Positions 1-64,000 of a DNA stretch of 64,000 nt are shown here, one piece after another (within the stretch, counting starts at the first letter, position 1; every line of letters starts with the position of its first letter). Made by a program: the position numbers and the translations under genes. Origin of the DNA: a virus (Duplodnaviria > Heunggongvirae > Uroviricota > Caudoviricetes); the IMG/VR virus record IMGVR_UViG_3300036768_001066; one strand, written 5' to 3'. The notes under the pieces are model-generated. The model searched no databases, was not told the origin of the DNA, and saw nothing but the letters and a program-made list of their open reading frames with translations.

Positions 1-200
1 GATGGACATGCGCACGTCGGATTCCTCCTTGGTGTAGATCTCCTGCTTGAACTTGTTGAGACTTGCGTCGAGCGTGTCAACATCCTTGCGGATTTTGCTC
101 ACCTCCTTTGACGTGTTGCACCCGTTGCACCCGTTGATCATAGACATGACCGCAAGGACATAAATAGCGTAGACGACGTACTTGTTGAGTTTGTCAAACA
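1..200 (-). CDS. Partial CDS (C-terminus outside window), small membrane/lipoprotein-like protein; N-terminus MFDKLNKYVVYAIYVLAVMSMINGCNGC
   Basis: ATG at 200..198 on minus strand, open frame to window edge; hydrophobic segment followed by Cys. Confidence 0.35.
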
Positions 201-204
201 TAGC

Positions 205-468
205 TTATGATTTTAGTTGTTTAATATCCATTGCCTTCAACTCAAGCTCGTTCTCAAGGGTATTGCGCACGTGCGCGAGGAACGTGCCAACGAGCTCCTC
301 GAGCTTAGCCTGGTTGACGCTGGAGAGATAATCGAAATCGACCTCGCCGAGCACGGGCTCTAAGGCCCGTGCCGTGCTAACGTCGAACGAATCCTTGATG
401 ACGCCATTTATGACGTCCATCTCGCCCACTGTCTTCTTGAGCAGCTCGAATGTGGTCTTGTCAACCAT
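205..468 (-). CDS. Hypothetical protein (87 aa)
   Basis: ORF track; start immediately follows stop of upstream gene. Confidence 0.5.
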   Translation of the reverse strand: MVDKTTFELLKKTVGEMDVINGVIKDSFDVSTARALEPVLGEVDFDYLSSVNQAKLEELVGTFLAHVRNTLENELELKAMDIKQLKS

Positions 469-984
469 TTACTCTTCCTCTTCTTTTTTCTCCACGGGCG
501 CCGCGAGGTCTATGCCTTGTTCGGCAGCAGCGAGCTCGTGCTCGAGCTTTATCTGCTGGCGAGTGTCCGCCTGCCTCATCTTTAGTCCCTCGTTAACCGA
601 GCGAACCATGCGCAAATACTTAGCGCTCGATTCCCTGCCCTTGCCTTCCACCTTCGATAAGAAGTAGTGAAGTGCCTCGACTTCAAGACCGTTGAGGTAG
701 AACACCCCATTCTTTATCTCGCCAAGGTCGTTGAACCTATTGGTCAGTTCTTCCACTCCAAGGGCTTCCATGGCCTTCCACTGTGCCTCGTTCTCGATGA
801 ACCATTTGATCTCAGAGACTAAAGAATAGTCTCCAGGCAGAGCGTACAGCTTGTTCTTTATCTCCTTCTTGAACGACTCGAGTGCGTCGGCCGCGAGTTT
901 AACTTTGGCCTGGTCCACGACCGGAGCCTTGATGTCATCCTTTTGCTCCTCTGGAGCCACGATGTTTTCTTTTTTGTTTTCCAT
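469..984 (-). CDS. Hypothetical acidic protein (171 aa)
   Basis: ORF track; ATATATAA promoter-like motif upstream. Confidence 0.55.
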   Translation of the reverse strand: MENKKENIVAPEEQKDDIKAPVVDQAKVKLAADALESFKKEIKNKLYALPGDYSLVSEIKWFIENEAQWKAMEALGVEELTNRFNDLGEIKNGVFYLNGLEVEALHYFLSKVEGKGRESSAKYLRMVRSVNEGLKMRQADTRQQIKLEHELAAAEQGIDLAAPVEKKEEEE

Positions 985-1001
985 TGTTTTCTTGTTGCTT
1001 T

Positions 1002-1011
1002 TTATATATCT
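1002..1011 (-). promoter_or_regulatory. Promoter-like motif AGATATATAA upstream of gene 469..984
   Basis: Recurrent (A/G)ATATATAA(A/T) element 20-50 nt upstream of start codons; resembles the T4 late promoter TATAAATA. Confidence 0.4.
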
Positions 1012-1013
1012 GT

Positions 1014-1829
1014 TTAAACTGCCCGTTCCTTGGCTATCTTGGACTCAAAATCTATCCATTCTGGTGTCCGGTGGAACTGTTCCTTGTAGTACAGGAACTC
1101 TTTGAGATAGTGCTTCATGCCGGGTCCGTGTTCCGGGTCGTCGTTCAGAGGCACCACCACCTTCTGGATCTCGTTGTTGTCCTCGTTGGCTATGAGTATC
1201 TCGCCTCTCGACGGCACTACCTTGTACATCTCAGCGTACTTGAACATGTAGCAAGCTATCTGCATACGGTACGAGTCTATCTCGTCCGGGTCCTTCTTGA
1301 TCCTCGATGACTTAAAGTCAGCTATCACGTGATTACCATCGAAATCCTCGTACACGAAATCGGAAGCTCCGGCCCAGCCGCCCTTGAAGAACGTGTACAT
1401 GAACACCTCGTTGTGAAGTACATTCTTTATCGGATTTATCCACGTCTCGTTGTGGTAGAAATTGTAAAACAGCTCACGGCCTATCCTGACCGCGCGTGCC
1501 TTCTCCGTTATCAGGTCGTCGAACTCCTTGGTCTCTGATATGTACGTCTGCGTGTGCTTCAACGCAGCTGCCTTATCTTTGTGCACCCCATAGTGTCCAA
1601 GGAACTCCTCGAGCCACTTGTGCATCACGGTACCCCTGTCGGCCGCGCGCTGCATGGCCAACTTGTACTTCTCATCACCGAGCGACTCGCGTATCTCGTC
1701 GTACTTCGGCGTGGGTTTCATCTTGAGTATTGTGGTAACTGACGGCAGGAAATGAGACTCTCCACCACTGGTGACCTTGTAGCATCGCCCGAATGGCAAA
1801 CCGTCAATTCTATCTATTGTAACATTCAT
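1014..1829 (-). CDS. PD-(D/E)xK nuclease, Cas4/RecB-like exonuclease family
   Basis: GTVMHKWLE ... DFK ... YRMQIACY (QxxxY) motif pattern typical of RecB-like nuclease domains. Confidence 0.55.
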   Translation of the reverse strand: MNVTIDRIDGLPFGRCYKVTSGGESHFLPSVTTILKMKPTPKYDEIRESLGDEKYKLAMQRAADRGTVMHKWLEEFLGHYGVHKDKAAALKHTQTYISETKEFDDLITEKARAVRIGRELFYNFYHNETWINPIKNVLHNEVFMYTFFKGGWAGASDFVYEDFDGNHVIADFKSSRIKKDPDEIDSYRMQIACYMFKYAEMYKVVPSRGEILIANEDNNEIQKVVVPLNDDPEHGPGMKHYLKEFLYYKEQFHRTPEWIDFESKIAKERAV

Positions 1830-2105
1830 CCTTCTGGGTACGATTTTGTTTTTATACCCAGGATGAAGTGGTTTGTTTCAAAGTTGCCTCGAGTATCTCT
1901 GTGACCGGAGTCGTCAGCCGGTAGTCCTGGCTGGAGTAGCTGCGCGCCGTAGCCGAACCGACGAGCACCGAGCACCCAACTTAGGCTTGCTTCCCTCTAT
2001 ATCGGCATCTGTGTGTGTTGTGCAATTTGACTATGTCTCGGCGTACGTCTTCCGAAGTCTTCCACCTTGCCTCGAGGGAAAGATCCGTTGATTCTTCGAA
2101 ATTCG

Positions 2106-2591
2106 TCAGAACGCCCACTCGAAAAATTTCTTCACGTAATCGAACACGTCGAACACGTAACCGAGGCCCTTGGAGAACAACCCGAACCTGAGCTGTAGCC
2201 AGAGCACCAGCAACGCACCGAGAACCCGCCACATCACGTACCCTAACGATAGGTCCCTGAATAATGGAAGATACTTTACGCCGTACGCGTACTCGCCTTT
2301 CTCTTTATTTATTAGGTTCTCTACACGGGGTGTGACCACCTCCTGAAGATTGAGAGACGCCAGGTAGTTGTTTATAGGCATCATCATCTCCATGACGTAT
2401 ACCGAGTGGTACTGCTCTTCCGATTCAAATACTTCAGGAGGCAGGTTTATCACCGTGTATATGATGCCGAAGTATCCAACCGATAAGTTGTGTTTCTTCC
2501 ACTCCGGAGTGTTCTTATTCTTGCGTATAACACCCTTGATGTAATAGTAATTACGAATGTCCTTAATCGCTCCGCGTAATCTGTTGAACAT
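2106..2591 (-). CDS. Hypothetical membrane protein (161 aa)
   Basis: ORF track; hydrophobic C-terminal segments. Confidence 0.4.
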   Translation of the reverse strand: MFNRLRGAIKDIRNYYYIKGVIRKNKNTPEWKKHNLSVGYFGIIYTVINLPPEVFESEEQYHSVYVMEMMMPINNYLASLNLQEVVTPRVENLINKEKGEYAYGVKYLPLFRDLSLGYVMWRVLGALLVLWLQLRFGLFSKGLGYVFDVFDYVKKFFEWAF

Positions 2592-2596
2592 GTTAT

Positions 2597-3385
2597 TTAA
2601 AGTTCTTTTTGATACAGCACATAATTAACATAAGGCCTCACCGCGTTTGGCACCGCGTTCAAAGCTCGCGGAAGACTGTCACCCATCGCATAACCCGCAA
2701 GCGCCATCTCCCAGGCTCCCATCTCGTCGCGTCCTCGCCCGATCCAGTAATTGAACTTCTTGGCAAGCACCTCCGCCCCAATCGTCAGATTGTTCAACGC
2801 TGACTTACCACCCTTGAGCTTCATCGCCGAGTAGAAGTGGTCGAACGTAGTCGGCATAGTCTGACAATAGCCGAAAGCACCAGAGGACTTATTTACTGCA
2901 GACGAATCGAACCTCGATTCGTGGTATATAACCCTCAAGAAGATATTAAGCGGGATCTTCTTGTCCTCCGACAATTTTGCAATAGCCTTCAGATGATCCT
3001 CGCTCACCCTCTCCGGTACGATTATGCCGGTCTCCTTATACATCTTGTACCTCAGGTACTCATCAGATACACGGAACGAGTCCTCGACCTGATTGTACAC
3101 GTACCTGTAAGCATTGTCCAGCAGATAATCTACCTTATTATAGGCCGCATTCAGCTCCATGTTTCGCTCGTCGAGCTTGCCCCTCACATACATAACATCT
3201 ATGGCCATGGCGAATATGAAATAGGAGAGGAGCCCGTACATGCACCATTTAAGGTCGTAGCTCCTCTTCCTGAACTCTGGGAACAAAATGTAGTTAGCCA
3301 GGGCCAATATCTGACGGTCCACCCAGTTAGGTGATCCGGCCTGCATAAGAATCCTATTGTACTGATTTTCCACTAACTTTCTCAT
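2597..3385 (-). CDS. Lytic transglycosylase (SLT domain)
   Basis: ESRFDSSAVNKSSGAFGYCQTMPTTF matches the SLT catalytic-Glu plus G-[LY]-MQ motif. Confidence 0.75.
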   Translation of the reverse strand: MRKLVENQYNRILMQAGSPNWVDRQILALANYILFPEFRKRSYDLKWCMYGLLSYFIFAMAIDVMYVRGKLDERNMELNAAYNKVDYLLDNAYRYVYNQVEDSFRVSDEYLRYKMYKETGIIVPERVSEDHLKAIAKLSEDKKIPLNIFLRVIYHESRFDSSAVNKSSGAFGYCQTMPTTFDHFYSAMKLKGGKSALNNLTIGAEVLAKKFNYWIGRGRDEMGAWEMALAGYAMGDSLPRALNAVPNAVRPYVNYVLYQKEL

Positions 3386-3463
3386 AGCTCTGAAGATTTT
3401 TGTTTAATCAAAGATACTAAATAGATAACAGAAATAAAAGTAATTAGGAAAAGTTATCAGCTC

Positions 3464-4156
3464 TCAGATTCCTGCGTTCCAGGCCTTCTTCTTAGATTTC
3501 CTCTTGGACTTGCGGTCGCCGAGGTTGGCCATCTGCATTATTTTCTCCCTGGCACGAATAATCCTGGTCTTGACGGTGTTAAGCTCAAGACCGTATTTTG
3601 CGGCTATCTCCTCGTACTGCATCTCGTGGACCTCCCTGTCAATTATGATGTCCTTGTAGTGCGCGGGCAGTTTGTTCATCTGTTCCATCACGCTCTGGTA
3701 CAACGCGTCAGTAACGTCTTCTGGAGATAACATCGGGTCTATCTCGTCTGGCATTGAGATCAGTCCCTCATGATCGATACCGTTATCGATGAGCATGAAG
3801 TCCGGCGAATCCTCAAAGCTGCTGCCTATAAACTTCACGCAGTTCTCGAGCGATACTGTCGAGAGCTGCTTCTTCTTGCGTATGTACTGCATGGCCTCGT
3901 TGCGAGTGACGCGGTATGCCCACGTCGAAAAGCACCAGCACGGCTTGTACGTGTCTATTCTCGACCACATCTTTACGAATGCGTCGGCCACCACGTCGTT
4001 AGCGGCGTCGAGGTCTTTGAGAATGTTGTTTGCGTAGTTGGTCAGTCCAGGGCGTATCCTCTCGAATAAGTTTCTGAAGTCCCTCTCACTCCTCGTCTCG
4101 ATGTACTTAAGCGCGAGCTCATTTATCGAGACCAATCTGATCTCTAAATTCTCCAT
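3464..4156 (-). CDS. ECF-type (group 4) RNA polymerase sigma factor
   Basis: Region 2 FSTWAYRVTRNEAMQYIRK and region 4 HTH EIAAKYGLELNTVKTRIIRAREKI; basic C-terminal tail. Confidence 0.7.
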   Translation of the reverse strand: MENLEIRLVSINELALKYIETRSERDFRNLFERIRPGLTNYANNILKDLDAANDVVADAFVKMWSRIDTYKPCWCFSTWAYRVTRNEAMQYIRKKKQLSTVSLENCVKFIGSSFEDSPDFMLIDNGIDHEGLISMPDEIDPMLSPEDVTDALYQSVMEQMNKLPAHYKDIIIDREVHEMQYEEIAAKYGLELNTVKTRIIRAREKIMQMANLGDRKSKRKSKKKAWNAGI

Positions 4157-4168
4157 TGAAATTGTCTT

Positions 4169-4459
4169 TTAATTTTTGTACGAACCTAATGTTAAGCGCA
4201 CCAGTAGAATGAAACACAAAGATTGCCAGTAATCCAGCGGGTACTCTGGAACCACAACGCCGGCCAGTAACTTCACAACGAGAGCCTCTCCAAATAAGGA
4301 CAGCACCGCTACGAGCAAGCGAGTGAGCGCTTTCGCGATACCCTGTTTATGCTCTGCTATTGCCTGTTCCTTAATCTCCTTTGGCGTTGGTTGGTTTGAC
4401 TCCGAGCCATTGCCCTGTACGGCCTTAACCGAATTGAGTAAGTCATTAAATTGCTTCAT
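4169..4459 (-). CDS. Small membrane protein (96 aa)
   Basis: ORF track; C-terminal transmembrane stretches. Confidence 0.4.
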   Translation of the reverse strand: MKQFNDLLNSVKAVQGNGSESNQPTPKEIKEQAIAEHKQGIAKALTRLLVAVLSLFGEALVVKLLAGVVVPEYPLDYWQSLCFILLVRLTLGSYKN

Positions 4460-4461
4460 GA

Positions 4462-5040
4462 TTATATGTGTATGTTTGTTTTCTTAATAGTGTAAGTGTT
4501 CTCGATGTGTAGCTCAAGCTGGTCCACTCGCACACCGTTGTTTCTCAGGAAGTCGATCCCTGCGACATCGGAGTGCTCCTTATCATAAACCACACGTGAT
4601 ATTTTAGAACGGAGAATGAGCTTGCTGCAGTCCCGACACGGGGATAGTGTTATGTACAGGGTAGCGCCCTCGCACGAGTTTGGTGTGTTTGTGAGCTTGA
4701 GAATGGCGTTGGCTTCTGCGTGTATGACCTCCCACTTGGTCTCGCCTGCTGCATCCTCGCAGCAGTTGTCCATACCGGACGGAGTGCCGTTGAAACCGTC
4801 GGATATTATCATGTTATCCTTTACGATTAACGCGCCTACCTGCTTGCGCTTGCAGTGAGAGTTCTCGGCCCATACGTGGGCCATCCTCATATATGAGATG
4901 TCATATTTAGCTGATTTCATCAGAGTCTTCCTTGGGGATTTATTATACCGCACAGATACGAAATGTTTCGGCTCTGTTGTTTTGTGGGTTTCGGAAGGCC
5001 TCTGTGGGCCCGGAGTTGCAGACAGAATATCTACGCACAT
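4462..5040 (-). CDS. dCMP deaminase (cytidine/deoxycytidylate deaminase family)
   Basis: HAEANAI ... PCRDCSKLI zinc-binding H-A-E / P-C-x-x-C motifs. Confidence 0.85.
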   Translation of the reverse strand: MCVDILSATPGPQRPSETHKTTEPKHFVSVRYNKSPRKTLMKSAKYDISYMRMAHVWAENSHCKRKQVGALIVKDNMIISDGFNGTPSGMDNCCEDAAGETKWEVIHAEANAILKLTNTPNSCEGATLYITLSPCRDCSKLILRSKISRVVYDKEHSDVAGIDFLRNNGVRVDQLELHIENTYTIKKTNIHI

Positions 5041-5094
5041 CCGAACGATCTAATATAACAAGAAATGTTCCTCCGAAGATGGAAGTGGAATAAA

Positions 5095-8000
5095 TTATTT
5101 ATCGGTGACCTTAAGCGTGCCACTGAGTTTAGTATCTATGTCCTCGAGCATATTCAACTTATTCAATTTAGTTAAAATATCTTCGAGCAACTGCTCCATA
5201 CGGGCAGTCGAACCTGTAGCAATTGGTGCGGTGCCTGGATTGGCAGGAGTTTTAGTGTTGGTTACATTCTTAGTTCCACTTTGGTTCGTATTTGAAGTAG
5301 GTGCAGGCGTCGGTGGGGTAGGTGGCGTCTGCTTCTTCTCGCCGTTCTTCTCGTAAATGTACTGGATGAGCATCTTGCCCTTATCCGATAGCGCGTTGAG
5401 CGCGTTAGGATCGGCCTTCGCGAACGTGGTGAGCGACTGGATGAGCATGGTCGAGTTCTTCAGCGTCATCTGGTCCATCTTCTTGAACGTCGCGCCAAAC
5501 TTGTCCATGGTCTTAGCTATCTTGTCGAACGACTTGGCGAGCCTGTCCATAGGGTCGGCAGTTCCGGCCAGACGCTCTATGTACTCTACGGCCTTCTGGA
5601 AGTGTGAGTAATCGGTATCCGGCTTTATAGATGAGAACGCGCCGATGAGTTGCGTCACGGCGTTGCTTATTATCGCGCCTTCCTTGTCCGTTATCTTCTT
5701 CTCGGCAACCTTAGCGAGGGCATCTATGATGGAACCGATAGCGTCCATCATGTTGGAAATAGAGGCGCCGGTCTTCATTAGAGAAGCCCTGTTCTTGTCT
5801 ATTATCTCAGCCGCACCAAGCATGGCCTGCGGTATGAGAATGAGCGTGCGCTTGATGTTCTGCTCGACAACATCAAAGTTCTGTACGGTGGCCACGGATT
5901 GCACCATCTGTGCGATACCGTTGAGGTCGCCAGATACGCCCGCGATCGCTTGCTTGCCTTTCTCTATGTCGGAATCCACGAACCAGCCGGACTGTGCGGC
6001 TTCGCCGGAACCAATCTCTCCGAGAGCGCTTGTCACGGACCTGATCATCGCAACTATGTTACGATAAACCGAGCCGCCCTTCTCGAGCATCTTAGGGTCT
6101 ATGGTGGTCTTGCCAATTTCTTTGCCGTCCTTGTCGTAGATAGGGAACGTCAGGTTGGCGGCCTTCTGCACGAAGTCCGCGAGGCCGACGAGGTCTTGTC
6201 CTATCCCGCGGATAGCGTCGGCACCCTTCTCTCCGTCGCTCTTGCTGAACCATCCAACTTCGCCCTGTCCCTTTCCTATCTCGGTCAGCGTTCCCACGAC
6301 GGCGTTGATTATCTTCTTCATGTTGACGGACACCTGGTCGAATGTCTTGTCACCAATTGTTATGTACGAGGTAACGTTACCGTTTTTATCGTAAATAGGT
6401 ATCTTGAGCTCCGCCATCTTGGCGACGCCGTCCGCTATAGACGAAAGAACATTGCCGACATCCGACACGGCCTCTATGCCGTCCTCTACATCGTCCCAGT
6501 CAACGGACTCCCCGTTGCCAACGTTTATCAAGCACTCGGCAACTGTCGTCAACACGGTGGTGACCATGTCGCCAATCTTGTTGATGTCTATATTCTTCTC
6601 GACTATCTGGACAAACTTGGACAAGCCTGTACCTATTGTGATGAGCCCGATACCCGCCATTATCCACGCCGGCACCGCGGCGTAGAGCTCCATCAATCTG
6701 AATGGACCCATTACCATACCATCTATGATGGCGTCGAGCGTGTATTCAAAGTTGGATACGTCCGGGTCCGTAGCGCTCGGCTTGAACAGTCCTGAGTCCT
6801 TAGTCTTCTTCCATACGAGGTTGAACAATGCTATACCGCCAGCGAGCGTTACGAGGGACACGGACGCTACTATCAAAGCAACGGCGCCGAGCATCATGAA
6901 CACCGACTTCACTGGGTTGATGTAGAACGCCTCGACCACGCTTCCGACCACGAAGTCGAGGTTGGTCTGGTAATCCTCGTTGGTGCTCTTGGCGAGGACA
7001 CCGTCCATCGCCTTCTTGTAGAGCGCGTTCATTACGAATAAACCGCCAGCGAGTGTCACGAGAGCTATCGATGCGAACATCAAGGCGACGGCTCCTATCA
7101 TCATGAACACGGCCTTTACCGGGTTGATGAAGAACGCGTCCACAACGCTGCCTATGACAATGTCGAGGTTCGTCTGTTCCGGATCCGCCGTTGATGGAGC
7201 GAGTATTCCGTCCATGGCCTTAACGTACATAGTGTTCATGACAGCGAGACCGGCGGACAACGATATGAGAGCGACTCCGGCAACTATCAATGCGACGGCT
7301 CCGAGCAATATCAGTGGAGACAACAGTCCAGCGAGCATAAATGCACCTGCGGTGACCGCGACGGCTCCGCCCGCTGCGAGATAATCCGCAGTCTCTATTC
7401 CAAACAACCTGAACGCACCAATGCCGAGCGCGAGCGCTATGAGCGCGAGACCTGCCATCGCGAGAGGTATGACACCGGCTTCTATGAGAGAGCCGAATAT
7501 ACCGGCTATACCGAACGCAATACCGAGTATCGCGACGGCTCCGGCTGCCACGAGCACAGTGCCGAACGAAATATTGAACGCCTGGAATATAGCAAGACCT
7601 ATGCCCAATGCTATTATGGCGAGACCCATCCAAGCTACGGCTTTTGCACTCTTCTGTATCGGGTCGGCAAATTCGCTTATTATGTAAAATGTTATGCCGA
7701 ATAGTGCGAGTGCGCCTACGACTATCAAGCTGGCTACTGCGAGGTCCTTCCAGCTTCCGCCTACCAGCGTTTTTGTTATCCAGAGCGCGAGCCCGAACGA
7801 TGCGATGGCGAGGCCCATCCATGCTACAGCTTTGGCCCCCGCGTCGATCGCAGGTGCGGCCTTTCCTATTAGACTGAACACGTATGCGAACGCCGCTATT
7901 GTAGGTATGACTATGAGCGCGCCAAGCGCGGCTATTAAGTACACAGGCGCCGCGAGCGCGAGCGTCAATCCGAATATAGCAATAGCACCGGCCATCGATG

Positions 8001-8457
8001 ATAAGCCTTCTGCGCCCTCTTGTATTTTCTTTCCGTCTATCTTGGCGAGTTGTTCCGCAAGCTTGACTATAAGGTCGACCATCGAGGTCATAACCTTCTG
8101 CGGAACTATCATGAATTTTATACCAGCCTTGGCGAAGTCGAGCAACCCCTTCGAGAAAACGGTCAGACCCTCTCCCATGGCCTTCAGGTTGTCGCCGGTA
8201 TCTTTACTGATCTTGCCGAGCCCTCCGAGGGATGAGAGCATGCTTGATCCCTTACCACCGCCTCCTGCTTTTTCACCGCCGCCACCGCCGCCAGCCTTCT
8301 TTAGAAGTTGTTCGAGCTTGTCCACGAACGCGCCGAGTATGGTGTTCTGTGTGGATACGGCCGTCTCGAGGTTCTCGACGAGAGCCTCCATGGAACGTGC
8401 CGAATCCGCCATCATCTTGGCGGAGGACGCTATTATGTTCAGTGACTTGTTTGTCAT
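5095..8457 (-). CDS. Large multi-TM repeat protein (1120 aa), putative tail tape measure / membrane-interacting ejection protein
   Basis: Downstream of sheath, tube and small genes; N-terminal coiled region with poly-Gly; many hydrophobic helices; ~65-aa tandem repeats (INPVK..FMM..ALYKKAMDG) and ~90-aa repeats (PIYDK.GK..); C-terminal TPPTPPTPAPT linker. Confidence 0.45.
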   Translation of the reverse strand: MTNKSLNIIASSAKMMADSARSMEALVENLETAVSTQNTILGAFVDKLEQLLKKAGGGGGGEKAGGGGKGSSMLSSLGGLGKISKDTGDNLKAMGEGLTVFSKGLLDFAKAGIKFMIVPQKVMTSMVDLIVKLAEQLAKIDGKKIQEGAEGLSSMAGAIAIFGLTLALAAPVYLIAALGALIVIPTIAAFAYVFSLIGKAAPAIDAGAKAVAWMGLAIASFGLALWITKTLVGGSWKDLAVASLIVVGALALFGITFYIISEFADPIQKSAKAVAWMGLAIIALGIGLAIFQAFNISFGTVLVAAGAVAILGIAFGIAGIFGSLIEAGVIPLAMAGLALIALALGIGAFRLFGIETADYLAAGGAVAVTAGAFMLAGLLSPLILLGAVALIVAGVALISLSAGLAVMNTMYVKAMDGILAPSTADPEQTNLDIVIGSVVDAFFINPVKAVFMMIGAVALMFASIALVTLAGGLFVMNALYKKAMDGVLAKSTNEDYQTNLDFVVGSVVEAFYINPVKSVFMMLGAVALIVASVSLVTLAGGIALFNLVWKKTKDSGLFKPSATDPDVSNFEYTLDAIIDGMVMGPFRLMELYAAVPAWIMAGIGLITIGTGLSKFVQIVEKNIDINKIGDMVTTVLTTVAECLINVGNGESVDWDDVEDGIEAVSDVGNVLSSIADGVAKMAELKIPIYDKNGNVTSYITIGDKTFDQVSVNMKKIINAVVGTLTEIGKGQGEVGWFSKSDGEKGADAIRGIGQDLVGLADFVQKAANLTFPIYDKDGKEIGKTTIDPKMLEKGGSVYRNIVAMIRSVTSALGEIGSGEAAQSGWFVDSDIEKGKQAIAGVSGDLNGIAQMVQSVATVQNFDVVEQNIKRTLILIPQAMLGAAEIIDKNRASLMKTGASISNMMDAIGSIIDALAKVAEKKITDKEGAIISNAVTQLIGAFSSIKPDTDYSHFQKAVEYIERLAGTADPMDRLAKSFDKIAKTMDKFGATFKKMDQMTLKNSTMLIQSLTTFAKADPNALNALSDKGKMLIQYIYEKNGEKKQTPPTPPTPAPTSNTNQSGTKNVTNTKTPANPGTAPIATGSTARMEQLLEDILTKLNKLNMLEDIDTKLSGTLKVTDK

Positions 8458-8560
8458 CTAAATTATTCCTTGACTATTTCTGCGAGCGTTATTATGCTTG
8501 TAGTATCATCGTCATCACCGATATTAGTGTACAACATGAACTCACCCTTCTGCATATACA

Positions 8561-8950
8561 CTACTGAGTAACCACCAATGAACGTGCCGCAGTCTCTCTG
8601 GCAACTACTCTCCATCCCTTGGATTTAAGTTTGTCGACTATCTTCTCAGAAGGCACGTACGTCGTTGTCGTCTCGACCACTATGGATGGACCATTAGCGT
8701 AAAGGTTGAACTCGGCCTTGGAATTGCCTACAGTGTAATGCTGCGCCTTCTTGGCGTTTATATTGGCAAAGTCTATGTCGAGGCCCTCGAGGTCCTTGTG
8801 CAGTTCATCGGTGGACGGCTTGCTCTTCAGATAGAGCACCACATATTCCGGCTTCCCAGCGAGCGCGTGAATGCTCATCTGACGAACCTTGTCTTCAGCC
8901 TGTTCGTCCTTCTTTACGTCGAACGTTTCGAACAATTTTAAGTGCTTCAT
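8561..8950 (-). CDS. Hypothetical protein (129 aa)
   Basis: ORF track; promoter-like motif upstream and terminator further upstream. Confidence 0.45.
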   Translation of the reverse strand: MKHLKLFETFDVKKDEQAEDKVRQMSIHALAGKPEYVVLYLKSKPSTDELHKDLEGLDIDFANINAKKAQHYTVGNSKAEFNLYANGPSIVVETTTTYVPSEKIVDKLKSKGWRVVARETAARSLVVTQ

Positions 8951-8973
8951 CTGGTATACGGATACTATTTACT

Positions 8974-8983
8974 TATATATCCG
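8974..8983 (-). promoter_or_regulatory. Promoter-like motif GGATATATAA upstream of gene 8561..8950
   Basis: Same recurrent motif. Confidence 0.4.
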
Positions 8984-8993
8984 TGAAATAAAA

Positions 8994-9014
8994 AGCCCCG
9001 ACATAATCGGGGCT
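8994..9014 (-). terminator. Rho-independent terminator
   Basis: AGCCCCG-ATTATGT-CGGGGCT hairpin plus T-run on minus strand. Confidence 0.55.
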
Positions 9015-9018
9015 CTTA

Positions 9019-9366
9019 TCATTTAGGCATTCTGAAAGATGGCATTGAGACTTTAGGCGCAGCGCCCTGGGCTTTTTTGAGGAACCCATCGGCCGATTTC
9101 TGAGGATTGAACTGCTGGTTCATCATCTCCTTGCCTTGCTTGTCTTCGGCTTGCTGTTTCTTCTTGAGAACTTCGGCCAGCCTTTCCACATAAATCTCGT
9201 ACTCCCAATACGGCCAGTTGTTAACCTCGCTTGGCGAAACCCGGAGGTGATACATCAGGCCAAACTGCACGTTGACGAGATTCTCGATGTCGACCTGGAA
9301 CAACGAGAGCATGCTCTGTTGGTTCTCGGGGTCGTCCCACTGTCCCATCTGATTCTGGAATTCCAT
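9019..9366 (-). CDS. Hypothetical protein; start placed at MEFQNQMGQWDD
   Basis: ORF 9019..9525 upstream part looks non-coding and overlaps the preceding gene; terminator follows the stop. Confidence 0.4.
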   Translation of the reverse strand: MEFQNQMGQWDDPENQQSMLSLFQVDIENLVNVQFGLMYHLRVSPSEVNNWPYWEYEIYVERLAEVLKKKQQAEDKQGKEMMNQQFNPQKSADGFLKKAQGAAPKVSMPSFRMPK

Positions 9367-9439
9367 GATGTTCTCAATATCCCTCCTCGTGGAATACAGC
9401 AGACAGCGTATCGATTCCGTGCTCGGCTGGTCCGAGGTA

Positions 9440-10474
9440 TTAAAGAAGGTCGTCGAGCGGGTCAGCAGGGAGAAATAGCGACTTGATTCCTCCGGGAAAG
9501 GCCAGAGGTGCGGCGACCTCAGCACCGCACTTGTCGCATTGACGCTTCAACTCGGTCTTTGCTCCGAATCGAATTTTCTCCGCAATTTTTAAAATGGCAG
9601 ACAGCTTGTAAACGTTCCAGCTTAGGGACTCCTTCTGCATCTGTTGGAATTTTGCCTCGTTGAGAGTGCGCCAGTCGTCGAACAGGAACGGAGCGACTTT
9701 GATGAACGCCTTGTCGTAAAACTCCCTGCGCTGTATCCTCTCCCTGAGGTAATTCTTGATAAACGACGTAACGCCAAGCGATGGGACGTAAAGCTTTATA
9801 GTCCCAGCCTTCTCGCTGTTGATTACGAAACCGCGAGCGTTAGGATCGTAGTACTGCATGAGCTTCGGGTCTATCTTGTAGTACTCGAAGTTCTCCTTCT
9901 TCATCTCGACCTTCTCCTGGAACGATCCGTCACCGAGGCACGTAGCGCCACACCTCACGTTGATGAAAAGCTTATTCTCACCCTCCTTGAATGTGAGCTC
10001 GCGTATCGCGAAGATTATGTAGAAGCGGTCCTCCTCCTTCAAGTCGCGGTATGAAGCATTGCGGTCAGGGAACCTGAGCCTCATGCACTTCTCAACTATT
10101 AAGTTGAGCTTGTCGTCGAGGTCGAGCGGGTCCTGCTCGTCGATAGTAGAGAAGTGACGTATCTCTCCGACGGACGCGGCCTTGATCTCGAGTGTAGTAC
10201 CCTCGGGATAGAACAAACCGTTGCTCGGCAAGTTATCTACCGGCACAGGTTTCCAGCCTGCGTCACCGCCAGGTATCCCCTGTGTTCCCTGGTTCTCAAA
10301 GAAAGTAGACGCCTTGCCAAGGGAAGTCATCTGTTCTGGAACAGGTTCTTTTTTTGGCTTTGTCTCTTCGCTTTTATCGAATGTCATTCCGGATTGCTCC
10401 TCCTTCTCGCGGAGCAGGCGCTTTGCCCTCTCTTCCGGTGTCTCGTTCTGGTTCTGGTTGTGGTTGTTATCCAT
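9440..10474 (-). CDS. Hypothetical protein (344 aa)
   Basis: ORF track. Confidence 0.5.
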   Translation of the reverse strand: MDNNHNQNQNETPEERAKRLLREKEEQSGMTFDKSEETKPKKEPVPEQMTSLGKASTFFENQGTQGIPGGDAGWKPVPVDNLPSNGLFYPEGTTLEIKAASVGEIRHFSTIDEQDPLDLDDKLNLIVEKCMRLRFPDRNASYRDLKEEDRFYIIFAIRELTFKEGENKLFINVRCGATCLGDGSFQEKVEMKKENFEYYKIDPKLMQYYDPNARGFVINSEKAGTIKLYVPSLGVTSFIKNYLRERIQRREFYDKAFIKVAPFLFDDWRTLNEAKFQQMQKESLSWNVYKLSAILKIAEKIRFGAKTELKRQCDKCGAEVAAPLAFPGGIKSLFLPADPLDDLL

Positions 10475-10498
10475 TTCTATTGAAGTTTCTATTTACGA

Positions 10499-11329
10499 TT
10501 ATACCTCAGGCTGGGCATTTGTTCCAGGGTCTGGCCCTATTCTATCTCTTTTGAGCTGGTCGATACGGTCGCGTATCTCCGCGCTCTTCTCATAGTCCTC
10601 GTTTTTGACGGACTCTTCCAGCTCGGCCTCGAGCCTGGCTATCTCTTCCGTCTTTAGGTGCTCCATCTGGGCCACGGACATGTTGAAGTTCTCGCCCTGG
10701 CCTATGTTGGTTATCACCTCCTGAAGCATCGTGCCTGCGCGCATCTCGGGCGTACCGTAGTAGCTTATCTCGAACAGTAGAGCGTGCAGTAGCTCGTACA
10801 GCGTGAACTCCTTGCTTGTAGCGAAGAGCACCGTGTCTATTTGCTTGCCGTCTACCTCGTCTATCTTTGTCACTACGTACTCCTTGTTGAGCACTATGTT
10901 GAGATGCTTGTAAGATGAAATCGCAGCGAGCTCTACCGTGTAAGGCAGCTCATTGTCGGTACCGCCGGCTATGTCCTTGCCCATTGCGCCGAATCTCGGC
11001 GTGTGCACCAGCATCCCGTCTATGATGTTCGCCTCGTGGCAGAACTCGGCATAAAGTAAGTGATCTTCCTTTGGCAGGTCCTTCAGCAGTTCGTCAAGGA
11101 ACGGCTGAAGCGTGTAACCGCCAAGGCTCGACTCCATTGCGAAGCTTATGTCCTCCTGGTAATCTATGAGGTGCCTCAGCACGTCCTCGACCGTAACGTT
11201 ATCCTCTACCTGCACCGTCTCGGTGAGGAAGCGGACAAGGCTCACATCTGTGGAGGAGATATTTACTATCACCTTCATGCCGCCTTTAAAATACTCGTGG
11301 TATATTCTGTCTTTGGATATAATTATCAT
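10499..11329 (-). CDS. Protein with C-terminal UVR (UvrB/UvrC-type) motif
   Basis: LEAELEESVKNEDYEKSAEIRDRIDQL resembles the UVR helical hairpin. Confidence 0.45.
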   Translation of the reverse strand: MIIISKDRIYHEYFKGGMKVIVNISSTDVSLVRFLTETVQVEDNVTVEDVLRHLIDYQEDISFAMESSLGGYTLQPFLDELLKDLPKEDHLLYAEFCHEANIIDGMLVHTPRFGAMGKDIAGGTDNELPYTVELAAISSYKHLNIVLNKEYVVTKIDEVDGKQIDTVLFATSKEFTLYELLHALLFEISYYGTPEMRAGTMLQEVITNIGQGENFNMSVAQMEHLKTEEIARLEAELEESVKNEDYEKSAEIRDRIDQLKRDRIGPDPGTNAQPEV

Positions 11330-11372
11330 GGCCTTACATATTTTATCCGAGCCAAAAAGCGATGTTTCAAAT

Positions 11373-11382
11373 TATATATTCC
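11373..11382 (-). promoter_or_regulatory. Promoter-like motif GAATATATAA upstream of gene 10499..11329
   Basis: Same recurrent motif. Confidence 0.4.
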
Positions 11383-11390
11383 AAATAAAA

Positions 11391-11414
11391 AAGGGAGCCG
11401 TTTCGGGCTCCCTT
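11391..11414 (-). terminator. Rho-independent terminator after tail tube gene
   Basis: AAGGGAGCC-CGAAAC-GGCTCCCTT then TTTTATTT. Confidence 0.65.
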
Positions 11415-11436
11415 TGAATAGTTGCGAGTGGAAAAC

Positions 11437-12006
11437 TTAGATGAACACGTCTTCCCAGTAATCCGCTGCGAACGTAAGAGAAATCATGTATACCTCAGTG
11501 CTCTGGTAATCGAGCTCCATAGGGCTGATAGCAGAGATAGGCCAGATGACCGGCAGACGCACACGACGGTGGATGTCACCCTGACGGTTGAATATCGTGA
11601 TGAGACCGGAACCGATGTAGTCCTTCTTGAGTGCCATGGCGCCAGTCAACGGATTGTACACGAGGTCAGACCATGCACGCAGGGTCTTGAATATGTACAT
11701 CGAGTTAGCGTCATTGAGGTTCACCTCGAAATCGATGGTGATGTCCATCGTGGTCGTTTCTGGCTTAGCACCAGCGTAACGCCTCTTGGCGAACTTGTAG
11801 AACTGCTCAACAGTTCCAGGGTTCTTATCAAGCTCAAGACCTGTAATCTTTTTAACGTGCTCAAGCATCAAGTTCTGGTTGTTGTTACCAGTACCTGGAT
11901 CGATGCCCGTAGGAGGTGTCAGGGACACCTCGAAGAGGTTAAGGTACACAGGCTCGAAGTTAGCCATCGCAGCTTTCGAATTTTTATAGTGGGGCAAGCC
12001 GGCCAT
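11437..12006 (-). CDS. Tail tube protein (T4 gp19-like)
   Basis: N-terminal NLFEVSL and C-terminal TFAADYWE resemble T4 gp19 (NLFQVEIS / LALDYWE); directly downstream of sheath gene; terminator after stop. Confidence 0.75.
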   Translation of the reverse strand: MAGLPHYKNSKAAMANFEPVYLNLFEVSLTPPTGIDPGTGNNNQNLMLEHVKKITGLELDKNPGTVEQFYKFAKRRYAGAKPETTTMDITIDFEVNLNDANSMYIFKTLRAWSDLVYNPLTGAMALKKDYIGSGLITIFNRQGDIHRRVRLPVIWPISAISPMELDYQSTEVYMISLTFAADYWEDVFI

Positions 12007-12036
12007 GGTATTTAGTGTTTAATTTTAGTCCTTTTA

Positions 12037-12046
12037 TTATATATCT
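12037..12046 (-). promoter_or_regulatory. Promoter-like motif AGATATATAA upstream of tail tube gene
   Basis: Same recurrent motif. Confidence 0.45.
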
Positions 12047-12255
12047 GCGAGATTTTACAATCCCACTTCTATTTGTCCTCGTTTTGTTCTGTATCGCAGA
12101 ACTTCTGGTCGGCATGGCCCATGGCTTCGACTAAGTGATATAGGGCTCTCGTTTGCTTCGTGCCCTTCATTTTCGTCCATGCCAAGGCTCCGCCTTTACT
12201 GCGGATTTGTAAAAATCCGCTGCTGCTTAGTTCTTGTTTGCGAGATTCAGTAATC

Positions 12256-12474
12256 TTATCGCATATTTTTGAATCCTATGTGGTCCAGTTTCTGGTCGAT
12301 ATAGTCCGATATGTCGCTCAGTTCGAACCCCTCCTTTAACCATTCCTTTGTCAGGGATGTCAGAAGCTCGTTGAACTGCTTCAAATTCTTCTCGTGAGCC
12401 AGGCCCTCCATACGGTTTAGTGTTTCCTTGCTGATAGCCTCGTTTAGCTGGTCAAATCCTTTGAGATTCTTCAT
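12256..12474 (-). CDS. Hypothetical protein (72 aa)
   Basis: ORF track. Confidence 0.4.
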   Translation of the reverse strand: MKNLKGFDQLNEAISKETLNRMEGLAHEKNLKQFNELLTSLTKEWLKEGFELSDISDYIDQKLDHIGFKNMR

Positions 12475-12575
12475 CTTATTGCTTGTTTTTTTGTTTGGTT
12501 ACTTTTTTGTTTGGTCACTTATATCCGACTCTGGCGTGCCTTCCAGAACTGCTTGAGGTTCTTCATTTATATATA

Positions 12576-13040
12576 TCACGCGTACATTGATTTTATCTTG
12601 GTTATTGTCGCAGCAGTCAGCTCCTCTATCGTGTTGAACGTAGGGATGTTGTACTTGGCGCACGTTATGTCCACGTTGCCCTTGCGGTAGAAGCCTTCCG
12701 GGCAACACACGAGTAGCTTGCCGCTCTGCGCGTGCAGGCCGAGTTCGAGAAGAGTTATAGGAGACTTGGTGTTCGGGTCGAAGTACATTATGATGACGCT
12801 GGCCCTGTCGAGCGCGTTAAGCTCCCACTCCACCTGCTCGCGGAACTGCGGGTTCTCCATCTTCTGCTCCCACGAGGAGTCCCAGTCGTCGCGGCGCGGG
12901 TTGTACACGGCCACATTCTCGTCCTTTAGTAGGTCCTGCACCTTAGTCTGCCAGTCCTCGGCCTTCCCCATCTCTATCGAGCCTGCGAGGAATACGGACG
13001 GACGTCCATCCGTGGGCAATGTTCCCGGAGCTTTGGTCAC
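12576..13040 (-). CDS. Nucleoside 2-deoxyribosyltransferase / DNPH1(Rcl)-like N-glycosidase family protein
   Basis: SVFLAGSIEMG and ITLLELGLHAQSGK match the Rcl/DNPH1 FCGSIRGG and GVGYELG..K motifs; probable GTG start with AGGAG upstream. Confidence 0.6.
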   Translation of the reverse strand: MTKAPGTLPTDGRPSVFLAGSIEMGKAEDWQTKVQDLLKDENVAVYNPRRDDWDSSWEQKMENPQFREQVEWELNALDRASVIIMYFDPNTKSPITLLELGLHAQSGKLLVCCPEGFYRKGNVDITCAKYNIPTFNTIEELTAATITKIKSMYA

Positions 13041-13145
13041 GGAGAAACCTTTCTCCTTCTCTTCCTGGTTGAGATCCTAGAATGCGCGTTCCTCTGCCTC
13101 GGCAAATTTCTCGAACGAACTGAATAGCTTTATCTTCCTCATGAT

Positions 13146-13155
13146 TTATATATCT
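13146..13155 (-). promoter_or_regulatory. Promoter-like motif AGATATATAA upstream of gene 12576..13040
   Basis: Same recurrent motif. Confidence 0.4.
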
Positions 13156-13166
13156 CGTTAAATGAA

Positions 13167-13194
13167 AAAAGCCCGATATTTTCGGGCCTTTTTT
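13167..13194 (-). terminator. Rho-independent terminator after tail sheath gene
   Basis: AAAAGGCCCGA-AAAT-ATCGGGCTTTTTT on minus strand. Confidence 0.65.
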
Positions 13195-13206
13195 CTATGG
13201 CTTGTG

Positions 13207-15900
13207 TTATGCGAACACTGCGAATCCCCCTGAAGATACACCGCCGGTCTTAACAATAGTCACACGGTTGATGAACTTGTGGATACCACGAGCGGGCTCG
13301 ATAATCACGTCTATGATACCGATGTTCTGGTCGATGATCTCGTTCGTGTTGTTGGACGTGTCCATGATTACAGCGAAGTCGTAGATACCGCCTGCCGACT
13401 GAACACCTTCGAGGTAGTTGTCAACCTTGGTCTTGATTTCGAGACGCGTAGCGGGATCGTTGAACTCGAAGAGGTACCTCTCGAGGATAGCCTCGACGTC
13501 GGTCTCTATCGTAACGAGCAAGTCGCGTACGTGGAGATTGTTGAGCGCAGAGTTTACCCTCTGGAATCCGGTCTGGTTTCCGAAGATCTGCACGCCCTGT
13601 CCACGCTTGCGGATGATCGGGTTAAATCCGAACGGCTCCAGGTTCTCGCGGTCTTCGTCAGAGAACTCGTACTCAACACCGACCAGGTTAGGGTCGGAGA
13701 TGATACCGCGCCTTGAACCGGCGACGATAGCGTACGGAGTTCCGGCTATGAACTTCTGTATGAAGTTGTTCGATACGTGGGCCGAAGGCGGAACCGAAAG
13801 GTTCTTGCCGTTGATCCTGAGTATGAGGTTCGGCGAGAAGAATCCGCAGTACTTGTTACCAAGTTCTTCGTCCGGGAGCGAGTAAGTGAAGCTCGGGTTG
13901 AGGCTCAAGTTACCACCCTGTGCTATGTACAGCGTGTTGAGAACCGGTTTAGGGTTCGACGCAGTAGGAGCATCGGTGAACCTTGGGTCAGTGCTGTCGA
14001 GGAACTCCTTCATAGAAGGTGTGTTCAACAGCGCGATACACTTCTGGCGGTCCTTAGCGAGCTTAGACAGCCTCGACTTAGAGTTAGGCTCGAGACCGTG
14101 ATTGAACGTGTCTACGATGTAACGGAAGTCGATTGCGTCCTTGCTCTTGAGGGTCTTTGCAAGATTGGTGTTGTAAAGAACGTCAAGTATCTCGTTCATC
14201 CTCGAGCCAGAGCCGTTAGGCATGTGGGTCTCCTTGAGGGTGAATCCTTGTAGGTAGTAGTACTGAAGCTCCTTAACGTAATCCTGGATCCTCTGGAACC
14301 TCTGGATACGGTTTGAAGCGTAGAACTTGAGTGGCTGGTTTGCGGTGACGCGAACGTTGCCCGCTATGTCGTACTTGGCCATCTTCACGATCCTCGTGAG
14401 GCGCGTGCCAGACGAATCGACCAACAGGTCGCCGACCTTCATCTTAGCAGCGTCTGCAGCTGAGATGATTGCCTCGTTTGAGCCGAGTGCCGGCTTAGAT
14501 GGATCTGAACTTAGCGTGTCGAAGAACTCGTTGTAGTTGCCGTAAAGCGATACAATGTTGAGGTTGGTAGCGACGAGCGAGCCCGAAGTGTTGTACGAAG
14601 TACCGAACAGCGCGATGTTCTCCTGAGACAGGAATGTGTCGCTGTCGTATGCGCGAACTTCCACGTACGGATCGCCGAGGCTATCTGTACCTGCGAAGAA
14701 CTTGAGGAACTGCTTAGTTCCGAAAGCATCCTTAATGATATAGTCGCCATCAGTGATAGTTCCAGTCTTCCAGTCGTTGTAGATGTCGCTTCCTTCTGGA
14801 GCGATTATCACGTCGAATGGCGAGCTGTACACTATGTACGACGGAGAGTAGTCCGCGTATTCATAATCATTAACAAGCGGTGCCTTGTAAGAAAGGAACT
14901 CGAAGCTCCTCTGCAGAGATACCGCGGCATCGATGAGGTGGTGACCCACGAGATCAATCTGGCTTGAGTTGTTTTCTATATCGTCGAGTGCCTTCTTGTT
15001 GATAGACACGAAGAGTCCGCTGACTGCAGTCGTGTTGTTAACGAGGGTCTCGATGAACTGATTAACACCATTCTTATCCTTGAAGTCAGGAATCAAACAT
15101 CCAGTGATCTTAGCCACCAGAGAAATCTCCGGCAGAGATAGGAACTGGTCGAGGAACTCCTTCTTGAAGCCCTTAGCGTTGAAGTACTTGCTGTACACCG
15201 GGTCGATAGACAGGGCAGCAAAGTCAGTCCAGTTTCCTTCGATGGCGATAACGTCGACGAAGTAGTCGTTGATGTAATCGTTATCGTCGAGGAATGCTGG
15301 TCTCTCCTCGGTGGTACCTGCGTACCATTCTTTAACCGTAAGGTCATATCCCTTTATGTCGGATTTCTTGGTTATCACCGAAAGAGGTGTCTTACCGAGG
15401 TTAGTGATGTGGAAGAACTTAGGCTGATCCGCCACAGACACAGTCGCCTGGAAGTATTCAGTATCAGGGAACCAGAAGCGCTCCTTGTTGAAGAACGAAG
15501 AGTACAATCTCGGAGTAAGAACGCCGTTGATTTCTTCTGTATCGATAGAGAAAGACTTGTAGTTGATCTTGTCCGAGTTATCCGGAGAAGTCTCGGTATC
15601 GTCGTTGAGTGCAAGGAGGTTCAGGGCGAACACCGGGCCTGTTGCAAGGCAGGTGAACAATGCTCTGTGGAAGAACGAACCTTTACGCTCGAGCTGCGAA
15701 TCAATATCGCCGAACACTGTCCTGGCGGTCTTGATGTCCGGGCAGAATACCGGGCTGTTGAAGGGACCCTTCTTCGAGAAACCAACAACGAGACGGATAG
15801 TCTGCGGTGTTACGAAAATGTTCTCACTCGCGTCGAATTCAAGAGTGTAAACTCCACTTGCTTTGAATCTGCTGAGGTCCAGTTTAATCTTTTGTGCCAT
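13207..15900 (-). CDS. Tail sheath protein (gp18-like, 897 aa)
   Basis: N-terminal GVYTLEFDAS...GPVFALNL and C-terminal sheath-like domain; followed by tube gene; terminator after stop. Confidence 0.8.
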   Translation of the reverse strand: MAQKIKLDLSRFKASGVYTLEFDASENIFVTPQTIRLVVGFSKKGPFNSPVFCPDIKTARTVFGDIDSQLERKGSFFHRALFTCLATGPVFALNLLALNDDTETSPDNSDKINYKSFSIDTEEINGVLTPRLYSSFFNKERFWFPDTEYFQATVSVADQPKFFHITNLGKTPLSVITKKSDIKGYDLTVKEWYAGTTEERPAFLDDNDYINDYFVDVIAIEGNWTDFAALSIDPVYSKYFNAKGFKKEFLDQFLSLPEISLVAKITGCLIPDFKDKNGVNQFIETLVNNTTAVSGLFVSINKKALDDIENNSSQIDLVGHHLIDAAVSLQRSFEFLSYKAPLVNDYEYADYSPSYIVYSSPFDVIIAPEGSDIYNDWKTGTITDGDYIIKDAFGTKQFLKFFAGTDSLGDPYVEVRAYDSDTFLSQENIALFGTSYNTSGSLVATNLNIVSLYGNYNEFFDTLSSDPSKPALGSNEAIISAADAAKMKVGDLLVDSSGTRLTRIVKMAKYDIAGNVRVTANQPLKFYASNRIQRFQRIQDYVKELQYYYLQGFTLKETHMPNGSGSRMNEILDVLYNTNLAKTLKSKDAIDFRYIVDTFNHGLEPNSKSRLSKLAKDRQKCIALLNTPSMKEFLDSTDPRFTDAPTASNPKPVLNTLYIAQGGNLSLNPSFTYSLPDEELGNKYCGFFSPNLILRINGKNLSVPPSAHVSNNFIQKFIAGTPYAIVAGSRRGIISDPNLVGVEYEFSDEDRENLEPFGFNPIIRKRGQGVQIFGNQTGFQRVNSALNNLHVRDLLVTIETDVEAILERYLFEFNDPATRLEIKTKVDNYLEGVQSAGGIYDFAVIMDTSNNTNEIIDQNIGIIDVIIEPARGIHKFINRVTIVKTGGVSSGGFAVFA

Positions 15901-15935
15901 TCTCTTACGGAGGTTATTTTGGACTTTTATTTTCT

Positions 15936-15945
15936 TTATATATCT
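15936..15945 (-). promoter_or_regulatory. Promoter-like motif AGATATATAA upstream of tail sheath gene
   Basis: Same recurrent motif. Confidence 0.45.
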
Positions 15946-15978
15946 ATGAGCCTTACCGAAAAAGGGTTATTTTCCGGC

Positions 15979-18900
15979 TCAACTCATGAGCCCCGACAAG
16001 AAGTCTGAGTCGTAACTTTTCTGCGGCTCATCCCTCGTACTCGTCAGCTTGTTTGTGATAAGCGTCCTGTACTTCTCATCGAGTCCATCGTATATATTCT
16101 CCACAATCTCGTAATACTGGTCCGAAGAGAAAAAAGGTACGAGATTTACCATGGACATAGCAATGTCGTCATGCCCTATCTGGCTCGAATACGAGCCTTT
16201 CTTGTCCAATCCGAAAGACATCAGCTCGTTGAACGTGTTCTTCTCGCAAGGTATAATCCTTCCGGATCTCACCAAGCGCCTGAATTCCATGCAGTACTCG
16301 TACTTGTTCTTAGGGTTCAGCTTGATGCCAGGGAGCATCCTCTTGGCATTCTCCGAGTGCTTGGTGTGTATGAACATGTCCTCGTAGAACTTGGTGTGGT
16401 TGCTCATGCGCTCGTACAGGAGGTTGCCCTTGAAGTCCATCTCGAGCACTATCTTGACCGCGTCCTCTCCAAACACGTCGTACAGAAGAGTCTCCACAAT
16501 AGGCTGCAGGTCCTCTACGCCGGCCTTATTAGACCTGAACATTCCCACCTGGAGCAAAGACATGAAGTCGCCCTCATCATTTGCGGTGAGCTGCTGCTCT
16601 ATCATCTTCTCCGGCATCGGCACAAGCTTAAAGATGTTCAGTATGGTGTAGTCACCTCCCCCACCTCCGGCCGTATCTATTGTGAAAACGAACCTGTCCG
16701 TATCCTTTATCGTATCAAGATTGAACTTGGGGTGCCACTTGAGGTGCTCGTAGTTGATCTCCTTGTTGTGCAAATCGGTTATCTCGTGCCACACGAATTC
16801 TGTGGTGAGTCTCTTGACCTGACCAAGCGTCTTGTGGTCCAATAATAATTTGGATGACGCGAGGAACTGACAGTTGTGTACCGCACGACCCTCCACGAAA
16901 TAAGAGTTGTCCACCTCGACCTCCAGATTGTAAACCGTGCCGAAATATGGGTATTTTTTCGCAGCTTTGACCTGTCCGGACACGCTTAGTTTGTGGCACC
17001 TTATCCTGCTCTTCTTGTTATCGTTATTAGACGTGGCTTTGTTTATCCGCAATTGGTGGGCTTCATTGGCGAAAACATCTCGGCCGACCACTTTACGGAT
17101 GCCGGATTTATTACCAAACGTTATACTGCATGTATATCCGAGAGCATGCGATAACAATTGCAACTGATAAGCCAACGTGTATGAAACTGTAGTATACCCG
17201 TCGTGCGTCTTGTTCTTATAAAAACCGTCGCCATTTATCAATGTATCATACACGATTTGTTCGTGCCCGGCTATTAACTCAAAGGGTATTTTTTTTTCTA
17301 AAGCTCCAGCTCCGCAGTTTTTAACAAAAAACTCGACAAGGTCGGCATCGTTAACAATTATTTCGGTAGAATTATCCCTGACACGTACATGCACCTTACC
17401 CGAAGATACAGTAGCAAGGCACCGTAGGATCTGGTCCCTGAACCCCGTCTCTTCTTTATGTAAGCCGAAACTGACCTGCGATTTGCGGGCGCATCCCTTG
17501 GCTATGTACCAACCAATCAACAACGCCATATCTTCCGATATGACCTTGGATTTTTTTAGAAGTGGCTTGGCATAACACAGCCAATCTTCTGTACGTATCG
17601 AATCCGCGGAGGTCCACTCGTATCTACGACCTTCCAATACCGTCCGTATCGGGTGTTCGTTTGTGCATTTTATAGGCCGGTTATTCCCGTACGAATAGAG
17701 CTCGTGCAGTTCCCCGTCATACACGCGCTCCGACACCACCTTGACTTTATGGTAGCGATTTGAATGTGTGAGGACTAAATCGCCGGGGTGTATGTCTCTA
17801 ATTGGTTTCACTCCATCGATTGTAGTAACCAAGCTATCACCTGTAAAACATCCATATTCCTGATTGAAGTCCTCCTCCGAACCGAGGTTGCCTATCTCAC
17901 GCCTCATCCACGCCTCATCCCTTCCGGGCACCTGCCACCAGTCTATTCGTATAGGCTTGAACTCGTTCTTGCCCTCGAGCGCGGCGGTGTATATGTCGTA
18001 GAACTTATTCATACCGTTCGGCGTGGACGTTATGACCACCCTTGATATGTTAGACGACGAGAGCGTCGGGTATACGGACCGCCAGAACGGGTCTATGAAG
18101 TTCTGGTGTATGTGAGCAAACTCATCACAGTACAGGAAGTGAATGGCGAAACCGATGGCCGCTGTCTTGGTAGTGTTACGTCCAAAGAGCCTGCACCCAT
18201 TATCGAACTTCATGGTCATCTGGTTGTTCAGTATGATACCAGGCTTCAGGAAAAACGGAAGGTTCTGCAGTATGACCTTTATTTTATCTATGATCTCTAT
18301 GGTGGTAGCTCCCGTATTGGAGAGCACCATAAGGTTCTTGTCAGAGTGGAACAGCAAGTACCACGTAAGGAATATGCCTGTGGTTATAGTATTGTGGGTC
18401 GGAATAAAATGGTCGGTTAAGTACAGATGGTCTTGGTTGTCAACCATTATGCACTGAACGTCTTCATGCCCGTCTAATTCAACAGAAGCTATCCCGCGCC
18501 TGCGACCCCAATCATAATGCTTATCCCGTATAAGGCGTTGCTTTCTGTCCAGCCTGAATATAGGATATGCGAATCCATTCGGGAGCATCAGTTTCAACCT
18601 GTGTGCAGGCAGGCAAGCCACTCGCGTGCCATCCTCTTTGCGGTATCCAGTTTCCTTGACAGAGCGGCACACAACTATGCCGAGGGATTCACACAATTGT
18701 TGTACATCGTCGGCCAACCTCGGCGACGAAGTGGTAAACACTACATTGGACTTTTTAGTAACGTGTCCATTGGTATCCATCAGACCTTGTAATAATGATA
18801 GCCTCTGCTGTATAGAACCATATAAATATATTTCGGGTATGAATTTATGTTCGGACCTCTTGCCCATTAGCCCTAACGATTTTAGCTCCGTTATGACCTC

Positions 18901-19809
18901 ATTTGTGTATCCTGATTTTTTGGTAACAAAATACGCATATCTGTCATGACCATTTTGTTTAATGCACACATCATGTGCTTCGCATACTTCGTTGTTCAGG
19001 TATTCTACTATTTGTGAGTCGGCGCTGGCCACATTTAGATACTTATTTGACATGCAGCCATCTCCGAGCATAAGTCCGAGAAAATATGGGTCTATATTAA
19101 AATCTGCCTCGGGAAAATTTACCGGTTCAGATGTTCGGACAAACCACTTATAATCCCCGCGCTTTGACAGAAGTCCTTTAGATACTATCTCGCGTAGCTC
19201 CAGTGTTTTTTCGGTTCCATCTACGGTCTCTACTGTCCACAGGTGCTCGCCGCAAGACCTGACAGTGGACCCGTCTGAAAATGTTATATTGTATACATCT
19301 CGCTTACCTTGCGGGAATATGCCAACCACGCTGGTTAGGTTGCCAGAGGCATCGTATATTTTATCGCCTAAAAGAAGGTCGCCGAACCTTGCCTTGCCAG
19401 TAGATTTCCAGACAATTGCGTCCAAGGGCTGAGCTTTTCCCACCTGCCTTGGGGACAGGAACACGCAGAACCTCGAGTCCTGAAAATCCCTGAGTACGTC
19501 CTCCTGGTAGTCACGCAGCTTAATGTTCTTTACGCCTTCATCCGTCATGGAGAAGCAGTAGTTGTTGGCGAAATATATGACGTCCCTCGCGCAGCGCTGT
19601 ATCTCTTCCATCTCCTCCACTGTATACTCGTATACTATATTGGCAGAGCGCCACTCGGGCTTGCCGTCCCAGAATGGAGTAGACTTAACGTCGACACCCG
19701 CGTCTATGTTCTCGAGAAGCTCATTTACCTTCTCGGTGGTCCATACCTGCGACAGGTTCTTGACGTTCTGTTCCTCGTGCTGCTTCTTGTATCTGTTATT
19801 TTCTTCCAT
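15979..19809 (-). CDS. Terminase large subunit (T4 gp17-like) interrupted by two inteins; spliced product ~602 aa
   Basis: Exteins give Walker A SPRQVGK|TITTG, DNGCRLFG, Walker B FLYCDEFAHI, VVITSTPNGMNKFYDIYTAALEGK and a nuclease domain; closely resembles gp17. Confidence 0.9.
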   Translation of the reverse strand: MEENNRYKKQHEEQNVKNLSQVWTTEKVNELLENIDAGVDVKSTPFWDGKPEWRSANIVYEYTVEEMEEIQRCARDVIYFANNYCFSMTDEGVKNIKLRDYQEDVLRDFQDSRFCVFLSPRQVGKAQPLDAIVWKSTGKARFGDLLLGDKIYDASGNLTSVVGIFPQGKRDVYNITFSDGSTVRSCGEHLWTVETVDGTEKTLELREIVSKGLLSKRGDYKWFVRTSEPVNFPEADFNIDPYFLGLMLGDGCMSNKYLNVASADSQIVEYLNNEVCEAHDVCIKQNGHDRYAYFVTKKSGYTNEVITELKSLGLMGKRSEHKFIPEIYLYGSIQQRLSLLQGLMDTNGHVTKKSNVVFTTSSPRLADDVQQLCESLGIVVCRSVKETGYRKEDGTRVACLPAHRLKLMLPNGFAYPIFRLDRKQRLIRDKHYDWGRRRGIASVELDGHEDVQCIMVDNQDHLYLTDHFIPTHNTITTGIFLTWYLLFHSDKNLMVLSNTGATTIEIIDKIKVILQNLPFFLKPGIILNNQMTMKFDNGCRLFGRNTTKTAAIGFAIHFLYCDEFAHIHQNFIDPFWRSVYPTLSSSNISRVVITSTPNGMNKFYDIYTAALEGKNEFKPIRIDWWQVPGRDEAWMRREIGNLGSEEDFNQEYGCFTGDSLVTTIDGVKPIRDIHPGDLVLTHSNRYHKVKVVSERVYDGELHELYSYGNNRPIKCTNEHPIRTVLEGRRYEWTSADSIRTEDWLCYAKPLLKKSKVISEDMALLIGWYIAKGCARKSQVSFGLHKEETGFRDQILRCLATVSSGKVHVRVRDNSTEIIVNDADLVEFFVKNCGAGALEKKIPFELIAGHEQIVYDTLINGDGFYKNKTHDGYTTVSYTLAYQLQLLSHALGYTCSITFGNKSGIRKVVGRDVFANEAHQLRINKATSNNDNKKSRIRCHKLSVSGQVKAAKKYPYFGTVYNLEVEVDNSYFVEGRAVHNCQFLASSKLLLDHKTLGQVKRLTTEFVWHEITDLHNKEINYEHLKWHPKFNLDTIKDTDRFVFTIDTAGGGGGDYTILNIFKLVPMPEKMIEQQLTANDEGDFMSLLQVGMFRSNKAGVEDLQPIVETLLYDVFGEDAVKIVLEMDFKGNLLYERMSNHTKFYEDMFIHTKHSENAKRMLPGIKLNPKNKYEYCMEFRRLVRSGRIIPCEKNTFNELMSFGLDKKGSYSSQIGHDDIAMSMVNLVPFFSSDQYYEIVENIYDGLDEKYRTLITNKLTSTRDEPQKSYDSDFLSGLMS
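16873..17850 (-). other. Intein 2 in terminase (326 aa, LAGLIDADG homing endonuclease domain)
   Basis: Starts CFTGDSLVTTIDG, ends YFVEGRAVHN followed by extein C; LAGLIDADG motifs LLIGWYIAKGC and DTLINGDGFY. Confidence 0.8.
18391..19434 (-). other. Intein 1 in terminase (348 aa, LAGLIDADG homing endonuclease domain); inserted between Walker A Lys and Thr; first residue Ala
   Basis: Starts AQPLDAIVWK, ends HFIPTHN followed by extein T; LAGLIDADG motifs DPYFLGLMLGDGC and LSLLQGLMDTNGHV; removal restores GKT. Confidence 0.8.
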
Positions 19810-20806
19810 TGTACAAGTCTTCCAGTTTCTTTATCCTGGACTTCAGTTCTTTTATCTCGGACTCGAGCCACTCCTTGGTTGGTAGCTCCAGCATAGTGTC
19901 CACATCGTCCTCGGTTATCTTAGCTCCGACCGTGTTCTTTGCCGACCACTGCAGTCCGTACTCCATGTTGAACTTATCCTCCGAGCCGAGGTTGAGTATC
20001 TCATTGCGTTTCCAGGCCTCGTCCCTGCCCGGCACGAGGTTCCACAAATACCTCAGCGGCTTGAACTCGTTGGCCTCGTCTTCAGCTTTTACGAAGAGAT
20101 CGTAAAACCAGTTGTATCCGTTCGGCGTCGATACAACGATCACCCGGCAGTCCTTGCCCTTCGCCATGTGTGGTGCAATGCTCCTGAACACCTTATGCGC
20201 GTCCTTTATGAGTCCAGCCTCATCCATGAATATGAAATTTGTCTGACCACCAATCGGCACATCCGGAGTGGCGCCCTTTGCAACTATTCTGCACCCGTTG
20301 TCGAATTCTATCGACTTTGCGTTCCACGATATTATGCCGGGTTTCATGAAGAACGGCATACTTGCGTAGAGCGCTTTTACCTTGTCTATAAAAGCCGCAG
20401 CCCCCTCGTTATTGACAGTGAGGTACAGGAACATTTTGTCAGAATACGTGGTCGCATAATGCAATGCTATTATCGCCCCGAGCAAGGTCATGCCCATCTG
20501 CCGAGACTTGGCGACCACCACAAACTTATAGAACTCCGTGTGCTGTATGAAGTCTTTCTGGTAGTCGTAGAGTTTTATTTTACCAAGGGTAGGTGATAAT
20601 ACTGGCGAATTGAATCCGAGATATTCGACAAACATCATTGGGTCGCCTATGGAACCCATTATGTCACGCTCTTTATCAGTGAGATGAAAATCGAGATTAG
20701 CCTTTCTTAGGTTTACGTCGCCCCTGTAGTAGGGAGTCTCTTTGAACATGGAGTCATTACCATGCAGTTCCGACCTCAAAAAGTCGATAATTCTTGTGTT
20801 CCACAT
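19796..20806 (-). CDS. Intein-free paralog of the terminase ATPase domain (336 aa, no nuclease domain)
   Basis: AKSRQMGMT Walker A, NGCRIVAKGAT, FIFMDEAG Walker B, VIVVSTPNGYNWFYDLF...NEFKPLRYLWNLVPGRDEAWKRNE parallels the adjacent terminase exteins; overlaps terminase start by 14 nt. Confidence 0.7.
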   Translation of the reverse strand: MWNTRIIDFLRSELHGNDSMFKETPYYRGDVNLRKANLDFHLTDKERDIMGSIGDPMMFVEYLGFNSPVLSPTLGKIKLYDYQKDFIQHTEFYKFVVVAKSRQMGMTLLGAIIALHYATTYSDKMFLYLTVNNEGAAAFIDKVKALYASMPFFMKPGIISWNAKSIEFDNGCRIVAKGATPDVPIGGQTNFIFMDEAGLIKDAHKVFRSIAPHMAKGKDCRVIVVSTPNGYNWFYDLFVKAEDEANEFKPLRYLWNLVPGRDEAWKRNEILNLGSEDKFNMEYGLQWSAKNTVGAKITEDDVDTMLELPTKEWLESEIKELKSRIKKLEDLYNGRK

Positions 20807-20836
20807 GAACTATATATCGTCCAGAAATTATTTTTC

Positions 20837-21415
20837 CTATAGGGAAAAATTTTCGAGGAACATAAACGCGCACTGCCTGGCACTAAGACCGGCCGTTTCT
20901 ATGACCATGTCTGGGTCCTTTGGGACCTCGTACGGCGAGTCTATCCCGGTGAATCCCTTTATCTCACCCGCCCGGGCTTTTTTATACAGGCCTTTCGGGT
21001 CGCGGTCCTCGCACACGTCGAGCGAAGTGGACACGAATACCTCGAAGTAGTCCTTACCAATGATGCTGCGTACCATCTGACGGTCCGTCTCGTACGGGGA
21101 TATGAAGCAGGCGAATACTATTATGCCTGCGTCGTTGAACAATTTGCAAGTCTCGGCTATTCGCCGCAGGTTCTCCTTCCTGCCCTCGGGAGAGAACCCA
21201 AGCCCGGAGCACAGTCCCATTCTAACGTTGTCGCCGTCGAGTATGTACGTTGCGTAGCCACTCTCGTTAAGAGTCAACTCTATGTTGCTCGCTATTGTCG
21301 ATTTACCGGAACCGGAAAGTCCGGTAAACCAGATGGTCCTACCTCTCTGGTTGAGCACCATCTCCCGGTCCTCTCTCCTCACCAGGTGATTGTGTGGGTG
21401 AATGTTTTCTTTCAT
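20837..21415 (-). CDS. cysC: Adenylylsulfate (APS) kinase
   Basis: WFTGLSGSGKSTIA, LDGDNVRMGL, FISPY..DR, RDPKGLYKKARAGEIKGFTGIDSPYE match CysC nearly motif-for-motif. Confidence 0.85.
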   Translation of the reverse strand: MKENIHPHNHLVRREDREMVLNQRGRTIWFTGLSGSGKSTIASNIELTLNESGYATYILDGDNVRMGLCSGLGFSPEGRKENLRRIAETCKLFNDAGIIVFACFISPYETDRQMVRSIIGKDYFEVFVSTSLDVCEDRDPKGLYKKARAGEIKGFTGIDSPYEVPKDPDMVIETAGLSARQCAFMFLENFSL

Positions 21416-21679
21416 GTTTGATTCCCCAGTTTATTTTGTACCATACGCGCTCGTGCACATAGATAGTATTATTTTATAGTCTCGAACCCACTCACGAGCG
21501 CTCCGTACTTGAGCTCCTCCGTTATTATCCATGTCAGGAACAACATGTCGAGAGACCCGATATGCGTCACGTCACTGCCTTGGCGAAGTGGATCTACAAA
21601 TTCCCTCCCCATAGATGTTCTATGGTTAAATTATCATCAAAATCTATATCTCTTATCATGCCAATTATTATCTGCCATG

Positions 21680-22429
21680 TCACTTTATTATTTGTATTTG
21701 GGATGGGTCCCATACGACTATCTCGGACACCTCGTCTATCGGCGTCTTGTCTCCGTCCTTGCCGACGACGAAGATCCCGTCGTATCCGTTCTTCTGTAGT
21801 AATTCGTGAAAGTTCCAGCGGCCGAGCTTTTGGATAACCCAGTTGGCGAGGCCACCGTCAAATTCAACGTCGGCCCTCATATCGTTGAATCGCACCACAG
21901 CAAGCTCCTTGTACCCTTCAAGTATGTCCTTCTTGGCAGCATCTTCCTTTTTCAGATAGATGCTCGGACCGTACACCTCGTCGTCAGTGCCCCACAGTTC
22001 TTTTTTGGGAACAACTGCTATCTCGACCACTTCGTCGTGGTTTGTATCGCGTACGGTCAGTTCAAATCCTTCGGGAATCTCCTTGTTCGGCTTGAAGTAC
22101 GACGGCACGCCTTTGAGTTTGGATAGATCCTCTCTTAGGTAAATCTCCTCGTAGCTGCCAAGCATCGACCATGTGCGAAGATAGAACGGGTTTTTAACAT
22201 CGAGGTTTGCCTCGATGACGCGTGATCCGTACTCGCGGGCATAGTCCTTGTCAATGGTGAAATAGAACCCTCGTCCATAATAACCCTCGTCGGTCTGCCC
22301 CATATATGAGGCGTCGAACTTGTCGAACTTGGAATTGGTGCCGTGATACACGGTCAATAGTTGTCCGTTCTTCGATACCTTAGAATTATCGAAACTCCTG
22401 AACTCGTTTATGTCCCTCAGGTGCTTCAT
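21680..22429 (-). CDS. PARP-like ADP-ribosyltransferase (H-Y-[E] class catalytic core)
   Basis: VYHGTNSKF ... YGRGFYFTIDKDYAREYG parallels the PARP LLWHGSR ... FGKGIYFAD ... S..Y signature. Confidence 0.5.
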   Translation of the reverse strand: MKHLRDINEFRSFDNSKVSKNGQLLTVYHGTNSKFDKFDASYMGQTDEGYYGRGFYFTIDKDYAREYGSRVIEANLDVKNPFYLRTWSMLGSYEEIYLREDLSKLKGVPSYFKPNKEIPEGFELTVRDTNHDEVVEIAVVPKKELWGTDDEVYGPSIYLKKEDAAKKDILEGYKELAVVRFNDMRADVEFDGGLANWVIQKLGRWNFHELLQKNGYDGIFVVGKDGDKTPIDEVSEIVVWDPSQIQIIK

Positions 22430-22540
22430 TTTTTACAGTAATTACATATAGACATCTCAGGCACAAGTGCATGGCATCGTCTCCGTGGCTCTGGAAGGCG
22501 ATCCCGACATGCACGGTGGTTCCGCACTTCGCAAGGTATT

Positions 22541-23365
22541 TTATCCGAAGTATTCATCATCTAAATCAAAGTGGTCCTCGTCTTCGTTCTTATTTGCGTC
22601 CTTGTCCTTCGGTGTTACGTCAGCCAGAGGGTTGACTGGCCTTGCTCCAGGATCGGTCAGGCGCGGTTTCTCCTCCTTCTTGTATTCGAACTTGGCGTCC
22701 TCGATAAGCTTGGTCTGTATGGTCTCCATGAGGTTCTTCGTGCCCCTTACCTTCACCGGTCCGTCAAGCTTGTCTATAGTTTCCTCCTGTGGTTTGGCAT
22801 TGCGCATCTCCTCAACCACAGTATTGTCGTGCTGCTGCTTCTTGTAACCCTCCTCGAGAGTTACCATGTATGCGGCCTGGTGCTTGATTGTCGACATCAA
22901 CTGATTGTTGAGCGTGGCGAGCGCCTCGAAATTTCTCGGGTGCGTGTTGCCCATGTCTATGTCCTCGAGCAGCTTTATCATGGCCAGCTGCGTGAACTTC
23001 AGGGAGAACATTATCGACGACAGCGCCATCTCGTCTATCTTCTTCTTGGCGAGAACGTAGTCGTTCTTCTTTATGTACTTCTGGTCAACGTAGAACTTCA
23101 TGACCGAGTTGAGCACCTTCTTAGCCTCCTTCTCCAGCTGCACGCGCTCGGCATGTATGTTCATGGGCTCGGAGTTCGGGTGGTCAATCTTGTCGAGCGT
23201 ACCGTCCGGATCTCCGTCAAGGTCCATACCCTTGACCTGCTTGACCGCGACCGAGTTCGGGTTGGCATTCGCCGGCGACTTGGGCGTGGTGTTGACCCCC
23301 ATGTTGTTCATGATGGCCTCAAGGTTCGCCTTGATCTTCTCCTGAACATCTTTCTCTTTACTCAT
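22541..23365 (-). CDS. Hypothetical acidic protein (274 aa)
   Basis: ORF track. Confidence 0.5.
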   Translation of the reverse strand: MSKEKDVQEKIKANLEAIMNNMGVNTTPKSPANANPNSVAVKQVKGMDLDGDPDGTLDKIDHPNSEPMNIHAERVQLEKEAKKVLNSVMKFYVDQKYIKKNDYVLAKKKIDEMALSSIMFSLKFTQLAMIKLLEDIDMGNTHPRNFEALATLNNQLMSTIKHQAAYMVTLEEGYKKQQHDNTVVEEMRNAKPQEETIDKLDGPVKVRGTKNLMETIQTKLIEDAKFEYKKEEKPRLTDPGARPVNPLADVTPKDKDANKNEDEDHFDLDDEYFG

Positions 23366-23856
23366 GGCTTCAATTTTATTAGTGTTTCGTGACCGTCCGC
23401 ATTCGTGAACCGCATCAAATCTATAGTAATTTTAGGCATACTGAATGCAAGATTACTGTACTTCCATCCTGTGCCTTTATTTATATATGCTATCGTCATG
23501 TGAGGATTATACTCATGGTCGATTGTGCATGGGAACTTCTTCTTTATCTTGTCGTGGTACGTGTGCAAAACCTTACAGTTAACGCCGAACTTCAGCACGT
23601 CGAACCTCGGGTCCGAGTCGAACAAACTGACCGGCAAGAACTCTATTTCTGTCTGCCTGCATATAGTATCCAGATACAGCATCATGTCGAGCGGATTCTC
23701 CACTTGGTGCACGCCGTATAGGACTGTTATGTGAGGATATAAGCTAAGCCCATGGTCACCGTCCGGATCGTAAACATCGTCTTGATCTACGTGCATTAGT
23801 ACCTCGGACCATCCCCTCAAGGGGACGTTTAACATAACACATCCATATTGTCTCAT
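23362..23856 (-). CDS. 2H phosphoesterase (LigT / cyclic phosphodiesterase / Acb1-like)
   Basis: Two H-x-T-x motifs: PHITVLYG and PHMTIAY. Confidence 0.65.
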   Translation of the reverse strand: MRQYGCVMLNVPLRGWSEVLMHVDQDDVYDPDGDHGLSLYPHITVLYGVHQVENPLDMMLYLDTICRQTEIEFLPVSLFDSDPRFDVLKFGVNCKVLHTYHDKIKKKFPCTIDHEYNPHMTIAYINKGTGWKYSNLAFSMPKITIDLMRFTNADGHETLIKLKP

Positions 23857-23956
23857 TATGATATGTTCCTTGCATTTTCAAGTATGTTAACAAGTTTCAT
23901 CAGAGGATATATCAAGAATATGTTCTTGATCGTCTCGAAGAATACTTTGGGTTCCT

Positions 23957-24573
23957 TCAGATCCTCGAATCTTGTCTTTCAGCTCCTCCGGAGCGAAGCT
24001 CTGTGCCTCGTTCATTGAGAATATCTGGAAAGTCATCATCCGTTTTATTTATATATCCATCTATGACGCTATTATTCTTATTGATATAGGTCTGGTACGA
24101 GCTGCCGAAAATTAACTTGCACATGAGGTTGTGCGCTATCGCGCGCAGCATCTTATCGTCCATCCGGTTGTCGTGCAGCTTAGGTGGTGGTTTCTTCGCC
24201 CAGTAGAACCCTTGTAGTCGGATAGGACGTACAGCAGACCTGCGTACTCAGGAACCTCCTCTACCTTGACCAGGCCCTCTGGAACGAGGTACGTGAAGTA
24301 GTTGGGTATGAGCACGTACGTTTCTGTTTCGTCGGTCTTCTTCCCGCGAACACATTTGCTGTATGTCTTTGTGGCTTTGCGCGCCAGTAGCAATTTGTGC
24401 TTGTGTTCTTTCTCGAAATCCTTCCTGAAGTCAGACCTGCTTATCTTTCGCACTCGGACAAGCCCTGACACGTGAAATTCGCTACTATCGGCGAATACCC
24501 CTTGAGGTACAGGTCCATCATGATGCTGGCCTGGATGTTCTTTGACTCTGGGGTAATAAAAAGCCCAGATCAT
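23957..24573 (-). pseudogene. Frameshifted/decayed gene region (ORFs 24136..24573 and 23957..24163 join after a 1-nt shift; region 24574..24800 fragmented)
   Basis: Reading ...LSDYKG then FYWAKKPPPKLHDNRMDDKMLRAIAHNL continues in another frame; no intact long ORF. Confidence 0.35.
24049..24058 (-). promoter_or_regulatory. Promoter-like motif GGATATATAA inside the decayed region upstream of the 2H phosphoesterase gene
   Basis: Same recurrent motif. Confidence 0.3.
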
Positions 24574-24810
24574 CTGGACTTCTATTTATCGTACGTACGT
24601 TTATGATTTTTATGATGGAGACATCCACGCCTCATTTTCGCGCGTATCATTCCAATGGGAGAGCTTGAATATGTTCGAGCCCATCTTGTAGATGCCGCCC
24701 TTTAGTACCTCTTTCCGTGACCTTTAAGTCGATGTCACAAATAGTTCTTTCATTGTGGAGGTCGGCCTTGGCTCTCCTATGGTTTGTTTTTTCATTGGCG
24801 TATTAAAAAT

Positions 24811-24833
24811 GGAGGGGGACTTCCACCCCCTCC
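24811..24833 (-). terminator. Rho-independent terminator
   Basis: GGAGGGGG-TGGAAGT-CCCCCTCC hairpin then ATTTTTAA on minus strand. Confidence 0.6.
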
Positions 24834-24841
24834 GTTATTAC

Positions 24842-25723
24842 TTAGTTAAGGATTTCAAGGATCTTGTTGGTCTCGCGCTCGATCTCCCCTGCGTCCAAGC
24901 TTCTCCAAAGCTCGGTGTAGCAGTTGAATACCTTCCAGCTGTCCAATGGAGTGTCCAGCGTTTCTTTGGTCATTTCATTGAAAGGTACTTTGATGCCTGT
25001 GATGAGCGCGTCCTCCTTGGTGCCGATTCTGTCGGTCTTCGAAGAGGCCATCTTGTCGACAAGCAACTTCCAAATGGTATCGTTGCCCTTCTTGCCGATT
25101 TTGTTTACCAACGAGTCGGACAACTCGCGCACCGTGATGGTTTTGCCACCAATGCTTTTTAAGCGCTTGATTGTTTTTGTAACGTCAAGCTTAGGCAATT
25201 GCAGCATGAACGCCTTCAATTCCTCGTTAACGTTATTAGTCGTCAGGTGTTTCACCCGGAACGATGATCCCTTGTAAGTCATCACCGCACCGTTAGAGCA
25301 CCACTGGCGCATCAATCCATAACGGATTGAAAGACGCTTTGTACCGTCGGTGCTGTTTGTCAACCACACCATCTCGTGGAACACGTCCCCGTTGATCTTG
25401 TGCGACTTGCCGCGAAGCTTAAGCTCCTGGTACCCGGCTTTAACCGTGATGTTGTAGAACTCAGGGTTGAATATGCCGTCAATAACCGACAGCAAAGTTT
25501 TTACCGCATCATTGAAGTCTACGATTTCGTAGATCTTGCTCGGGCGGAACTTAGATACGATGTTGCCCTTGTCGCGGGTAACGATTACTCCGCCTTCCTT
25601 CTTAACAGAGATCATCGCTGTTCTGTCGAGGATTGCCTTCTTATTGTAAGGCTCGTTGGCTGCTAATTTGCCGACTACTTTTTCGTGCGCTGGTGTCAAC
25701 GCTATTTCCATTGTTCTTGTCAT
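24842..25723 (-). CDS. Hypothetical protein (293 aa)
   Basis: ORF track; strong terminator hairpin just after stop. Confidence 0.55.
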   Translation of the reverse strand: MTRTMEIALTPAHEKVVGKLAANEPYNKKAILDRTAMISVKKEGGVIVTRDKGNIVSKFRPSKIYEIVDFNDAVKTLLSVIDGIFNPEFYNITVKAGYQELKLRGKSHKINGDVFHEMVWLTNSTDGTKRLSIRYGLMRQWCSNGAVMTYKGSSFRVKHLTTNNVNEELKAFMLQLPKLDVTKTIKRLKSIGGKTITVRELSDSLVNKIGKKGNDTIWKLLVDKMASSKTDRIGTKEDALITGIKVPFNEMTKETLDTPLDSWKVFNCYTELWRSLDAGEIERETNKILEILN

Positions 25724-25786
25724 GTTTTAATTGTTTTAATTGATTAACATAACAAAGATAGCAACTTCCTGGGAACTATAATACAA

Positions 25787-25954
25787 CTACCCGAAGAAAT
25801 TTCCAACATTTCTCAGGCAATAGTGTCCTATTATATGGGCTATCTGCTTGTGGAACCAGCAGCGCTTTATATTGAGATCCTCAGCCATCTTGTGAAGGTT
25901 CTCTATGCTGTACGACAACACCAGGTGTCTCTTGTTATCGCAGTAGAACTCCAT
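25787..25954 (-). CDS. Small conserved phage protein (55 aa; MEFYCDNKRHLVLSYSIENLHKMAEDLNIKRCWFHKQ...)
   Basis: Internal ATG of ORF 25787..26215, whose upstream part is an RS-rich artefact overlapping the next gene. Confidence 0.35.
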   Translation of the reverse strand: MEFYCDNKRHLVLSYSIENLHKMAEDLNIKRCWFHKQIAHIIGHYCLRNVGNFFG

Positions 25955-26033
25955 ATTCTGAAAATAAAAACCCCGCGATAGTGCGGGGGCTGCCGGTCGA
26001 TTTATGCATGACCTAAGCATGGAGGCATATATC

Positions 26034-26549
26034 CTACCTGAGCAGCATGTCAGCTGCGCAAGTCGAGGCCCATGCCCAAGGCTTGGCCTTGACGATGTAA
26101 CCCGAACCGGAGAAGAATCCAGTGGCGGCGTTGTACACCAGGTGCGAGCCCTCGTGCGGGTCCGGGTTGATGTCGACGTGGGTTTCGACCAACTTGTACC
26201 CCGGCTTACGTGCATACTCGTACACGCCAGACTTCGTCAGCTCTGTCTCGAGGTACTCGGCCACTTCAAATATACGCTCCACCTCGCCCCAGATCTTCAT
26301 GAATATCTCGTCTGGAGTCTGCAGCTTCTTAGGCGAACTCTTCTTGACCGAATCCTTGTAAAACAAAAAGTGCGCTCCCTTGCCCTCGTGGCGCAATAGA
26401 ACGACAGTACAGTACCTCAGGTACCATCCAGAATCGGCCGCGTCACAGCCTACCATTATTGTTACATCCTTGTGGAGAGATACGTAGTCCTTGACGTATG
26501 CTGCCAGATCCGGCACTTGCTCCTCTCCAAACTTCTTAAACACTTTCAT
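26034..26549 (-). CDS. Hypothetical protein (171 aa)
   Basis: ORF track. Confidence 0.5.
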   Translation of the reverse strand: MKVFKKFGEEQVPDLAAYVKDYVSLHKDVTIMVGCDAADSGWYLRYCTVVLLRHEGKGAHFLFYKDSVKKSSPKKLQTPDEIFMKIWGEVERIFEVAEYLETELTKSGVYEYARKPGYKLVETHVDINPDPHEGSHLVYNAATGFFSGSGYIVKAKPWAWASTCAADMLLR

Positions 26550-26776
26550 ATTCCTATGCTTGTTTTGGAGAGAAATTCGAGGGTCTCTCCTACCCTCTTA
26601 TATTCCTATCGGGTGTGACCGATAGATCGTGCGCCGCCCCCAGTGAGCGATACGCAATACGAAGTCGCGCGCAAAAACGCAGTCTACGCCACTTTGATTT
26701 GATAGCGCGCTCATATTGTTTTTTCGTCAACGATTCCATCCTGTATTCAGGTTCAAAGTTCATAATCTATTTATCT

Positions 26777-27088
26777 TTAGAACAACGTCGCAGGTAAACC
26801 TTTTTCGAGTTTATCCACGTATTTTTTTAAAATATCCCCATGACAAGCCTTGGGTTTGCACCAGCACACCAGGGTCTTTCCCTTCAGTTCGTGCAGGGAT
26901 TCCATCAGCGAGGGATTCGATAATAGGTACTTCTCGTACTTCTCGAGCGCTTCCTTCCTTGACGCAACCCTGAACTCGGCGAGCGTTCCCTCCCTGTGCG
27001 AATACGGGTTGCCAAATTTTGTAGGTCTCCCGATATACACAAAATTTGATTCGTCACCTTTATCTTTTATATTTATTACTTTACACAT
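26777..27088 (-). CDS. DUF4326-like protein
   Basis: VYIGRPTKFGNPY ... CWCKPKACHGDIL resembles the DUF4326 signature. Confidence 0.5.
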   Translation of the reverse strand: MCKVINIKDKGDESNFVYIGRPTKFGNPYSHREGTLAEFRVASRKEALEKYEKYLLSNPSLMESLHELKGKTLVCWCKPKACHGDILKKYVDKLEKGLPATLF

Positions 27089-27112
27089 ACGTACACTTAA
27101 ATCCTTGTAGAT

Positions 27113-28192
27113 TTACGAAAATTCTTCGCCTGTCTCCTTGTATTTCGGGTTAATCACCTTAACTTTCAGCCATGTCCCGTCCTTGGCCCTGCGCACCTCG
27201 TAAGGAGTTATTACAATGCCCTCCTTAATGTGCAGCTCCTGGCCGGACACCTTCTCGTTACCGAGCGCAAGCTTCTTGAGCTCCGGCACGTTCTCGTAAG
27301 GTCCGTCGTACAGAACAGGAACCCAATTCTTTCTGAAGTACTCCGGAAGCTGATCGTAAGGATATGTCTTTCCGTTTATCGTCACACCGAATATCTTCAT
27401 AGTCGGGTTGACGAAACCATACTTCATGGCCTGACAAGGAATACCCTCACCGAACACCTGCACCACCATCTCATCGCCGGAGCTGAGCCCGGCGAGGGCG
27501 GACAGATTGGGCAGCAAGTCCAGTATGTTGGAGAATAACCCTATATCGTTAACCGCCATCCAGTAGAAGTTGGTATCGCTCTCCACAAGGCACAAGCCCT
27601 CGGCGTTGTAGTTCTTGGTAGACACCCACTTTGCCTTAACCTGGTTGTCGTTGTGCACAGAGATGTATGCCACGAGCTGCGACCCGTGCAGCTTCTCCGT
27701 TATCACGACACGCTCCCCGTCCACGAAGTCAGCAGCGTAAACACCGAACTGTTCGACGTCGTGCTTTATCGAGAAGTTGTCGTACTCGATAGGAACCGCC
27801 ACGCCCTCCATCTCGGAAGGAACCCTCGGCACGTACTTGGTTATACCAAGAATCTCCGACAGGTCCTCGTCGTTAGGCAGCTCGCTTATGTGCTTACCGC
27901 ACTGCGCGAACACAAGCTCGTTAGGTATGATGATACCACAAGATAGCTCACCTCTCAAACGAATAGAACCAACCCTGTTCTTATCAGGACCGTGCAGGTA
28001 GTTCTTGTACTCCTTCTCAAGCTCACCGTTCAGGATGGACTTCTCGGGAGCGAATACCACGTCCTCACCACCGTTGTACAGTCCCTTCTGCACAACTACC
28101 TGGTATGTGCCAATCTTTCCGATTTGCAGTTTCGCCGCATCCGGGTGATCGAACACCTCAATCTTTGTCTTTATTACTTTCCAATTGCTCAT
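27113..28192 (-). CDS. ATP-dependent RNA ligase (Rnl2-like nucleotidyltransferase) with N-terminal extension
   Basis: Motif I VITEKLHGSQLV (KxHG, compare T4 Rnl2 EKIHGTNFS). Confidence 0.55.
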   Translation of the reverse strand: MSNWKVIKTKIEVFDHPDAAKLQIGKIGTYQVVVQKGLYNGGEDVVFAPEKSILNGELEKEYKNYLHGPDKNRVGSIRLRGELSCGIIIPNELVFAQCGKHISELPNDEDLSEILGITKYVPRVPSEMEGVAVPIEYDNFSIKHDVEQFGVYAADFVDGERVVITEKLHGSQLVAYISVHNDNQVKAKWVSTKNYNAEGLCLVESDTNFYWMAVNDIGLFSNILDLLPNLSALAGLSSGDEMVVQVFGEGIPCQAMKYGFVNPTMKIFGVTINGKTYPYDQLPEYFRKNWVPVLYDGPYENVPELKKLALGNEKVSGQELHIKEGIVITPYEVRRAKDGTWLKVKVINPKYKETGEEFS

Positions 28193-28424
28193 TGTTTACC
28201 TCCTTTTTAATATTGTAAATACCGTATTCTTTTTTCTCAACTTCAAATTCTGCCCGGCACCAATCGCAGCAAAGCTCACCCTTGTGTTCCTTTTCGTACT
28301 CCTCGTAAAAGAAATCGTCGTACTCGATGTTGTGTCCTCCACAACTCGGGCAGTCCCACTCGGCAGTCCCGAGCGCGCACTCCGGCAGGTCGCAGTGCTG
28401 TATGTAAACCATCTCTATATCCAT
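28158..28424 (-). CDS. Small zinc-ribbon protein (88 aa)
   Basis: CDLPEC...CPSCGG...CCDWC cysteine pairs. Confidence 0.45.
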   Translation of the reverse strand: MDIEMVYIQHCDLPECALGTAEWDCPSCGGHNIEYDDFFYEEYEKEHKGELCCDWCRAEFEVEKKEYGIYNIKKEVNNEQLESNKDKD

Positions 28425-28431
28425 AATACTT

Positions 28432-28848
28432 TTACACGTGGAGACCTCCGATGTTCCCCTTATACAGGTCCTTCATCGTAATCCGTTTCCCTGTGACGTG
28501 GTCGATGACGTAGCCGTCCTGGTCCCGGTAGGTCCTGCGCTTGTCGTTGCGCTCTCCGGTGCCTATCTGCGAGTTGCGGATGCCCTGGATCTTGCGGCCC
28601 TCCCCGTTGTCGTGGATGGCCCGCAGCTTGTCCTCCAGGCGTTCCCAGGCCGCGGCCTCGTTCTTCTCGCGCGTCCTGTGCTCCTCCGACCTGACCTGCA
28701 TGCTGGACGGAATATGCGTGAGCACGACGCAAGTCTCGACCTTGTTCACCTTTTGCCCGCCCTTGCCGCCAGACCTGCAGTACTTGCGGTCGACGTCGTT
28801 GCGGTTTAGCACGAAGTTTTGTTGTGGTTTATCGTCCATGACTGCCAC
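28432..28848 (-). CDS. Release-factor-like GGQ-domain protein (ArfB/RF-family peptidyl-tRNA hydrolase)
   Basis: SGGKGGQKVNKVETCVVLTHIP GGQ motif; C-terminal RTYRDQDGYVIDHVTGKRI like RF1/RF2 RTYNF..RVTDHR. Confidence 0.65.
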   Translation of the reverse strand: MAVMDDKPQQNFVLNRNDVDRKYCRSGGKGGQKVNKVETCVVLTHIPSSMQVRSEEHRTREKNEAAAWERLEDKLRAIHDNGEGRKIQGIRNSQIGTGERNDKRRTYRDQDGYVIDHVTGKRITMKDLYKGNIGGLHV

Positions 28849-29181
28849 CGTGACGATGCTCGTCTGGACCCTGCCTCTCTTCTCCGTAGGGGGTATTCGA
28901 GTCCAACGGTGAGAGCCAGATGGCGGCTTTGCGATAAATAGACGTCATTTCTTCTACAAGAAGTTTTGCATCATCTCTACCGGCCGCCGCACGTATCTCA
29001 AGAACTACCGATTCTTTTTTCATGGCTTTTTGTTTTTGTTATTCAATCACGCTGCCACTCGGCAGCACTGTTATCTGCATTTCTATACCGAGCTCACCCT
29101 GGTCGGTGACGAAGAACCGATCCTCCGTCTCAATCTTTATTATCTCCAGCTCCTTGAACTCCATACCGTAATAATTTTTGG

Positions 29182-29254
29182 AGCCGATGACAGGATTCGA
29201 ACCTGCGACTTTCGGTTTACGATACCGACGTTCTACCAGCTGAACTACATCGGC
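29182..29254 (-). tRNA. tRNA-Thr (anticodon CGT)
   Basis: Canonical cloverleaf: GCCGATG/CATCGGC acceptor, TTCGAAT T-loop, loop ATCGTAA. Confidence 0.7.
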
Positions 29255-29363
29255 AAGTTGGTGACCAGCCCCTATTTACGGACTTAAGGCGAGGACGCGC
29301 TCGGATATTTGCCAGGGAAGCATGCTCCCCTTCGGTCACCTCTTAATCTATTTATCTGGATAT

Positions 29364-29753
29364 TTATTCCACCGAGGTCTCAACCCTGTAGTTGAGCAGG
29401 CGGTTAAAACGTTCGTCCATGGAACCACGGTCCGTTTCCGTCGGGGGTATAAAAAGGTGGTCACCGTCGCTAACAGCGTCCTTGCGGAACGGGTTGGTTC
29501 CGATCATTGGGGACGGGTCCGGCTTGAAATCGTTGGCCCTACATTCCTTCTCCTTTGCCTTCACGAAATTAAAGAACTTGTCTATGGCCGCCACCGCCAC
29601 CACATCGCTCGTCATGCTGTCATTGCCGTAATTCTCTGTCACGAACTGATCCTTCAGCTCGCGTAGTCTCTTCATGTTCATTGTGTTCCTGCCTTTCCTG
29701 TCAATTTGTCCTTGAGCGTTCTTCATGTCTATAAGGTTAATTTCTATTCTCAT
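29364..29753 (-). CDS. Hypothetical protein (129 aa)
   Basis: ORF track. Confidence 0.45.
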   Translation of the reverse strand: MRIEINLIDMKNAQGQIDRKGRNTMNMKRLRELKDQFVTENYGNDSMTSDVVAVAAIDKFFNFVKAKEKECRANDFKPDPSPMIGTNPFRKDAVSDGDHLFIPPTETDRGSMDERFNRLLNYRVETSVE

Positions 29754-29989
29754 TCCACCTCCTCATATTTATCAACCAGTTCAACAATTTCATTACCATC
29801 TGTCAAAACAACATCAGGCAATGCTTTACCGTCTTCATCTATTGCAGGCCAAAATACATATCTATGTGGTACTTTTGGCTCATCTGTATAAGGGTGTTTT
29901 GTTGCAAGTCCACGATATTGAATGTAGCCATGTTTTGAATGGTTTACACCATAACCACGTTTCAAATTTTTTACTTTTATATTTTCCAT
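29750..29989 (-). CDS. Hypothetical protein; start placed at MENIKVKNLKRGYG
   Basis: ORF 29750..30043 with the more plausible internal start. Confidence 0.4.
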   Translation of the reverse strand: MENIKVKNLKRGYGVNHSKHGYIQYRGLATKHPYTDEPKVPHRYVFWPAIDEDGKALPDVVLTDGNEIVELVDKYEEVE

Positions 29990-30248
29990 ACGACAAAGAT
30001 ACGTATAAATATCGTAACAACCAAATTTTTTTACAACTACCACGAACCGCTAACAAAATTAGGGCTTAGGGCTGATAACTAAGCACTCAGCCTTTGTGCT
30101 ACTATTTTACTTCGGTGGTTGTATGAACATTAGAGCCTTGAATGCCCCAACTTCATAAACACCCGACCGTTATATTCCAGTTGCGAAAAGCAACCGAAAA
30201 TATAACACGGGCTAAGAAGAAATAAAAACAACCCAGCTCACCTGTGTA

Positions 30249-30446
30249 CTAAATAACTTCCGTCAAAATTCTCCACTCCTTTAGCATATTGCCATCAAAA
30301 GTTGCTTCAATCGGCACACCTTTTAATTTATCAACACTATCAACTTTTGCCTCCTTTAATAATTTTGATAGGTAACGCATAATCTCAGCGTATTGCTTAT
30401 CTCTGTCGGCTTCTGTCCATTTGCAATTTTTGTCCCACTTAATCAT
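30249..30446 (-). CDS. Hypothetical protein (65 aa)
   Basis: ORF track. Confidence 0.35.
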   Translation of the reverse strand: MIKWDKNCKWTEADRDKQYAEIMRYLSKLLKEAKVDSVDKLKGVPIEATFDGNMLKEWRILTEVI

Positions 30447-30701
30447 TTCGGCATCCCAAGCACATTTCCTCCGTGTCCAAAGGTTACGCTTTCAATTTTC
30501 CCTAATTTCTTTTCCATTGTCATTTAGTTTTTAAATTATAAATTCAGAAGCCTTCCCTTCTGTTGTTTTTACTTACTGACAGTAGCTCTCGTAGCGGGGC
30601 AATACCTGAGAATCCTATTAAAAACATATTTTTTCCTTTTTAGTTTTAGTTATCTGTAATCAAACAGTTACTGGCAATATACAAAATTTAGAACTAACTT
30701 G

Positions 30702-30784
30702 TAGCGCTGGCCGGACTCGAACCGGCGATGCGTTTCCGCGCCTCCTTATGAGGGAGGTCCAATACCATCTCTGGTCACAGCGCT
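30702..30784 (-). tRNA. tRNA-like, anticodon CAT, long variable arm, possible 8-bp acceptor
   Basis: Stem CCTCC/GGAGG, loop CTCATAA; variable CGCGGAAACGCATC; T-arm GCCGG TTCGAGT CCGGC. Confidence 0.45.
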
Positions 30785-31041
30785 AAGTCTTCCCTCACAA
30801 TTCTCTCGATCAGGTCAACGTCCAGCTCCTTGAGCACGGTCTCGTTGCCGTTCTCGTCAGTGGTCTTCGTCCTGCGCCAGATGCGGTCGCCGAGTTTCTG
30901 CCTGGTGACTATCCGGTACTGAGAGTGCGGTTCCGCCGGGAAGAGCGTAACACACAGAGAGCCGAGGCGAGTGTAGTGCACCCAGATCCTCCTGAAATTC
31001 ACGAGCCGCTCTCTGAGCTCGCGTTCTACGTTACATTCCAT
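30775..31041 (-). CDS. Hypothetical protein (88 aa) between tRNA genes
   Basis: ORF track. Confidence 0.35.
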   Translation of the reverse strand: MECNVERELRERLVNFRRIWVHYTRLGSLCVTLFPAEPHSQYRIVTRQKLGDRIWRRTKTTDENGNETVLKELDVDLIERIVREDLAL

Positions 31042-31054
31042 CGTTCATACATTT

Positions 31055-31145
31055 TGGTTGCCCCGGTGGGATTCGAACCCACGTTGGAAGTTACCTTCTC
31101 CGGATTAAGAGTCCGGTACTTTCGGCCAGCTAAGCGAACGGGGCA
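31055..31145 (-). tRNA. tRNA-like, anticodon CTT by loop CTCTTAA, long variable arm, CCA encoded
   Basis: Acceptor TGCCCCG/CGGGGCA, T-arm GTGGG TTCGAAT CCCAC, variable AGAAGGTAACTTCCAAC. Confidence 0.45.
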
Positions 31146-31157
31146 GTTTAAATTTTG

Positions 31158-31245
31158 TGCGCCCGGCAGGATTCGAACCTGCGATGGTGGTTACCCCACT
31201 CCACATTAAAAGTGTGGTGCTCTCGGCCAACTGAGCAACAGACGC
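31158..31245 (-). tRNA. tRNA-like, anticodon TTT, long variable arm (88 nt)
   Basis: D-arm GCTCAGTTGGCCGAGAGC, stem CCACA/TGTGG, loop CTTTTAA, variable AGTGGGGTAACCACCATC, T-arm GCAGG TTCGAAT CCTGC. Confidence 0.5.
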
Positions 31246-31269
31246 AAAATTTTACTTCGTTCTTATTTG

Positions 31270-31342
31270 TGCGCCCGTCTGGAGTCGAACCAGACCTGAA
31301 TGGTTAAAAGCCATTTGCCTACAACCGGTTTGCTACGAGCGC
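31270..31342 (-). tRNA. tRNA-Lys (anticodon TTT), 73 nt, weak D-stem
   Basis: Stem AATGG/CCATT, loop CTTTTAA, T-arm TCTGG TTCGACT CCAGA. Confidence 0.55.
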
Positions 31343-31491
31343 ATGATTGATGCCTCGCAGTCAGCAAGGCGTTACCGTTTATATTTTCGTTTCTGCTTCA
31401 TTTTCGTTTCTTAAATTTTTTGGCTCCCATGATTAACGACCTTTGGGTATTAGTATCCGAAACGGTCATGCGGATCTGCCATTATTTTTTG

Positions 31492-31573
31492 AGCCTGAGG
31501 AGGGATTCGAACCCCCGTTGTTTGAGTTCCTGCTTACAAGGCAGGCGCAGTCGACCACTGATGCCACTCAGGC
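31492..31573 (-). tRNA. tRNA-Thr (anticodon TGT) with extended 12-nt variable region
   Basis: Acceptor GCCTGAG/CTCAGGC, stem CCTGC/GCAGG, loop CTTGTAA. Confidence 0.55.
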
Positions 31574-31761
31574 AATTTACATTCTTCTCTTAATGCCCGT
31601 ATGCTCAAGATAAGTTGTTATCGAGAACTGTACAGACGGTTTAAATTTTCCGCCCATTATCTTGCAATAATAATCGGACATAGCGTTCAATTTATATTCG
31701 ACAGGTTTATCTATCTCGTATAGTTCGACCTGCCTCGTTTTTATCTCTCTTGTCTTCATCG

Positions 31762-31834
31762 AGCTACCGGCGGGGATCGAACCCGCGACCTCGTCCTTAC
31801 CAAGGACGTGTTCCACCGACTGAACTACAGCAGC
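31762..31834 (-). tRNA. tRNA-Thr (anticodon GGT)
   Basis: D-arm GTTCAGTCGGTGGAAC, stem CGTCC/GGACG, loop TTGGTAA, T-arm GCGGG TTCGATC CCCGC. Confidence 0.65.
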
Positions 31835-31924
31835 ATAATGAACAGGTGAAATATCGATGCAGTGTGAGATTCTGCTTCTTCTTTCATAGGACGATTGGCA
31901 TAACCCCAATCATCTTGTTCACTG

Positions 31925-31998
31925 AGCATGTAGTCGGGATCGAACCGACTCTGTTCCAGCTTGGAAGGCTGGCGCACCACCACTTATGCGTTACATGC
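31925..31998 (-). tRNA. tRNA-Gly (anticodon TCC)
   Basis: Acceptor GCATGTA/TACATGC, stem CCAGC/GCTGG, loop CTTCCAA. Confidence 0.6.
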
Positions 31999-32091
31999 AA
32001 AATACGTTCTCTCCACTTGCTACCTCCAACTGGTCCCAGGTTCAGCGGTTAAGAGTCAGGTACATCTCATAGTCACCCAGAGAGAACGTGG

Positions 32092-32178
32092 AGCGGGTAG
32101 TGAGATTCGAACTCACGATCTGACCTTATCTGACCAGCTTGGAAGGCTGGTGCGATGGACCAACTACGCGACACCCGC
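32092..32178 (-). tRNA. tRNA-like, anticodon TCC, long variable arm; anticodon arm identical to the canonical tRNA-Gly(TCC) next to it
   Basis: CCAGCCTTCCAAGCTGG followed by TCAGATAAGGTCAGATC, then T-arm GTGAG TTCGAAT CTCAC. Confidence 0.45.
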
Positions 32179-32264
32179 AAATATTTTAGACAGGGACTGA
32201 AGGGAATTTTCACCTTGGCTCCGGCGGCCTTTCGGTCTCACGATCTACATCAGTTTGTCCTTTG

Positions 32265-32336
32265 TAACGGAGGGCAGAATCGAACTGCCGGGGTCCAGGC
32301 TTATGAGACCAGAAGGTTACCAACAACCTCTCCGCA
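32265..32336 (-). tRNA. tRNA-like, probable anticodon CAT, irregular acceptor and anticodon stems
   Basis: T-arm GGCAG TTCGATT CTGCC; loop CTCATAA with a T-T mismatch in the stem. Confidence 0.35.
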
Positions 32337-32529
32337 ATGTTCAGCGGTTCTCCTGGACCCTATTACCAGGATTTACTTTGGATTGTCGAGTTCTAAATTT
32401 CTCAATAATGAACGACGACAACAGAACCACTTAATGTGGCGGACAAGTGAGATAATGACCTTGTGCGAGATTCGAGGTCCTCTCTCATTGGGTGATCGGT
32501 ATCGCAACCCCGACCATTCTTGTCCACTG

Positions 32530-32602
32530 AGCGGGGGACGGGATTCGAACCCGCGACCTTCACCTTGGCAAGGTGACGCTCTACCAACTGAGCTACTCCC
32601 GC
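32530..32602 (-). tRNA. tRNA-Gly (anticodon GCC)
   Basis: GCGGGAG TA GCTCAGTTGGTAGAGC, stem TCACC/GGTGA, loop TTGCCAA. Confidence 0.7.
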
Positions 32603-32716
32603 ATGAACACCGATTCCTGTCTTCCTCACTGCCTCGGTGTACCACAGCAGTGTCATTCCCTAATTGGAGCCGAGGGGCAGCCCGCCGGCTGTGCGTTCCC
32701 TTTCAACTCGGCATTT

Positions 32717-32797
32717 GTGCGGGAGGAGGACTCGAACCTCCGAGGCTTGCGCATAGGATCATGAGTCCTACCTGATACCATCTTCAGTCACCCCGCA
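32717..32797 (-). tRNA. tRNA-like, anticodon CAT, extended 12-nt variable region
   Basis: Stem TAGGA/TCCTA, loop CTCATGA, T-arm GGAGG TTCGAGT CCTCC. Confidence 0.45.
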
Positions 32798-32821
32798 ATA
32801 TTTTGGTCGCCAGACCTTTTG

Positions 32822-32893
32822 TGCACCCGGAAGGACTCGAACCTTCAACCTACCGGTTAAGAGCCGGGAGCTCTACCATTGAGCTACGGATGC
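32822..32893 (-). tRNA. tRNA-Lys (anticodon CTT)
   Basis: GCATCCG TA GCTCAATGGTAGAGC, loop CTCTTAA, T-arm GAAGG TTCGAGT CCTTC. Confidence 0.6.
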
Positions 32894-33156
32894 GTATAAA
32901 AACAAAAAATCCCGGTTGTTTTAACCGGGATTTTAGGAATCTTGTATACTGTTCAGCACATCATGACTCGCAAATCCCGGAGAATACTTTACCATCCTTC
33001 TTCGTTGTGAAGGTGGTCCCTGTGTACATCCCTTTTGTTATTGTTGCGAACATTTTCTGCTGTATTAAAGTTTTACGTTATATCCTATATATCCTATTTG
33101 TTTCGGATTCTGAAGCAAAATTACGAAAATAATCTGTTCCGTTGTACACGCCCCGT

Positions 33157-33897
33157 CTAAAATTTTTCCACAGACAGTTTATTTATCTCAAAGAGGTGCC
33201 CGTTGTTATGTATGTTCTTGAATTTGACACCGTCAAAAACAGACTTACCGAAGCTGCACACCGCAGCATTTATGAATGTTGTGTCGCAATGCTGTATATT
33301 CAGAGCGCCGCTATTTGGGCAGTTCTCCTCTGGGTGTATGTGACCGAACACGTGGTACCTCGGTTTTTTCCTGGCTATCGCGCGCAACATATCTTTGCAC
33401 CCGCACTGGAAGAATGACTGACCATCCGCGCCAGCCCTCGTGTCGTACTGCGTAAGGTCGAGTATTCCCTTGGGAGGGCCGTGCGTTATCAGTATGTCGA
33501 GACCTTCTGGAATATCGTCCCAATACGAGGAGATGCACCCGCGCGGCACATTGAATGCCCAGTCCTTCCCAAATTGCGGGGTGTACGGGCTGCCGAATAT
33601 CTTGAGTCCGCCGACCTCTGCGTATTCGTGCTCGAGATAAGTTATGGACTCATGTATGTCCCCTCTCGTGACGAGTCCCTTCTCTATGGACGTATCATGG
33701 TTGCCGGCAATAAGCACCTTGTACTTGATATGCGTGAGTGACTTGTACCACTCGAGGAAATCGCGTACCTCGTTGTTGTTGACGGCCGGTTCCTTCGAGT
33801 TGGACATGTCCCCGGCATGTATGGCCATATCAACCCCGTCTGGTATATCCAGAAACATGTGCTTGCAATGTGTGTCGCTTATGAACCAGACTTTCAT
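33157..33897 (-). CDS. Calcineurin-like metallophosphoesterase
   Basis: ISDTHCKH, HAGDM, GNHD, ITHGPP, GHIH motifs. Confidence 0.75.
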   Translation of the reverse strand: MKVWFISDTHCKHMFLDIPDGVDMAIHAGDMSNSKEPAVNNNEVRDFLEWYKSLTHIKYKVLIAGNHDTSIEKGLVTRGDIHESITYLEHEYAEVGGLKIFGSPYTPQFGKDWAFNVPRGCISSYWDDIPEGLDILITHGPPKGILDLTQYDTRAGADGQSFFQCGCKDMLRAIARKKPRYHVFGHIHPEENCPNSGALNIQHCDTTFINAAVCSFGKSVFDGVKFKNIHNNGHLFEINKLSVEKF

Positions 33898-34236
33898 TTT
33901 ATTTTCTCCTCAATCAACTCGATGTAGCTACCATACTCCGCGATCTCCTCTGCGCTGTAACCTTTGCTCTTGAAGTTATTTTGCCATCGAGTATTTTATA
34001 ATGTTATGTTTTTTATTATGTGTGTGGGGTCCAGGTGCTGTGATAATTTTAACCCTGGCACCCTAAGCTCCAGTAGACACGCCACTCTATAAAGTTCCGG
34101 TTCGCGAGCATCCCATGTGTAGCATAGGTCTTGCGCCATCTCTATAGCAGCCGCCTCGTAAGTAGGTCACACAGAAGGAATCTTGTCCTCTATGCCAGCG
34201 TACTTATATAGTTTATTTGTTTCTCCGTTAATTCCA

Positions 34237-34539
34237 TCATCTCCAATCCGCATTAGGTTGGTTGAACTCCGGACGTTCGTCAGGATCTGGATGCGCTATA
34301 CGATCGCCGTATTCCTCGCGCCACTTGTCCTGGTTCTCCATGAGATACTTCCAGTTATACATAGTAGTACCAGGCCTCTCTTTGATGCCGACCATAGTGT
34401 AGTTGTAGTGGTCTTCTGGCAAATGCGTACTGTGTTCTATCTTGTTGATGGTGGCAAGGCCACCCTCGAAATCGTCCGCACCCCTGTAAACATACAGCGA
34501 GGTGGGCACGTAAATTTTCTGTCCTTCTTCCGGCTTCAT
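34237..34539 (-). CDS. Hypothetical protein (100 aa)
   Basis: ORF track. Confidence 0.45.
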   Translation of the reverse strand: MKPEEGQKIYVPTSLYVYRGADDFEGGLATINKIEHSTHLPEDHYNYTMVGIKERPGTTMYNWKYLMENQDKWREEYGDRIAHPDPDERPEFNQPNADWR

Positions 34540-34787
34540 GATTTAACGAATACCCCTGTTAATTTTGTCAGAGCGGTCCACAGTCCCCACAGGATAAGGA
34601 ATGTGTCTATTATAGGCCACCCTAACGAGAACGCAGTGTACGCCTGGACGTTGCCGTCCCAGTCGTCGCAATTAGAATAGTCCTTGGGGGCGCTGTAATC
34701 GAACCCCATCGCCTTGCCGAACGTGGCGAACAACGCGACATTCAAGACGAACCCTATTATGTATGTGATGATGATAATTAACACCAT
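34536..34787 (-). CDS. Small membrane protein (83 aa)
   Basis: ORF track; two hydrophobic helices. Confidence 0.4.
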   Translation of the reverse strand: MVLIIIITYIIGFVLNVALFATFGKAMGFDYSAPKDYSNCDDWDGNVQAYTAFSLGWPIIDTFLILWGLWTALTKLTGVFVKS

Positions 34788-34811
34788 AGTTTAATTTTAA
34801 TTTTTTATAGG

Positions 34812-35090
34812 TCATGGTAACATGGCCTTTTTTATTTGAAATCTGCTCGGATGACACCAGTGGACACTATCTCCGTTTGGGAGATGCGTATCACACTTGT
34901 AGCAACGGATCCAGTTGTAAACTGACTTGAGTCCCACATCGATGTGCGTTTGTCCGCACTCGCATACGTGCACGTTCTTTGCTTCGTAATCCTTGTCCAT
35001 CTCGAGCGGCGGTGCCACCTCATTCCCGGTAAGTGGCGCAGTGTTCTTGCACACCAGCGAATCGTTTATTTTTATTTCTGGCTGTTCCAT
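34812..35090 (-). CDS. Small zinc-finger protein (92 aa)
   Basis: CECGQTH ... CYKCDTHL cysteine motifs. Confidence 0.45.
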   Translation of the reverse strand: MEQPEIKINDSLVCKNTAPLTGNEVAPPLEMDKDYEAKNVHVCECGQTHIDVGLKSVYNWIRCYKCDTHLPNGDSVHWCHPSRFQIKKAMLP

Positions 35091-35100
35091 GTCTCATATT

Positions 35101-35607
35101 TTAAAATAAAGGTTTTATGTTTGCCACTGGTTTGCCGAGCAGCTCCGGGTACTTGGAACCCCAGTACGCCCTCACGCCCATGAGTACTATGCCCAGGTTA
35201 TTTTCTCCTTTGCCATTGCACACACCCCAATAGGTATCGTTCCAGTGGTTTGTCTCCTCGAGGTGGCGCTTGCCAGTTGCAAGCAACTCACGACGCAATT
35301 CGATATTACGGTAGAACTTTTCGAACACGATGACGCTCATCACGTCGAACTTTATCCTGGACCAGTCATCGCGAATGGTTACGATCCTGCCGTTCTTCTT
35401 TGCTTCACCAGCCGTACAGTTCAGGAACATAGTCATTCTGGTGGGCTGGTCCTCTGTCTTAGCGGCCTGATATGCGTGTTCGCTCGACGGGTACTTGATG
35501 CCCTCGAAATAAACCGGTGTCATGAAGAAATTGGACAGGAACCTGTACTTCCCGTCGAAGCCCTTTACGTTATAGTCGTCGTGCACTATGTAGCTCTTGT
35601 CGATCAT
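35101..35607 (-). CDS. NADAR (YbiA/DUF1768) domain protein
   Basis: FLSNFF, SSEHAYQAAK, DTYWGVCNGKGENNLGIVLMGVR match the YbiA FSNF / SEHYFQAQK / DxYWG..GKG.N.LG..LM..R signature. Confidence 0.7.
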   Translation of the reverse strand: MIDKSYIVHDDYNVKGFDGKYRFLSNFFMTPVYFEGIKYPSSEHAYQAAKTEDQPTRMTMFLNCTAGEAKKNGRIVTIRDDWSRIKFDVMSVIVFEKFYRNIELRRELLATGKRHLEETNHWNDTYWGVCNGKGENNLGIVLMGVRAYWGSKYPELLGKPVANIKPLF

Positions 35608-35716
35608 CCTGTCCGTCTGTCCTCCTTAATTTTTATTGACATTTTCTTCTTCGGTTTTAAAGTTATTCCTCCTCCGCTTGGTCTCGTTGCCGTTGTCAAG
35701 AATAATCACATAGGCA

Positions 35717-36349
35717 TTATCGATCGGTCTCGTCGTACAACCGTATCTTCTCGGTTAACGCCGGGTTTGTCACGTCAACGACCCTGGTGTCCTTCGGAAG
35801 GATGACATGTTTCTTCTTCGGAGCCAACCCGAGGTCACCGTGTATTTCCGGCGCAAACTCCACGTGCTCATCCTTGCCGTGTTTCTCCACAGTGAAGCAG
35901 TCATCCACCGTTATCTCGTGGTAGAAGTCTGCCATCTCTATGAGGGCCGTCGATGCGCTGTGCCTGAATGCGGCAATCTCGGTCCTACAACCACGAGCGC
36001 TCAAATACTTGACGAGTTCCATGTAATCGGAATCACCCGATAGGATTATTATGGTGTCAACCTTGTCAACGAGCTGGACCGCCTCTATAGTTAGCGGCAC
36101 ATCTGCACTCTTGTAGCATGGCTTGACTATTCCGTAAAAATTCTTGTGTAATCTCTCGGCGAGCTTCTTCGAGATCTTCTTTCCCTCCCTGAGGTAGAAG
36201 AACTTTGACAGACTGCGCCTACCTATAAGACGCGGTATCAACCGGTCGTAATCCATCATCATGAACTCACCAAAGGTGTTAGCGCTCTTGTCCATGTTGT
36301 TGCCGTCCACCAGGACCGCAACAGTCTGCTGTATCTTTATTTCTTCCAT
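35717..36349 (-). CDS. NYN-domain (LabA-like, PIN-fold) putative RNase
   Basis: VAVLVDGNNM and IIILSGDSDY motifs. Confidence 0.6.
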   Translation of the reverse strand: MEEIKIQQTVAVLVDGNNMDKSANTFGEFMMMDYDRLIPRLIGRRSLSKFFYLREGKKISKKLAERLHKNFYGIVKPCYKSADVPLTIEAVQLVDKVDTIIILSGDSDYMELVKYLSARGCRTEIAAFRHSASTALIEMADFYHEITVDDCFTVEKHGKDEHVEFAPEIHGDLGLAPKKKHVILPKDTRVVDVTNPALTEKIRLYDETDR

Positions 36350-36409
36350 CGCTTACCTGTTAGTTTTTCTATTCAGGTAAGTATACTATTTTTTACGAGA
36401 TGAAAAACA

Positions 36410-36730
36410 TCAGGGCGCAATTCCTTCCTCGTAGCTGTACGTGTCCGGTCCGTCCTCCCCGTTCTTGCATTCGGCGACCCAATTGAGGTAACGCGAAGAA
36501 TCGCCGACGCGGAATCTGTACTCCTCTTGCCCGTTATCCCATTTTGCCAGGAATATGGTCACCGGAGAATCGTTGAGTATCCTCGCGACCTGGTCGAGGA
36601 CCCAGTCCTTGTGGTGCGCTCCGTCTATCCCGCCGTATTTCATGATGAACAGTAGGGCAAACTCAGCCTTGGCATAATCCTTGTATGGAGTGTCCTTCTG
36701 CTCCACAAGCGTCTCTCCTAAGTATTTCAT
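36410..36730 (-). CDS. Hypothetical protein (106 aa)
   Basis: ORF track. Confidence 0.45.
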   Translation of the reverse strand: MKYLGETLVEQKDTPYKDYAKAEFALLFIMKYGGIDGAHHKDWVLDQVARILNDSPVTIFLAKWDNGQEEYRFRVGDSSRYLNWVAECKNGEDGPDTYSYEEGIAP

Positions 36731-36758
36731 ATCTGAGTGGGGTGTATTGTCTGGTGAT

Positions 36759-37732
36759 TTAATTTCCTCGCATTGTACGTCTTAATGAGCCACGTGGCGA
36801 AACCGTTATCCTTGAGTAGCTTGGAATGTTTTTGCGCATGGGTTTTGGAGGGCGATCCATCATGATGGTATTGATCCAGTTTGGATTAACGGTGATGCCG
36901 TTCTGTTCCATGAGTTCAACGATAAAAGCCTTCCACTCTTTGTCGAGTTCATCTGCAGTCTTGCGGTATCGACCTCGTAAATGCTGTCCACCCACTTGTG
37001 GTAGTCCTCCCATTGCTCCCCGTTGTCTCCCTCTATCACAACTATAGTTCTCGATCTAACCAGCGGATCGAATCCACTGGAGTTGATGAGGATCTGACGG
37101 GTTGTGTTTAGTACCTGCCTGAGCGATATATTCGTGTTAATGCCCATCTTGTACCCGAGTAGCAGCAAGTGGAACTGCGCAACCCAGTCCTTGCCGAAAT
37201 CTTCTATGGGTATTGGATAATTGCGACGCCATTCGGCTTCCGCCTCTGGCGTCAGGTCGGGCGGAATCTGCGGGTCAGACTTATACTTATCGTAGATGCA
37301 TTTTGCCTCCTCGAGCTTGACCATCTGCGATTCATGAATTATTGCTGCTGCATCCTCGAACGATACCCACTTAAAGTCATCGACCTCCGGTTGCTGCACG
37401 CCCTTCGGGTTGGTGAACATGGACGTGCACTCGCATTTGATGTCATCACCGGATTCTTCGATGACCGCGAGGAACGGCACGAGGGTCTTCTTGCCGTTCA
37501 TAGATTTTGAGAAGTACGGAGAATTCTCGAGGAATATGACATCGAGAGGATCTATCCTTATCCCGGTCTCCTCCAGGGCTTCTCTACATGCAGCTTCTGG
37601 ATACGACTCACCGTCATCCGGCAGCCCCTTCGGAATGGACCACGTCCGTCCCTCCATCGGCTGGTTGGTGATGTGGCACACAAGAACCCGGTCTCTTGTG
37701 TCTATTATGAATATTCCGCAAGTATAAATCAT
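36759..37732 (-). CDS. Nudix hydrolase with apparent frameshift joining ORFs 36860..37732 and 36759..37013
   Basis: Nudix box GLPDDGESYPEAACREALEETGI; protein-like translation switches frame near 36990. Confidence 0.55.
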
Positions 37733-37929
37733 TTTATCAGGTCTGGCAGTAACGCGTATTTTTTATTCAGCATGGTACCGCGCATGTCGGATACCGTATA
37801 GAACTCGCCGTCGATTTCGTAGCTCCATCTGTCGAATTTAATCAGTTCCATCCTAACTGTGTCGATGTGAGGGCATTTATATTCCAATCCCTCACCCGGT
37901 GGAATGGACACTATTGACTCGAACTTCAC
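37729..37929 (-). CDS. Hypothetical protein (66 aa)
   Basis: ORF track. Confidence 0.4.
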   Translation of the reverse strand: MKFESIVSIPPGEGLEYKCPHIDTVRMELIKFDRWSYEIDGEFYTVSDMRGTMLNKKYALLPDLIK

Positions 37930-37960
37930 GTAGAACTCGCGCCGGCCATCTGACAGGTTC

Positions 37961-38233
37961 CTAACCGACAGTATCGCATGAACTATTGGGTACCGCTTCT
38001 CGTCGTCTTGGTTCGCCGACAGGTTCCGCCCTGCTGGCCGTGACTATGATTGGGAAATCGTCGTTGATGAATAAGAACACCCCTTCGCTGTCGAGCGACG
38101 ATAAGCTGTGACCCTTCAAGTCACGGCCGAAGCTTTCGATAGCCTCGTCCAATTTCTTCCTGCGCATTTCATCAGTCTCTTCGACCTTGATGTGTCTCAG
38201 GTTGCCTGGGTATGGGTTTATCTGGCATCGCAA
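37961..38233 (-). CDS. Hypothetical protein (90 aa)
   Basis: ORF track. Confidence 0.35.
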   Translation of the reverse strand: MRCQINPYPGNLRHIKVEETDEMRRKKLDEAIESFGRDLKGHSLSSLDSEGVFLFINDDFPIIVTASRAEPVGEPRRREAVPNSSCDTVG

Positions 38234-38305
38234 TCTTTATTGAAACAAAATCCCGGAACCTGCATAAAAAAATTATGGGTTGTTCCGGGTTTTGATTTAT
38301 TTAGG

Positions 38306-39994
38306 TTAGGCTGTTATCTCAACATCCATCTCGATTTCAGCGTTCTTACGAACCTGGTCGAACGTGTACTCCACAAGGATCTCTCCATCTCGGAATACCG
38401 GCACCAATACGTCCTCGTATTTGTCGAAATCTGGATCTGTTGACTGCACCGTCTTGAATGCTTCCCACGCCTGCATTCCAGGCTTTCTTTCGGCACGAAC
38501 AAGTTTACAGTATCCAGTTTTTGATTTCTTAACCGCATCGGTCACAGGGTTCTTCTCGATGTTCACGCCGACTCCGTTGATAATTACATGCGTAGCCTTG
38601 ATAGCGTACTTCTGCTCGTCGCGGTCGTGTGCCTGTAGATATTTTCCACCGGAACCGAACACCAGATTCATGATGTCGATTTTCACGGAGATCATACGTT
38701 CGTAAAGTAGGGACATCAATTTGTAATTCACACCATCTCCTTGGAGCACACCGATCTGAGGGTGGAATACTCTGAAACCTTTCGAGTTTGTGGTGAATCC
38801 AAAGTGGTCGAACAGGATATTGAAAATTCCTTTATCCACGAGGCTCTGCGCTTCGACAATGTCAATGTCCATGTGTTTAGACACCTTCATCACAACTTGC
38901 GACACGTAGTGCGGGTCCACCTTTGAATCGTTGAACAATCCGAATAGAACCATCTCGGCATCTCCGGAATCAGGACGTACGACAATCTTGATAGGGATAC
39001 CATGATTATTGGTCCATCCGATGAACTCGTCTTTAAGGCCAGGAAGGATTCTGTGACACACGTTATAGATATTCTTGGTATCCGATACGAGAGATAAGAT
39101 GATCACCCCACTTGCAGGGTTGGCATTTAGCACCAATGGGTCGGTCTTGACCTTGTTGATGATGGTGCGGTATCCCTCAGGATCGCTCGCATCGCCATCG
39201 TATGAACAATGCACTGAGTGTTCCGACGCGATAACAGAGAAACCGGCCATTGGACAACCGTAGTACTTCTCGGCAAGAACACAAGCACCTAATGTGTCGG
39301 TTCCTTTGAACGAGATAAGCGCCGCGGTACCAAGGATGCGAGCGGACTCTTCCGAGCTAACTCCACGGTATCCGAAGTCGTGGTGCATGAAGTCGATCAG
39401 CCACTGTGGCGCGTCGGACGACAATGCGTGATACTTAACGATAAGTTCCTTCACCAGGCGAGCGTACGTCGCGACAGTGTTAGGCGCCCACAATTTCATC
39501 AACGTGGTTTCGCTGATGTTGGTGAGTGGTGAGCACTTCTTATCTGTATTGCGGATAGTCATGATGATGTTCTTCACCGCAACCGGAGTACCTTCCGGAA
39601 CTGCCTTGATCTCGAGAGGTAATCTTCCTCCGTGATTCTCCCAGATGTGGTACCACATCTTGTCGTTAAAACAGTCGAAGCCGAAGTGTGCGATGTTCTT
39701 CTTACGAGCTTCCTCGATTTTTGCTGGGGTAATGCGAACACCGGCAAAGTATTTTTTCAGATAGTACTGCAATAAGCAAAGGATAGTGTAAGGCATATCC
39801 CCGCCGCGCGACTCAAGACCCGAATAGGTCTCCTCGATTCCATCAGGTACGAGAAGGTGGTGCGTCATTTTGTAACTGTCCGACATGATGATGAAATTGT
39901 CTTCATCTTGTAAATTTTGGATGATGGCTACGAGCTCTGTCACACTCATGTTTTGCAGCTCGGCATCCGTGTAATCGCCATGATGTTTCTTCAT
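38306..39994 (-). CDS. nadV: Nicotinamide phosphoribosyltransferase (NAMPT)
   Basis: DSYKMTHH, LPLEIKAVPEG, HDFGYRGVSS, FKGTDT, VRPDSG, LQGDGV, VFGSGG align with the eukaryotic and KVP40 NAMPT signature. Confidence 0.9.
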   Translation of the reverse strand: MKKHHGDYTDAELQNMSVTELVAIIQNLQDEDNFIIMSDSYKMTHHLLVPDGIEETYSGLESRGGDMPYTILCLLQYYLKKYFAGVRITPAKIEEARKKNIAHFGFDCFNDKMWYHIWENHGGRLPLEIKAVPEGTPVAVKNIIMTIRNTDKKCSPLTNISETTLMKLWAPNTVATYARLVKELIVKYHALSSDAPQWLIDFMHHDFGYRGVSSEESARILGTAALISFKGTDTLGACVLAEKYYGCPMAGFSVIASEHSVHCSYDGDASDPEGYRTIINKVKTDPLVLNANPASGVIILSLVSDTKNIYNVCHRILPGLKDEFIGWTNNHGIPIKIVVRPDSGDAEMVLFGLFNDSKVDPHYVSQVVMKVSKHMDIDIVEAQSLVDKGIFNILFDHFGFTTNSKGFRVFHPQIGVLQGDGVNYKLMSLLYERMISVKIDIMNLVFGSGGKYLQAHDRDEQKYAIKATHVIINGVGVNIEKNPVTDAVKKSKTGYCKLVRAERKPGMQAWEAFKTVQSTDPDFDKYEDVLVPVFRDGEILVEYTFDQVRKNAEIEMDVEITA

Positions 39995-40017
39995 TTTGGT
40001 TTTTATTTAGGTTTATA

Positions 40018-40638
40018 TTATTGATTTTGGTCTACCAACTCTTTGAACATAGCGAACAGAGGCGCGTGTGTAGGGTTGATCTTAAACTCAGGCGAGTAAA
40101 GTTCCTTAACGTCGAACCACTTTGTCACCGCCACGTCATCGAATCCTTGTCCAGCCTCTCCGTCCTTATGGATGGCATAAAAGAATGATGTTATGATTCC
40201 GTGTGGTGTATCCCTGTACCTCGGGTCGTCGATGTTGGAAGATCCGATGTAGTTCATTTCGAACACGTCCATGCCGGTCTCCTCCTTGACCTCACGTGCA
40301 CCAGCTTCCTCCGCACTCTTGTCGGTCGGGTCGATGAATCCACCAGGGAATCTCCAGATGCCGAGCGATACCTCGTGTGGTTTCTGGATGAGCAATACGT
40401 GTGTTATATTGTGGTCGTGGTCCGTCTTAACCACTGCGACATCCACGGTGTGGAATGCAATGGGGTACCGCACCGTGTATTCGGTTGTTTTTTTCTGGAA
40501 CAGCAATTGCTCGATCTCTGTTGCGGCGCTTGCGGCATCCATAGCATCACCCTCGACGTTTTTTCGAGGTATCTTGTTAACAACCTCGTGGATCTGTTTC
40601 CAAATCTGGCTTCTTTCAATTTCGGTGGTTTGTTCCAT
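40018..40638 (-). CDS. Nudix hydrolase (ADP-ribose / NAD-related pyrophosphatase family)
   Basis: Nudix box GGFIDPTDKSAEEAGAREVKEETG. Confidence 0.7.
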   Translation of the reverse strand: MEQTTEIERSQIWKQIHEVVNKIPRKNVEGDAMDAASAATEIEQLLFQKKTTEYTVRYPIAFHTVDVAVVKTDHDHNITHVLLIQKPHEVSLGIWRFPGGFIDPTDKSAEEAGAREVKEETGMDVFEMNYIGSSNIDDPRYRDTPHGIITSFFYAIHKDGEAGQGFDDVAVTKWFDVKELYSPEFKINPTHAPLFAMFKELVDQNQ

Positions 40639-40916
40639 TATTTCCTTTTATTTAGTTCGTCTCTTATTGCCGCGGCCAGTTCGTAGTCCTCATCTCTCAC
40701 TGCCTTGTCGAGTAAATCTTCCAGATCTGTTGTCTCGTCGTAGGACTTCAACTTGAAAGCCGCCGGTTTTTGCTCGTGTGATTTTAATAAAGTTTTTGCA
40801 CTCGCTCTCGGCTCGAACCTCTGCCTGCTCCGATAGGCGTCTCTCCGTAACGACAGATAGAAGCCTATTCCCAATGCCAAGAACGCCAAAGCTGTTATCA
40901 CTATAGTTATAGACAT
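40638..40916 (-). CDS. Small membrane protein with C-terminal UVR-like motif
   Basis: N-terminal TM helix; DEDYELAAAIRDELNKRK. Confidence 0.4.
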   Translation of the reverse strand: MSITIVITALAFLALGIGFYLSLRRDAYRSRQRFEPRASAKTLLKSHEQKPAAFKLKSYDETTDLEDLLDKAVRDEDYELAAAIRDELNKRK

Positions 40917-40928
40917 GCGCGTAATACA

Positions 40929-41240
40929 TCACTTCTTATATTTGTCCCTCAGAACCTCGGGTATGTGTTCGACAGCGCCGGCCCTCACCTGCGTGGAACT
41001 GACGTTGCTGTGCTCTATGCTTCTCACCTCAATGTGCGACATCACCGATTCGAGCTGCGTCAGTACATAGGGTATCTCGAACCCGTCCCTCTTCACAACA
41101 AAAAGTTTCACATTGTCGAAGTCCTTGTCGAACGTCTCCACCTCCCTGTGATACGGGTGATTAGGCGTTCCGTCGTCCTTCAGTACCGGGTACGAGCTCT
41201 GGAATATACGCACAAGCGTATCTACGCCAACCGCGAACAC
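40929..41240 (-). CDS. Hypothetical protein (103 aa)
   Basis: ORF track. Confidence 0.45.
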   Translation of the reverse strand: MFAVGVDTLVRIFQSSYPVLKDDGTPNHPYHREVETFDKDFDNVKLFVVKRDGFEIPYVLTQLESVMSHIEVRSIEHSNVSSTQVRAGAVEHIPEVLRDKYKK

Positions 41241-41272
41241 GATGGGTTGGCTGAACTTCTGACGAAGGTACT

Positions 41273-42112
41273 TTATGTGAAAAATCCACTGCGTGATACG
41301 ACCACATCGTAGCCGAGCTTGTTGAGGTCTTCTATTCTGCTCTTGAGCTCCTGTGAAGACAGCGTGCCCTTGCCGTATATCTCGGCACTTATCATGAGTT
41401 TTGGCTTGCTGTTGTATTCGGATTTAACAGCCTCTGCTATTTCCACGTGCCCGTTGTGTATAGGGTTGAAGCTTCCCTTGAATAACAGGATGGACCTCTC
41501 CTCCCTGAAAAAATCCTCCAGACGGTAGAACTTGCCGTCTCTGATGCACAGGAAGTCGTCTTGTCTCGTGTGTCTCACCATGTCGAACATTTCGGCCTGA
41601 TTGTCATCGAATCCGTCGACGATGTCCACGCACGCACCGGTCGGAACGTATTCGTTCCTGGCGGCTATGATGAGCAGACCGCACAGTGCTATCCTCTCGA
41701 GGTACTGCTTTCTTGTGAGGCTCTCGTGTATTGATATATGGTAGTATCTCGTCTTCGACTTGTATGCGTACGCGATCCAGCCGTGTGTCGACTTGCCGTC
41801 TCCACCAAGTTGGAATGATGCGATGTAAGCGGCATTCACGCCGTTGAGACCGATCATATCCTTCCATCTCCACTCCAAAATTTTAGACACGCTCTCTTTG
41901 GACACCGCCCTGGTTCCTTCGTTATGGTAGTTGTCGTGCTGGTACTCGCGAGAATATGGACACTCGGACACGTAAACTGTCGCGGTCGCACCGGCAATGC
42001 TCATCAGTGCGTTGACTACGGCAACGCCGCATCCCATCTCCACGAAGCACCCGTAAATGTCGCTGAGGTGAATGTCTTCGGCGAGCTTATCTATTTGCTT
42101 TGATATTTCCAT
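41273..42112 (-). CDS. NMN adenylyltransferase-like nucleotidyltransferase with N-terminal CinA-like(?) domain
   Basis: C-terminal LLFKGSFNPIHNGHVEIAEAV has the GxFxPxHxxH cytidylyltransferase/NMNAT motif. Confidence 0.5.
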   Translation of the reverse strand: MEISKQIDKLAEDIHLSDIYGCFVEMGCGVAVVNALMSIAGATATVYVSECPYSREYQHDNYHNEGTRAVSKESVSKILEWRWKDMIGLNGVNAAYIASFQLGGDGKSTHGWIAYAYKSKTRYYHISIHESLTRKQYLERIALCGLLIIAARNEYVPTGACVDIVDGFDDNQAEMFDMVRHTRQDDFLCIRDGKFYRLEDFFREERSILLFKGSFNPIHNGHVEIAEAVKSEYNSKPKLMISAEIYGKGTLSSQELKSRIEDLNKLGYDVVVSRSGFFT

Positions 42113-42245
42113 AGTTCAAACTGTCTTGTGTGACCTTTGTCATGTGTCGTTTCTCGTTATTGCGCGAGCACCGTCACGATGTCCGCAATCATGAAGCCCA
42201 CCAATAATATGGCGATGAACAAAAGTATTGGTCCTATTCTGAATC

Positions 42246-43523
42246 TCATTTATCTCTCACTACCCTGTCACATTGCTGCAGCAGTTGGTTAAACTTTATA
42301 GCTTCGCGGCGTCTCTGCTCTTCGCCCATCTCCGGTCCTTCCTTCATACCTTCATCTAACAAAGATTGTCCGGTCACACTGAGTTTGTAAACGCTAAGTG
42401 CCAACGCGTTCGCATTACGGCGCTTCTCCTCTTTGGACATTACCCAATGTAAAAACACGGTAAGATCCGCGTCCGCCAGCTCGAGGCGTTCTCTGCGTTT
42501 AGCTATCGTAAACGCGAACGTATGAAGCTCGTCGGTAGCATGCTCAACATACTTGGCAGCATCGAGCAATAGCTCCACACCGTCCACAAACTTATTCGGT
42601 AATTTTATCTCCTCCTTCAGTTTACGGGTGAGCATCTGTCGGCTTGTATCAGATGCGTGGAACAGCGAAGCTACAAGTACCTCCGGAGTTCTTGTGTTAA
42701 TCCATTGCTCCGGATAGTAATACCCGGGCATGACTTGATAGAGTAGACCATATTCCTGCAACAATGTGAAGTACATCAACGGTGAGTTGAGTTGTTCGAA
42801 CGCCTTGAACATTTCTTCATTTATGCGCTCGCGAACAATAGGCACTGTATTACCATCTTTGTCTGGTCCTTCGAGTACCCGGCATTTCATAATGGCTTCG
42901 GCGGTATCCTCGTGTATCTTCATACCAAAGCGAAGCGCAAATCTGATGGCTCTCAGCACGCGCAATCTATCCTCGTTGAACCGGTCCACCGGGTTGCCTA
43001 CACAGCGCAATACTCTGTTCTCTACGTCTTCAACGCCGCCAACAAGGTCGATTATCTCGCACTTGTCGAGGTCGTAAAACAAAGCATTGATGGTGAAGTC
43101 GCGCCGCAGCACGTTCTCTTCGATTGTTGCGCCGAGCCTTACCTCTGGTTGACGCCCGACGGAGACGTCCTCGCGGAAAGTCGCTATCTCGTATCCCTTT
43201 GGACAGTCCTTGGTATAAACTCGTATCACCCCGAAACTCTTGCCCGTGTAATCCAAGCGGTAGTTGTCTTTGAGAAGTTCGGATATTTTTTCTGGCATGG
43301 CGTCTGTGGCCATGTCGTAGTCCTTGATGTTGGACCCGAGCAGGTGGTCACGGACACATCCCCCAACAACAAAGAGCTGGTGACCAGCGGCAGTCATAAT
43401 TTGGTGGATGTCCTTGATGTCCTGTGGAATATTCATAATGTAAAGATACGAATTTTTTATTGATATTGAACCCAGGAGATGCCTGTATCTCTCGATTAGC
43501 TCTTGCTCTTTATCTACATTCAA
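42246..43523 (-). CDS. cca: tRNA nucleotidyltransferase (CCA-adding enzyme)
   Basis: LFVVGGCVRDHLLG ... DYDMAT ... EIATFRED ... RRDFTINAL polymerase-beta head-domain motifs. Confidence 0.8.
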   Translation of the reverse strand: MNVDKEQELIERYRHLLGSISIKNSYLYIMNIPQDIKDIHQIMTAAGHQLFVVGGCVRDHLLGSNIKDYDMATDAMPEKISELLKDNYRLDYTGKSFGVIRVYTKDCPKGYEIATFREDVSVGRQPEVRLGATIEENVLRRDFTINALFYDLDKCEIIDLVGGVEDVENRVLRCVGNPVDRFNEDRLRVLRAIRFALRFGMKIHEDTAEAIMKCRVLEGPDKDGNTVPIVRERINEEMFKAFEQLNSPLMYFTLLQEYGLLYQVMPGYYYPEQWINTRTPEVLVASLFHASDTSRQMLTRKLKEEIKLPNKFVDGVELLLDAAKYVEHATDELHTFAFTIAKRRERLELADADLTVFLHWVMSKEEKRRNANALALSVYKLSVTGQSLLDEGMKEGPEMGEEQRRREAIKFNQLLQQCDRVVRDK

Positions 43524-43532
43524 ATATAAATG

Positions 43533-43560
43533 AAAAGGGGACCCAAAATCGGGTCCCTTT
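43533..43560 (-). terminator. Rho-independent terminator after lipoprotein gene
   Basis: AAAGGGACCC-GATTTT-GGGTCCCCTTTTCATTT on minus strand. Confidence 0.6.
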
Positions 43561-43581
43561 CCTCAGTGAGGATTTCGTCAA

Positions 43582-43752
43582 TTACTTGACGGTGTCACAT
43601 GCAGTGCTGTCTGCACAGCAAGTTGGTGCTACGCAAGCTGTGGTGTCGACCACGCCGGCAGTGCTGTCTGTGGTCGATGGAGCCTCTTCCGCTCCTCCGC
43701 TGCACGAGGCAAACCCTAATGCAATTGCGGCTACGATGATAAATTTCTTCAT
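43582..43752 (-). CDS. Small secreted lipoprotein (56 aa)
   Basis: MKKFIIVAAIALGFASC signal peptide and lipobox; Cys/Thr-rich mature part; terminator hairpin after stop. Confidence 0.45.
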   Translation of the reverse strand: MKKFIIVAAIALGFASCSGGAEEAPSTTDSTAGVVDTTACVAPTCCADSTACDTVK

Positions 43753-43931
43753 TGGTTAGTTGTGTTTTTATTTCAACATATTTATCCGTAAATGGGTGGA
43801 AAGTTGCGGCCTTTTACAAATTTTATTTGTATGTGTGACAGCCGGTTCGGGCCGTTTACCTGACGGAAAAATACGGCATGCCACCACATGGTTGGATAAT
43901 CCTCGCCTTCGTTGAAGACCGGTTAGCTCCA

Positions 43932-45215
43932 TTAGTCTCGTATTTCTACCAGGTACTGAATCGTGCTCTGGTTGGTGTTGTAGACAATGTATTCGTTATT
44001 GCGGAGGTCAGCGCCGCCCTTGGCGAACACAGAGTCGTATCCGTCACGCTTCATCTTAGCTTCATCGAGAGAGCTGTGCTCGGATTTCCAGTTAAGGATC
44101 TCCTTCTGCTTGCCCTGGTGGATTTCGTAAAGCGCAAGGATGGCAGTTTTGGAACCGCCTCGTGCCCAATACGAGCCGCTCAGAGATGTGTATCCGATAG
44201 ACTTCTGCGCCTTGTCTGCGAAGTACACACCGTAGCCGAACATCGAACCGGTAAGCACCGCGTTTGACGGACGGATCTTCAGCCCCTGCTGGAAAATGCT
44301 CCACCAGTTCTCGTTACGTGAGCCGTGCCACAACAGCGCAGTTTTCTTGTTTTTCGCTTTCTTAAGGAAGTTGTCGTACCCGGCTTGCGTTTGGTTGTTA
44401 ACCGCCCGGAAGGCGCGTACAAATTGTTTCGCGTTAGGGCCAAGCATCCTTTTGATCATTTCGATTTCCGCGGGACGACAGTTCATGAGCTCCAATCCAA
44501 GAGTGTGCAACAGATCGTGTTCCTTCTGCTCCGGCGTCGCGTCTTTCTCCTTCACGTTCATGGCAACCTGACCGGCCATGGCATCGAGGGCATCTTGCTC
44601 AACAAGGAGGATTTGATTCATATACTCCTGCAGTTGTTTTTTGTCCTTAATACTTGTTCCTTCGGGTAGCAAGTGGTCCTGCACCTTCTTCATCTTTCTC
44701 GGGATGATCTGGTAGAGCTCGATAAGTTTCTCGTTGATTTCGTCCGCCTTGTTGCCGACCTTGAATAATCCGGTGATAGCATCGAGTACCTGCTGCGCGT
44801 GATCAACCTGTGCCTTTGTAACTTTAGACGCAGACACTGTATAGTTGGCCTCAACCGATTGGTTGGCGAACTTCATCAGCATCTCCACGAATTTCTTGAC
44901 CTCGGCACTGCGGTCCTTGTTGAATATGGACTTGGTCGTGCCGGCGCTCTCGTTAACGGATTCCTCCGCATACAGGTGGGTCACATCCGTGTACGGCTTG
45001 GGTTTCTTGCTCGCCTTCGTTTTGTCGCGGTAGATGCTGTCCCAGTCGCTCATTGGGTAGTTCTTGCGTGTCTCGGTAGAGTCTACGCGCCCCCAGTGTG
45101 CCTCGAACTCATCGGGCGAGATCTGAGTCATGTTGTAAAACTTGTTGTTGTTCGCTCCGGTCACGCAGATTAAGCGTACGACCTTGAATCCTTTTTCGGT
45201 AGTAACTGCTGCCAT
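43932..45215 (-). CDS. WGR-domain poly(ADP-ribose) polymerase-like protein
   Basis: N-terminal WGRVDS; C-terminal LLWHGSRNENWWSIFQQGL ... GSMFGYGVYFAD ... NNEYIVYN matches the PARP catalytic signature including the catalytic Glu. Confidence 0.8.
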   Translation of the reverse strand: MAAVTTEKGFKVVRLICVTGANNNKFYNMTQISPDEFEAHWGRVDSTETRKNYPMSDWDSIYRDKTKASKKPKPYTDVTHLYAEESVNESAGTTKSIFNKDRSAEVKKFVEMLMKFANQSVEANYTVSASKVTKAQVDHAQQVLDAITGLFKVGNKADEINEKLIELYQIIPRKMKKVQDHLLPEGTSIKDKKQLQEYMNQILLVEQDALDAMAGQVAMNVKEKDATPEQKEHDLLHTLGLELMNCRPAEIEMIKRMLGPNAKQFVRAFRAVNNQTQAGYDNFLKKAKNKKTALLWHGSRNENWWSIFQQGLKIRPSNAVLTGSMFGYGVYFADKAQKSIGYTSLSGSYWARGGSKTAILALYEIHQGKQKEILNWKSEHSSLDEAKMKRDGYDSVFAKGGADLRNNEYIVYNTNQSTIQYLVEIRD

Positions 45216-45220
45216 GATAT

Positions 45221-45766
45221 TTAAGCGTTGATTGCGTTTACGATGTCCTGAACCGTCTTGCAGTCCTTGATGTCTTTACCGAACACCTGACCGATGGTCG
45301 AGTAGTCACGGTCGATGAACCCGAGGTCCTCCTGAAGGTTCGAGTTCTTGTTGATAGCCTGCTTGTAGATTCCGAGCTTGCTCGCGATGGCCGTGATTAC
45401 GTCCTCGAGTGCTTTGTCCGCGCTTGCCGGGTTGGCCGTGACGATGACATTGGTTGTATCTCCTGAGTCATTGCTGTCATCTGTGGTAGCGGGAGCCGGG
45501 ATTGACCAGGTGTTGTATGTACCGTTCCATGTGCGGTCCCAATTTTCCTCGCTCGCGATGGTGCTCATCGTTTGGCTAACCTCGTTTTGCGATACCCAGA
45601 AATCCTTAGCGCGTAAGTAATTTTTGATGTCAAGGTTTGTTGTTGTTCCGTTCTGCTTCATCAGTTCGATGGCAGCGTCTTTGATGTCCTGCTTGCTCGC
45701 AGTTTTTTGAGTTGTTTGAGTTGTTGTCATATTGCTTGCTTTGATATTCGTACCTTTCGCCTCCAC
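45221..45766 (-). CDS. Hypothetical protein (181 aa)
   Basis: ORF track. Confidence 0.5.
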   Translation of the reverse strand: MEAKGTNIKASNMTTTQTTQKTASKQDIKDAAIELMKQNGTTTNLDIKNYLRAKDFWVSQNEVSQTMSTIASEENWDRTWNGTYNTWSIPAPATTDDSNDSGDTTNVIVTANPASADKALEDVITAIASKLGIYKQAINKNSNLQEDLGFIDRDYSTIGQVFGKDIKDCKTVQDIVNAINA

Positions 45767-45773
45767 GATGGTA

Positions 45774-46463
45774 TTAAAATTGATAGTTTTTAGTCGGTTT
45801 TCTGAACTTCAATTGGCCGGCACTGTTGTTGCGTTCTGTGACGCCATTCTCGAGTATAGCGTCGAGACGCTTGAGGACAAGACCTTCCATCATGTCAATT
45901 TTTACAAGGTCCTTCCATAACGGCTCGAAGCAGTTGAAGAATGTCTTCACCCTGAACGCATTCTCGACGTTTGTGTTATACATGAACTTCATCGTGTCAA
46001 CTCCGTCAGGGGTTAGCACCATGTCGTCCTTGCCGTAGAGGCGGTCCAATAACTCGATGCGCTCCCTGAACGTTGTGCCTATTAGCTGGAACCCATCGTA
46101 AACGATGATGTCGAATATGACGAACTTGTCGTTCCACACTTTGTCCATGTGGTTGCGTTTGGACTTCGCCATGTACTCGCCTACGAGGACCATCCATTTG
46201 TTTGTCTGCGCGCCCTTCACGTCAGATACGGTCTCGCGATGCAGTTTGGTCAGGTCGATCTTGCACTTGGTGAACTTCTCTTTGTGGCGGTTCCACACGT
46301 GCGACTCGATGCCGTTGGTGAATAACAGGGTACAATCGCCATCGAGCTTAGGCTGAGCGCCGTACTCCTCGGTATCGTATTCCTTTAGTCGCCCGAAATC
46401 GAGTGCGTTCTCGGGTCTCGGCGGATAAATGTATCTGAACTTGTTGTATGGTATCCTGATCAT
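45774..46463 (-). CDS. Small ATP-dependent polynucleotide ligase (nucleotidyltransferase superfamily)
   Basis: Motif I PKLDGDC (KxDG), motif IV EGLVLKRLD, motif V LKFRKPTK. Confidence 0.55.
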   Translation of the reverse strand: MIRIPYNKFRYIYPPRPENALDFGRLKEYDTEEYGAQPKLDGDCTLLFTNGIESHVWNRHKEKFTKCKIDLTKLHRETVSDVKGAQTNKWMVLVGEYMAKSKRNHMDKVWNDKFVIFDIIVYDGFQLIGTTFRERIELLDRLYGKDDMVLTPDGVDTMKFMYNTNVENAFRVKTFFNCFEPLWKDLVKIDMMEGLVLKRLDAILENGVTERNNSAGQLKFRKPTKNYQF

Positions 46464-46480
46464 GGCTTTAATGAGAAAAG

Positions 46481-46497
46481 GAGGGCCTTCGGCCCTC
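46481..46497 (-). terminator. Rho-independent terminator
   Basis: GAGGGCC-GAA-GGCCCTC then CTTTTCTCATT on minus strand. Confidence 0.5.
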
Positions 46498-46502
46498 GTA
46501 AA

Positions 46503-47138
46503 TTATTTGTCTCCGCGAACTTTGATTTGAGTTGTAGGAACGATCTCGCTGAACAATGTCTCAGGAGTTGTGTTGTTGTCGGCAGCGATTTTTGTTAAGT
46601 TCTCGATGGTACCCTTGGCAACCTTGAAGCTTGTGCGTTTTGTGAACATGCTCAATTTTACTTCATCAGGGATAGACTTGATTTTCATGATGGCCTCGGA
46701 AATCTCCTCGGCATATTTTTCGATAGCCTCGTTGTTGATGATGAATTCGTCAGCAGTCTCAACGATGTCCTCGCCGTAAGTTTCTTTAAGGTATGTTGCG
46801 CGATCCTCGTCAATTTTTTTGTATGAGTCCATAACGATGTAAAGAACTCCGTTATTTTGGTTGGCCATGATGAATGACCCAGGACGCTTGTTGCTTTTCT
46901 TGTATTCGTTCATCCACTCGGTCTGAGCAGCAGGTTTAAGGATGCTCTCAGCTTTGGCCTGCATAGCTTTACCGGCCTTCTCCATCTCGCGACCCTTAAC
47001 AAGGTCATCAATTGCGTTTACTACTTCGGGCTCAGTAACCGTAACCATCTTTTTGTCTTCATTAGACTTGGCGGTAACTTCGGTTTTAGCTGTAGCGAAC
47101 AAGTTTGTTTTCGGAGTGGTTGATTTCTTTGTTGACAT
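46503..47138 (-). CDS. Hypothetical protein (211 aa)
   Basis: ORF track; terminator hairpin after stop. Confidence 0.5.
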   Translation of the reverse strand: MSTKKSTTPKTNLFATAKTEVTAKSNEDKKMVTVTEPEVVNAIDDLVKGREMEKAGKAMQAKAESILKPAAQTEWMNEYKKSNKRPGSFIMANQNNGVLYIVMDSYKKIDEDRATYLKETYGEDIVETADEFIINNEAIEKYAEEISEAIMKIKSIPDEVKLSMFTKRTSFKVAKGTIENLTKIAADNNTTPETLFSEIVPTTQIKVRGDK

Positions 47139-47360
47139 GACTTTTAGTTTTTAGGTTTGTAAATTTGTTTCGTTTAATTTGATATAGTAAAGATACGAGC
47201 TTTTTGGATAATAAAAAAATTTGTGGAAAATTTTGCTGGAAATTTACAACCTCTTGGTTGTAAAGATTTCATAATATAAATTATTGATAATCAAGTAGTT
47301 ATATAAGCATCGCCGAGAGGCTTGATTATCATAGACTTCCAGTGGAGTAACGCGAAGTTG

Positions 47361-47370
47361 ATATATAACT
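47361..47370 (+). promoter_or_regulatory. Promoter-like motif GATATATAAC in plus orientation just upstream of the plus-strand PrsW-like gene
   Basis: Motif orientation follows gene orientation. Confidence 0.4.
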
Positions 47371-47371
47371 T

Positions 47372-48070
47372 ATGTTAGAGGACAACAGACTTTTGCCCTT
47401 CATATTCACCTTCCTGCCCGCGCTCGTCTACGCTGCGATGATATATTTCAGCGCGCCGTACCAGACTATAGGTAGGAGGATGTCTCAGTTGTATTTCCAG
47501 ATGGGCATGATCTCCGCCACAATAACCGGGTGGTTCCTGTGGATATTTCCGGAGTGGCAAACTACTCCCCTGTCGTCGCAGCCGATGAATGCGATGCTTG
47601 CGCTCGCATTCTTCCAGATAGCGGTGCTCGAGGAGGGCATGAAATTTTTCATGTTCAAGGCAACCGAGCAGTATAGGATAAAGCACGCACACCCGTGTGC
47701 GATAATGTTTTACGGGATGTGCATATCCGCTGGGTTTGCCGTGATGGAAAATGTAATGTACCTGCAAATGTATGGGAACGACGTGTTGCTCGTCCGTGCG
47801 TTCTCTGCGATAGTGCTGCACGTAGTCACTGGATTGATGATGGGGTACTTCATCGCATTGTCAAAGATGGATAGTACATTGAACTACCTTTACCAGATAC
47901 TCGCAATGCTGGTGCCCGTATTCTTACACGGCCTGTATGATTTCAACGTGATGGCACCGAGCGCCGGTTTACCGGGTCACCCGATATGGATGGTGCTCGG
48001 ACCTGGCGTTCTCGTTACGCTCGTTATGTGGTGGCAGCTTGTCCGATTTAACGGGCAGCGTGTGGGGTAA
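47372..48070 (+). CDS. PrsW-like intramembrane metalloprotease (polytopic)
   Basis: VLEEGMKFF (EExxK), FSAIVLHVV and FLHGLYDF (HxxxD) in a multi-TM protein; the only clear plus-strand gene in this region. Confidence 0.5.
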   Translation: MLEDNRLLPFIFTFLPALVYAAMIYFSAPYQTIGRRMSQLYFQMGMISATITGWFLWIFPEWQTTPLSSQPMNAMLALAFFQIAVLEEGMKFFMFKATEQYRIKHAHPCAIMFYGMCISAGFAVMENVMYLQMYGNDVLLVRAFSAIVLHVVTGLMMGYFIALSKMDSTLNYLYQILAMLVPVFLHGLYDFNVMAPSAGLPGHPIWMVLGPGVLVTLVMWWQLVRFNGQRVG

Positions 48071-48239
48071 ATTTGGAGAAGAATGTCTTCTTGTCCATCG
48101 AGTAAGTCTTCCCATTCTCCTTGTTGAACGTGATCATCGCATCCGTTATTGCGGTTACGGTTACTATGTCACCCTTCTTCGCCAGGTCGTTGATGTCGAA
48201 CTTGGCTTTGTATTTTCCTTTCATGTCAGCGTGGGTCAT
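48048..48239 (-). CDS. Hypothetical protein (63 aa)
   Basis: ORF track. Confidence 0.35.
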   Translation of the reverse strand: MTHADMKGKYKAKFDINDLAKKGDIVTVTAITDAMITFNKENGKTYSMDKKTFFSKFTPHAAR

Positions 48240-48522
48240 TTAAAAACAGTTCCCACCGGTGCTCAGCCTCTTCCTTGCTGCATCCCCTCTCGTTCATTGC
48301 GTAGTAGACGAAGCTCTTCTTGAAGTTGGACCGGTATTCATACATATATATCGGCTTGAACCACTTCGGGTGCTCCGTAACGAAGTACGCCGGGAACTGG
48401 ATGGGTCCGTTAAATATGTACTCGCCGGAGTCGTTGCTCACGTACGTGAACGAGGATCCGGCCGGACATCCTGGCAGGTCTTGCAACAGCTCAAAATATG
48501 CTATGTCGTTATCGTCCTTCAT
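48226..48522 (-). CDS. Hypothetical protein (98 aa)
   Basis: ORF track. Confidence 0.45.
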   Translation of the reverse strand: MKDDNDIAYFELLQDLPGCPAGSSFTYVSNDSGEYIFNGPIQFPAYFVTEHPKWFKPIYMYEYRSNFKKSFVYYAMNERGCSKEEAEHRWELFLNDPR

Positions 48523-48667
48523 CTTTCAGAAATTTTAGTTTGAGCTTGGCCCTGCCGTACTTCTTCTTTGTCTCGGCATACCTCCCGGGTCGTTCTGCTT
48601 GTCGCTCGCGAGGGCCTTCCTCAGGAACTCCACGGTCTGCTGGAGACGATCGGACTTCTTGGGCTTC

Positions 48668-48904
48668 TTACTCTTGGCCATTTATCCTCTTTAGTGTGTC
48701 GACGCTTTCCTCGTAGAACTGGTCTTTTCCGACCATCCTCTCGTTAGGTGCCTCGCCTATCATCTGCGTCTGCGATATGTTCATGTTCTGAAGGATCTGG
48801 TGGAACCTCAGTTCGGGATGTGCTTCGACCTGTGCGCTTATGGCGCGAAGTATCTCTCTGTTGGCCTCTTGCCTCTTCGATATTTTCCTTTGTATGTCCA
48901 TCAC
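48668..48904 (-). CDS. Hypothetical protein (78 aa)
   Basis: ORF track. Confidence 0.4.
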   Translation of the reverse strand: MMDIQRKISKRQEANREILRAISAQVEAHPELRFHQILQNMNISQTQMIGEAPNERMVGKDQFYEESVDTLKRINGQE

Positions 48905-49085
48905 TTGTCCGTTAAAATCATTAGTATGTACGACAGCTTCTTCTCGAGGTCCTCATCGTCCTCGTACTGCATGCAGGTCTATCTCGTCGCAGGTCTCGCC
49001 TGTTATGAACACAAGACCGGACTTCTCGTCTTCGAACTTCTCCCGGAGGTAGTAGCCTGTCAGGCCCTTGTTCTCTATCTTCAGT

Positions 49086-49328
49086 TTATTCATCCGAATA
49101 ATAAATGATAAATTCCAATACCGAGCCATACAATACCGAGTGCGATGCTGAAAAACCAGGTAACCGCAACCCCATTCCCTGCCCGTCGCCCTCGAAGAGG
49201 CAGTCTTTGAATCGCCTGTACCTCTTGTAAGGCTGGCAGGTGAACACGCTGAATGCTGTGAATATGGCGTAGAGAGCCAAGCACAGAACTGTTGCTGTCA
49301 CGAGGATTCTAAATAATTCTACTGGCAT
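49086..49328 (-). CDS. Small membrane protein (80 aa)
   Basis: ORF track; N-terminal TM helix. Confidence 0.35.
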   Translation of the reverse strand: MPVELFRILVTATVLCLALYAIFTAFSVFTCQPYKRYRRFKDCLFEGDGQGMGLRLPGFSASHSVLYGSVLEFIIYYSDE

Positions 49329-49344
49329 AACTTTTGTTTTTTAG

Positions 49345-49416
49345 TAGCCTCGACAGGACTCGAACCTGTATTTAAAGTTTAGGAAACTTCCGTTCTATCC
49401 CTTGAACTACGAGGCC
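49345..49416 (-). tRNA. tRNA-Arg (anticodon CCT)
   Basis: GGCCTCG TA GTTCAAGGGATAGAAC, stem GAAGT/ACTTT, loop TTCCTAA, T-arm ACAGG TTCGAGT CCTGT. Confidence 0.65.
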
Positions 49417-49519
49417 ATGGTTTTAAGTAAATGCGTCTATGAGTTCGAACATAAATCCTGCGCCGACCACAGTCACACCAAATACGAATATGGACACCAG
49501 TCCAAAAAAAAAAAGAAAA

Positions 49520-49801
49520 TCACATAGGTACCGGTCGATCTGAGGTACTCCACCTTGACGTCGCCCACGTTCGCAGTCTCGTACGTCCCTGGTCCACGAG
49601 AACCGTGCGAGGGTCGCCGACCCCCTTGAGCTCCCTGTATATCAGGAACGCACCCTTGAACCGACCATCCTGCGCAGTGCTCGCTTTGGCCGACACGACC
49701 ATCACCTTCTCCTCGCGCGCCCACTCGTACAGATCGTACGTGAAGAACAGTAGCATGCACGCAGCACCTACCACGAATGATATTATCCTTGTCAACAGCA
49801 T
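49520..49801 (-). CDS. Hypothetical protein; start placed at MLLTRIISFVVGAAC
   Basis: Inner portion of ORF 49520..49993; outer parts are RG-rich and look non-coding. Confidence 0.35.
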   Translation of the reverse strand: MLLTRIISFVVGAACMLLFFTYDLYEWAREEKVMVVSAKASTAQDGRFKGAFLIYRELKGVGDPRTVLVDQGRTRLRTWATSRWSTSDRPVPM

Positions 49802-49815
49802 CGGAACGAATATAG

Positions 49816-50292
49816 CTAAAACATCGTAAACACCCTGTGATAGTACATGGATATTTCCTTGTGGAGCGGTATCGGATTTCCGATGGTCAGGTGCAAACCC
49901 ATGTGACCGCCGTCCTCGAACGGCTTGCCGTGCCGGTACAGGCCAAGTTCCTCTCGTATGTCTTTGAGCTCCTCGCTTGTCGCTCTGAGCCACCAGTGTT
50001 CACCGTTGGTCCTGACGTCGACCTCGAGCGTGACTTCCACCACCTTGCCCTGGTGTTTGTTCCAGGCGTCCTGATTCAGAGGTACCTCACCTCTCACTAC
50101 GGAAACGTGTGCGCCCCAGGCCGGCTCCTGTAATACGATGCCGGTACGCTTCCGGAGGAACCAGGCGTAGTACTCTGACACGTCGCAGTCGGTAGACCCT
50201 ATCAGCCACCATGGCTTGAACATCTTCTCGAATTTTCCCTTCTTAGGTGCCGGGTTATAATGTAGTGTTATGGGCATCTTTGCGGTATTCAT
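49816..50292 (-). CDS. Hypothetical protein (158 aa)
   Basis: ORF track. Confidence 0.5.
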   Translation of the reverse strand: MNTAKMPITLHYNPAPKKGKFEKMFKPWWLIGSTDCDVSEYYAWFLRKRTGIVLQEPAWGAHVSVVRGEVPLNQDAWNKHQGKVVEVTLEVDVRTNGEHWWLRATSEELKDIREELGLYRHGKPFEDGGHMGLHLTIGNPIPLHKEISMYYHRVFTMF

Positions 50293-50295
50293 GGA

Positions 50296-50306
50296 GAATA
50301 TATATT
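50296..50306 (+). promoter_or_regulatory. Promoter-like motif GAATATATATT in plus orientation upstream of plus-strand gene 50332..50757
   Basis: Motif orientation follows gene orientation. Confidence 0.35.
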
Positions 50307-50331
50307 GAAACGAATATAACCGTCATATAAC

Positions 50332-50757
50332 ATGATTAAAATATCCAGATTCGAAAACTTCCAAGTAAACGAGAGCAAACTCGGCAGGACTAACGAAGAA
50401 GAGAACAAGGAGGACCAAGAGGACGAGTGGCGCCAGCTGACCAAGGACGAGAAGATCGAGAAGATAAACGCGAAGCTCGAGAAGGCGATAAAGAGCAAGA
50501 AGCTCAGCGACAAAGACGCGGAGGAGCTGCGCAAGCGCATGGACAAGGAGCTCGAGAAGAGCGGCCCCGATAAGATCCGCAAGGAGCTCATGAAAAGATC
50601 CAAGGAGGAGGAAGCGATAAGGAGCGGCGAGGAAGATGGTGACGCAAGCAAGTTGGACAAAGTAAAGGAGCTCGTCAAGCAGGAAGTTTGGAAAGGATAC
50701 AAACAGCCGATAGCCAAGTTCTGGGACAACGTGTATGATCTGATGGCCGGGGAATAA
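50332..50757 (+). CDS. Highly charged K/E-rich protein (141 aa)
   Basis: Plus-strand ORF followed by a canonical rho-independent terminator; overlapping minus-strand ORFs are S/L-rich low complexity. Confidence 0.5.
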   Translation: MIKISRFENFQVNESKLGRTNEEENKEDQEDEWRQLTKDEKIEKINAKLEKAIKSKKLSDKDAEELRKRMDKELEKSGPDKIRKELMKRSKEEEAIRSGEEDGDASKLDKVKELVKQEVWKGYKQPIAKFWDNVYDLMAGE

Positions 50758-50771
50758 TGAAACAAAACAAA

Positions 50772-50802
50772 GAAGCCCGGATAAATTCCGGGCTTCTTTT
50801 TT
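50772..50802 (+). terminator. Rho-independent terminator
   Basis: GAAGCCCGG-ATAAATT-CCGGGCTTC hairpin followed by TTTTTT. Confidence 0.7.
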
Positions 50803-50803
50803 G

Positions 50804-50890
50804 CGGAGAGGGTGGGGTTCGAACCCACGGGCCAACTATGTCGACCACGGCTTTCCAGGCCGTTCCTTTGGACTGCTCAGGCACCTCTCC
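50804..50890 (-). tRNA. tRNA-Ser (anticodon GGA), type II
   Basis: Acceptor GGAGAGG/CCTCTCC, discriminator G, loop CTGGAAA, long variable arm, T-arm GTGGG TTCGAAC CCCAC. Confidence 0.65.
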
Positions 50891-50894
50891 TTGT

Positions 50895-50977
50895 TGGTAC
50901 TCCCGCAGGGATTCGAACCCTGACAAGCATGGGGTTTAGGCCCATCCGCTGTACCGATTTGCGTTAGCCACGGGAGC
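50895..50977 (-). tRNA. tRNA-like with encoded CCA; anticodon loop region CCTAAAC (possibly TAA with C33), oversized D-arm
   Basis: Acceptor GCTCCCG/CGGGAGT, T-arm CAGGG TTCGAAT CCCTG, stem ATGGG/CCCAT. Confidence 0.4.
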
Positions 50978-51188
50978 ATGTCCCGTACATAATCGTGTTT
51001 TCATGTTACGTTATTTTAGTTTAGCGAGTTCTGCCCTCGCCTCGGCAATCTTTATTGTGTGCCTGGCAACGTCGATCTCCTTACCTTAGTGTTCGAGGCC
51101 TTCTTAGTCAGGGCATCCCTGAGCTCGGCCTGAGCTGTGCTATCCTCTCGTTTAGCTTCTTCTTCTCTAAACTCAGGTACAAAATGTC

Positions 51189-51272
51189 TGGTACCGAGTG
51201 TGGGACTCGAACCCACACGCCTTGTGGCACTGGGTTTTGAATCCAGCGCGTCTACCATTCCGCCAACTCGGC
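51189..51272 (-). tRNA. tRNA-Leu (anticodon CAA), type II, CCA encoded
   Basis: GCCGAGT TG GCG GAATGGTAGA CGC, loop TTCAAAA, variable TGCCACAAGGCGT, T-arm GTGGG TTCGAGT CCCAC. Confidence 0.65.
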
Positions 51273-51281
51273 ATTTAATCG

Positions 51282-51362
51282 TACCCCGAGCCGGATTCGA
51301 ACCGGCACATCTTTCGACATTAGTTCCTAAGACTAACGCGGCTACCTTTACGCCACCGGGGC
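51282..51362 (-). tRNA. tRNA-Leu (anticodon TAG), type II
   Basis: D-arm GCG TAAAGGTAGC CGC, stem TTAGT/ACTAA, loop CTTAGGA, variable TGTCGAAAGATGT, T-arm GCCGG TTCGAAT CCGGC. Confidence 0.65.
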
Positions 51363-51460
51363 ATTTACAACAGTGCGCAAGAAGGGAGTCGACCCATACA
51401 CCACTTGCGCATATTCGGGCTGCTATCCTTTCGTCTGCATCGCCCGACCATGCAGATTTG

Positions 51461-51526
51461 TACCCGGGAGGCGTCGTTAGACACTGCGCTCTGAACGCAG
51501 CGCGTCTGCCATTCCGCCACCCGGGC
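51461..51526 (-). tRNA. tRNA-Leu(CAG)-like element with intact 5' half but no recognisable T-arm (probable decayed tRNA)
   Basis: GCCCGGG TG GCG GAATGGCAGA CGC G CTGCG TTCAGAG CGCAG, then 15 nt, then CCCGGGT. Confidence 0.35.
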
Positions 51527-51531
51527 AATTA

Positions 51532-51616
51532 GTGACCTCGGGGGATTCGAACCCCCACGTCCTTTCGGACACACGGCCCTCAACCGTGCGCGTCTACCAA
51601 TTCCGCCACGCCTCAG
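51532..51616 (-). tRNA. tRNA-Leu(GAG)-like; D, anticodon, variable and T arms canonical, acceptor strands not complementary
   Basis: GCG GAATTGGTAGA CGC, loop TTGAGGG, variable TGTCCGAAAGGACGT, T-arm GGGGG TTCGAAT CCCCC; 5' TGAGGCG versus 3' GAGGTCA. Confidence 0.4.
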
Positions 51617-51702
51617 CGGAGACGGAGGGACTCGAACCCCCAAGCCGCTTTCGCGACCTACTCGCTTTCGAGGCGAGCCCCTGATCCAGCCGGATCGTCT
51701 CC
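51617..51702 (-). tRNA. tRNA-Ser (anticodon CGA), type II
   Basis: Acceptor GGAGACG/CGTCTCC, discriminator G, loop CTCGAAA, variable arm GTCGC GAAA GCGGC, T-loop TTCGAGT. Confidence 0.6.
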
Positions 51703-51704
51703 GG

Positions 51705-51914
51705 TTACTTAGCCACTGTTGCCATCTTGGACACAGCCTCAAACTGTATGTTCAGGCCCTTGAGATAGGTCTCCACCTCCTCCTTGGTCTTGAACGATAC
51801 TGTTCTGTATATCGCTGTTCCATTGCTTCCAAGCCCTATGCTCGATAGCTTCTTTGCCTTCTTCATCAGGTCGACGTTCCCCATCAACTTGATCTTGTAA
51901 AAACTTTGTTCCAT
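51705..51914 (-). CDS. Hypothetical protein (69 aa)
   Basis: ORF track. Confidence 0.35.
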   Translation of the reverse strand: MEQSFYKIKLMGNVDLMKKAKKLSSIGLGSNGTAIYRTVSFKTKEEVETYLKGLNIQFEAVSKMATVAK

Positions 51915-51994
51915 AGTACACTAAATTTAGTTCGATACCAATTACGCTTTACCCTTCCAATTGTGCGTACGTGCCTTTTACTGACGTATTCATG

Positions 51995-52081
51995 TGGAGG
52001 GCAGTGGACTCGAACCACGGCCGGTTTTCACCGACCAGTCTGCTTAGCAGGCAGCCCCCAAACCTCATGGGTCTACCCTCC
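51995..52081 (-). tRNA. tRNA-Ser (anticodon GCT), type II
   Basis: Acceptor GGAGGGT/GCCCTCC, loop CTGCTAA, long variable arm, T-loop TTCGAGT. Confidence 0.55.
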
Positions 52082-52141
52082 AGTTGTAAAATAAGAAAGC
52101 CCGACGTTTCGGTCGGGCTTTCTCAAATATCTTTGAAAGAA

Positions 52142-52408
52142 TTATGACATGGCCCAACTATCTCTCTTGCCGGAGAGCAGTGACAGTGACAATAGTGAGC
52201 TGAGTGATAAATTCTTTTTCATTGTTCTTGTTGTTATCTTATATACGGGCTCATCGCCCATTTGTTTCACAAAATTAAGAAATTTATTCGGACCTGCGAA
52301 ATAATCTGACAAATTTTTCCTGGATGAGTAGGACTTGTCGGTCGTCGCTGCATCCACTATGCCGCATGTGACGAAACCGCGTTCCACGAGGACCCTCTGC
52401 AATCGCAA
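52142..52408 (-). CDS. Hypothetical protein (88 aa); region 52409..52560 upstream looks fragmented
   Basis: ORF track. Confidence 0.3.
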   Translation of the reverse strand: MRLQRVLVERGFVTCGIVDAATTDKSYSSRKNLSDYFAGPNKFLNFVKQMGDEPVYKITTRTMKKNLSLSSLLSLSLLSGKRDSWAMS

Positions 52409-52562
52409 GCTCTCATCCTTGTGATGATCCCTGTACAGCTTGGCACTCCTTCATGGACGCCGCCGAGTAGAGCCTGGGATGAGTCTGTTTGAACTCGCCA
52501 AGGTTCCACTGGACCATGGTCTTCTTCGCGTTCTCGTCGAATGCACCCTGAGATGTTCAGTT

Positions 52563-52826
52563 CTACGGGTTGCTTCTTATTTTGTTTAATATCTTGTTCT
52601 TGAATTCCTTCAGGTACTCTCCGAACTGGTCCGACGTAAGCTCGCCTGTGTGCCAGTAGTGGGAGTATTCAACATTCAGCTCTCTGCCAGCATCATTATC
52701 GACGTACTGCTTTATCGACAGGTTGTAAATTGCCCACGCGCGGTGCTGGTTGCGGTCGCGCCTGCACATCACCTGGTTTATGAAAGCGTCCAGGTTGTGT
52801 TCGAGTATTTTAATTTCACTCCTCAT
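52563..52826 (-). CDS. Hypothetical protein; start placed at MRSEIKILEH, overlapping the clamp-loader stop (ATGA)
   Basis: Inner part of ORF 52563..52982. Confidence 0.35.
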   Translation of the reverse strand: MRSEIKILEHNLDAFINQVMCRRDRNQHRAWAIYNLSIKQYVDNDAGRELNVEYSHYWHTGELTSDQFGEYLKEFKNKILNKIRSNP

Positions 52827-53797
52827 CAAGACGCGTGTATCTTCATTTGTATGGTGAATACGAGAGACACCAGACACCCAACCTGGTCTATAACCACATT
52901 GCGCTTGGACTGATGATCTATGTTCGCGATGATTATGTGAGGAATGACTGGCAGTTTTTCCGGGTGTTCCTTCTCGAGCCACAGTATGAACTCGTTACCG
53001 AGTGCCTCCATGGTCTCGTCTACCTTCTGAGACAGTTCGCTCACAACGTACTTGTAGACTTCGAGCGGGTTGGGCTTTTTCATTATCACCTTGTACAAAT
53101 CAAGGAAGTCCCAGTTGAGCTCCTTGACTTTGTCTGCGGTTAAGACCTTCAACCCCTGTATGTGGAAGTTCTGGATCTTATTTAGCGCGGAGCGCATGTC
53201 CGGGAAGTTCCTGTCGACGAACTCCTTCAGCGCGCCCTCTGTTGCCTCGATACCGAGCTTGCCCATAAGCATGCCCATCCTCTTCATCCACTCGGCGCGC
53301 ACTTGGTTTTCCTCCTCCTTGTTCACGAAGTCGAAGTTTATGCACTCGAACCTCGACTGCACCGGCTCTGGCACTTTGTTTATGTGGTTGCAGGTCGCTA
53401 TGAACCTTGTGTTCTTCGCAAACTTCTCTATGGTGGCACGGAGCGCCTTGTAGAACTGGTCGGAACCGCCGTCGATCTCGTCGAGTATCACGTACTTGGT
53501 TGGCACTGTAGCTGGCCCGTCGTCAAGCCCGTCCATCACGGATATTGTCGAGCAGAAGTTGGTTATCTTCGTGCGCAACGTGTCGACGTTACCCTCGTCG
53601 GATGCGTTGATGTAGAGGAATGGTGCGCCGTTAACGAGAACCTTCGCTGCCGATGTCTTGCCTGTGCCAGGCGAACTATACAGCAGTACGTTCTGGTGCA
53701 GCTTGCCGTTGCCGAGCGCGTTCCTCACCCTGTCACAGAGGATCAGGTGCTCGAATTTCTGTGGTCTGAGTTTCTCAGTTAAGAGTTCTTGTATCAT
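52826..53797 (-). CDS. Sliding-clamp loader ATPase (AAA+, T4 gp44 / RFC small-subunit-like)
   Basis: LLYSSPGTGKTSAAKVL Walker A, VILDEIDG Walker B, FIATCN sensor 1, SRF. Confidence 0.75.
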   Translation of the reverse strand: MIQELLTEKLRPQKFEHLILCDRVRNALGNGKLHQNVLLYSSPGTGKTSAAKVLVNGAPFLYINASDEGNVDTLRTKITNFCSTISVMDGLDDGPATVPTKYVILDEIDGGSDQFYKALRATIEKFAKNTRFIATCNHINKVPEPVQSRFECINFDFVNKEEENQVRAEWMKRMGMLMGKLGIEATEGALKEFVDRNFPDMRSALNKIQNFHIQGLKVLTADKVKELNWDFLDLYKVIMKKPNPLEVYKYVVSELSQKVDETMEALGNEFILWLEKEHPEKLPVIPHIIIANIDHQSKRNVVIDQVGCLVSLVFTIQMKIHAS

Positions 53798-53993
53798 TGT
53801 TCAAATTTATATTAGGATTAACCTTGTACTTGGCGTAGACTTCGGCTTCAGACATCCGCGCGTAAACACTCTGGTTTATGTCGCCGAGTTCGCGTATGAC
53901 GTGAAAGTCGCCCCACCCAGTCTTCGTTATGTAGACCGCCTCCGCATCAAAATACAGACAGATGGTCTTGTTCATCCGTATATCAGATTTCAC
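53775..53993 (-). CDS. Hypothetical protein (72 aa)
   Basis: ORF track. Confidence 0.3.
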   Translation of the reverse strand: MKSDIRMNKTICLYFDAEAVYITKTGWGDFHVIRELGDINQSVYARMSEAEVYAKYKVNPNINLNNDTRTLN

Positions 53994-53994
53994 G

Positions 53995-54357
53995 TTAGTA
54001 AGTATTAGCGGGTTTGTCTGTTATGATTATCCGCAACATCTTGTACTCCCTAATATAGCCGCTCTCGTCAACATGTCCCTCGCCAGATGCTACAAATTTG
54101 AAACCGTTTCCGATCTTCTCCTTTGCGAAGTCGAGGTGCGCGCCGCCGCCGAGTGTTATCTCCGCCTCGACGGTCTCCGCCCCGTTCTTGGTCAGCACCG
54201 CGGTACCAACCTGCTCTAATAAGGGCATGCCCATGTTGTTAGGCTTGGATATTACTACCGGGACCTGTGAAGGCATCTGGAAGTCGTTTGCGTCGTACAC
54301 CTTGCCGTTGGCGTTAGGTTTTCCGAAGTGCAGTATTGTTTCTTTGATCTTCTCCAT
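53995..54357 (-). CDS. Hypothetical protein (120 aa)
   Basis: ORF track. Confidence 0.45.
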   Translation of the reverse strand: MEKIKETILHFGKPNANGKVYDANDFQMPSQVPVVISKPNNMGMPLLEQVGTAVLTKNGAETVEAEITLGGGAHLDFAKEKIGNGFKFVASGEGHVDESGYIREYKMLRIIITDKPANTY

Positions 54358-54370
54358 TTGTATTGTTGTT

Positions 54371-55477
54371 TTATATTGCTACGTCAGCCTTGATTGACGG
54401 ATGCGCCTTGTAGTTCTCGAACGTAATGTCCTCGAACTTGAAGTCGTATATCGACTTGACATCCGGGTTGAGTTTTATCTTCGGAAGGTCGTAAGGTTCC
54501 CTCGTCAACTGTTCATTAACCTGCTCAAGATGGTTGAGGTAGATGTGAGTGTCTCCAGAGGTAACCAACAGCTCATCCGCTACCATACCGGACACTTGCG
54601 CTATCATCTCAAGGAGTATCCCGTAGGATGCGATGTCGAACGGCATCCCGAGGAAACAGTCCACGCTGCGCATCTGGAACATTAGGGATACAGCACGCTT
54701 TGGTAATCCGACCTCGTCAAATGTTTTATGGTTCCATTCATCATGTTGATCCGGAAGTTGGTTGCGCTCGCGTCCTATTGATTCTCTCTCGTCTTTGCTC
54801 AGCTCCCTCGTCCACAACTGGAACGCCCAGTGGCACGGCGGCAATTTCATCTCCGGCACTTGCGACACGTTCCACGCACTCACCATAATCCTGCGTGAGT
54901 CTGGATTTGCCGCCAGATCCTTGAGCATGAGGTCGATCTGATTGACGGTTATGTGCTTGTTGTTCTTGCCCATGGTGCCTTCCCACGACACCCACTGCTT
55001 ACCGTAAACTGGGCCAAGGTCTCCCCACTTATCCGCGAATTCGTTGTCCTCACGAACCTTTAGGACGAACTCGGAAAGCGTGAGCGGTGGATGGTTGGAA
55101 AGCATCCTCTTTAAATTATCAACCTCCTCAGCGGAGCTTGTCGTGTCCGCGTTACGAGTAGCCTCGTCGAGCTTCGACTTAAGCTTGTCGTGCGCCTTCA
55201 TATAAGCCTGCCAGGGCCATTCGTTCCATATACCGACACCATTGTCGACGAGGTACTTTATATTGTCACCACCTTTCAAAAACCACAAAAGCTCATGCAC
55301 TATAGCCTTGGTGAAGAGCTTCTTGGTAGTGAGCAAAGGGAAACCCTCGCGCATATCGAAGCGCATCTGGTACCCGAACATGCTCATCGTGCCCACGCCG
55401 GTGCGGTCTGCCTTCTTGCGGCCTTTCTTGAGGACTGTTCTCAACAGGTCAAGATATTGTCTGTCTACGTTATTCAT
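54371..55477 (-). CDS. thyA: Thymidylate synthase (ThyA family) with two insertions
   Basis: RTGVGTMSMFGYQMRFDM..GFPLLTTKK, DLGPVYGKQW, NPDSRRIMVSAWN, LPPCH, DCFLGMPFDIASYGILLEMIAQ, SGDTHIYLNH. Confidence 0.8.
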   Translation of the reverse strand: MNNVDRQYLDLLRTVLKKGRKKADRTGVGTMSMFGYQMRFDMREGFPLLTTKKLFTKAIVHELLWFLKGGDNIKYLVDNGVGIWNEWPWQAYMKAHDKLKSKLDEATRNADTTSSAEEVDNLKRMLSNHPPLTLSEFVLKVREDNEFADKWGDLGPVYGKQWVSWEGTMGKNNKHITVNQIDLMLKDLAANPDSRRIMVSAWNVSQVPEMKLPPCHWAFQLWTRELSKDERESIGRERNQLPDQHDEWNHKTFDEVGLPKRAVSLMFQMRSVDCFLGMPFDIASYGILLEMIAQVSGMVADELLVTSGDTHIYLNHLEQVNEQLTREPYDLPKIKLNPDVKSIYDFKFEDITFENYKAHPSIKADVAI

Positions 55478-56222
55478 TGTTATTTTCTATCTCCTCGGTT
55501 GTTTTTGTTTCGCCTTCCTCGTCCCCCCTTTCCTTCAACACCTTCTTGTCGAACTTGTACGCAAGGTGCTTGTAAAGGTCCTGCTCGCCGGTCCACCAGT
55601 ACTTGCGTATGAGTTCGGACAGGTCGTTGTGATCGAACACGATGAACTGCAGCATGTTCCTGTAGTTCCCGTTAGGCTTGGTGAGCTCCTCCCACTTCTG
55701 ATCGCGCTTCTTGAATTCCTCGTACGGTATGTCGTCAGGCGGGTCGGTCTGGTTCTGGTAGTGGAAGTCCTCCAGTTCCGGGCATGCCTCCAGCACGGCG
55801 TTCATCATCTTCCGGTTGAACCCACACCAATTGACGAAGAACTTTATGTACCAGTGTTCCTCGTCAGGCCACAGGGACATCGAGAACTCTATGGCCATCA
55901 GGTTCTGCTGGTGGCTCATGGCCGCTTCCTTGCAGCAGTGCTCGAGCCAGAACAATGAGGTGAACCCAAACTTGTTCTCTTCGTTCTCCTTTAGTATATC
56001 CTTCGCCCTGTAGTCGCTGGAACCGGACTCCACCTCCTGCGCCGCCTTGGCGACAGACAGTGCGTGTAGCAGGTACAAATAATCATGGTCCTTGGCGAGC
56101 GCTTCGGTGCTCGCGCTTTTCATCCTGTTTAGCAGATCTCGCAGGTCCACCGACTTCGGCACCCTGTATGCGTCGTAAATTTTTGTGCTCATTTCCCTGT
56201 TTTGACGTTGGACTTCTTCCAC
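55470..56222 (-). CDS. Hypothetical protein (250 aa, acidic C-terminus)
   Basis: ORF track. Confidence 0.5.
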   Translation of the reverse strand: MEEVQRQNREMSTKIYDAYRVPKSVDLRDLLNRMKSASTEALAKDHDYLYLLHALSVAKAAQEVESGSSDYRAKDILKENEENKFGFTSLFWLEHCCKEAAMSHQQNLMAIEFSMSLWPDEEHWYIKFFVNWCGFNRKMMNAVLEACPELEDFHYQNQTDPPDDIPYEEFKKRDQKWEELTKPNGNYRNMLQFIVFDHNDLSELIRKYWWTGEQDLYKHLAYKFDKKVLKERGDEEGETKTTEEIENNNE

Positions 56223-56463
56223 CCGGACTTCTTCAGTTCCTTCATAACCAGGCTCGTCAGCACCCTTAGTGATGTCTTCTTGCTCTTTATGGTGATATAT
56301 TCGATGCCGTTGTCGTTCAGGAACTTCTTCACCCTCTGTGGTGCTGCTTGTCGAAGACGTCGGCGTTGACTCCCTTCCACTTCAGCTCCCAGTAAAGGCC
56401 CGCCTGGAACATCGATTTGCCGGCGCCCGGCCCTGAGAATAGGTTAACCACGATTGTCCTCAT
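56189..56463 (-). pseudogene. Small P-loop NTPase gene with apparent frameshift
   Basis: MRTIVVNLFSGPGAGKSMF... ends at an in-frame stop while ...VKKFLNDNGIEYITIKSKK... continues in another frame (ORF 56189..56380). Confidence 0.35.
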
Positions 56464-56836
56464 TATATCTTTGTTTTATTTGATTCACAAAATCCGAATC
56501 GGTCCAACACACGAACCCCTGGGACGATTCTATTTTAGTTATTAGGTCCATTGACTCCTTCTGCCCTATTTGTACGTATATCTCCAGCGTCTCGGCGCCT
56601 ACACCGCCGTCGAGCTCGTTCCACGAGTCTCGCCTGGCCTTGTTGTACGCTTCCTGTGGGTCAGTTGGTCCGTTGGCATTCATGCCGTAAGTTGAGTTCA
56701 TGAGGAACGCTCGCATCCTCTCACCGGTCATCTTGCTCACGTACGCTTGCTTTTCGTCCTCACTCATGGTGTTGCGCTTGTAGAACAACTTGCCTATGGA
56801 ACCTGGCGCAAGCTCGTAAAAATTCGAGTCAAACAT
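56444..56836 (-). CDS. Hypothetical protein (130 aa)
   Basis: ORF track. Confidence 0.45.
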   Translation of the reverse strand: MFDSNFYELAPGSIGKLFYKRNTMSEDEKQAYVSKMTGERMRAFLMNSTYGMNANGPTDPQEAYNKARRDSWNELDGGVGAETLEIYVQIGQKESMDLITKIESSQGFVCWTDSDFVNQIKQRYNEDNRG

Positions 56837-57458
56837 TGAACGAATCCTCCGTTATGTTTATAGCGTGCACACCCAAGAATTTTTTGATGCGCGCATAATC
56901 CGTCTCGCCTATCCTCTCAACAGAGCCTTCCACTACGGGCCTGAACACCACGAGATTCCTGTCGAGAAGTCCCTGTAGGATTTTACCAGGCGGCGTGTCG
57001 AGTACTTTGACGTTCGCCCACAAAATTCCGTCCTCTATAGAAAAGCTGTTAACAATGTGCGAAGCATTCTTTAGGTTGACAGGTTCGAGTCTGTTATCGT
57101 CTATGGGGTAACCAATCTGACCGATAAATCTGCCGTTCTCGCAGGCCTTGTTCAAGTCCTCCTCAAAATACTCGTCGACCGACTTGCGGTTCAAAATGTC
57201 GTCGAGCTCTTCCATAAACTGGTCATAGCGCATCTCCATCTGCTCGCGCGCGCCGTCGGACGGCGGGTATATCAGCTCTATGCTCGTGCCCTCGTCACGA
57301 ACCGGCAGGACGAACCACTTCTCGAAGTACTGGTCGTCGGGCTTCTGTTTGCTGCTAATCATCTGGTTCACGGCGGCCGCACATTCTCTCGCCTGCTGCT
57401 CACTGGCATTGCCAACATCAATCTTGAACATGAAATATAGGGTGTCTTTCTTCTCCAT
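56829..57458 (-). CDS. Hypothetical protein (209 aa); position downstream of portal suggests a head-morphogenesis role
   Basis: ORF track; synteny only. Confidence 0.4.
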   Translation of the reverse strand: MEKKDTLYFMFKIDVGNASEQQARECAAAVNQMISSKQKPDDQYFEKWFVLPVRDEGTSIELIYPPSDGAREQMEMRYDQFMEELDDILNRKSVDEYFEEDLNKACENGRFIGQIGYPIDDNRLEPVNLKNASHIVNSFSIEDGILWANVKVLDTPPGKILQGLLDRNLVVFRPVVEGSVERIGETDYARIKKFLGVHAINITEDSFNV

Positions 57459-57517
57459 AACCTTTTTATATTCCGGATGCGCCTATGTTCCTACTCACGG
57501 GAAATAAGAAGGCCCTC

Positions 57518-57838
57518 TTATTTGGAGGGCCTTGCTATTGTCGGTGTTTCGAGTATCTTTATCAGATTCTGCATGAATTCGAGGAGTTTATCACCGAGGA
57601 CGGTGCCTTGGTACTGCTCGTCGGGTGTGTCTACCTTTATGTGCAGCTTGGACTTGCTGCTTATGGTAACGTGAAGGTCCGTTCCTTCTATGACGAACCC
57701 GTCGTCGTCGAGCGACACTATGGTGACCTTGCATGCTCTGTCCTCTTCTTTTATGTCTTCGATTTTTATGATCTCCGGCTGACATTCGCCCCGTTGTACG
57801 AGTGCGGTTCCGTCATTGAATCGCTTTATTATTTTCAT
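57518..57838 (-). CDS. Hypothetical protein (106 aa)
   Basis: ORF track. Confidence 0.4.
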   Translation of the reverse strand: MKIIKRFNDGTALVQRGECQPEIIKIEDIKEEDRACKVTIVSLDDDGFVIEGTDLHVTISSKSKLHIKVDTPDEQYQGTVLGDKLLEFMQNLIKILETPTIARPSK

Positions 57839-58050
57839 CTATTGTCCGTTACTTTGTTAGCGTTTATCTTGCCGGTGAACTCCCCGTTTATTATCACCTT
57901 ATCGGCGTTTATCGATCCGGCAAATTGTCCCTCGACTATCACTTTAGAATCACAGAACAGGTTGCCATCACCGGATATGGAGACGTACTCGGTGTCCTGC
58001 CTAAAATCGGCAACGGCATTCTCGTCAACGTACAGAACTCCGCCCCTCAC
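57835..58050 (-). CDS. Hypothetical protein (71 aa)
   Basis: ORF track. Confidence 0.4.
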   Translation of the reverse strand: MRGGVLYVDENAVADFRQDTEYVSISGDGNLFCDSKVIVEGQFAGSINADKVIINGEFTGKINANKVTDNR

Positions 58051-58127
58051 TTCGAACTTGTCACCGGTGTATTCTATACCGTTGAATGAATGCGTATTTT
58101 TACATTTAGATTAGATTATGTTCCGGA

Positions 58128-59735
58128 TTATAGGCTGAATCCCCCTCCGCCACCGCCTTCTTCTTTCTCACCACCGCCTTCTTCACCTTCTTTACCACCG
58201 CCAGGCGCATTGCCAGCGTCCTTGTCTTCCTTCCAGTATCTCTCGTTCAGGTCAAGGTCGGCCTGAGGCAAGAACATGTAGCGCTCGATCAAGAACTTCG
58301 GATGGAAGTATGACGTCTCTTCTCCGCCCCTTATTGTCTGTATCTCCTTCATCGCACCAAGGAACTCGGCGGTCTTAGTGAGCACGTCCATCTCGCGCTG
58401 GCGTTCGAACACGTTGTCCTTGTTGAACCTTATGCCTATCTGCGACTTGAATATCTCGTCGTCCTCGAGCTCAGGGAAGTCCTTCACCATCTGCAGGTAC
58501 AGCGGCTTAACTATTATCTCCTGGAATATAGACCTGAGCCTGTTCACGAATTTCGCGAAGCGGACCTCCTCACGGTCCATGCCCTCCGAACCTATAACGA
58601 ACTGACCCCCGCCGTTTGCGCGGTCGAAACGAGCGAACGGAACTTTGGAGTCAAGCTTTAATTTGTTGTAGAAGTAATCGAGCTGCGCAGTGTCGGATAG
58701 TTCCGGACCGGTGCCGCCAATGGTCTCAATGTCCACCTGCTCACCGTTCTTATTAGGGAACATGTAGTTCTTGTAGAAAGGTATGTTCGGCCTTCCGTTT
58801 ATGAACAGCTCACCCGAATCCTGGTCGAGCCTAACGTCCTCCTTGTATATTGTCAACAACTCTCCGAGCGATTCTTTAGCCTTCTGCGGCGACTTGGAAC
58901 CGATAGGCACAACCATCTTCATACGGAACGACGCGTTCATCACGGACCATATAACGCGGGTGTGCTCCATTATACGGAGCAAGTTGAACGAGCGTATAAG
59001 TCGCTCCACGTACGATACCCTCGATATTGAGTTGCCCTTGGCGTACGCGATGTATATGACCTGCGAGTCGTACAGTTTGCGCTTGAGGTGTATGTCGTTC
59101 TCGTTCTGGTACCACACGTTCTTGAACGTGCCGTCCGGTTGCTTCTCGACGCCAGGGCGCAGCGTGATGGCATCGAGCTCTTTAAAACCTATTATCTTTT
59201 CCGCATTGTCGTCCCATATTATCTCGAATGCGAGGAACCCGTCGACCATCAGCTGGTAGAAGTACTGCCAGGCCGTGATGTCGTCGTTGAAGTGGAAGTA
59301 CGTGTACAGCTTCTTGAAATTCTCTTCGTACGCCTCCTTCACCTCGTCGTTGACGTCGAGAGAGAGCGGTGTCGTATAGCAGAAAAACTGACGCTCGTCC
59401 TGCACAACAGCCTCGTCGGTTATAGTATCGAGTATCCACTGGATCTCTCCGTTCATGGAGAACTTGCGCAAGAACTCCCTGCGCGCGGCGTAGTCCTTAT
59501 CAAAGAACGCCACGTACTTCTTTGCGCCAACGTCGGCCATCGATAACGAATACATGAGCGCCTCGTCGCCGAGAACACCCTGCTTAAGGAACTTGCCCTC
59601 GGTTGCGCCGATGGCCATGGAGTTCTTTATGACCTTGTCGTCATAGCGAATACCAAGGTTCGCGAGATTTTTGACCCTCGCCTGTATGTTTGATATTAGT
59701 GACCCTCCTGAGATCCTGTCCAAAAATCCTGCCAT
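58128..59735 (-). CDS. Portal protein (T4 gp20-like)
   Basis: EEVRFAKFVNRLRSIFQEIIVKPL and QIGIRFNKDNVFER parallel T4 gp20 [23 protein letters not shown] and NIKIEFHRDSYFAE; Gly-rich acidic C-terminus. Confidence 0.8.
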   Translation of the reverse strand: MAGFLDRISGGSLISNIQARVKNLANLGIRYDDKVIKNSMAIGATEGKFLKQGVLGDEALMYSLSMADVGAKKYVAFFDKDYAARREFLRKFSMNGEIQWILDTITDEAVVQDERQFFCYTTPLSLDVNDEVKEAYEENFKKLYTYFHFNDDITAWQYFYQLMVDGFLAFEIIWDDNAEKIIGFKELDAITLRPGVEKQPDGTFKNVWYQNENDIHLKRKLYDSQVIYIAYAKGNSISRVSYVERLIRSFNLLRIMEHTRVIWSVMNASFRMKMVVPIGSKSPQKAKESLGELLTIYKEDVRLDQDSGELFINGRPNIPFYKNYMFPNKNGEQVDIETIGGTGPELSDTAQLDYFYNKLKLDSKVPFARFDRANGGGQFVIGSEGMDREEVRFAKFVNRLRSIFQEIIVKPLYLQMVKDFPELEDDEIFKSQIGIRFNKDNVFERQREMDVLTKTAEFLGAMKEIQTIRGGEETSYFHPKFLIERYMFLPQADLDLNERYWKEDKDAGNAPGGGKEGEEGGGEKEEGGGGGGFSL

Positions 59736-59737
59736 TG

Positions 59738-60388
59738 TTAGTTATCGTTTAGGTTGTCCACCTGCGGGTTTGCCATCCTTTTTATATATTCAGACCAGAT
59801 GTCTTTGATTTGCTTGCCACGGATTGCCTTAGTGTAAACGGCGCACATGGCGGTCCAGTCCGCATAATCAATTATCTCAAGCTTCTGCATGCTCTTTCTG
59901 TCGAAGACCTGGTAGCCCATCTCCCAGCCCGTCCCGACCAGTATCTTCTTGGCTATGGCATAGTTTATCTTCATAGGCTTCTTCCCAGCCTTGCCGTTGT
60001 CCAGGTTGTTCCAGTTCTGCTCTATGGTCGACGCGTAGAACTTGTGGATGCGGTCGAGTATCATCAGTCTCGGCTTGAACGGTATGACGTTGAAGTTTAT
60101 ACCCGACTCGAACTCCTTGCCGCCTCGCGTAACCTTGCCCATGCTGAACAGAACCGGTCTGTGGTCCACGTACTGCGTATTCTCGTTTATCTTCTCCCTA
60201 CTCATGTACGCAAACGTGTACATCTTCCCGGTTATCAGATCCTTGTCGGACACCTTCTCCTGCGGTTGCTCATCCTTCTTCTTTACGTACTTAGACAACC
60301 ACAAGGAATACGAATTCTTAACGGACAAGTCGAACGAGCGGTTCTCCGTTATGTAGTCCTTGAATTGCTGCGACGGTTTCTTCTCCAT
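59738..60388 (-). CDS. Hypothetical protein (216 aa)
   Basis: ORF track. Confidence 0.5.
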   Translation of the reverse strand: MEKKPSQQFKDYITENRSFDLSVKNSYSLWLSKYVKKKDEQPQEKVSDKDLITGKMYTFAYMSREKINENTQYVDHRPVLFSMGKVTRGGKEFESGINFNVIPFKPRLMILDRIHKFYASTIEQNWNNLDNGKAGKKPMKINYAIAKKILVGTGWEMGYQVFDRKSMQKLEIIDYADWTAMCAVYTKAIRGKQIKDIWSEYIKRMANPQVDNLNDN

Positions 60389-60404
60389 TGTCCTTTATAC
60401 GTGG

Positions 60405-60914
60405 TTAAAACAAAAAGTTCTCGTCGGCTATCTTGAATAGCATGCCGCGAGATGCCGCGTACTGCTTAGCCGCAGCCCATTTTGCCTGATTTATGAGATA
60501 AGTCTTTAGCTCTTGATTATAGCGCGATAGGCGCTTAGCCGTGCAGTTCTCGTTCAGCTTGGACGGGTCAGGCGGGTACTTCTGCTTCTCCGGTTTGACC
60601 TCGACAAGGTACGCCTGCTGCTTGCCATCTTTCTCGGCAACCATGTAGAAGTCGATGTAGTAGTTATTTATAACTTGTGTTTTTTTCTCAGCACTTCGTA
60701 CGGGATTTATGTATGGGATTGGTACCGGCTCACTTCCCCATTTAACTATTTTAGGATGTATATCACACCATTGCATGAATCTATACTCCCACGATGATCT
60801 GAATATCACTTTGTTAGGGTCCCCTACATATTTCTGGGGATTTTTTAATTGGAAATATCCTTGCTTATACTTACCGTTAGGACCCTGGTTTGGCTTTAAA
60901 TTTTTTATACTCAT
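60405..60914 (-). CDS. Hypothetical protein (169 aa), possible PD-(D/E)xK-like motif
   Basis: IDFYMVAEKDGKQQAYLVEVKPEK (D...E-V-K). Confidence 0.4.
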   Translation of the reverse strand: MSIKNLKPNQGPNGKYKQGYFQLKNPQKYVGDPNKVIFRSSWEYRFMQWCDIHPKIVKWGSEPVPIPYINPVRSAEKKTQVINNYYIDFYMVAEKDGKQQAYLVEVKPEKQKYPPDPSKLNENCTAKRLSRYNQELKTYLINQAKWAAAKQYAASRGMLFKIADENFLF

Positions 60915-61001
60915 AACAGCAGCCCGTTTATTTAAATTTCAATTTCCCAATAATAATAATGAAGGGCCTTCGTCAGGCCCCTCAAGTTTGTTTGTTCGTG
61001 C

Positions 61002-61352
61002 TTAGCAGAAGTTGTTGTGAACATTGTCCTGCGAGAGCGAAAGCATATTATCAAATCCCTCGGGGTGTAGCTTCTTCCATACCTTGCCGTACCCATTCTT
61101 CGCAATCTGCGTATAGAACGCGAAAGGGTTGTTTGACTTTGCCGGATCGAACCTGTCCCAGTACTTCAGAAGGTCCTCGATGGCCGAGGAGATGCAATCC
61201 TCCTTGTCGAGCGGGTTTTTGTACCTCAGCTTCTTGTTGCTCTCATTCGCGATTTTCATCAACATCTCGAACGCACGTGGTGTTAGCTTCTTCTGCTCCT
61301 TCGACACTATTATCTCCTCGAGCAGGTCGCTATTCTTTACATAAATTGCCAT
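61002..61352 (-). CDS. Hypothetical protein (116 aa)
   Basis: ORF track. Confidence 0.45.
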   Translation of the reverse strand: MAIYVKNSDLLEEIIVSKEQKKLTPRAFEMLMKIANESNKKLRYKNPLDKEDCISSAIEDLLKYWDRFDPAKSNNPFAFYTQIAKNGYGKVWKKLHPEGFDNMLSLSQDNVHNNFC

Positions 61353-61380
61353 GTACGGGAAACTTGTTTTTTTTTAAAAA

Positions 61381-61405
61381 GGAACGGGGCACTAAGTCCC
61401 CGTTC
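61381..61405. terminator. Hairpin terminator between convergent/tandem genes
   Basis: GGAACGGGG-CACTAAGT-CCCCGTTC flanked by T9 and A5 runs. Confidence 0.45.
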
Positions 61406-61410
61406 AGTCT

Positions 61411-64000
61411 TTACTTACTCTCTTTAGAAAGTGCTCCCGAAAGTGCTCCCGAATATGATTTAAGCTTTTCGAGCGCTTCTTCTATCAACTTACTTTCTAT
61501 TTTATCATTTCCCTTGATAAATGTTCCGATTTCCTCGAGATTTTTTACAACACTTTCGAGCTTAGTTTGCAACTCACTCATCTCCTCTTTTGGTGTCTCT
61601 TCGACAATCTTTACGTACTTCTTAGGAAGCGTTCCGATGTCCTCCTTAGGCTCCTTGATCTTAACTGGATCGTCGTCACCGGCTGCCGTGTAATCGGCCG
61701 CGTTTATCTCGACCTGCTCGCCCTCTTTGTAAGGACCGAAGTTGATGGTAATCGTGCCCTTTACGTACACATCGAGATTCTCAGGCGCGTTAGCATCGGA
61801 TCCCTCTGGTGCCTGCTCGTTCTCAGCTACTTCTTTAGCGGCGTCCTTAGCTGCGGCAGCATTGGCCGCTTGGTTGTCTGCCGATTTAGGCTTTATCTCT
61901 TCGAGTTGGTCCTCGTTGTAGTTTCCGGACCCGCCGTCATCCCATAGAATCGTGAACGTATGTTCCGTTGTGTTAGATGCCGTGATTTTTCCCATTCTGT
62001 CGGAACCCTTGAGCTTAACCTGGACATTAGTGTTGAGCGCCTCGTTAGACTTCTCCTCACCCTGGTCCTGTGCCGCCGGTTCTACTACCGCGCCTTCTCT
62101 GCCTTCAGCATTGGCCGCATCAGCGGTTGGTTCCTGTGCAGGTTCCTCGCCAGGTGCATTTGCCGGGTTAGGATCTACCGAAGGTGCTGAATCAACTGCA
62201 GGAGCATCCTGCGCGTTAGGCGCGAGGTTATCTGGTATTGTTATCTCGGCGTTTGTAGATGTAGGTTGTACCGCAGTAACGTCTGCGAGGTTGCTGCCAT
62301 CAGCTACCGGTGTCTGGCTGCCTTCAGCTCCCGCAAATCCCGCGTCGACAACTGCAGCTCCAGGCGCTGCTGGTTCTGCCGCAGCTGCGTTGGCATCTAT
62401 GTGGTCGTTACCTTGTATAGCTTGTGTCTGTACTTGCGCTCCTTCCGCCCCAGCAAGTCCCACGTTAACTACTTCGGCTGACGATGCAGCTGGCGCACCG
62501 TCTGTAGAAGGAATGTCTGTGGGAGTTGGTTCTGCAGGAACTCCAGGCTCCTCGGCTGGCTTATCGCCCTCCGGTTCCTCATCCTTAATCTCTACAGGCT
62601 CGCCCTCTTCCTCTTCATCAGCGTTCTCGAACTTCTTAAGTTCGGTGTTCAGCTCTTGCCAAGATGATCTTGCGTTGTTGAGCTCGGCGGATACGAGTTC
62701 TTTAGCGGCCAATATTTCTGGAACATCGGCTATCTCAGGGTTTGCCGATATTGCGTTCTCAATCTTGTTGAGTTCGCCCTCGAGCAAGTTGATGTTATTC
62801 ATAACAACGCCGAGATTCTTCTCCATATCGGACTTCTTCTTGGCGTCACCAGTCAGAAGGTCTGCGAGAGATTCAGATACGTTGTAGCTCAAGAAGTTCT
62901 TAACGAATTTTACGGCTTGCATACCGTTAGCCTCGAAGAACTTATTCTCGTTCATAGAAGGATTGACCTTGTTGAGGTAAACCTTGTCTGCGCAACGGAA
63001 CATATAAACACCAGTACCTTCGTACAGGTTAGAGAATATGGCCTTACCGAAGTCAATCTCCATGATGGATGCTGCGCTCTCAGCGAGCTTTACGGCCACC
63101 TTAATCATAGGGCTCGTAGAACCGAAGATGGTTCCCTGTGAGTAGTTCATCAGCGTGCTGCCGAGGGTATTGAGGGTAACTTCCTGCTCGTTTACCTTGA
63201 TAGAATCGCCGATTGTAACCTTGTGCTTGCCTACGTAAACTACGATATTATCGTTTGCTACTTTAACGGACTCGTTAAAGAATGCCTCGCAAAGTTCGAG
63301 GTATTCCTTAGGGAGTGCGTTTACCTGCGCCTCTGACATCTTGTTGATGCCAGCGCTGTTCGCAGCGTAGAAGTTGTTGCCGGCCTTGAAAATCCGGAAG
63401 CCAGACTTCATGATAACAGGCGAGTAGATGTTGGATATTGTGCAGTTGGATCCACTCACTGGCACGTTGAACTGTGTGCCCTTGGAGTTCTCCATGAGCA
63501 TAAGCTTGTTGGTGAGGTTCCTAACGATTGAGTTGAACTGGTACGACTTCATCTCCTTGATGAGCGTCGGCACGTTGCGTTTTTCGTTGTTGACCCAGTT
63601 TGTGAGCTTCTCGACTACCGAGGAAAAGAACCCCCTGGTGTCGGTGTTCCTTATGTCGAATATCGCGTTCTGCACCTCAACTATGGCAGCTTTGCCCTCG
63701 AGGTTGGATTTAACCTTGTTGTACGACTCGGAAACTTCCTTGTCCCACGTGAACGGAGATATGCTCGACACGTAGTCGGTCACTATCTTCGACTCAGATA
63801 TGTTGCTGTTCACGTATCCCTCGAACTTCTCGAGGATGTACTTGAACTGCGGGTGCTTGGACATGTTTGTCTTCTTGAGCGCCTCTATGGACTCAGACAC
63901 TCCGTACGAAGCGAGCTCGAGCTTGCTGACCATCTGCTGGGCAGACAGGTCCTTGTCGCCGATCTTTTTGAGACCCTCGAGTATCGCTTTTTCGTTCTCA
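61411..64000 (-). CDS. Large protein (more than 860 aa; N-terminus probably outside window) with long Ala/Pro/Glu-rich low-complexity linker
   Basis: ORF 61411..63933 stays open in-frame to the window edge. Confidence 0.55.
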   Translation of the reverse strand, partial: ENEKAILEGLKKIGDKDLSAQQMVSKLELASYGVSESIEALKKTNMSKHPQFKYILEKFEGYVNSNISESKIVTDYVSSISPFTWDKEVSESYNKVKSNLEGKAAIVEVQNAIFDIRNTDTRGFFSSVVEKLTNWVNNEKRNVPTLIKEMKSYQFNSIVRNLTNKLMLMENSKGTQFNVPVSGSNCTISNIYSPVIMKSGFRIFKAGNNFYAANSAGINKMSEAQVNALPKEYLELCEAFFNESVKVANDNIVVYVGKHKVTIGDSIKVNEQEVTLNTLGSTLMNYSQGTIFGSTSPMIKVAVKLAESAASIMEIDFGKAIFSNLYEGTGVYMFRCADKVYLNKVNPSMNENKFFEANGMQAVKFVKNFLSYNVSESLADLLTGDAKKKSDMEKNLGVVMNNINLLEGELNKIENAISANPEIADVPEILAAKELVSAELNNARSSWQELNTELKKFENADEEEEGEPVEIKDEEPEGDKPAEEPGVPAEPTPTDIPSTDGAPAASSAEVVNVGLAGAEGAQVQTQAIQGNDHIDANAAAAEPAAPGAAVVDAGFAGAEGSQTPVADGSNLADVTAVQPTSTNAEITIPDNLAPNAQDAPAVDSAPSVDPNPANAPGEEPAQEPTADAANAEGREGAVVEPAAQDQGEEKSNEALNTNVQVKLKGSDRMGKITASNTTEHTFTILWDDGGSGNYNEDQLEEIKPKSADNQAANAAAAKDAAKEVAENEQAPEGSDANAPENLDVYVKGTITINFGPYKEGEQVEINAADYTAAGDDDPVKIKEPKEDIGTLPKKYVKIVEETPKEEMSELQTKLESVVKNLEEIGTFIKGNDKIESKLIEEALEKLKSYSGALSGALSKESK

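Follow-up and report, generated by a model that had tools for sequence, protein, structure and literature searches.

Does a phage that encodes two ADP-ribosyltransferases and a putative eraser of ADP-ribose use them as one module? The question arises from a window of 64,000 nucleotides, the whole stretch of DNA analyzed here, whose source is a huge T4-like myovirus with a T4-like portal, terminase, and clamp loader; a near-identical protein is carried by a 374-kb contig. The original prediction named a WGR-PARP-like protein, a second PARP-like transferase, and a NADAR protein, and it read them, next to NAD+ salvage genes, as an undescribed host-takeover or antidefense module, for example against DarTG. 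All three open reading frames lie on the minus strand at 43932..45215, 21680..22429, and 35101..35607 with the motifs quoted for them, and their family assignments were confirmed by profile searches and, for PARP, also by structure prediction. Antidefense is plausible for part of the region, and a single integrated writer/eraser module was not supported. The span consists of two adjacent yet separable gene sets, in which a unit of ligase, winged-helix/ACP-like protein, and PARP is set apart from an NAD+ cluster, and a third element, an ADP-ribosyltransferase, is located elsewhere. Nor is the module undescribed, since every part of the span belongs to a family with earlier phage reports: phage PARPs, DarT1-neutralizing NADARs, the NAMPT and NMNAT pair known as NARP2 (bioRxiv 10.1101/2024.02.11.579819), and terminase-linked ADP-ribosyltransferases have all been published.

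The PARP gene and its cassette

The 427-aa product of 43932..45215 is a full WGR, helical regulatory, and catalytic PARP of the clade-1 (PARP1/2/3) type, with all NAD-site residues intact. The complete catalytic signature that had been claimed for it was confirmed: the motifs LLWHGSR, MFGYGVYFAD, and NNEYIVY can be read, Pfam returned the PARP catalytic domain at 4.4e-26 and PARP_reg at 1.3e-3, and H297, G298, Y331, K338, S339, Y342, and E408 are kept in all 45 homologues. The N-terminal WGR domain scored below threshold in this single protein (Pfam E, 0.049) but is supported by its family. Pfam WGR was matched by 13 of 37 full-length homologues (best, 2.7e-11), and the family profile aligned without a break to PARP1/PARP2 chains from the WGR through the helical to the catalytic domain (E, 2e-28). 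In the PDB, phmmer matched PARP2 and PARP1. For the AlphaFold model (pLDDT, 87.4; pTM, 0.81), the top PDB matches in Foldseek were WGR-HD-ART chains of DNA-break-bound PARP1/PARP2, aligned over the entire length. As reported previously, phage PARPs were listed in 2014 for Cellulophaga phage phi4:1 and Aeromonas phage Aeh1 (PMC4245714) and were discussed in 2021 (PMC7824862) and 2022 (PMC9503650). Bacterial PARPs show DNA-dependent activity (PMC5966428, PMC8120803), and a literature search found no biochemical data on any phage PARP.

The PARP gene closes a cassette of ligase, winged-helix/ACP-like protein, and PARP with gaps of 5 to 7 nt. Two terminator-like hairpins with T-rich tails flank it on the minus strand, one directly upstream of the ligase start (46481..46497; 7-bp stem with 6 GC pairs) and one past the PARP gene and a 56-aa ORF, ahead of the CCA-enzyme gene (43538..43557; 8-bp stem with 6 GC pairs); across the region, terminator-like sites were not enriched over shuffles. 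The 56-aa ORF (43582..43752, minus strand) has a lipoprotein-type signal (…LGFASC…), and its membership in the cassette is uncertain. It was not detected by tblastn in the first 87 loci; locus L088 also has a called 56-aa ORF downstream of PARP, alike in length and position.

The middle gene (45221..45766, minus strand) encodes a 181-aa protein. Its N-terminal domain of about 68 aa is probably of the winged-helix type, as suggested by predicted topology and weak sequence matches, and is followed by a degenerate ACP fold in which Asp replaces the phosphopantetheine Ser. Neighborhoods were compared over 73 distinct PARP-bearing phage loci, mostly within 10 kb of PARP. This partner was found in 18 of them, in 10 at no more than 500 bp and on the same strand, and it is also present in the Cellulophaga phi4:1 locus, where PARP identity is 33%. 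In a reverse look-up, a database search blind to gene context, each of the three partner-family members retrieved lay 0.15 to 1 kb downstream of a PARP gene; a WGR domain was called in two of these PARPs. The adjacency was seen in both gene orders. The original prediction mentioned neither this partner nor the ligase as conserved neighbors of PARP, nor the frameshift in NMNAT described below.

The first gene (45774..46463, minus strand) encodes a minimal ATP-dependent ligase of 229 aa that has only the nucleotidyltransferase domain; no OB domain is present, because the sequence stops directly after motif V. The KLDG motif is present, and matches to ligase profiles were weak (Pfam DNA_ligase_A_M, 9.1e-8; NCBIfam NHEJ and ATP-dependent ligase domains, about 1e-6). 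Orthologues adjoin PARP in L005, L008, and L088. Upstream lies a 211-aa protein (46503..47138, minus strand) conserved in position, 1.3 to 3.1 kb upstream of PARP in L005, L006, L008, and L088, which had no match in Pfam, PHROG, PADLOC, or the PDB.

The NAD+ cluster, the NADAR gene, and the second transferase

The NAD+ salvage genes were indeed found alongside, all on the minus strand, and comprise one for NAMPT, one for a nucleotidyltransferase bearing the NMNAT motif, and two for Nudix proteins. Past the hairpin lies a CCA-adding/poly(A) polymerase-family tRNA nucleotidyltransferase (42246..43523; Pfam PolyA_pol, 1.7e-32), which matched NCBIfam CCA tRNA nucleotidyltransferase (6.8e-50) and the PcnB subfamily (3.8e-50), both under the curated cutoffs. 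The NMNAT-type adenylyltransferase (40929..42112; GSFNPIHNGH motif, Pfam CTP_transf_like, weak NadD-type matches in NCBIfam) has an extra N-terminal domain. In this copy, a 7-bp frameshifting deletion near 41279 breaks the gene into ORFs 41273-42112 and 40929-41240, the second of which contains the SSTQVR motif; the missing bases, AACACCA, were placed by alignment, and the L088 orthologue is intact at 396 aa. A 92-aa UvrB/UvrC (UVR)-motif protein (40638..40916; Pfam UVR, 1.8e-8) occupies the same position in L007 and L088. The adjoining Nudix hydrolase (40018..40638; Pfam NUDIX, 3.7e-17) is closest to the ADP-ribose pyrophosphatase domain of bifunctional NadM-Nudix enzymes; its top PDB match, 2qjo, is a bifunctional NMNAT/Nudix protein, and the same family leads its NCBIfam matches, all under cutoff. 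The NAMPT of the NadV type (38306..39994; Pfam NAMPT_N and NAPRTase) reached 422.6 bits against NCBIfam PRK09198 (cutoff, 405) and 8e-87 against PDB NAMPTs. A second Nudix hydrolase of 290 aa (36860..37732; Pfam NUDIX, 2.1e-16; phrog_1185 nudix hydrolase) and a predicted NYN-domain (LabA-like) nuclease (35717..36349; Pfam NYN, 8.8e-21) follow, and an NYN gene also comes after NAMPT in L007 and L088.

The order PARP, CCA enzyme, NMNAT, UVR-motif protein, Nudix, NAMPT, and NYN is unchanged in a 482-kb phage whose PARP is 51% identical, and a 98% identical relative keeps the entire order through NADAR. Proximity of the cluster to PARP is confined to the lineage of the window; within 10 kb of PARP, NAMPT occurred in 3 and NMNAT in 2 of the 73 loci. 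When PRPS-like and NadE genes are counted with NAMPT, such a gene lies within 10 kb in five of the six lineages whose PARP is 50% identical or more.

The gene at 35101..35607, predicted as NADAR/YbiA, encodes a YbiA-type NADAR N-glycosidase/ADP-ribosyl hydrolase (Pfam NADAR, 1.3e-22; PDB YbiA 2b3w, 6.6e-16) with homologues in 485 phage records. Its catalytic positions are E43, K50, and E118, with roles taken from PMC11543638. The 249-aa product of 21680..22429 (motifs VYHGT and GRGFYFT) was likewise assigned as forecast, to the ART-PolyVal family of ADP-ribosyltransferases (PF18760, 8.9e-17), and has partial homologues in 205 phage records. Its neighbors are an APS kinase and TerL, the terminase gene lying two genes away; ADP-ribosyltransferases near terminase genes are a published pattern (PMC9503650).

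Competing explanations

We give about an even chance to the explanation that combines the ligase/partner/PARP cassette, a NARP2-like NAD+ cluster, and a terminase-side ART-PolyVal. In its favor are the intact PARP site, the cassette layout, the recurrence of the partner and of a ligase near PARP, and the conserved order of the NAD+ cluster. Against it weigh the restriction of that cluster to one lineage, the NMNAT frameshift, the dominance of one clade among the ligase loci, the missing OB domain and weak profile matches of the mini-ligase, the predicted nature of the winged-helix assignment, and the lack of enrichment of terminator-like sites; in addition, a scan of approximately 60 window ORFs turned up no PARG, macrodomain, or ARH eraser. 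A single writer/eraser system of PARP, ART-PolyVal, and NADAR, in which NADAR reverses the phage's own marks or erases DarT-type marks while the transferases attack the host (anti-DarTG), appears decidedly unlikely. It has precedents: all NADAR subfamilies tested, including YbiA, hydrolyze guanine-ADP-ribose in vitro and a YbiA-type NADAR is the antitoxin against the H-Y-E transferase YarT (PMC11125620), and diverse phage NADARs neutralize DarTG1 (DarT1) (PMC11257639). The catalytic residues are present, and ART-PolyVal and NADAR match components A (4e-4, weak) and C (2e-9) of one PADLOC candidate system, PDC-M42. However, the co-occurrence proposed as a check was seen once in 73 loci, the only NADAR within 10 kb of PARP belonging to a 97 to 98% identical relative. 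The window NADAR lies 13 kb from ART-PolyVal and 8 kb from PARP, with a terminator-like hairpin between it and PARP; it accompanies NAD+ salvage genes, as phage NADARs adjoin NadV/NadM genes elsewhere (PMC9503650). Known chemistry also counts against it: NADARs are known to hydrolyze guanine N-glycosidic ADP-ribose, which is not a known clade-1 PARP product (PMC11543638, PMC11125620). In one study, neither Escherichia coli YbiA nor the NADAR of T4 protected cells from DarT1 (PMC11125620), and the window NADAR, YbiA-like and outside the T4 AdfN cluster, matches AdfN at 27% identity over only 51 residues.

Terminal phosphates are ADP-ribosylated by KptA/Tpt1 and, in vitro, by PARP2 and PARP3. 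A PARP that healed RNA or DNA ends in this way, working with the CCA enzyme, RNA ligases, a 2H phosphoesterase, and tRNA genes while Nudix and NADAR processed ADP-ribose by-products, is highly improbable here. The window does hold an RNA ligase, an RF-1/ArfB-like protein, a 2H phosphoesterase, the CCA enzyme, and 20 tRNA genes, but its RNA-repair genes are 15 to 20 kb off, WGR domains are known as sensors of DNA breaks, and a KptA-type H-H-h signature is absent. A CCA enzyme (7/73 loci) or RNA ligase (8/73) within 10 kb of PARP is near what chance would give for a span of ±10 kb when genomes measure 100 to 400 kb, by rough estimate rather than computation. Genes resembling Rnl1 and RNA ligase, together with a DNA ligase gene, precede PARP in L027, the phi4:1 order is CCA enzyme, PARP, partner, and ligase, and NAD+-dependent transferases have been discussed in phage RNA repair (PMC9503650). 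It is quite unlikely that coupling is lacking altogether, with independent auxiliary genes in an accessory island sharing neighbors by common descent. Most associations except the partner are limited to single clades, all genes across the 64 kb lie on one strand with short spacers, and early accessory genes cluster in large phages (PMC7824862); yet PARP-partner adjacency persists to 33% identity and in both orders, the reverse look-up returned a PARP every time, and different NAD+ genes recur by PARP across lineages. Rather unlikely, too, is a PARP that replaces T4 Alt as a host-takeover effector, downstream of ligase like alt, with RNA polymerase or nucleoid proteins as targets and perhaps breaks from host DNA degradation as the trigger. 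The T4 order is 30.3 (NADAR), 30.2, 30.1, 30 (ligase), alt.1, and alt, and therefore proximity of ligase and transferase may be an inherited genome layout and not a sign of functional coupling. The window phage does resemble T4, and action of phage PARPs on host proteins, as by other phage transferases, has been suggested (PMC7824862). In 40 of 73 loci, an ATP-dependent DNA ligase is found no more than 10 kb from PARP (T4-type in 37, mini-ligase in 3 more), 2 to 4.5 kb upstream on the same strand in the largest clade; these loci are not independent, because one clade dominates among them. Against an Alt-like effector, the window mini-ligase is not orthologous to gp30, the tight reciprocal partner linkage is left unexplained, and the strictly conserved WGR and HD break-sensing apparatus would be needless for a constitutive effector.

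Proposed roles and known systems

For the preferred combination of cassette, NAD+ cluster, and terminase-side transferase, we infer all activities, targets, and timing from the family identities and gene linkage observed here. By analogy with PARP1/2/3 and the Herpetosiphon and Clostridioides difficile PARPs, the WGR domain would bind a DNA break, the autoinhibitory helical domain would be released, and the H-Y-E site would spend NAD+ to ADP-ribosylate PARP itself and nearby partners. The adjacent winged-helix-type protein would be the likeliest partner or target, and the ligase may seal the break. ART-PolyVal may be made with the head-packaging genes and delivered early, which fits the published pattern. 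Within the region, experiments would best be directed at the cassette of ligase, partner, and PARP.

The NAD+ cluster could also supply the phage's own NAD+ consumers. Published roles of its families are restoration of NAD+ after host NADase defenses and removal of guanine-linked ADP-ribose. From the CCA enzyme, NMNAT, UVR-motif protein, and NadM-type Nudix through NAMPT, the second Nudix, NYN, and NADAR, the genes resemble a NARP2-like set for NAD+ rebuilding and ADP-ribose cleanup.

A clade-1 PARP in a huge T4-like phage

The three ORFs on which the original prediction was built (21680-22429, 35101-35607, and 43932-45215) are present in the window with the motifs ascribed to them, and all genes of the region lie on the minus strand. 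The product of 43932-45215 (427 aa), described there as a WGR-PARP-like protein, matched the Pfam PARP catalytic domain (4.4e-26) and, weakly, PARP_reg (1.3e-3). The NAD-binding residues, on whose presence the prediction had been staked, are intact: H297, G298, Y331, K338, S339, Y342, and E408 were invariant among 45 homologues and align with the PARP2 motifs LLWHGSR, GKGIYFAD, and NEYIVY. Searched alone, the protein matched Pfam WGR only below threshold (E of 0.049). The WGR domain was accepted despite this result because Pfam WGR was matched by 13 of 37 full-length aligned homologues (best, 2.7e-11), because G42 and R43 of the WGR motif were likewise invariant among the 45 homologues, and because a family profile and a structural model agreed. 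The profile, built from 45 family members, gave a single continuous alignment with PARP1/PARP2 chains, from WGR through the helical domain (HD) to the ADP-ribosyltransferase (ART) domain (E of 2e-28). The AlphaFold model (pLDDT, 87.4; pTM, 0.81) places helices of the HD at residues 104-225, and its best Foldseek matches in the PDB were the WGR-HD-ART chains of DNA-break-bound PARP1 and PARP2, aligned over the full length. PARP_reg was matched by 9 of the 37 homologues (up to 2.7e-8). The profile searches and structure prediction that had been proposed as a check thus backed the WGR-HD-ART architecture, and sequence and predicted structure identify the protein as a complete clade-1 PARP with WGR, helical regulatory, and ART domains.

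This family is large, with 4986 proteins at an E value of ≤1e-10 among 8000 candidates scored, and occurs on 257 viral contigs in IMG/VR. The nearest deposited PARP (42% identity) is encoded by a 462-kb uncultured phage. PARPs hold a central place in the DNA-damage response of eukaryotes, and it has been proposed that the eukaryotic enzymes descend from phage PARPs. A 2014 listing (PMC4245714) includes PARP genes of Cellulophaga phage phi4:1 and Aeromonas phage Aeh1. Survey articles on jumbo phages and on NAD+ systems of viruses discuss such proteins as PARPs/PARTs (PMC7824862, PMC9503650); one of these articles cites the PARP of XacN1, also recovered here by homology search with the window PARP. 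No experimental study of any phage PARP was found in the literature searched. [quoted passage not shown]

Among the products of the window are a portal and a large terminase of T4 type, a tail sheath, a clamp loader, and thymidylate synthase; the window also carries 20 tRNA genes. A 374-kb contig encodes a protein with 99% identity to the neighbour upstream of the PARP. Because of these T4-type structural genes, the 374-kb contig, and the nearest PARP in a 462-kb phage, the source is a huge T4-like myovirus. A nucleotide search with a 10-kb span against 50,697 phage records gave no match, so the phage has no close cultured relative. Several tRNAs at 30701-32797 are called at unusual length by both ARAGORN and Rfam (Lys, 86-91 nt; Gly, 87-90 nt; Thr, 82-83 nt; Met, 81-84 nt). 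As tRNAs of these types do not usually have a long variable arm, the extra length suggests that they contain insertions or introns. Beside the tRNA array lies an RNA-repair and translation-rescue set (23362-28848), comprising a 2H phosphoesterase with a weak Acb1-like match (23362-23856), an RNA ligase with a PHA02142 OB domain (27113-28192), and an RF-1/ArfB-like domain protein (28432-28848). A DUF932 protein (24842-25723) and a TnsA-like endonuclease domain protein (60405-60914) are encoded on the minus strand.

The PARP-partner-ligase cassette

The PARP gene is preceded by a 181-aa partner gene (45221-45766, minus strand), 5 nt away, and this in turn by a mini-ligase gene (45774-46463, minus strand), 7 nt away. 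Terminator-like hairpins stand on the coding (minus) strand at 46497-46481, directly before the mini-ligase, and at 43557-43538, after the PARP and a 56-aa ORF; they are the two best in the region, which as a whole was not enriched in such hairpins over shuffles. Given the 5- to 7-nt spacing and these flanking hairpins, the PARP looks like part of a three-gene cassette, separate from the downstream block that runs from a CCA enzyme to the NADAR gene. The 56-aa ORF (43582-43752), between the PARP and the hairpin, has a lipoprotein-type signal and a Cys-rich tail. The T4 late-promoter motif TATAAATA had zero occurrences within 33-48 kb, and sigma-70-like sites were not enriched in the region. 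Upstream of the mini-ligase, a 211-aa protein (46503-47138) is kept ahead of ligase and PARP in four lineages. It had no match in Pfam, PHROGs, PADLOC, or the PDB; we considered it as a missing ADP-ribose eraser and dropped the idea, which none of these searches supported. A PrsW-family intramembrane protease gene on the opposite strand (47372-48070, plus) also occurs near the PARP in two of the PARP-bearing loci collected for comparison, L005 and L088, the latter a relative 97-98% identical to the window.

The partner's N-terminal domain (about 68 residues) has a predicted helix-strand-helix-helix-strand-strand topology, that of a putative winged helix, and weak sequence matches to DUF2551, the ArgR DNA-binding domain, and Crp HTH. 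In its acyl carrier protein (ACP)-like part, the phosphopantetheine Ser is substituted in the window protein (EDLGFIDRD); one relative retains a true DSL site (PP-binding match, 7e-12). Many PARP-associated winged-helix-type proteins (loci L013, L010, L040, L057, L004, L007, and others) instead end in a domain of about 60 aa, DW..V…TR.QA+.AY…VR, which the window partner lacks, having the ACP-like domain in that place. Since the C-terminal domain differs in this way, the partner family is modular.

Linkage was surveyed in 88 PARP loci with ±10-kb flanks (80 from IMG/VR, where 257 contigs matched, and 8 others), representing 73 distinct PARP sequences; families within 10 kb of the PARP were counted over 73 loci by iterated profile searches seeded with window proteins. 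The partner's N-terminal domain was found in 18/73 loci, in 10 of these 18 within 500 bp and on the same strand. It adjoins the PARP on either side, including in Cellulophaga phage phi4:1, whose PARP is 33% identical. An exhaustive search gave 322 representative clusters of the domain family (E of ≤1e-3), the majority being 80- to 300-aa proteins that carry the domain N-terminally. As a reverse test, three family members were drawn from the protein database irrespective of context, and in each case a PARP gene stands on the same strand 0.15-1 kb upstream. This test is biased toward the PARP-adjacent subfamily, whose members had been used to build the profile. The family is annotated as function unknown in PHROGs, no description of the pairing was found in the literature examined, and PADLOC had no match for PARP, partner, or mini-ligase. 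We regard the PARP-partner link as solid.

The mini-ligase (229 aa), a putative ATP-dependent ligase of either DNA or RNA, consists of a nucleotidyltransferase domain only (32.5 bits against a Pfam cut-off of 26.2), with the KLDG motif present; it terminates after motif V and thus lacks an OB domain. Orthologues stand beside the PARP in three relatives. Of the 73 loci, 37 have a T4-type DNA ligase (about 465 aa) no more than 10 kb from the PARP; this ligase is in most cases encoded on the PARP strand, 2-4.5 kb upstream. T4-type and mini-ligases together account for 40/73. For this count, a Cellulophaga phage ligase served as a second search seed; single-sequence tblastn with the window neighbours had missed most ligases at PARP loci. 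At one ligase-bearing locus, the DNA ligase gene is accompanied by genes for an Rnl1-like RNA ligase and an RNA-ligase-like protein, all three lying ahead of the PARP. By a rough estimate, 40/73 is well over chance expectation, but the loci come mostly from one clade and are not independent. RNA ligases (8/73 loci) and CCA enzymes (7/73) are near the rough chance expectation, and we rejected their proximity as meaningful by itself. In phage T4 (L089, record positions 123454-128765), the order is 30.3 (NADAR, AdfN), 30.2, 30.1, 30 (DNA ligase), alt.1, and alt (ADP-ribosyltransferase). With gene 30 flanked by alt and 30.3, proximity of ligase, ART, and NADAR may be an old architecture of T4-type genomes in which the PARP has taken Alt's place. 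Because one clade dominates the loci and T4 already pairs its ligase with an ART, the PARP-ligase link is only suggestive.

NAD+ genes, NADAR, and the terminase-linked ADP-ribosyltransferase

Between the PARP and NADAR genes lie genes for a CCA-adding-type nucleotidyltransferase, a protein with the NMNAT motif GSFNPIHNGH, a UVR-motif protein, two Nudix hydrolases, NAMPT, and an NYN nuclease (cluster including NADAR, 35101-43523, minus strand). NAMPT exceeds the curated NCBIfam NadV-type cut-off and matched solved NAMPTs at 8e-87 and a second, remoter group of NAMPT-named chains, candidates for Namat, at 1e-53 to 5e-49. The 206-aa Nudix protein is most like the ADP-ribose pyrophosphatase domain of bifunctional NadM-Nudix enzymes. 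Compared with L088, the NMNAT gene (40929-42112) carries a 7-bp deletion (AACACCA) near 41279 that shifts the frame and splits a 396-aa protein, intact in L088, into 279 and 103 residues; the region is 93% identical in DNA, and the deletion reflects either a pseudogene or an assembly error. NCBIfam NadD matches to this gene were weak. The intact orthologue had no PDB or PHROG match, and its N-terminal 200 or so residues carry no assignment; an impression that they are CinA/PncC-like was backed by no tool and was set aside. Scanning some 60 ORFs of the window (about one-sixth of the genome) revealed no PRPS-like Adps gene, PARG, macrodomain, or ARH.

The gene at 35101-35607, predicted to encode a NADAR, does so (Pfam, 1.3e-22). 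Its best solved relative is YbiA (2b3w; 6.6e-16), making it YbiA type, and E43, K50, and E118 align with the catalytic positions of YbiA and the P. nicotianae NADAR (positions from PMC11543638). Similarity to T4 gp30.3 (AdfN) amounts to 27% identity over 51 residues (pair E value, 8e-4), and by sequence the window NADAR falls outside the T4-type AdfN cluster. Homologues occur in 485 phage records. According to published survey work, NADAR domains are present in some 48% of medium and jumbo phages, in many cases adjacent to NadV/NadM genes (PMC9503650). NADARs hydrolyse guanine-linked ADP-ribose (PMC11543638, PMC11125620). DarTG1 is neutralised by T4 gp30.3 and by unrelated phage NADARs (PMC11257639); Escherichia coli YbiA gave no protection from DarT1 in cells (PMC11125620). 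The suggested anti-DarTG function is therefore already established for other NADARs.

The original prediction had called for a search for co-occurrence across related phages, and here the NADAR-PARP association failed: a NADAR lies within 10 kb of the PARP in 1/73 loci, so the pair is not a conserved unit. Counts were similarly low for NYN (2/73), NMNAT (2/73), and NAMPT (3/73); Nudix genes were near the PARP in 17/73. L088 retains the entire order from ligase to NADAR, and L007, a 482-kb phage with a PARP 51% identical, keeps the PARP, partner, CCA enzyme, NMNAT, UVR-motif protein, Nudix, NAMPT, and NYN genes. Among the loci surveyed, linkage between the PARP and the NAD+ cluster is confined to the lineage of the window. 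A NAMPT, PRPS-like, or NadE gene is within 10 kb in five of the six lineages with ≥50% PARP identity; sister lineages L005 and L006 carry PRPS-like genes, and in L091 a NadE gene follows the PARP-partner pair. This recurrence is a modest hint of selection for local NAD+ supply. NAD+ genes near the PARP are found in L005 (12054-15520), L006 (1489-2487), L091 (3602-4411), L011, L073, and L074, and they vary among a PRPS-like gene with a short NAPRTase-like gene (possibly NARP1-like), a PRPS-like gene alone, and the NAD synthase NadE.

The PARP-like ADP-ribosyltransferase predicted at 21680-22429 (249 aa) proved to be an ART-PolyVal (PF18760; Pfam, 8.9e-17; 62.6 bits against a cut-off of 31.2) with VYHGT, GRGFYFT, and SEIVVWD motifs and partial homologues in 205 phage records. 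It lies two genes from the large terminase, with an APS kinase as the only gene between. About 44% of phage ARTs occur in contexts suggesting head packaging, including near terminase/portal genes (PMC9503650), and the position matches this published context of ARTs made with head-packaging genes. The APS kinase gene (20837-21415; Pfam, 6.5e-66) occupies an unusual site for an auxiliary metabolic gene. The terminase itself extends over two ORFs, 19796-20806 and 15979-19809, with a 14-nt overlap; the latter contains LAGLIDADG homing-endonuclease and Hint/intein domains and a second Terminase_6N match. From these domains and the split terminase match, the packaging ATPase gene looks invaded by at least one intein.

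Proposed role and comparison with known systems

We propose that the cassette combines a break-sensing PARP, its partner, and a ligase, with the NAD+ cluster serving counter-defence and supply. The WGR domain would sense DNA breaks, and release of the helical domain would permit NAD+-dependent ADP-ribosylation of the PARP and nearby proteins, the winged-helix/ACP-like partner being the prime candidate target. The ligase would act on the lesions sensed by the PARP, while the downstream cluster would rebuild NAD+ and remove ADP-ribose, thereby countering host defences and also supplying NAD+-using functions of the phage. This proposal starts from family identities, intact active sites, gene order, and a conserved partner, all of them shown here; as a whole, we give it an even chance of being right. 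The main competing explanation makes the PARP a host-takeover effector equivalent to T4 Alt. It is in keeping with T4, which places alt downstream of ligase gene 30 as many PARP loci place the PARP, and we regard it as unlikely.

More improbable still is the integrated writer/eraser, anti-DarTG module originally predicted. Weak matching of the ART-PolyVal to component A of the PADLOC candidate system PDC-M42, and matching of the NADAR to component C, may hint at a writer/eraser relation, for which the YarT-YbiA toxin-antitoxin pair offers a precedent (PMC11125620). Beyond these component matches, the sequence offers no such hint, and against it stand the single NADAR-bearing locus in the survey and the 13 kb that separate the NADAR from the ART-PolyVal. 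Action of the window NADAR alone against DarT1-type marks seems more plausible than our low estimate for the integrated module suggests. The pieces may also act independently, which would reduce the region to a routine collection of known phage auxiliary genes. Because phage PARPs, NADARs, NARP2 (a NAMPT-NMNAT pathway), and terminase-linked ARTs have already been reported, no component is new in kind: all are members of described families in a known sort of phage accessory region. In sum, the observation behind the original prediction was confirmed and its interpretation only in part supported; the single undescribed integrated module was not, every component belonging to a published kind.

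The PARP-partner-ligase cassette is the part that the literature leaves unexplained. The break-sensing architecture is strictly conserved over a family found on 257 viral contigs, and the PARP travels with a specific small partner, often with a ligase, which makes a concrete three-protein system. Our more specific reading of the cassette is phage DNA-break signalling, in which the PARP would recognize nicks or DNA ends, whether of the phage genome or of DNA under attack, and ADP-ribosylate the partner or the DNA ends, directing sealing or shielding the ends, with NAD+ supplied by the lineage's cluster. Doubtful as this reading is, if true it would be the first damage-response pathway based on a PARP to be described for a bacterial virus, and it would involve a partner family of at least 322 sequence clusters without assigned function. 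The window cluster represents one more lineage combining NAD+ rebuilding and ADP-ribose removal, both known counter-defences.

Several published systems resemble parts of the window. NAMPT and NMNAT form NARP2, which counters NAD+-depleting defences (bioRxiv 10.1101/2024.02.11.579819); like NARP2 of Vibrio phage KVP40 (NadV and NatV), the window groups NAMPT with an NMNAT-motif enzyme and a NadM-type Nudix. Here, however, NMNAT and Nudix are separate genes, the NMNAT, whose gene is frameshifted in the window copy, bears an extra N-terminal domain (about 200 aa), and the cluster adds the UVR-motif protein, second Nudix, NYN, NADAR, and CCA enzyme. T4 gp30.3, the Bas32 and Bas60 NADARs, and E. 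coli YbiA share with the window NADAR the fold and the conserved Glu/Lys, E118 being the YbiA-type Glu. It is a stand-alone phage gene adjoining NAD+ salvage genes, as described in PMC9503650, and is only remotely similar to T4 AdfN, its closest solved relative being YbiA. The window ART-PolyVal shares the H-Y-E type and terminase-near location of head-packaging-associated ARTs (polyvalent-protein ART-PolyVal and T4 Alt), but it stands alone with a large insert, has no MuF or polyvalent fusion, and is separated from the terminase by the APS kinase.

The window PARP shares its domain architecture with PARP2 and PARP3 and with the PARPs of H. aurantiacus and C. difficile CD160, which are of similar size, and it has the H-Y-E triad and nicotinamide-site Lys, Ser, and Tyr of clade-1 PARPs. 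It differs in being phage encoded and in lacking zinc fingers, a BRCT domain, and an N-terminal tail. Neither a PARG nor an ARH3 or macrodomain was found in its vicinity, and it is about 20-25% identical to the human enzymes. Its conserved winged-helix-type neighbour is absent from descriptions of eukaryotic and bacterial PARPs. Three annotated phage PARPs (PARTs), Cellulophaga phage phi4:1 gp031, Xanthomonas phage XacN1 ORF414, and Klebsiella phage FBKp34 gp111, belong to the same family with the same architecture and are 25-33% identical to the window PARP across 95% of its length. In XacN1 and FBKp34 the PARP stands among different genes. Phage phi4:1 has in common with the window a CCA-family enzyme, a winged-helix-type protein, and a DNA ligase near the PARP, whereas the window lineage has a mini-ligase, a different neighbour order, and an added NAD+ salvage cluster downstream.

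Follow-up and report, generated by a model that had tools for sequence, protein, structure and literature searches.

The NAD+ routes described in phages are NadM-Nudix (NARP2), NadR/PnuC (NARP3) and Adps/Namat (NARP1). How phages rebuild NAD+ is currently of interest in research on phage-bacterium conflict. NARP2 is defined as a phage Nampt together with an Nmnat, and the NARP2 genes of KVP40 overcome NAD+-depleting defences by experiment (bioRxiv 10.1101/2024.02.11.579819). The locus described here resembles NARP2 and the KVP40 NadV-NatV pathway (Lee et al. 2017; Osterman et al., bioRxiv 10.1101/2024.02.11.579819) in that a NadV-type NAMPT has an NMN adenylyltransferase and a Nudix of the ADP-ribose type as its genetically linked partners. 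It differs in that the adenylyltransferase is of the NadD type and joined to a predicted PncC-fold domain rather than being NadM plus Nudix, that the Nudix is a separate gene, and that the adenylyltransferase gene is frameshifted. In our judgement the locus is probably a NARP2-type salvage module, made up of NAMPT, an adenylyltransferase of new architecture and a NadM-type Nudix, which lies in an island of NAD/ADP-ribose and tRNA-repair genes and has become partly pseudogenised in this genome.

The genes belong to a giant T4-like phage of ~374 kb, of which one stretch of 64 kb (the window) was analysed. NAMPT, both Nudix genes and the ORF with the HxGH motif all lie on the minus strand, and their family matches are far above chance (Table 1). 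The adenylyltransferase, NAMPT and stand-alone Nudix genes are in strict synteny across the relatives, with the order fusion, (UVR), Nudix, NAMPT in the related loci L001, L006 and L007. The small UVR protein is kept between the adenylyltransferase and Nudix genes, a slot that is also filled in L001, L004 and L006. NAMPT also adjoins the fusion on a 549-kb contig that carries a 35%-identical homologue of it. A megablast of positions 36400..42300 against phages gave zero matches, and a search of viral contigs for related loci, seeded with NAMPT, confirmed none.

Table 1. Genes of the NAD+ island and its surroundings, with the evidence for each.
Feature	Coordinates	Strand	Evidence and state
Second ART, ART-PolyVal protein	21680..22429		In the window, 14 kb from the island
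NADAR-domain protein (hydrolase family linked to ADP-ribose), context gene	35101..35607	-	Pfam NADAR 1.3e-22; kept in L001, L006, L007; intact
NYN-domain ribonuclease	35635..36349	-	Pfam NYN 8.8e-21; domain intact in ORF 35717..36349 (210 aa)
Conserved phage protein, 106 aa	36410..36730	-	L001 orthologue is phrog_23179; intact
Long Nudix gene (351 aa in relatives)	36727..37732	-	Pfam NUDIX E=2.1e-16 (ORF 36860..37732); broken
Homologue of 189-aa protein	37729..38233	-	ORFs 37961..38233 and 37729..37929; tblastn with L001 protein
NAMPT, NadV-type nicotinamide phosphoribosyltransferase, 562 aa	38306..39994	-	Pfam NAMPT_N E=1.8e-24, NAPRTase E=6.9e-36; intact
Stand-alone Nudix hydrolase (Nudix-206), NadM-Nudix (ADP-ribose pyrophosphatase) clade	40018..40638	-	Pfam NUDIX E=3.7e-17; intact
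Small protein, 92 aa, hydrophobic N-terminus, UvrB/UvrC (UVR) motif	40638..40916	-	Pfam UVR E=1.8e-8
Adenylyltransferase gene, predicted PncC-fold domain plus NadD-type NMN/NaMN adenylyltransferase	40929..42112	-	ORFs 41273..42112 and 40929..41240; broken
CCA-adding / poly(A) polymerase-family nucleotidyltransferase, context gene	42246..43523	-	Pfam PolyA_pol 1.7e-32; synteny
PARP-like ADP-ribosyltransferase (NAD+ consumer), context gene	43932..45215	-	Pfam PARP 4.4e-26; kept in L004, L006, L007

The clear NAMPT of the original prediction is borne out by its Pfam matches, by NCBIfam NF006629 (422.6 bits against a cutoff of 405) and by matches to human NAMPT structures at E~1e-84. Its catalytic residues, whose absence had been named as what would tell against it, are retained. 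Alignment to human NAMPT gives equivalents of Y18, F193, R196, D219, H247, R311, D313, the GDG motif and R392, among them the autophosphorylated His (H247, in EHS) and the nicotinamide-selective Asp (D219, in KGTDT). The protein is 92% identical to its L001 orthologue, with a dN/dS of 0.04, and its nearest homologues in deposited phages adjoin NadM-Nudix genes. By the NF006629 score, the catalytic residues and these phage neighbours it is a Nampt homologue of the NadV/KVP40 type, for which use of PRPP is predicted from the sequence.

Two Nudix-box proteins had been proposed, and the NUDIX matches support both. For the intact, stand-alone one the best NCBIfam matches are to the Nudix half of the bifunctional NMNAT/Nudix (PRK05379), the best solved structure is 2qjo (Synechocystis NadM-Nudix), and among deposited phages it is matched best by the Nudix halves of NadM-Nudix genes that adjoin NAMPT. 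Its Nudix box has the core REVKEETG with one additional spacer residue relative to Gx5Ex7REUxEExGU. It is most like the Nudix halves of the bifunctional NadM-Nudix enzymes (Synechocystis slr0787, PDB 2qjo; Francisella, PDB 2qjt), and differs from them in that no NadM domain is attached. NadM and Nudix in one polypeptide are not found here; the Nudix is alone and the adenylyltransferase is NadD-type. The idea that the Nudix and NMNAT functions are split over separate genes holds for the Nudix, but its partner is not a detached NadM half.

The protein with the GxFxPxHxxH motif of NMNATs, placed at 41273..42112, does contain the motif (GSFNPIHNGH at ~41476) and belongs to the NMN/NaMN adenylyltransferase family, but the ORF is a truncated fragment left by a 7-nt deletion at ~41279 that divides the gene in two. 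This ORF (279 aa) holds the N-terminal domain and HxGH and covers only the 5' 70% of the gene, and the other (103 aa) carries the ISSTxxR motif as VSSTQVR. The frameshift in this gene had been overlooked in the first reading. Failure of the protein to match nucleotidyltransferase models had been named as counter-evidence; CTP_transf_like is matched, over only 28 profile positions, and the top NCBIfam matches are NadD models, every one below cutoff. In eight related loci the adenylyltransferase is one protein of 395-411 aa, so that HxGH and ISSTxxR lie in a single Rossmann-fold chain, whereas here they are joined only after frame correction. The fusion shares these motifs with bacterial NaMN adenylyltransferase (NadD) and eukaryotic NMNAT; it differs from them by its N-terminal PncC-fold domain and, in the present genome, by having the motifs on separate ORFs, and it may prefer either NMN or NaMN. 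Because the 7-nt deletion parts the two motifs, the step from NMN to NAD+ is not encoded intact here. In the relatives L001, L004, L006 and L007 the gene for it is intact. The window contains no further adenylyltransferase of the fusion family; another NMNAT (NadR or NadM) could be encoded elsewhere in the 374-kb genome.

In the intact form, as the relatives have it, NAMPT would convert nicotinamide and PRPP to NMN, and the NadD-type domain of the two-domain protein would make NAD+ from NMN and ATP. The PncC-fold domain would most likely bind NMN without deamidating it, for substrate capture or handover or for regulation of the enzyme, and the NadM-clade Nudix would split ADP-ribose into AMP and ribose-5-phosphate. 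The assignment to a NadV/NatV-type pathway (NARP2) stands as far as the NadV-type NAMPT, the NMN/NaMN adenylyltransferase and the NadM-clade Nudix are syntenic in the relatives, but it is weakened here by the broken adenylyltransferase. NARP1 (Namat plus Adps) was considered and appears less likely: among those ORFs of the window that were scanned there was no Prs-like match that could represent its mark, the PRPS-like partner Adps, and the neighbouring adenylyltransferase favours NARP2. With NAMPT intact and the adenylyltransferase broken, the present phage probably makes NMN yet needs host enzymes for NAD+.

Counter-defence is one possible role only; proteins that consume NAD+ and others that erase ADP-ribose are encoded in the island too. 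We give some, though limited, credence to the possibility that the module chiefly feeds NAD+ to the phage's own consumers (ADP-ribosyltransferases, possibly NAD-dependent RNA repair), which would leave the chemistry unchanged and is compatible with a NARP2-type module. The conserved island includes NADAR and the PARP-like protein, which has a WGR sequence inside its N-terminal segment and the blocks LWHGS, GYGVYFA and NNEYIVY, with residues fitting an H-Y-E triad. A Macro-domain gene is present in the island of L006, and the ART-PolyVal protein is a second ART within the window. In a distant relative the fusion is followed by NAMPT and then by kinase+Tpt1/KptA. The present island is surrounded by 20 tRNA genes and by genes for an RNA ligase, a ligase-like NTase, NYN and the CCA-adding enzyme; in the relatives the last of these always lies immediately upstream of the gene for the adenylyltransferase. 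Gene neighbourhoods of NADAR with NadV and NadM have also been noted (PMC9503650). Against this, the KVP40 genes do overcome NAD+-depleting defences, and the PARP-like gene is intact next to a broken adenylyltransferase, which speaks against the ART depending strictly on NAD+ made by the phage; the present data do not separate the two roles. The first reading had overlooked the split 189-aa gene as well as the genes for the PARP-like, NADAR, NYN and CCA-adding proteins.

The adenylyltransferase is not the only damaged gene. One Nudix gene had been described as frameshifted at 36990; this frameshift is confirmed but sits at ~36964, and there is a second at ~36830, both being 1-nt deletions. The damaged gene is the long Nudix and not the NadM-type one. 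It has the canonical Nudix box GLPDDGESYPEAACREALEETGI (Gx5Ex7REUxEExGU), and tblastn finds it in three pieces in frames -1, -3 and -2. When one base is restored at each site an uninterrupted ORF of 335 aa is obtained, with the relatives' C-terminus ...HPTQI and 63% identity to the relative P0019. With these two bases restored the ancestral gene ends at 36727 and not, as originally given, at 36759. This 351-aa architecture is rare, with only five family members among 5.8 billion proteins; an AlphaFold model from a 4-sequence alignment (pLDDT 45) was unusable for the fold of its C-terminal region. In the 189-aa gene a 5-nt gap at ~38013 puts residues 18-85 of the L001 protein in frame -1 and residues 92-188 in frame -2 (tblastn); Pfam and PHROG gave no match to this protein. 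In the NYN gene a 4-nt insertion creates a stop at ~35719, by which the C-terminal ~30 aa are lost, and the tail matches in another frame.

The damage is local. Five frame-disrupting indels (7, 5, 1, 1 and 4 nt), mostly outside homopolymers, fall within 6.3-6.5 kb, compared with 0 in the 19.3 kb of coding DNA in the rest of the window that is covered by homology; the clustering estimate is (0.25)^5 ~ 0.001 for a region picked after inspection of the data. ORF pairs that overlap on one strand in other parts of the window were considered as extra frameshifts and dropped, with no support from Pfam or the relatives. The segments downstream of each frameshift have dN/dS of 0.06-0.12 versus L001 and no stop codons, and the breaks are, as judged from sequence, recent. 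NAMPT, NADAR and the stand-alone Nudix are intact. Since NAMPT is the largest target and its freedom from indels is marginally unlikely under random decay (~0.05), selection may still keep part of the module. The island has the look of an accessory module whose decay is recent and partial.

It is improbable that the frameshifts are sequencing or assembly artefacts, leaving a functional three-enzyme pathway in the real phage. Downstream segments that are fully open and as conserved as the upstream ones are what an artefact would give, the 36830 site lies in an A-run and the 41280 site abuts a T5 run. But read errors do not typically take the form of 7-nt and 5-nt gaps, a 4-nt insertion or, as at 36964, a 1-nt deletion outside a homopolymer, and homopolymer sequencing error was rejected on these sizes and contexts together with the 19.3 kb of other conserved genes that show no frame switches. 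Logan contig L005, an independent assembly made with a different assembler and seen in 2 samples, matches the window over 16,186 bp with 100% identity, although this support comes from two assemblies that may share the same reads. Searched for as exact sequences, NAMPT and the 279-aa fragment were found only in these two assemblies of the present genome, so there is no recorded closer strain with an intact allele.

The fusion itself is without a match in deposited phage genomes. Its intact relative P0001 gave 0 tblastn matches in 50,697 phage records and no PHROG match. The structural model of a relative's protein predicts a CinA/PncC (NMN deamidase) fold joined to the NadD-type adenylyltransferase. 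The fold was recognised by structure only: the frame-corrected fusion (phmmer) and the N-domain profile found no matches among PDB sequences, and the likeness to PncC and CinA C-terminal domains (PDB 2a9s, 6l19, 4ct8) is below HMMER detection. To map residues, the N-domain profile was aligned by hhalign with an alignment of five PncC sequences; the score was weak (E 0.18), but the register was consistent and agrees with the fold and the secondary structure. An alignment to the single E. coli PncC sequence was meaningless and was discarded; the identity of that sequence was confirmed by E~1e-38 matches to PDB PncC chains. With this mapping the domain shares with PncC the Glu of the ESCTGG block, the phosphate-binding Tyr (Y53), the AVS motif and an Arg (R136) equivalent to R145. 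It differs at both catalytic positions. At the Ser/Lys dyad (S31/K63 in AtCinA; S29/K61 in E. coli) this weak alignment places Met and Gln in the phage clade, and among 161 family members the Ser position is T, I, M, V, A or L and the Lys position Q, F, S, V or A, never K. As part of our preferred account, we consider it probable that the domain has lost the deamidase dyad. The family is marked by invariant polar residues of its own, namely E25, Q102, H112 (in H112-G113), H127 and D165, and for this reason the domain may be an enzyme of different chemistry and not a passive binder.

We regard it as distinctly unlikely that the domain is an active deamidase, with the fusion running from NMN through NaMN to NaAD, a Preiss-Handler detour that would need a host NAD synthetase. 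The fold is that of an NMN deamidase, the partner is of the NadD type, which prefers NaMN in bacteria, and 50 of the 161 members have Thr at the nucleophile position. Yet the general-base Lys is absent throughout the family, the phage clade has Met in place of Ser, and in AtCinA, where the PncC catalytic residues were defined, the S31A and K63A mutants are inactive (PMC5384747). Deamidation would also squander the amide that NAMPT retains. The inactive K61Q mutant of E. coli PncC still binds NMN (PMC8231969), and the N-domain, with loss of the dyad as the preferred reading, would be a natural counterpart of this engineered protein.

That the broken adenylyltransferase still functions, by -1 slippage at GGA TTT TTC immediately ahead of the stop codon or as an enzyme in two pieces, is very improbable: a -1 shift in the T-run 41280..41284 would restore the ancestral frame exactly and the downstream ORF is entirely open, but A TTT TTC does not fit the canonical heptamer X XXY YYZ, the run was created by a deletion absent from the relatives, the other four of the five indel sites have no slippery motif (for which programmed frameshifting was rejected), and a two-piece enzyme would be broken inside the Rossmann fold, with a downstream ORF that starts at GTG, has no obvious ribosome-binding site and lacks helix 280-288.

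In several giant-phage lineages the partner of NadV appears to be a NadD-type adenylyltransferase to which a pseudo-deamidase derived from PncC is fused. Since neither deposited phage genomes nor PHROGs contain the fusion, surveys by homology to KVP40 NatV would score such phages as having Nampt without Nmnat. Our more tentative suggestion, which we think could well be wrong, is that the PncC-fold/NadD fusion defines a third class of phage (and bacterial) NAD+-forming enzyme. Its dyad-less domain, with the invariant residues given above, would serve for NMN-specific capture or channelling or as a new enzymatic module, and the fusion would replace NadM or NadR as the partner of NadV in giant phages. 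If this were true, the local pile-up of indels would record selection against, or a relaxed need for, a costly pathway. The frameshift cluster is a natural example of the loss of an accessory NAD+ module and is relevant to the metabolic cost proposed for NARP2. The N-domain family forms at least 130 clusters at 50% identity, which is large enough for study.

The main point of interest in these results is an unrecognised adenylyltransferase architecture, whose gene is frameshifted in the window genome. The NMNAT-motif protein of the original prediction does match a nucleotidyltransferase family, but it is a fragment of a gene split by a 7-nt gap. Adding one base in the T-run 41280..41284 fuses the motif ORF with the ORF downstream into a 394-aa protein whose Pfam match covers 132 of 133 positions. 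A database search with this corrected protein recovered single-ORF homologues of 395-411 aa (50-78% identity), as well as the exact 279-aa fragment of the window genome. When ORFs of eight related loci serve as tblastn queries, the frame switches from -1 to -3 at 41280, and the gap is seen in the DNA alignment to the related metagenome locus L001 (window GGATTTTTC-------ACATAAAG, L001 GGGTTCTTTAACACCAACATCAAA).

Features of the NAD+ module and positions of frame breaks
Feature	Coordinates	Strand	Observation
NAMPT	38306..39994	-	NAMPT_N + NAPRTase; NadV-type NCBIfam equivalog 422.6 bits (cutoff 405)
Nudix-206	40018..40638	-	clear Nudix, E ~1e-16 to 1e-17
Long Nudix	36860..37732	-	clear Nudix, E ~1e-16 to 1e-17
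Motif ORF	41273..42112	-	GSFNPIHNGH; cytidylyltransferase-like family match, only 28/133 profile positions
Downstream ORF	40929..41240	-	second adenylyltransferase motif VSSTQVR
189-aa gene	~38013	-	split by 5-nt gap vs L001
351-aa Nudix gene	~36964 and ~36830	-	two 1-nt deletions vs L001
NYN gene	~35719	-	4-nt insertion giving a stop; last ~30 aa lost

In relatives the intact protein is a fusion of an N-terminal domain, with a PncC fold in a predicted model, to a NadD-type adenylyltransferase. The PncC relationship is invisible to sequence methods (Pfam; phmmer and an N-domain profile against PDB sequences). Profile-profile alignment to PncC is weak (E 0.18), with a register consistent with secondary structure, and in this weak alignment the fusion pairs with E. 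coli PncC as E25-E28, M26-S29, Y53-Y56, Q58-K61 and RAVS-GAVS. The catalytic dyad of AtCinA is S31 and K63, and an alanine mutant at either position is inactive (PMC5384747). In 161 members of the family, T, I, M, V, A or L stands at the Ser position and Q, F, S, V or A at the Lys position, with K in none. The phage clade has Gln exactly where the engineered E. coli PncC K61Q does, a mutant that is inactive and still binds NMN but not NaMN (PMC8231969). We infer that the N-domain is probably an NMN-binding module without deamidation. Near-invariant in the same 161 members are E25, G27, Y53, R68, S71, Q102, H112, G113, H127, R136 and D165, and the invariant His, Glu and Asp residues particular to this family leave room for a different chemistry.

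In an exhaustive search by profile the fusion family numbered 723 clusters (50% identity) at a threshold of E<=1e-3; with E<=1e-30 the number was 130. Both NadD motifs are present in 128 of 142 full-length members. The intact protein of one relative had no match in PHROGs, nor by tblastn in 50,697 phage records. The phage adenylyltransferases in the Iyer/Aravind survey are NadM and NadR only, and a full-text search of the literature turned up no publication on PncC-NadD fusions from phages. In three related loci (L001, L006 and L007; 50-77% identical) the genes for the fusion, Nudix-206 and NAMPT lie side by side. On a 549-kb contig (L091, 8001..12164) the gene immediately after a 35%-identical fusion homologue is NAMPT, and the one after that encodes kinase+Tpt1/KptA; Tpt1/KptA is an NAD+-dependent RNA 2'-phosphotransferase, which ties the module to RNA repair. 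No NAMPT lies near the fusion in a bacterial MAG.

NAMPT itself was correctly predicted, as the NadV-type model scores above its cutoff and the catalytic and substrate residues are kept: alignment to human NAMPT structures (E~1e-84) finds counterparts of all of Y18, F193, R196, D219, H247, R311, D313, GDG and R392. The two Nudix proteins predicted nearby are also clear. Nudix-206 is most like the Nudix half of NadM-Nudix enzymes in NCBIfam, in the PDB (2qjo) and in deposited phages, and in those phages the matching genes adjoin the best-matching NAMPT genes (LR756504, Tunturi_5, DSS3P8, RTH11 and LR756502). This indicates that the window phage lineage retained a NadM-clade Nudix and exchanged the adenylyltransferase. 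A small protein (40638..40916, minus strand) with a hydrophobic N-terminus and a terminal UvrB/UvrC (UVR) motif is encoded between the genes for adenylyltransferase and Nudix, as it is in relatives; a second protein ending in this motif (10499..11329, minus strand) is unrelated to it.

The gene series of L001 is unbroken: fusion (398 aa), UVR (90), Nudix (206), NAMPT (562), a 189-aa protein, Nudix (351), a 107-aa protein, NYN (247), a 105-aa protein and NADAR (168). Compared with this series the window has four frame-disrupting indels besides the adenylyltransferase one. One Nudix gene had been predicted to be frameshifted, and the long Nudix is indeed disrupted, but by two breaks and not one at 36990; restoring a base at each gives a 335-aa ORF with the C-terminus of the relatives (...HPTQI). 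A frame-switch scan using ORFs of 88 related loci found five switches inside 35600..42150 and none elsewhere in 19.3 kb of coding DNA covered by homology, a pattern with probability ~0.001 under evenly spread indels, given an interval delimited after the data were seen. We take the indels as real because a Logan contig present in two samples is 100% identical to window 32574..48759, most sites are outside homopolymers, and the segments past each frameshift are open and constrained (dN/dS 0.06-0.12 vs L001, dS saturated). These open segments also suggest that the breaks are younger than the divergence from L001. The NAD+ module is partly pseudogenised in the window genome. Protein identity to another locus, L004, is 94-98% over the PARP-like and the ligase-like gene, 89% for the CCA enzyme (~42100..46500), and falls to 77% in the neighbouring adenylyltransferase gene (40900..42100). 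This drop suggests a recombination boundary at roughly 42.1-42.2 kb, on the border of the frameshifted region.

NARP2 is defined by phage Nampt and Nmnat, and of the phages carrying a KVP40-like Nampt, about 94% have an Nmnat homologue as well (Osterman et al., bioRxiv 10.1101/2024.02.11.579819). The proposed NadV/NARP2-type pathway holds in part: NAMPT is NadV-type and the relatives fit the Nampt and Nmnat logic, but with a non-orthologous adenylyltransferase, and no intact Nmnat lies within the window. Judging from its genes, the window phage can probably still synthesise NMN and hydrolyse ADP-ribose, leaving the last step to NAD+ to host enzymes. The gene island around NAMPT includes genes for a PARP-like protein and for NADAR, a Macro domain gene occurs in relative L006, a second ADP-ribosyltransferase gene (ART-PolyVal, 21680..22429, minus strand, Pfam E=8.9e-17) is found at a distance of 14 kb from the island, and CCA-adding, NYN and ligase genes lie between two tRNA clusters. 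Salvage could thus be as much for NAD+ use by the phage itself as for counter-defence, and the present data fit both roles.

The window is part of a T4-like jumbo phage genome, as its T4-type portal protein, large terminase, tail sheath, clamp loader, thymidylate synthase, RNA ligase and 20 tRNA genes indicate. Every gene of interest is encoded on the minus strand. Database records of the 279-aa product are a 373,759-bp JGI contig and one Logan contig. Megablast of 36400..42300 found no DNA-level similarity to deposited phages, and the top deposited-phage protein matches of NAMPT, all from jumbo phages, are ~35% identical.

The T4-type large terminase is a 1276-aa ORF (15979..19809, minus strand) in which aa 324-391 form a LAGLIDADG homing endonuclease and aa 649-979 Hint/intein splicing domains. 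Given that the same protein has only ~590 aa in most metagenome relatives, one or more inteins seem to be inserted. An adjoining 336-aa ORF (19796..20806, minus strand) also matches Terminase_6N. The 20 tRNA genes form two clusters on either side of the island (29179..32893 and 49344..52081, minus strand), and some class-I calls have odd lengths (Lys 91 and 89 nt, Gly 90, Met 84 and 81, Thr 83), which could be introns or mis-calls. Thymidylate synthase (54371..55477, minus strand) has 368 aa, yet the profile that it matches over the full profile length has 266 positions, implying ~100 extra residues in an inserted or divergent segment. A 56-aa ORF (43582..43752, minus strand) starts with a lipoprotein-like signal, MKKFIIVAAIALGFASCSGG, and is kept in two related loci (L002 and L004).
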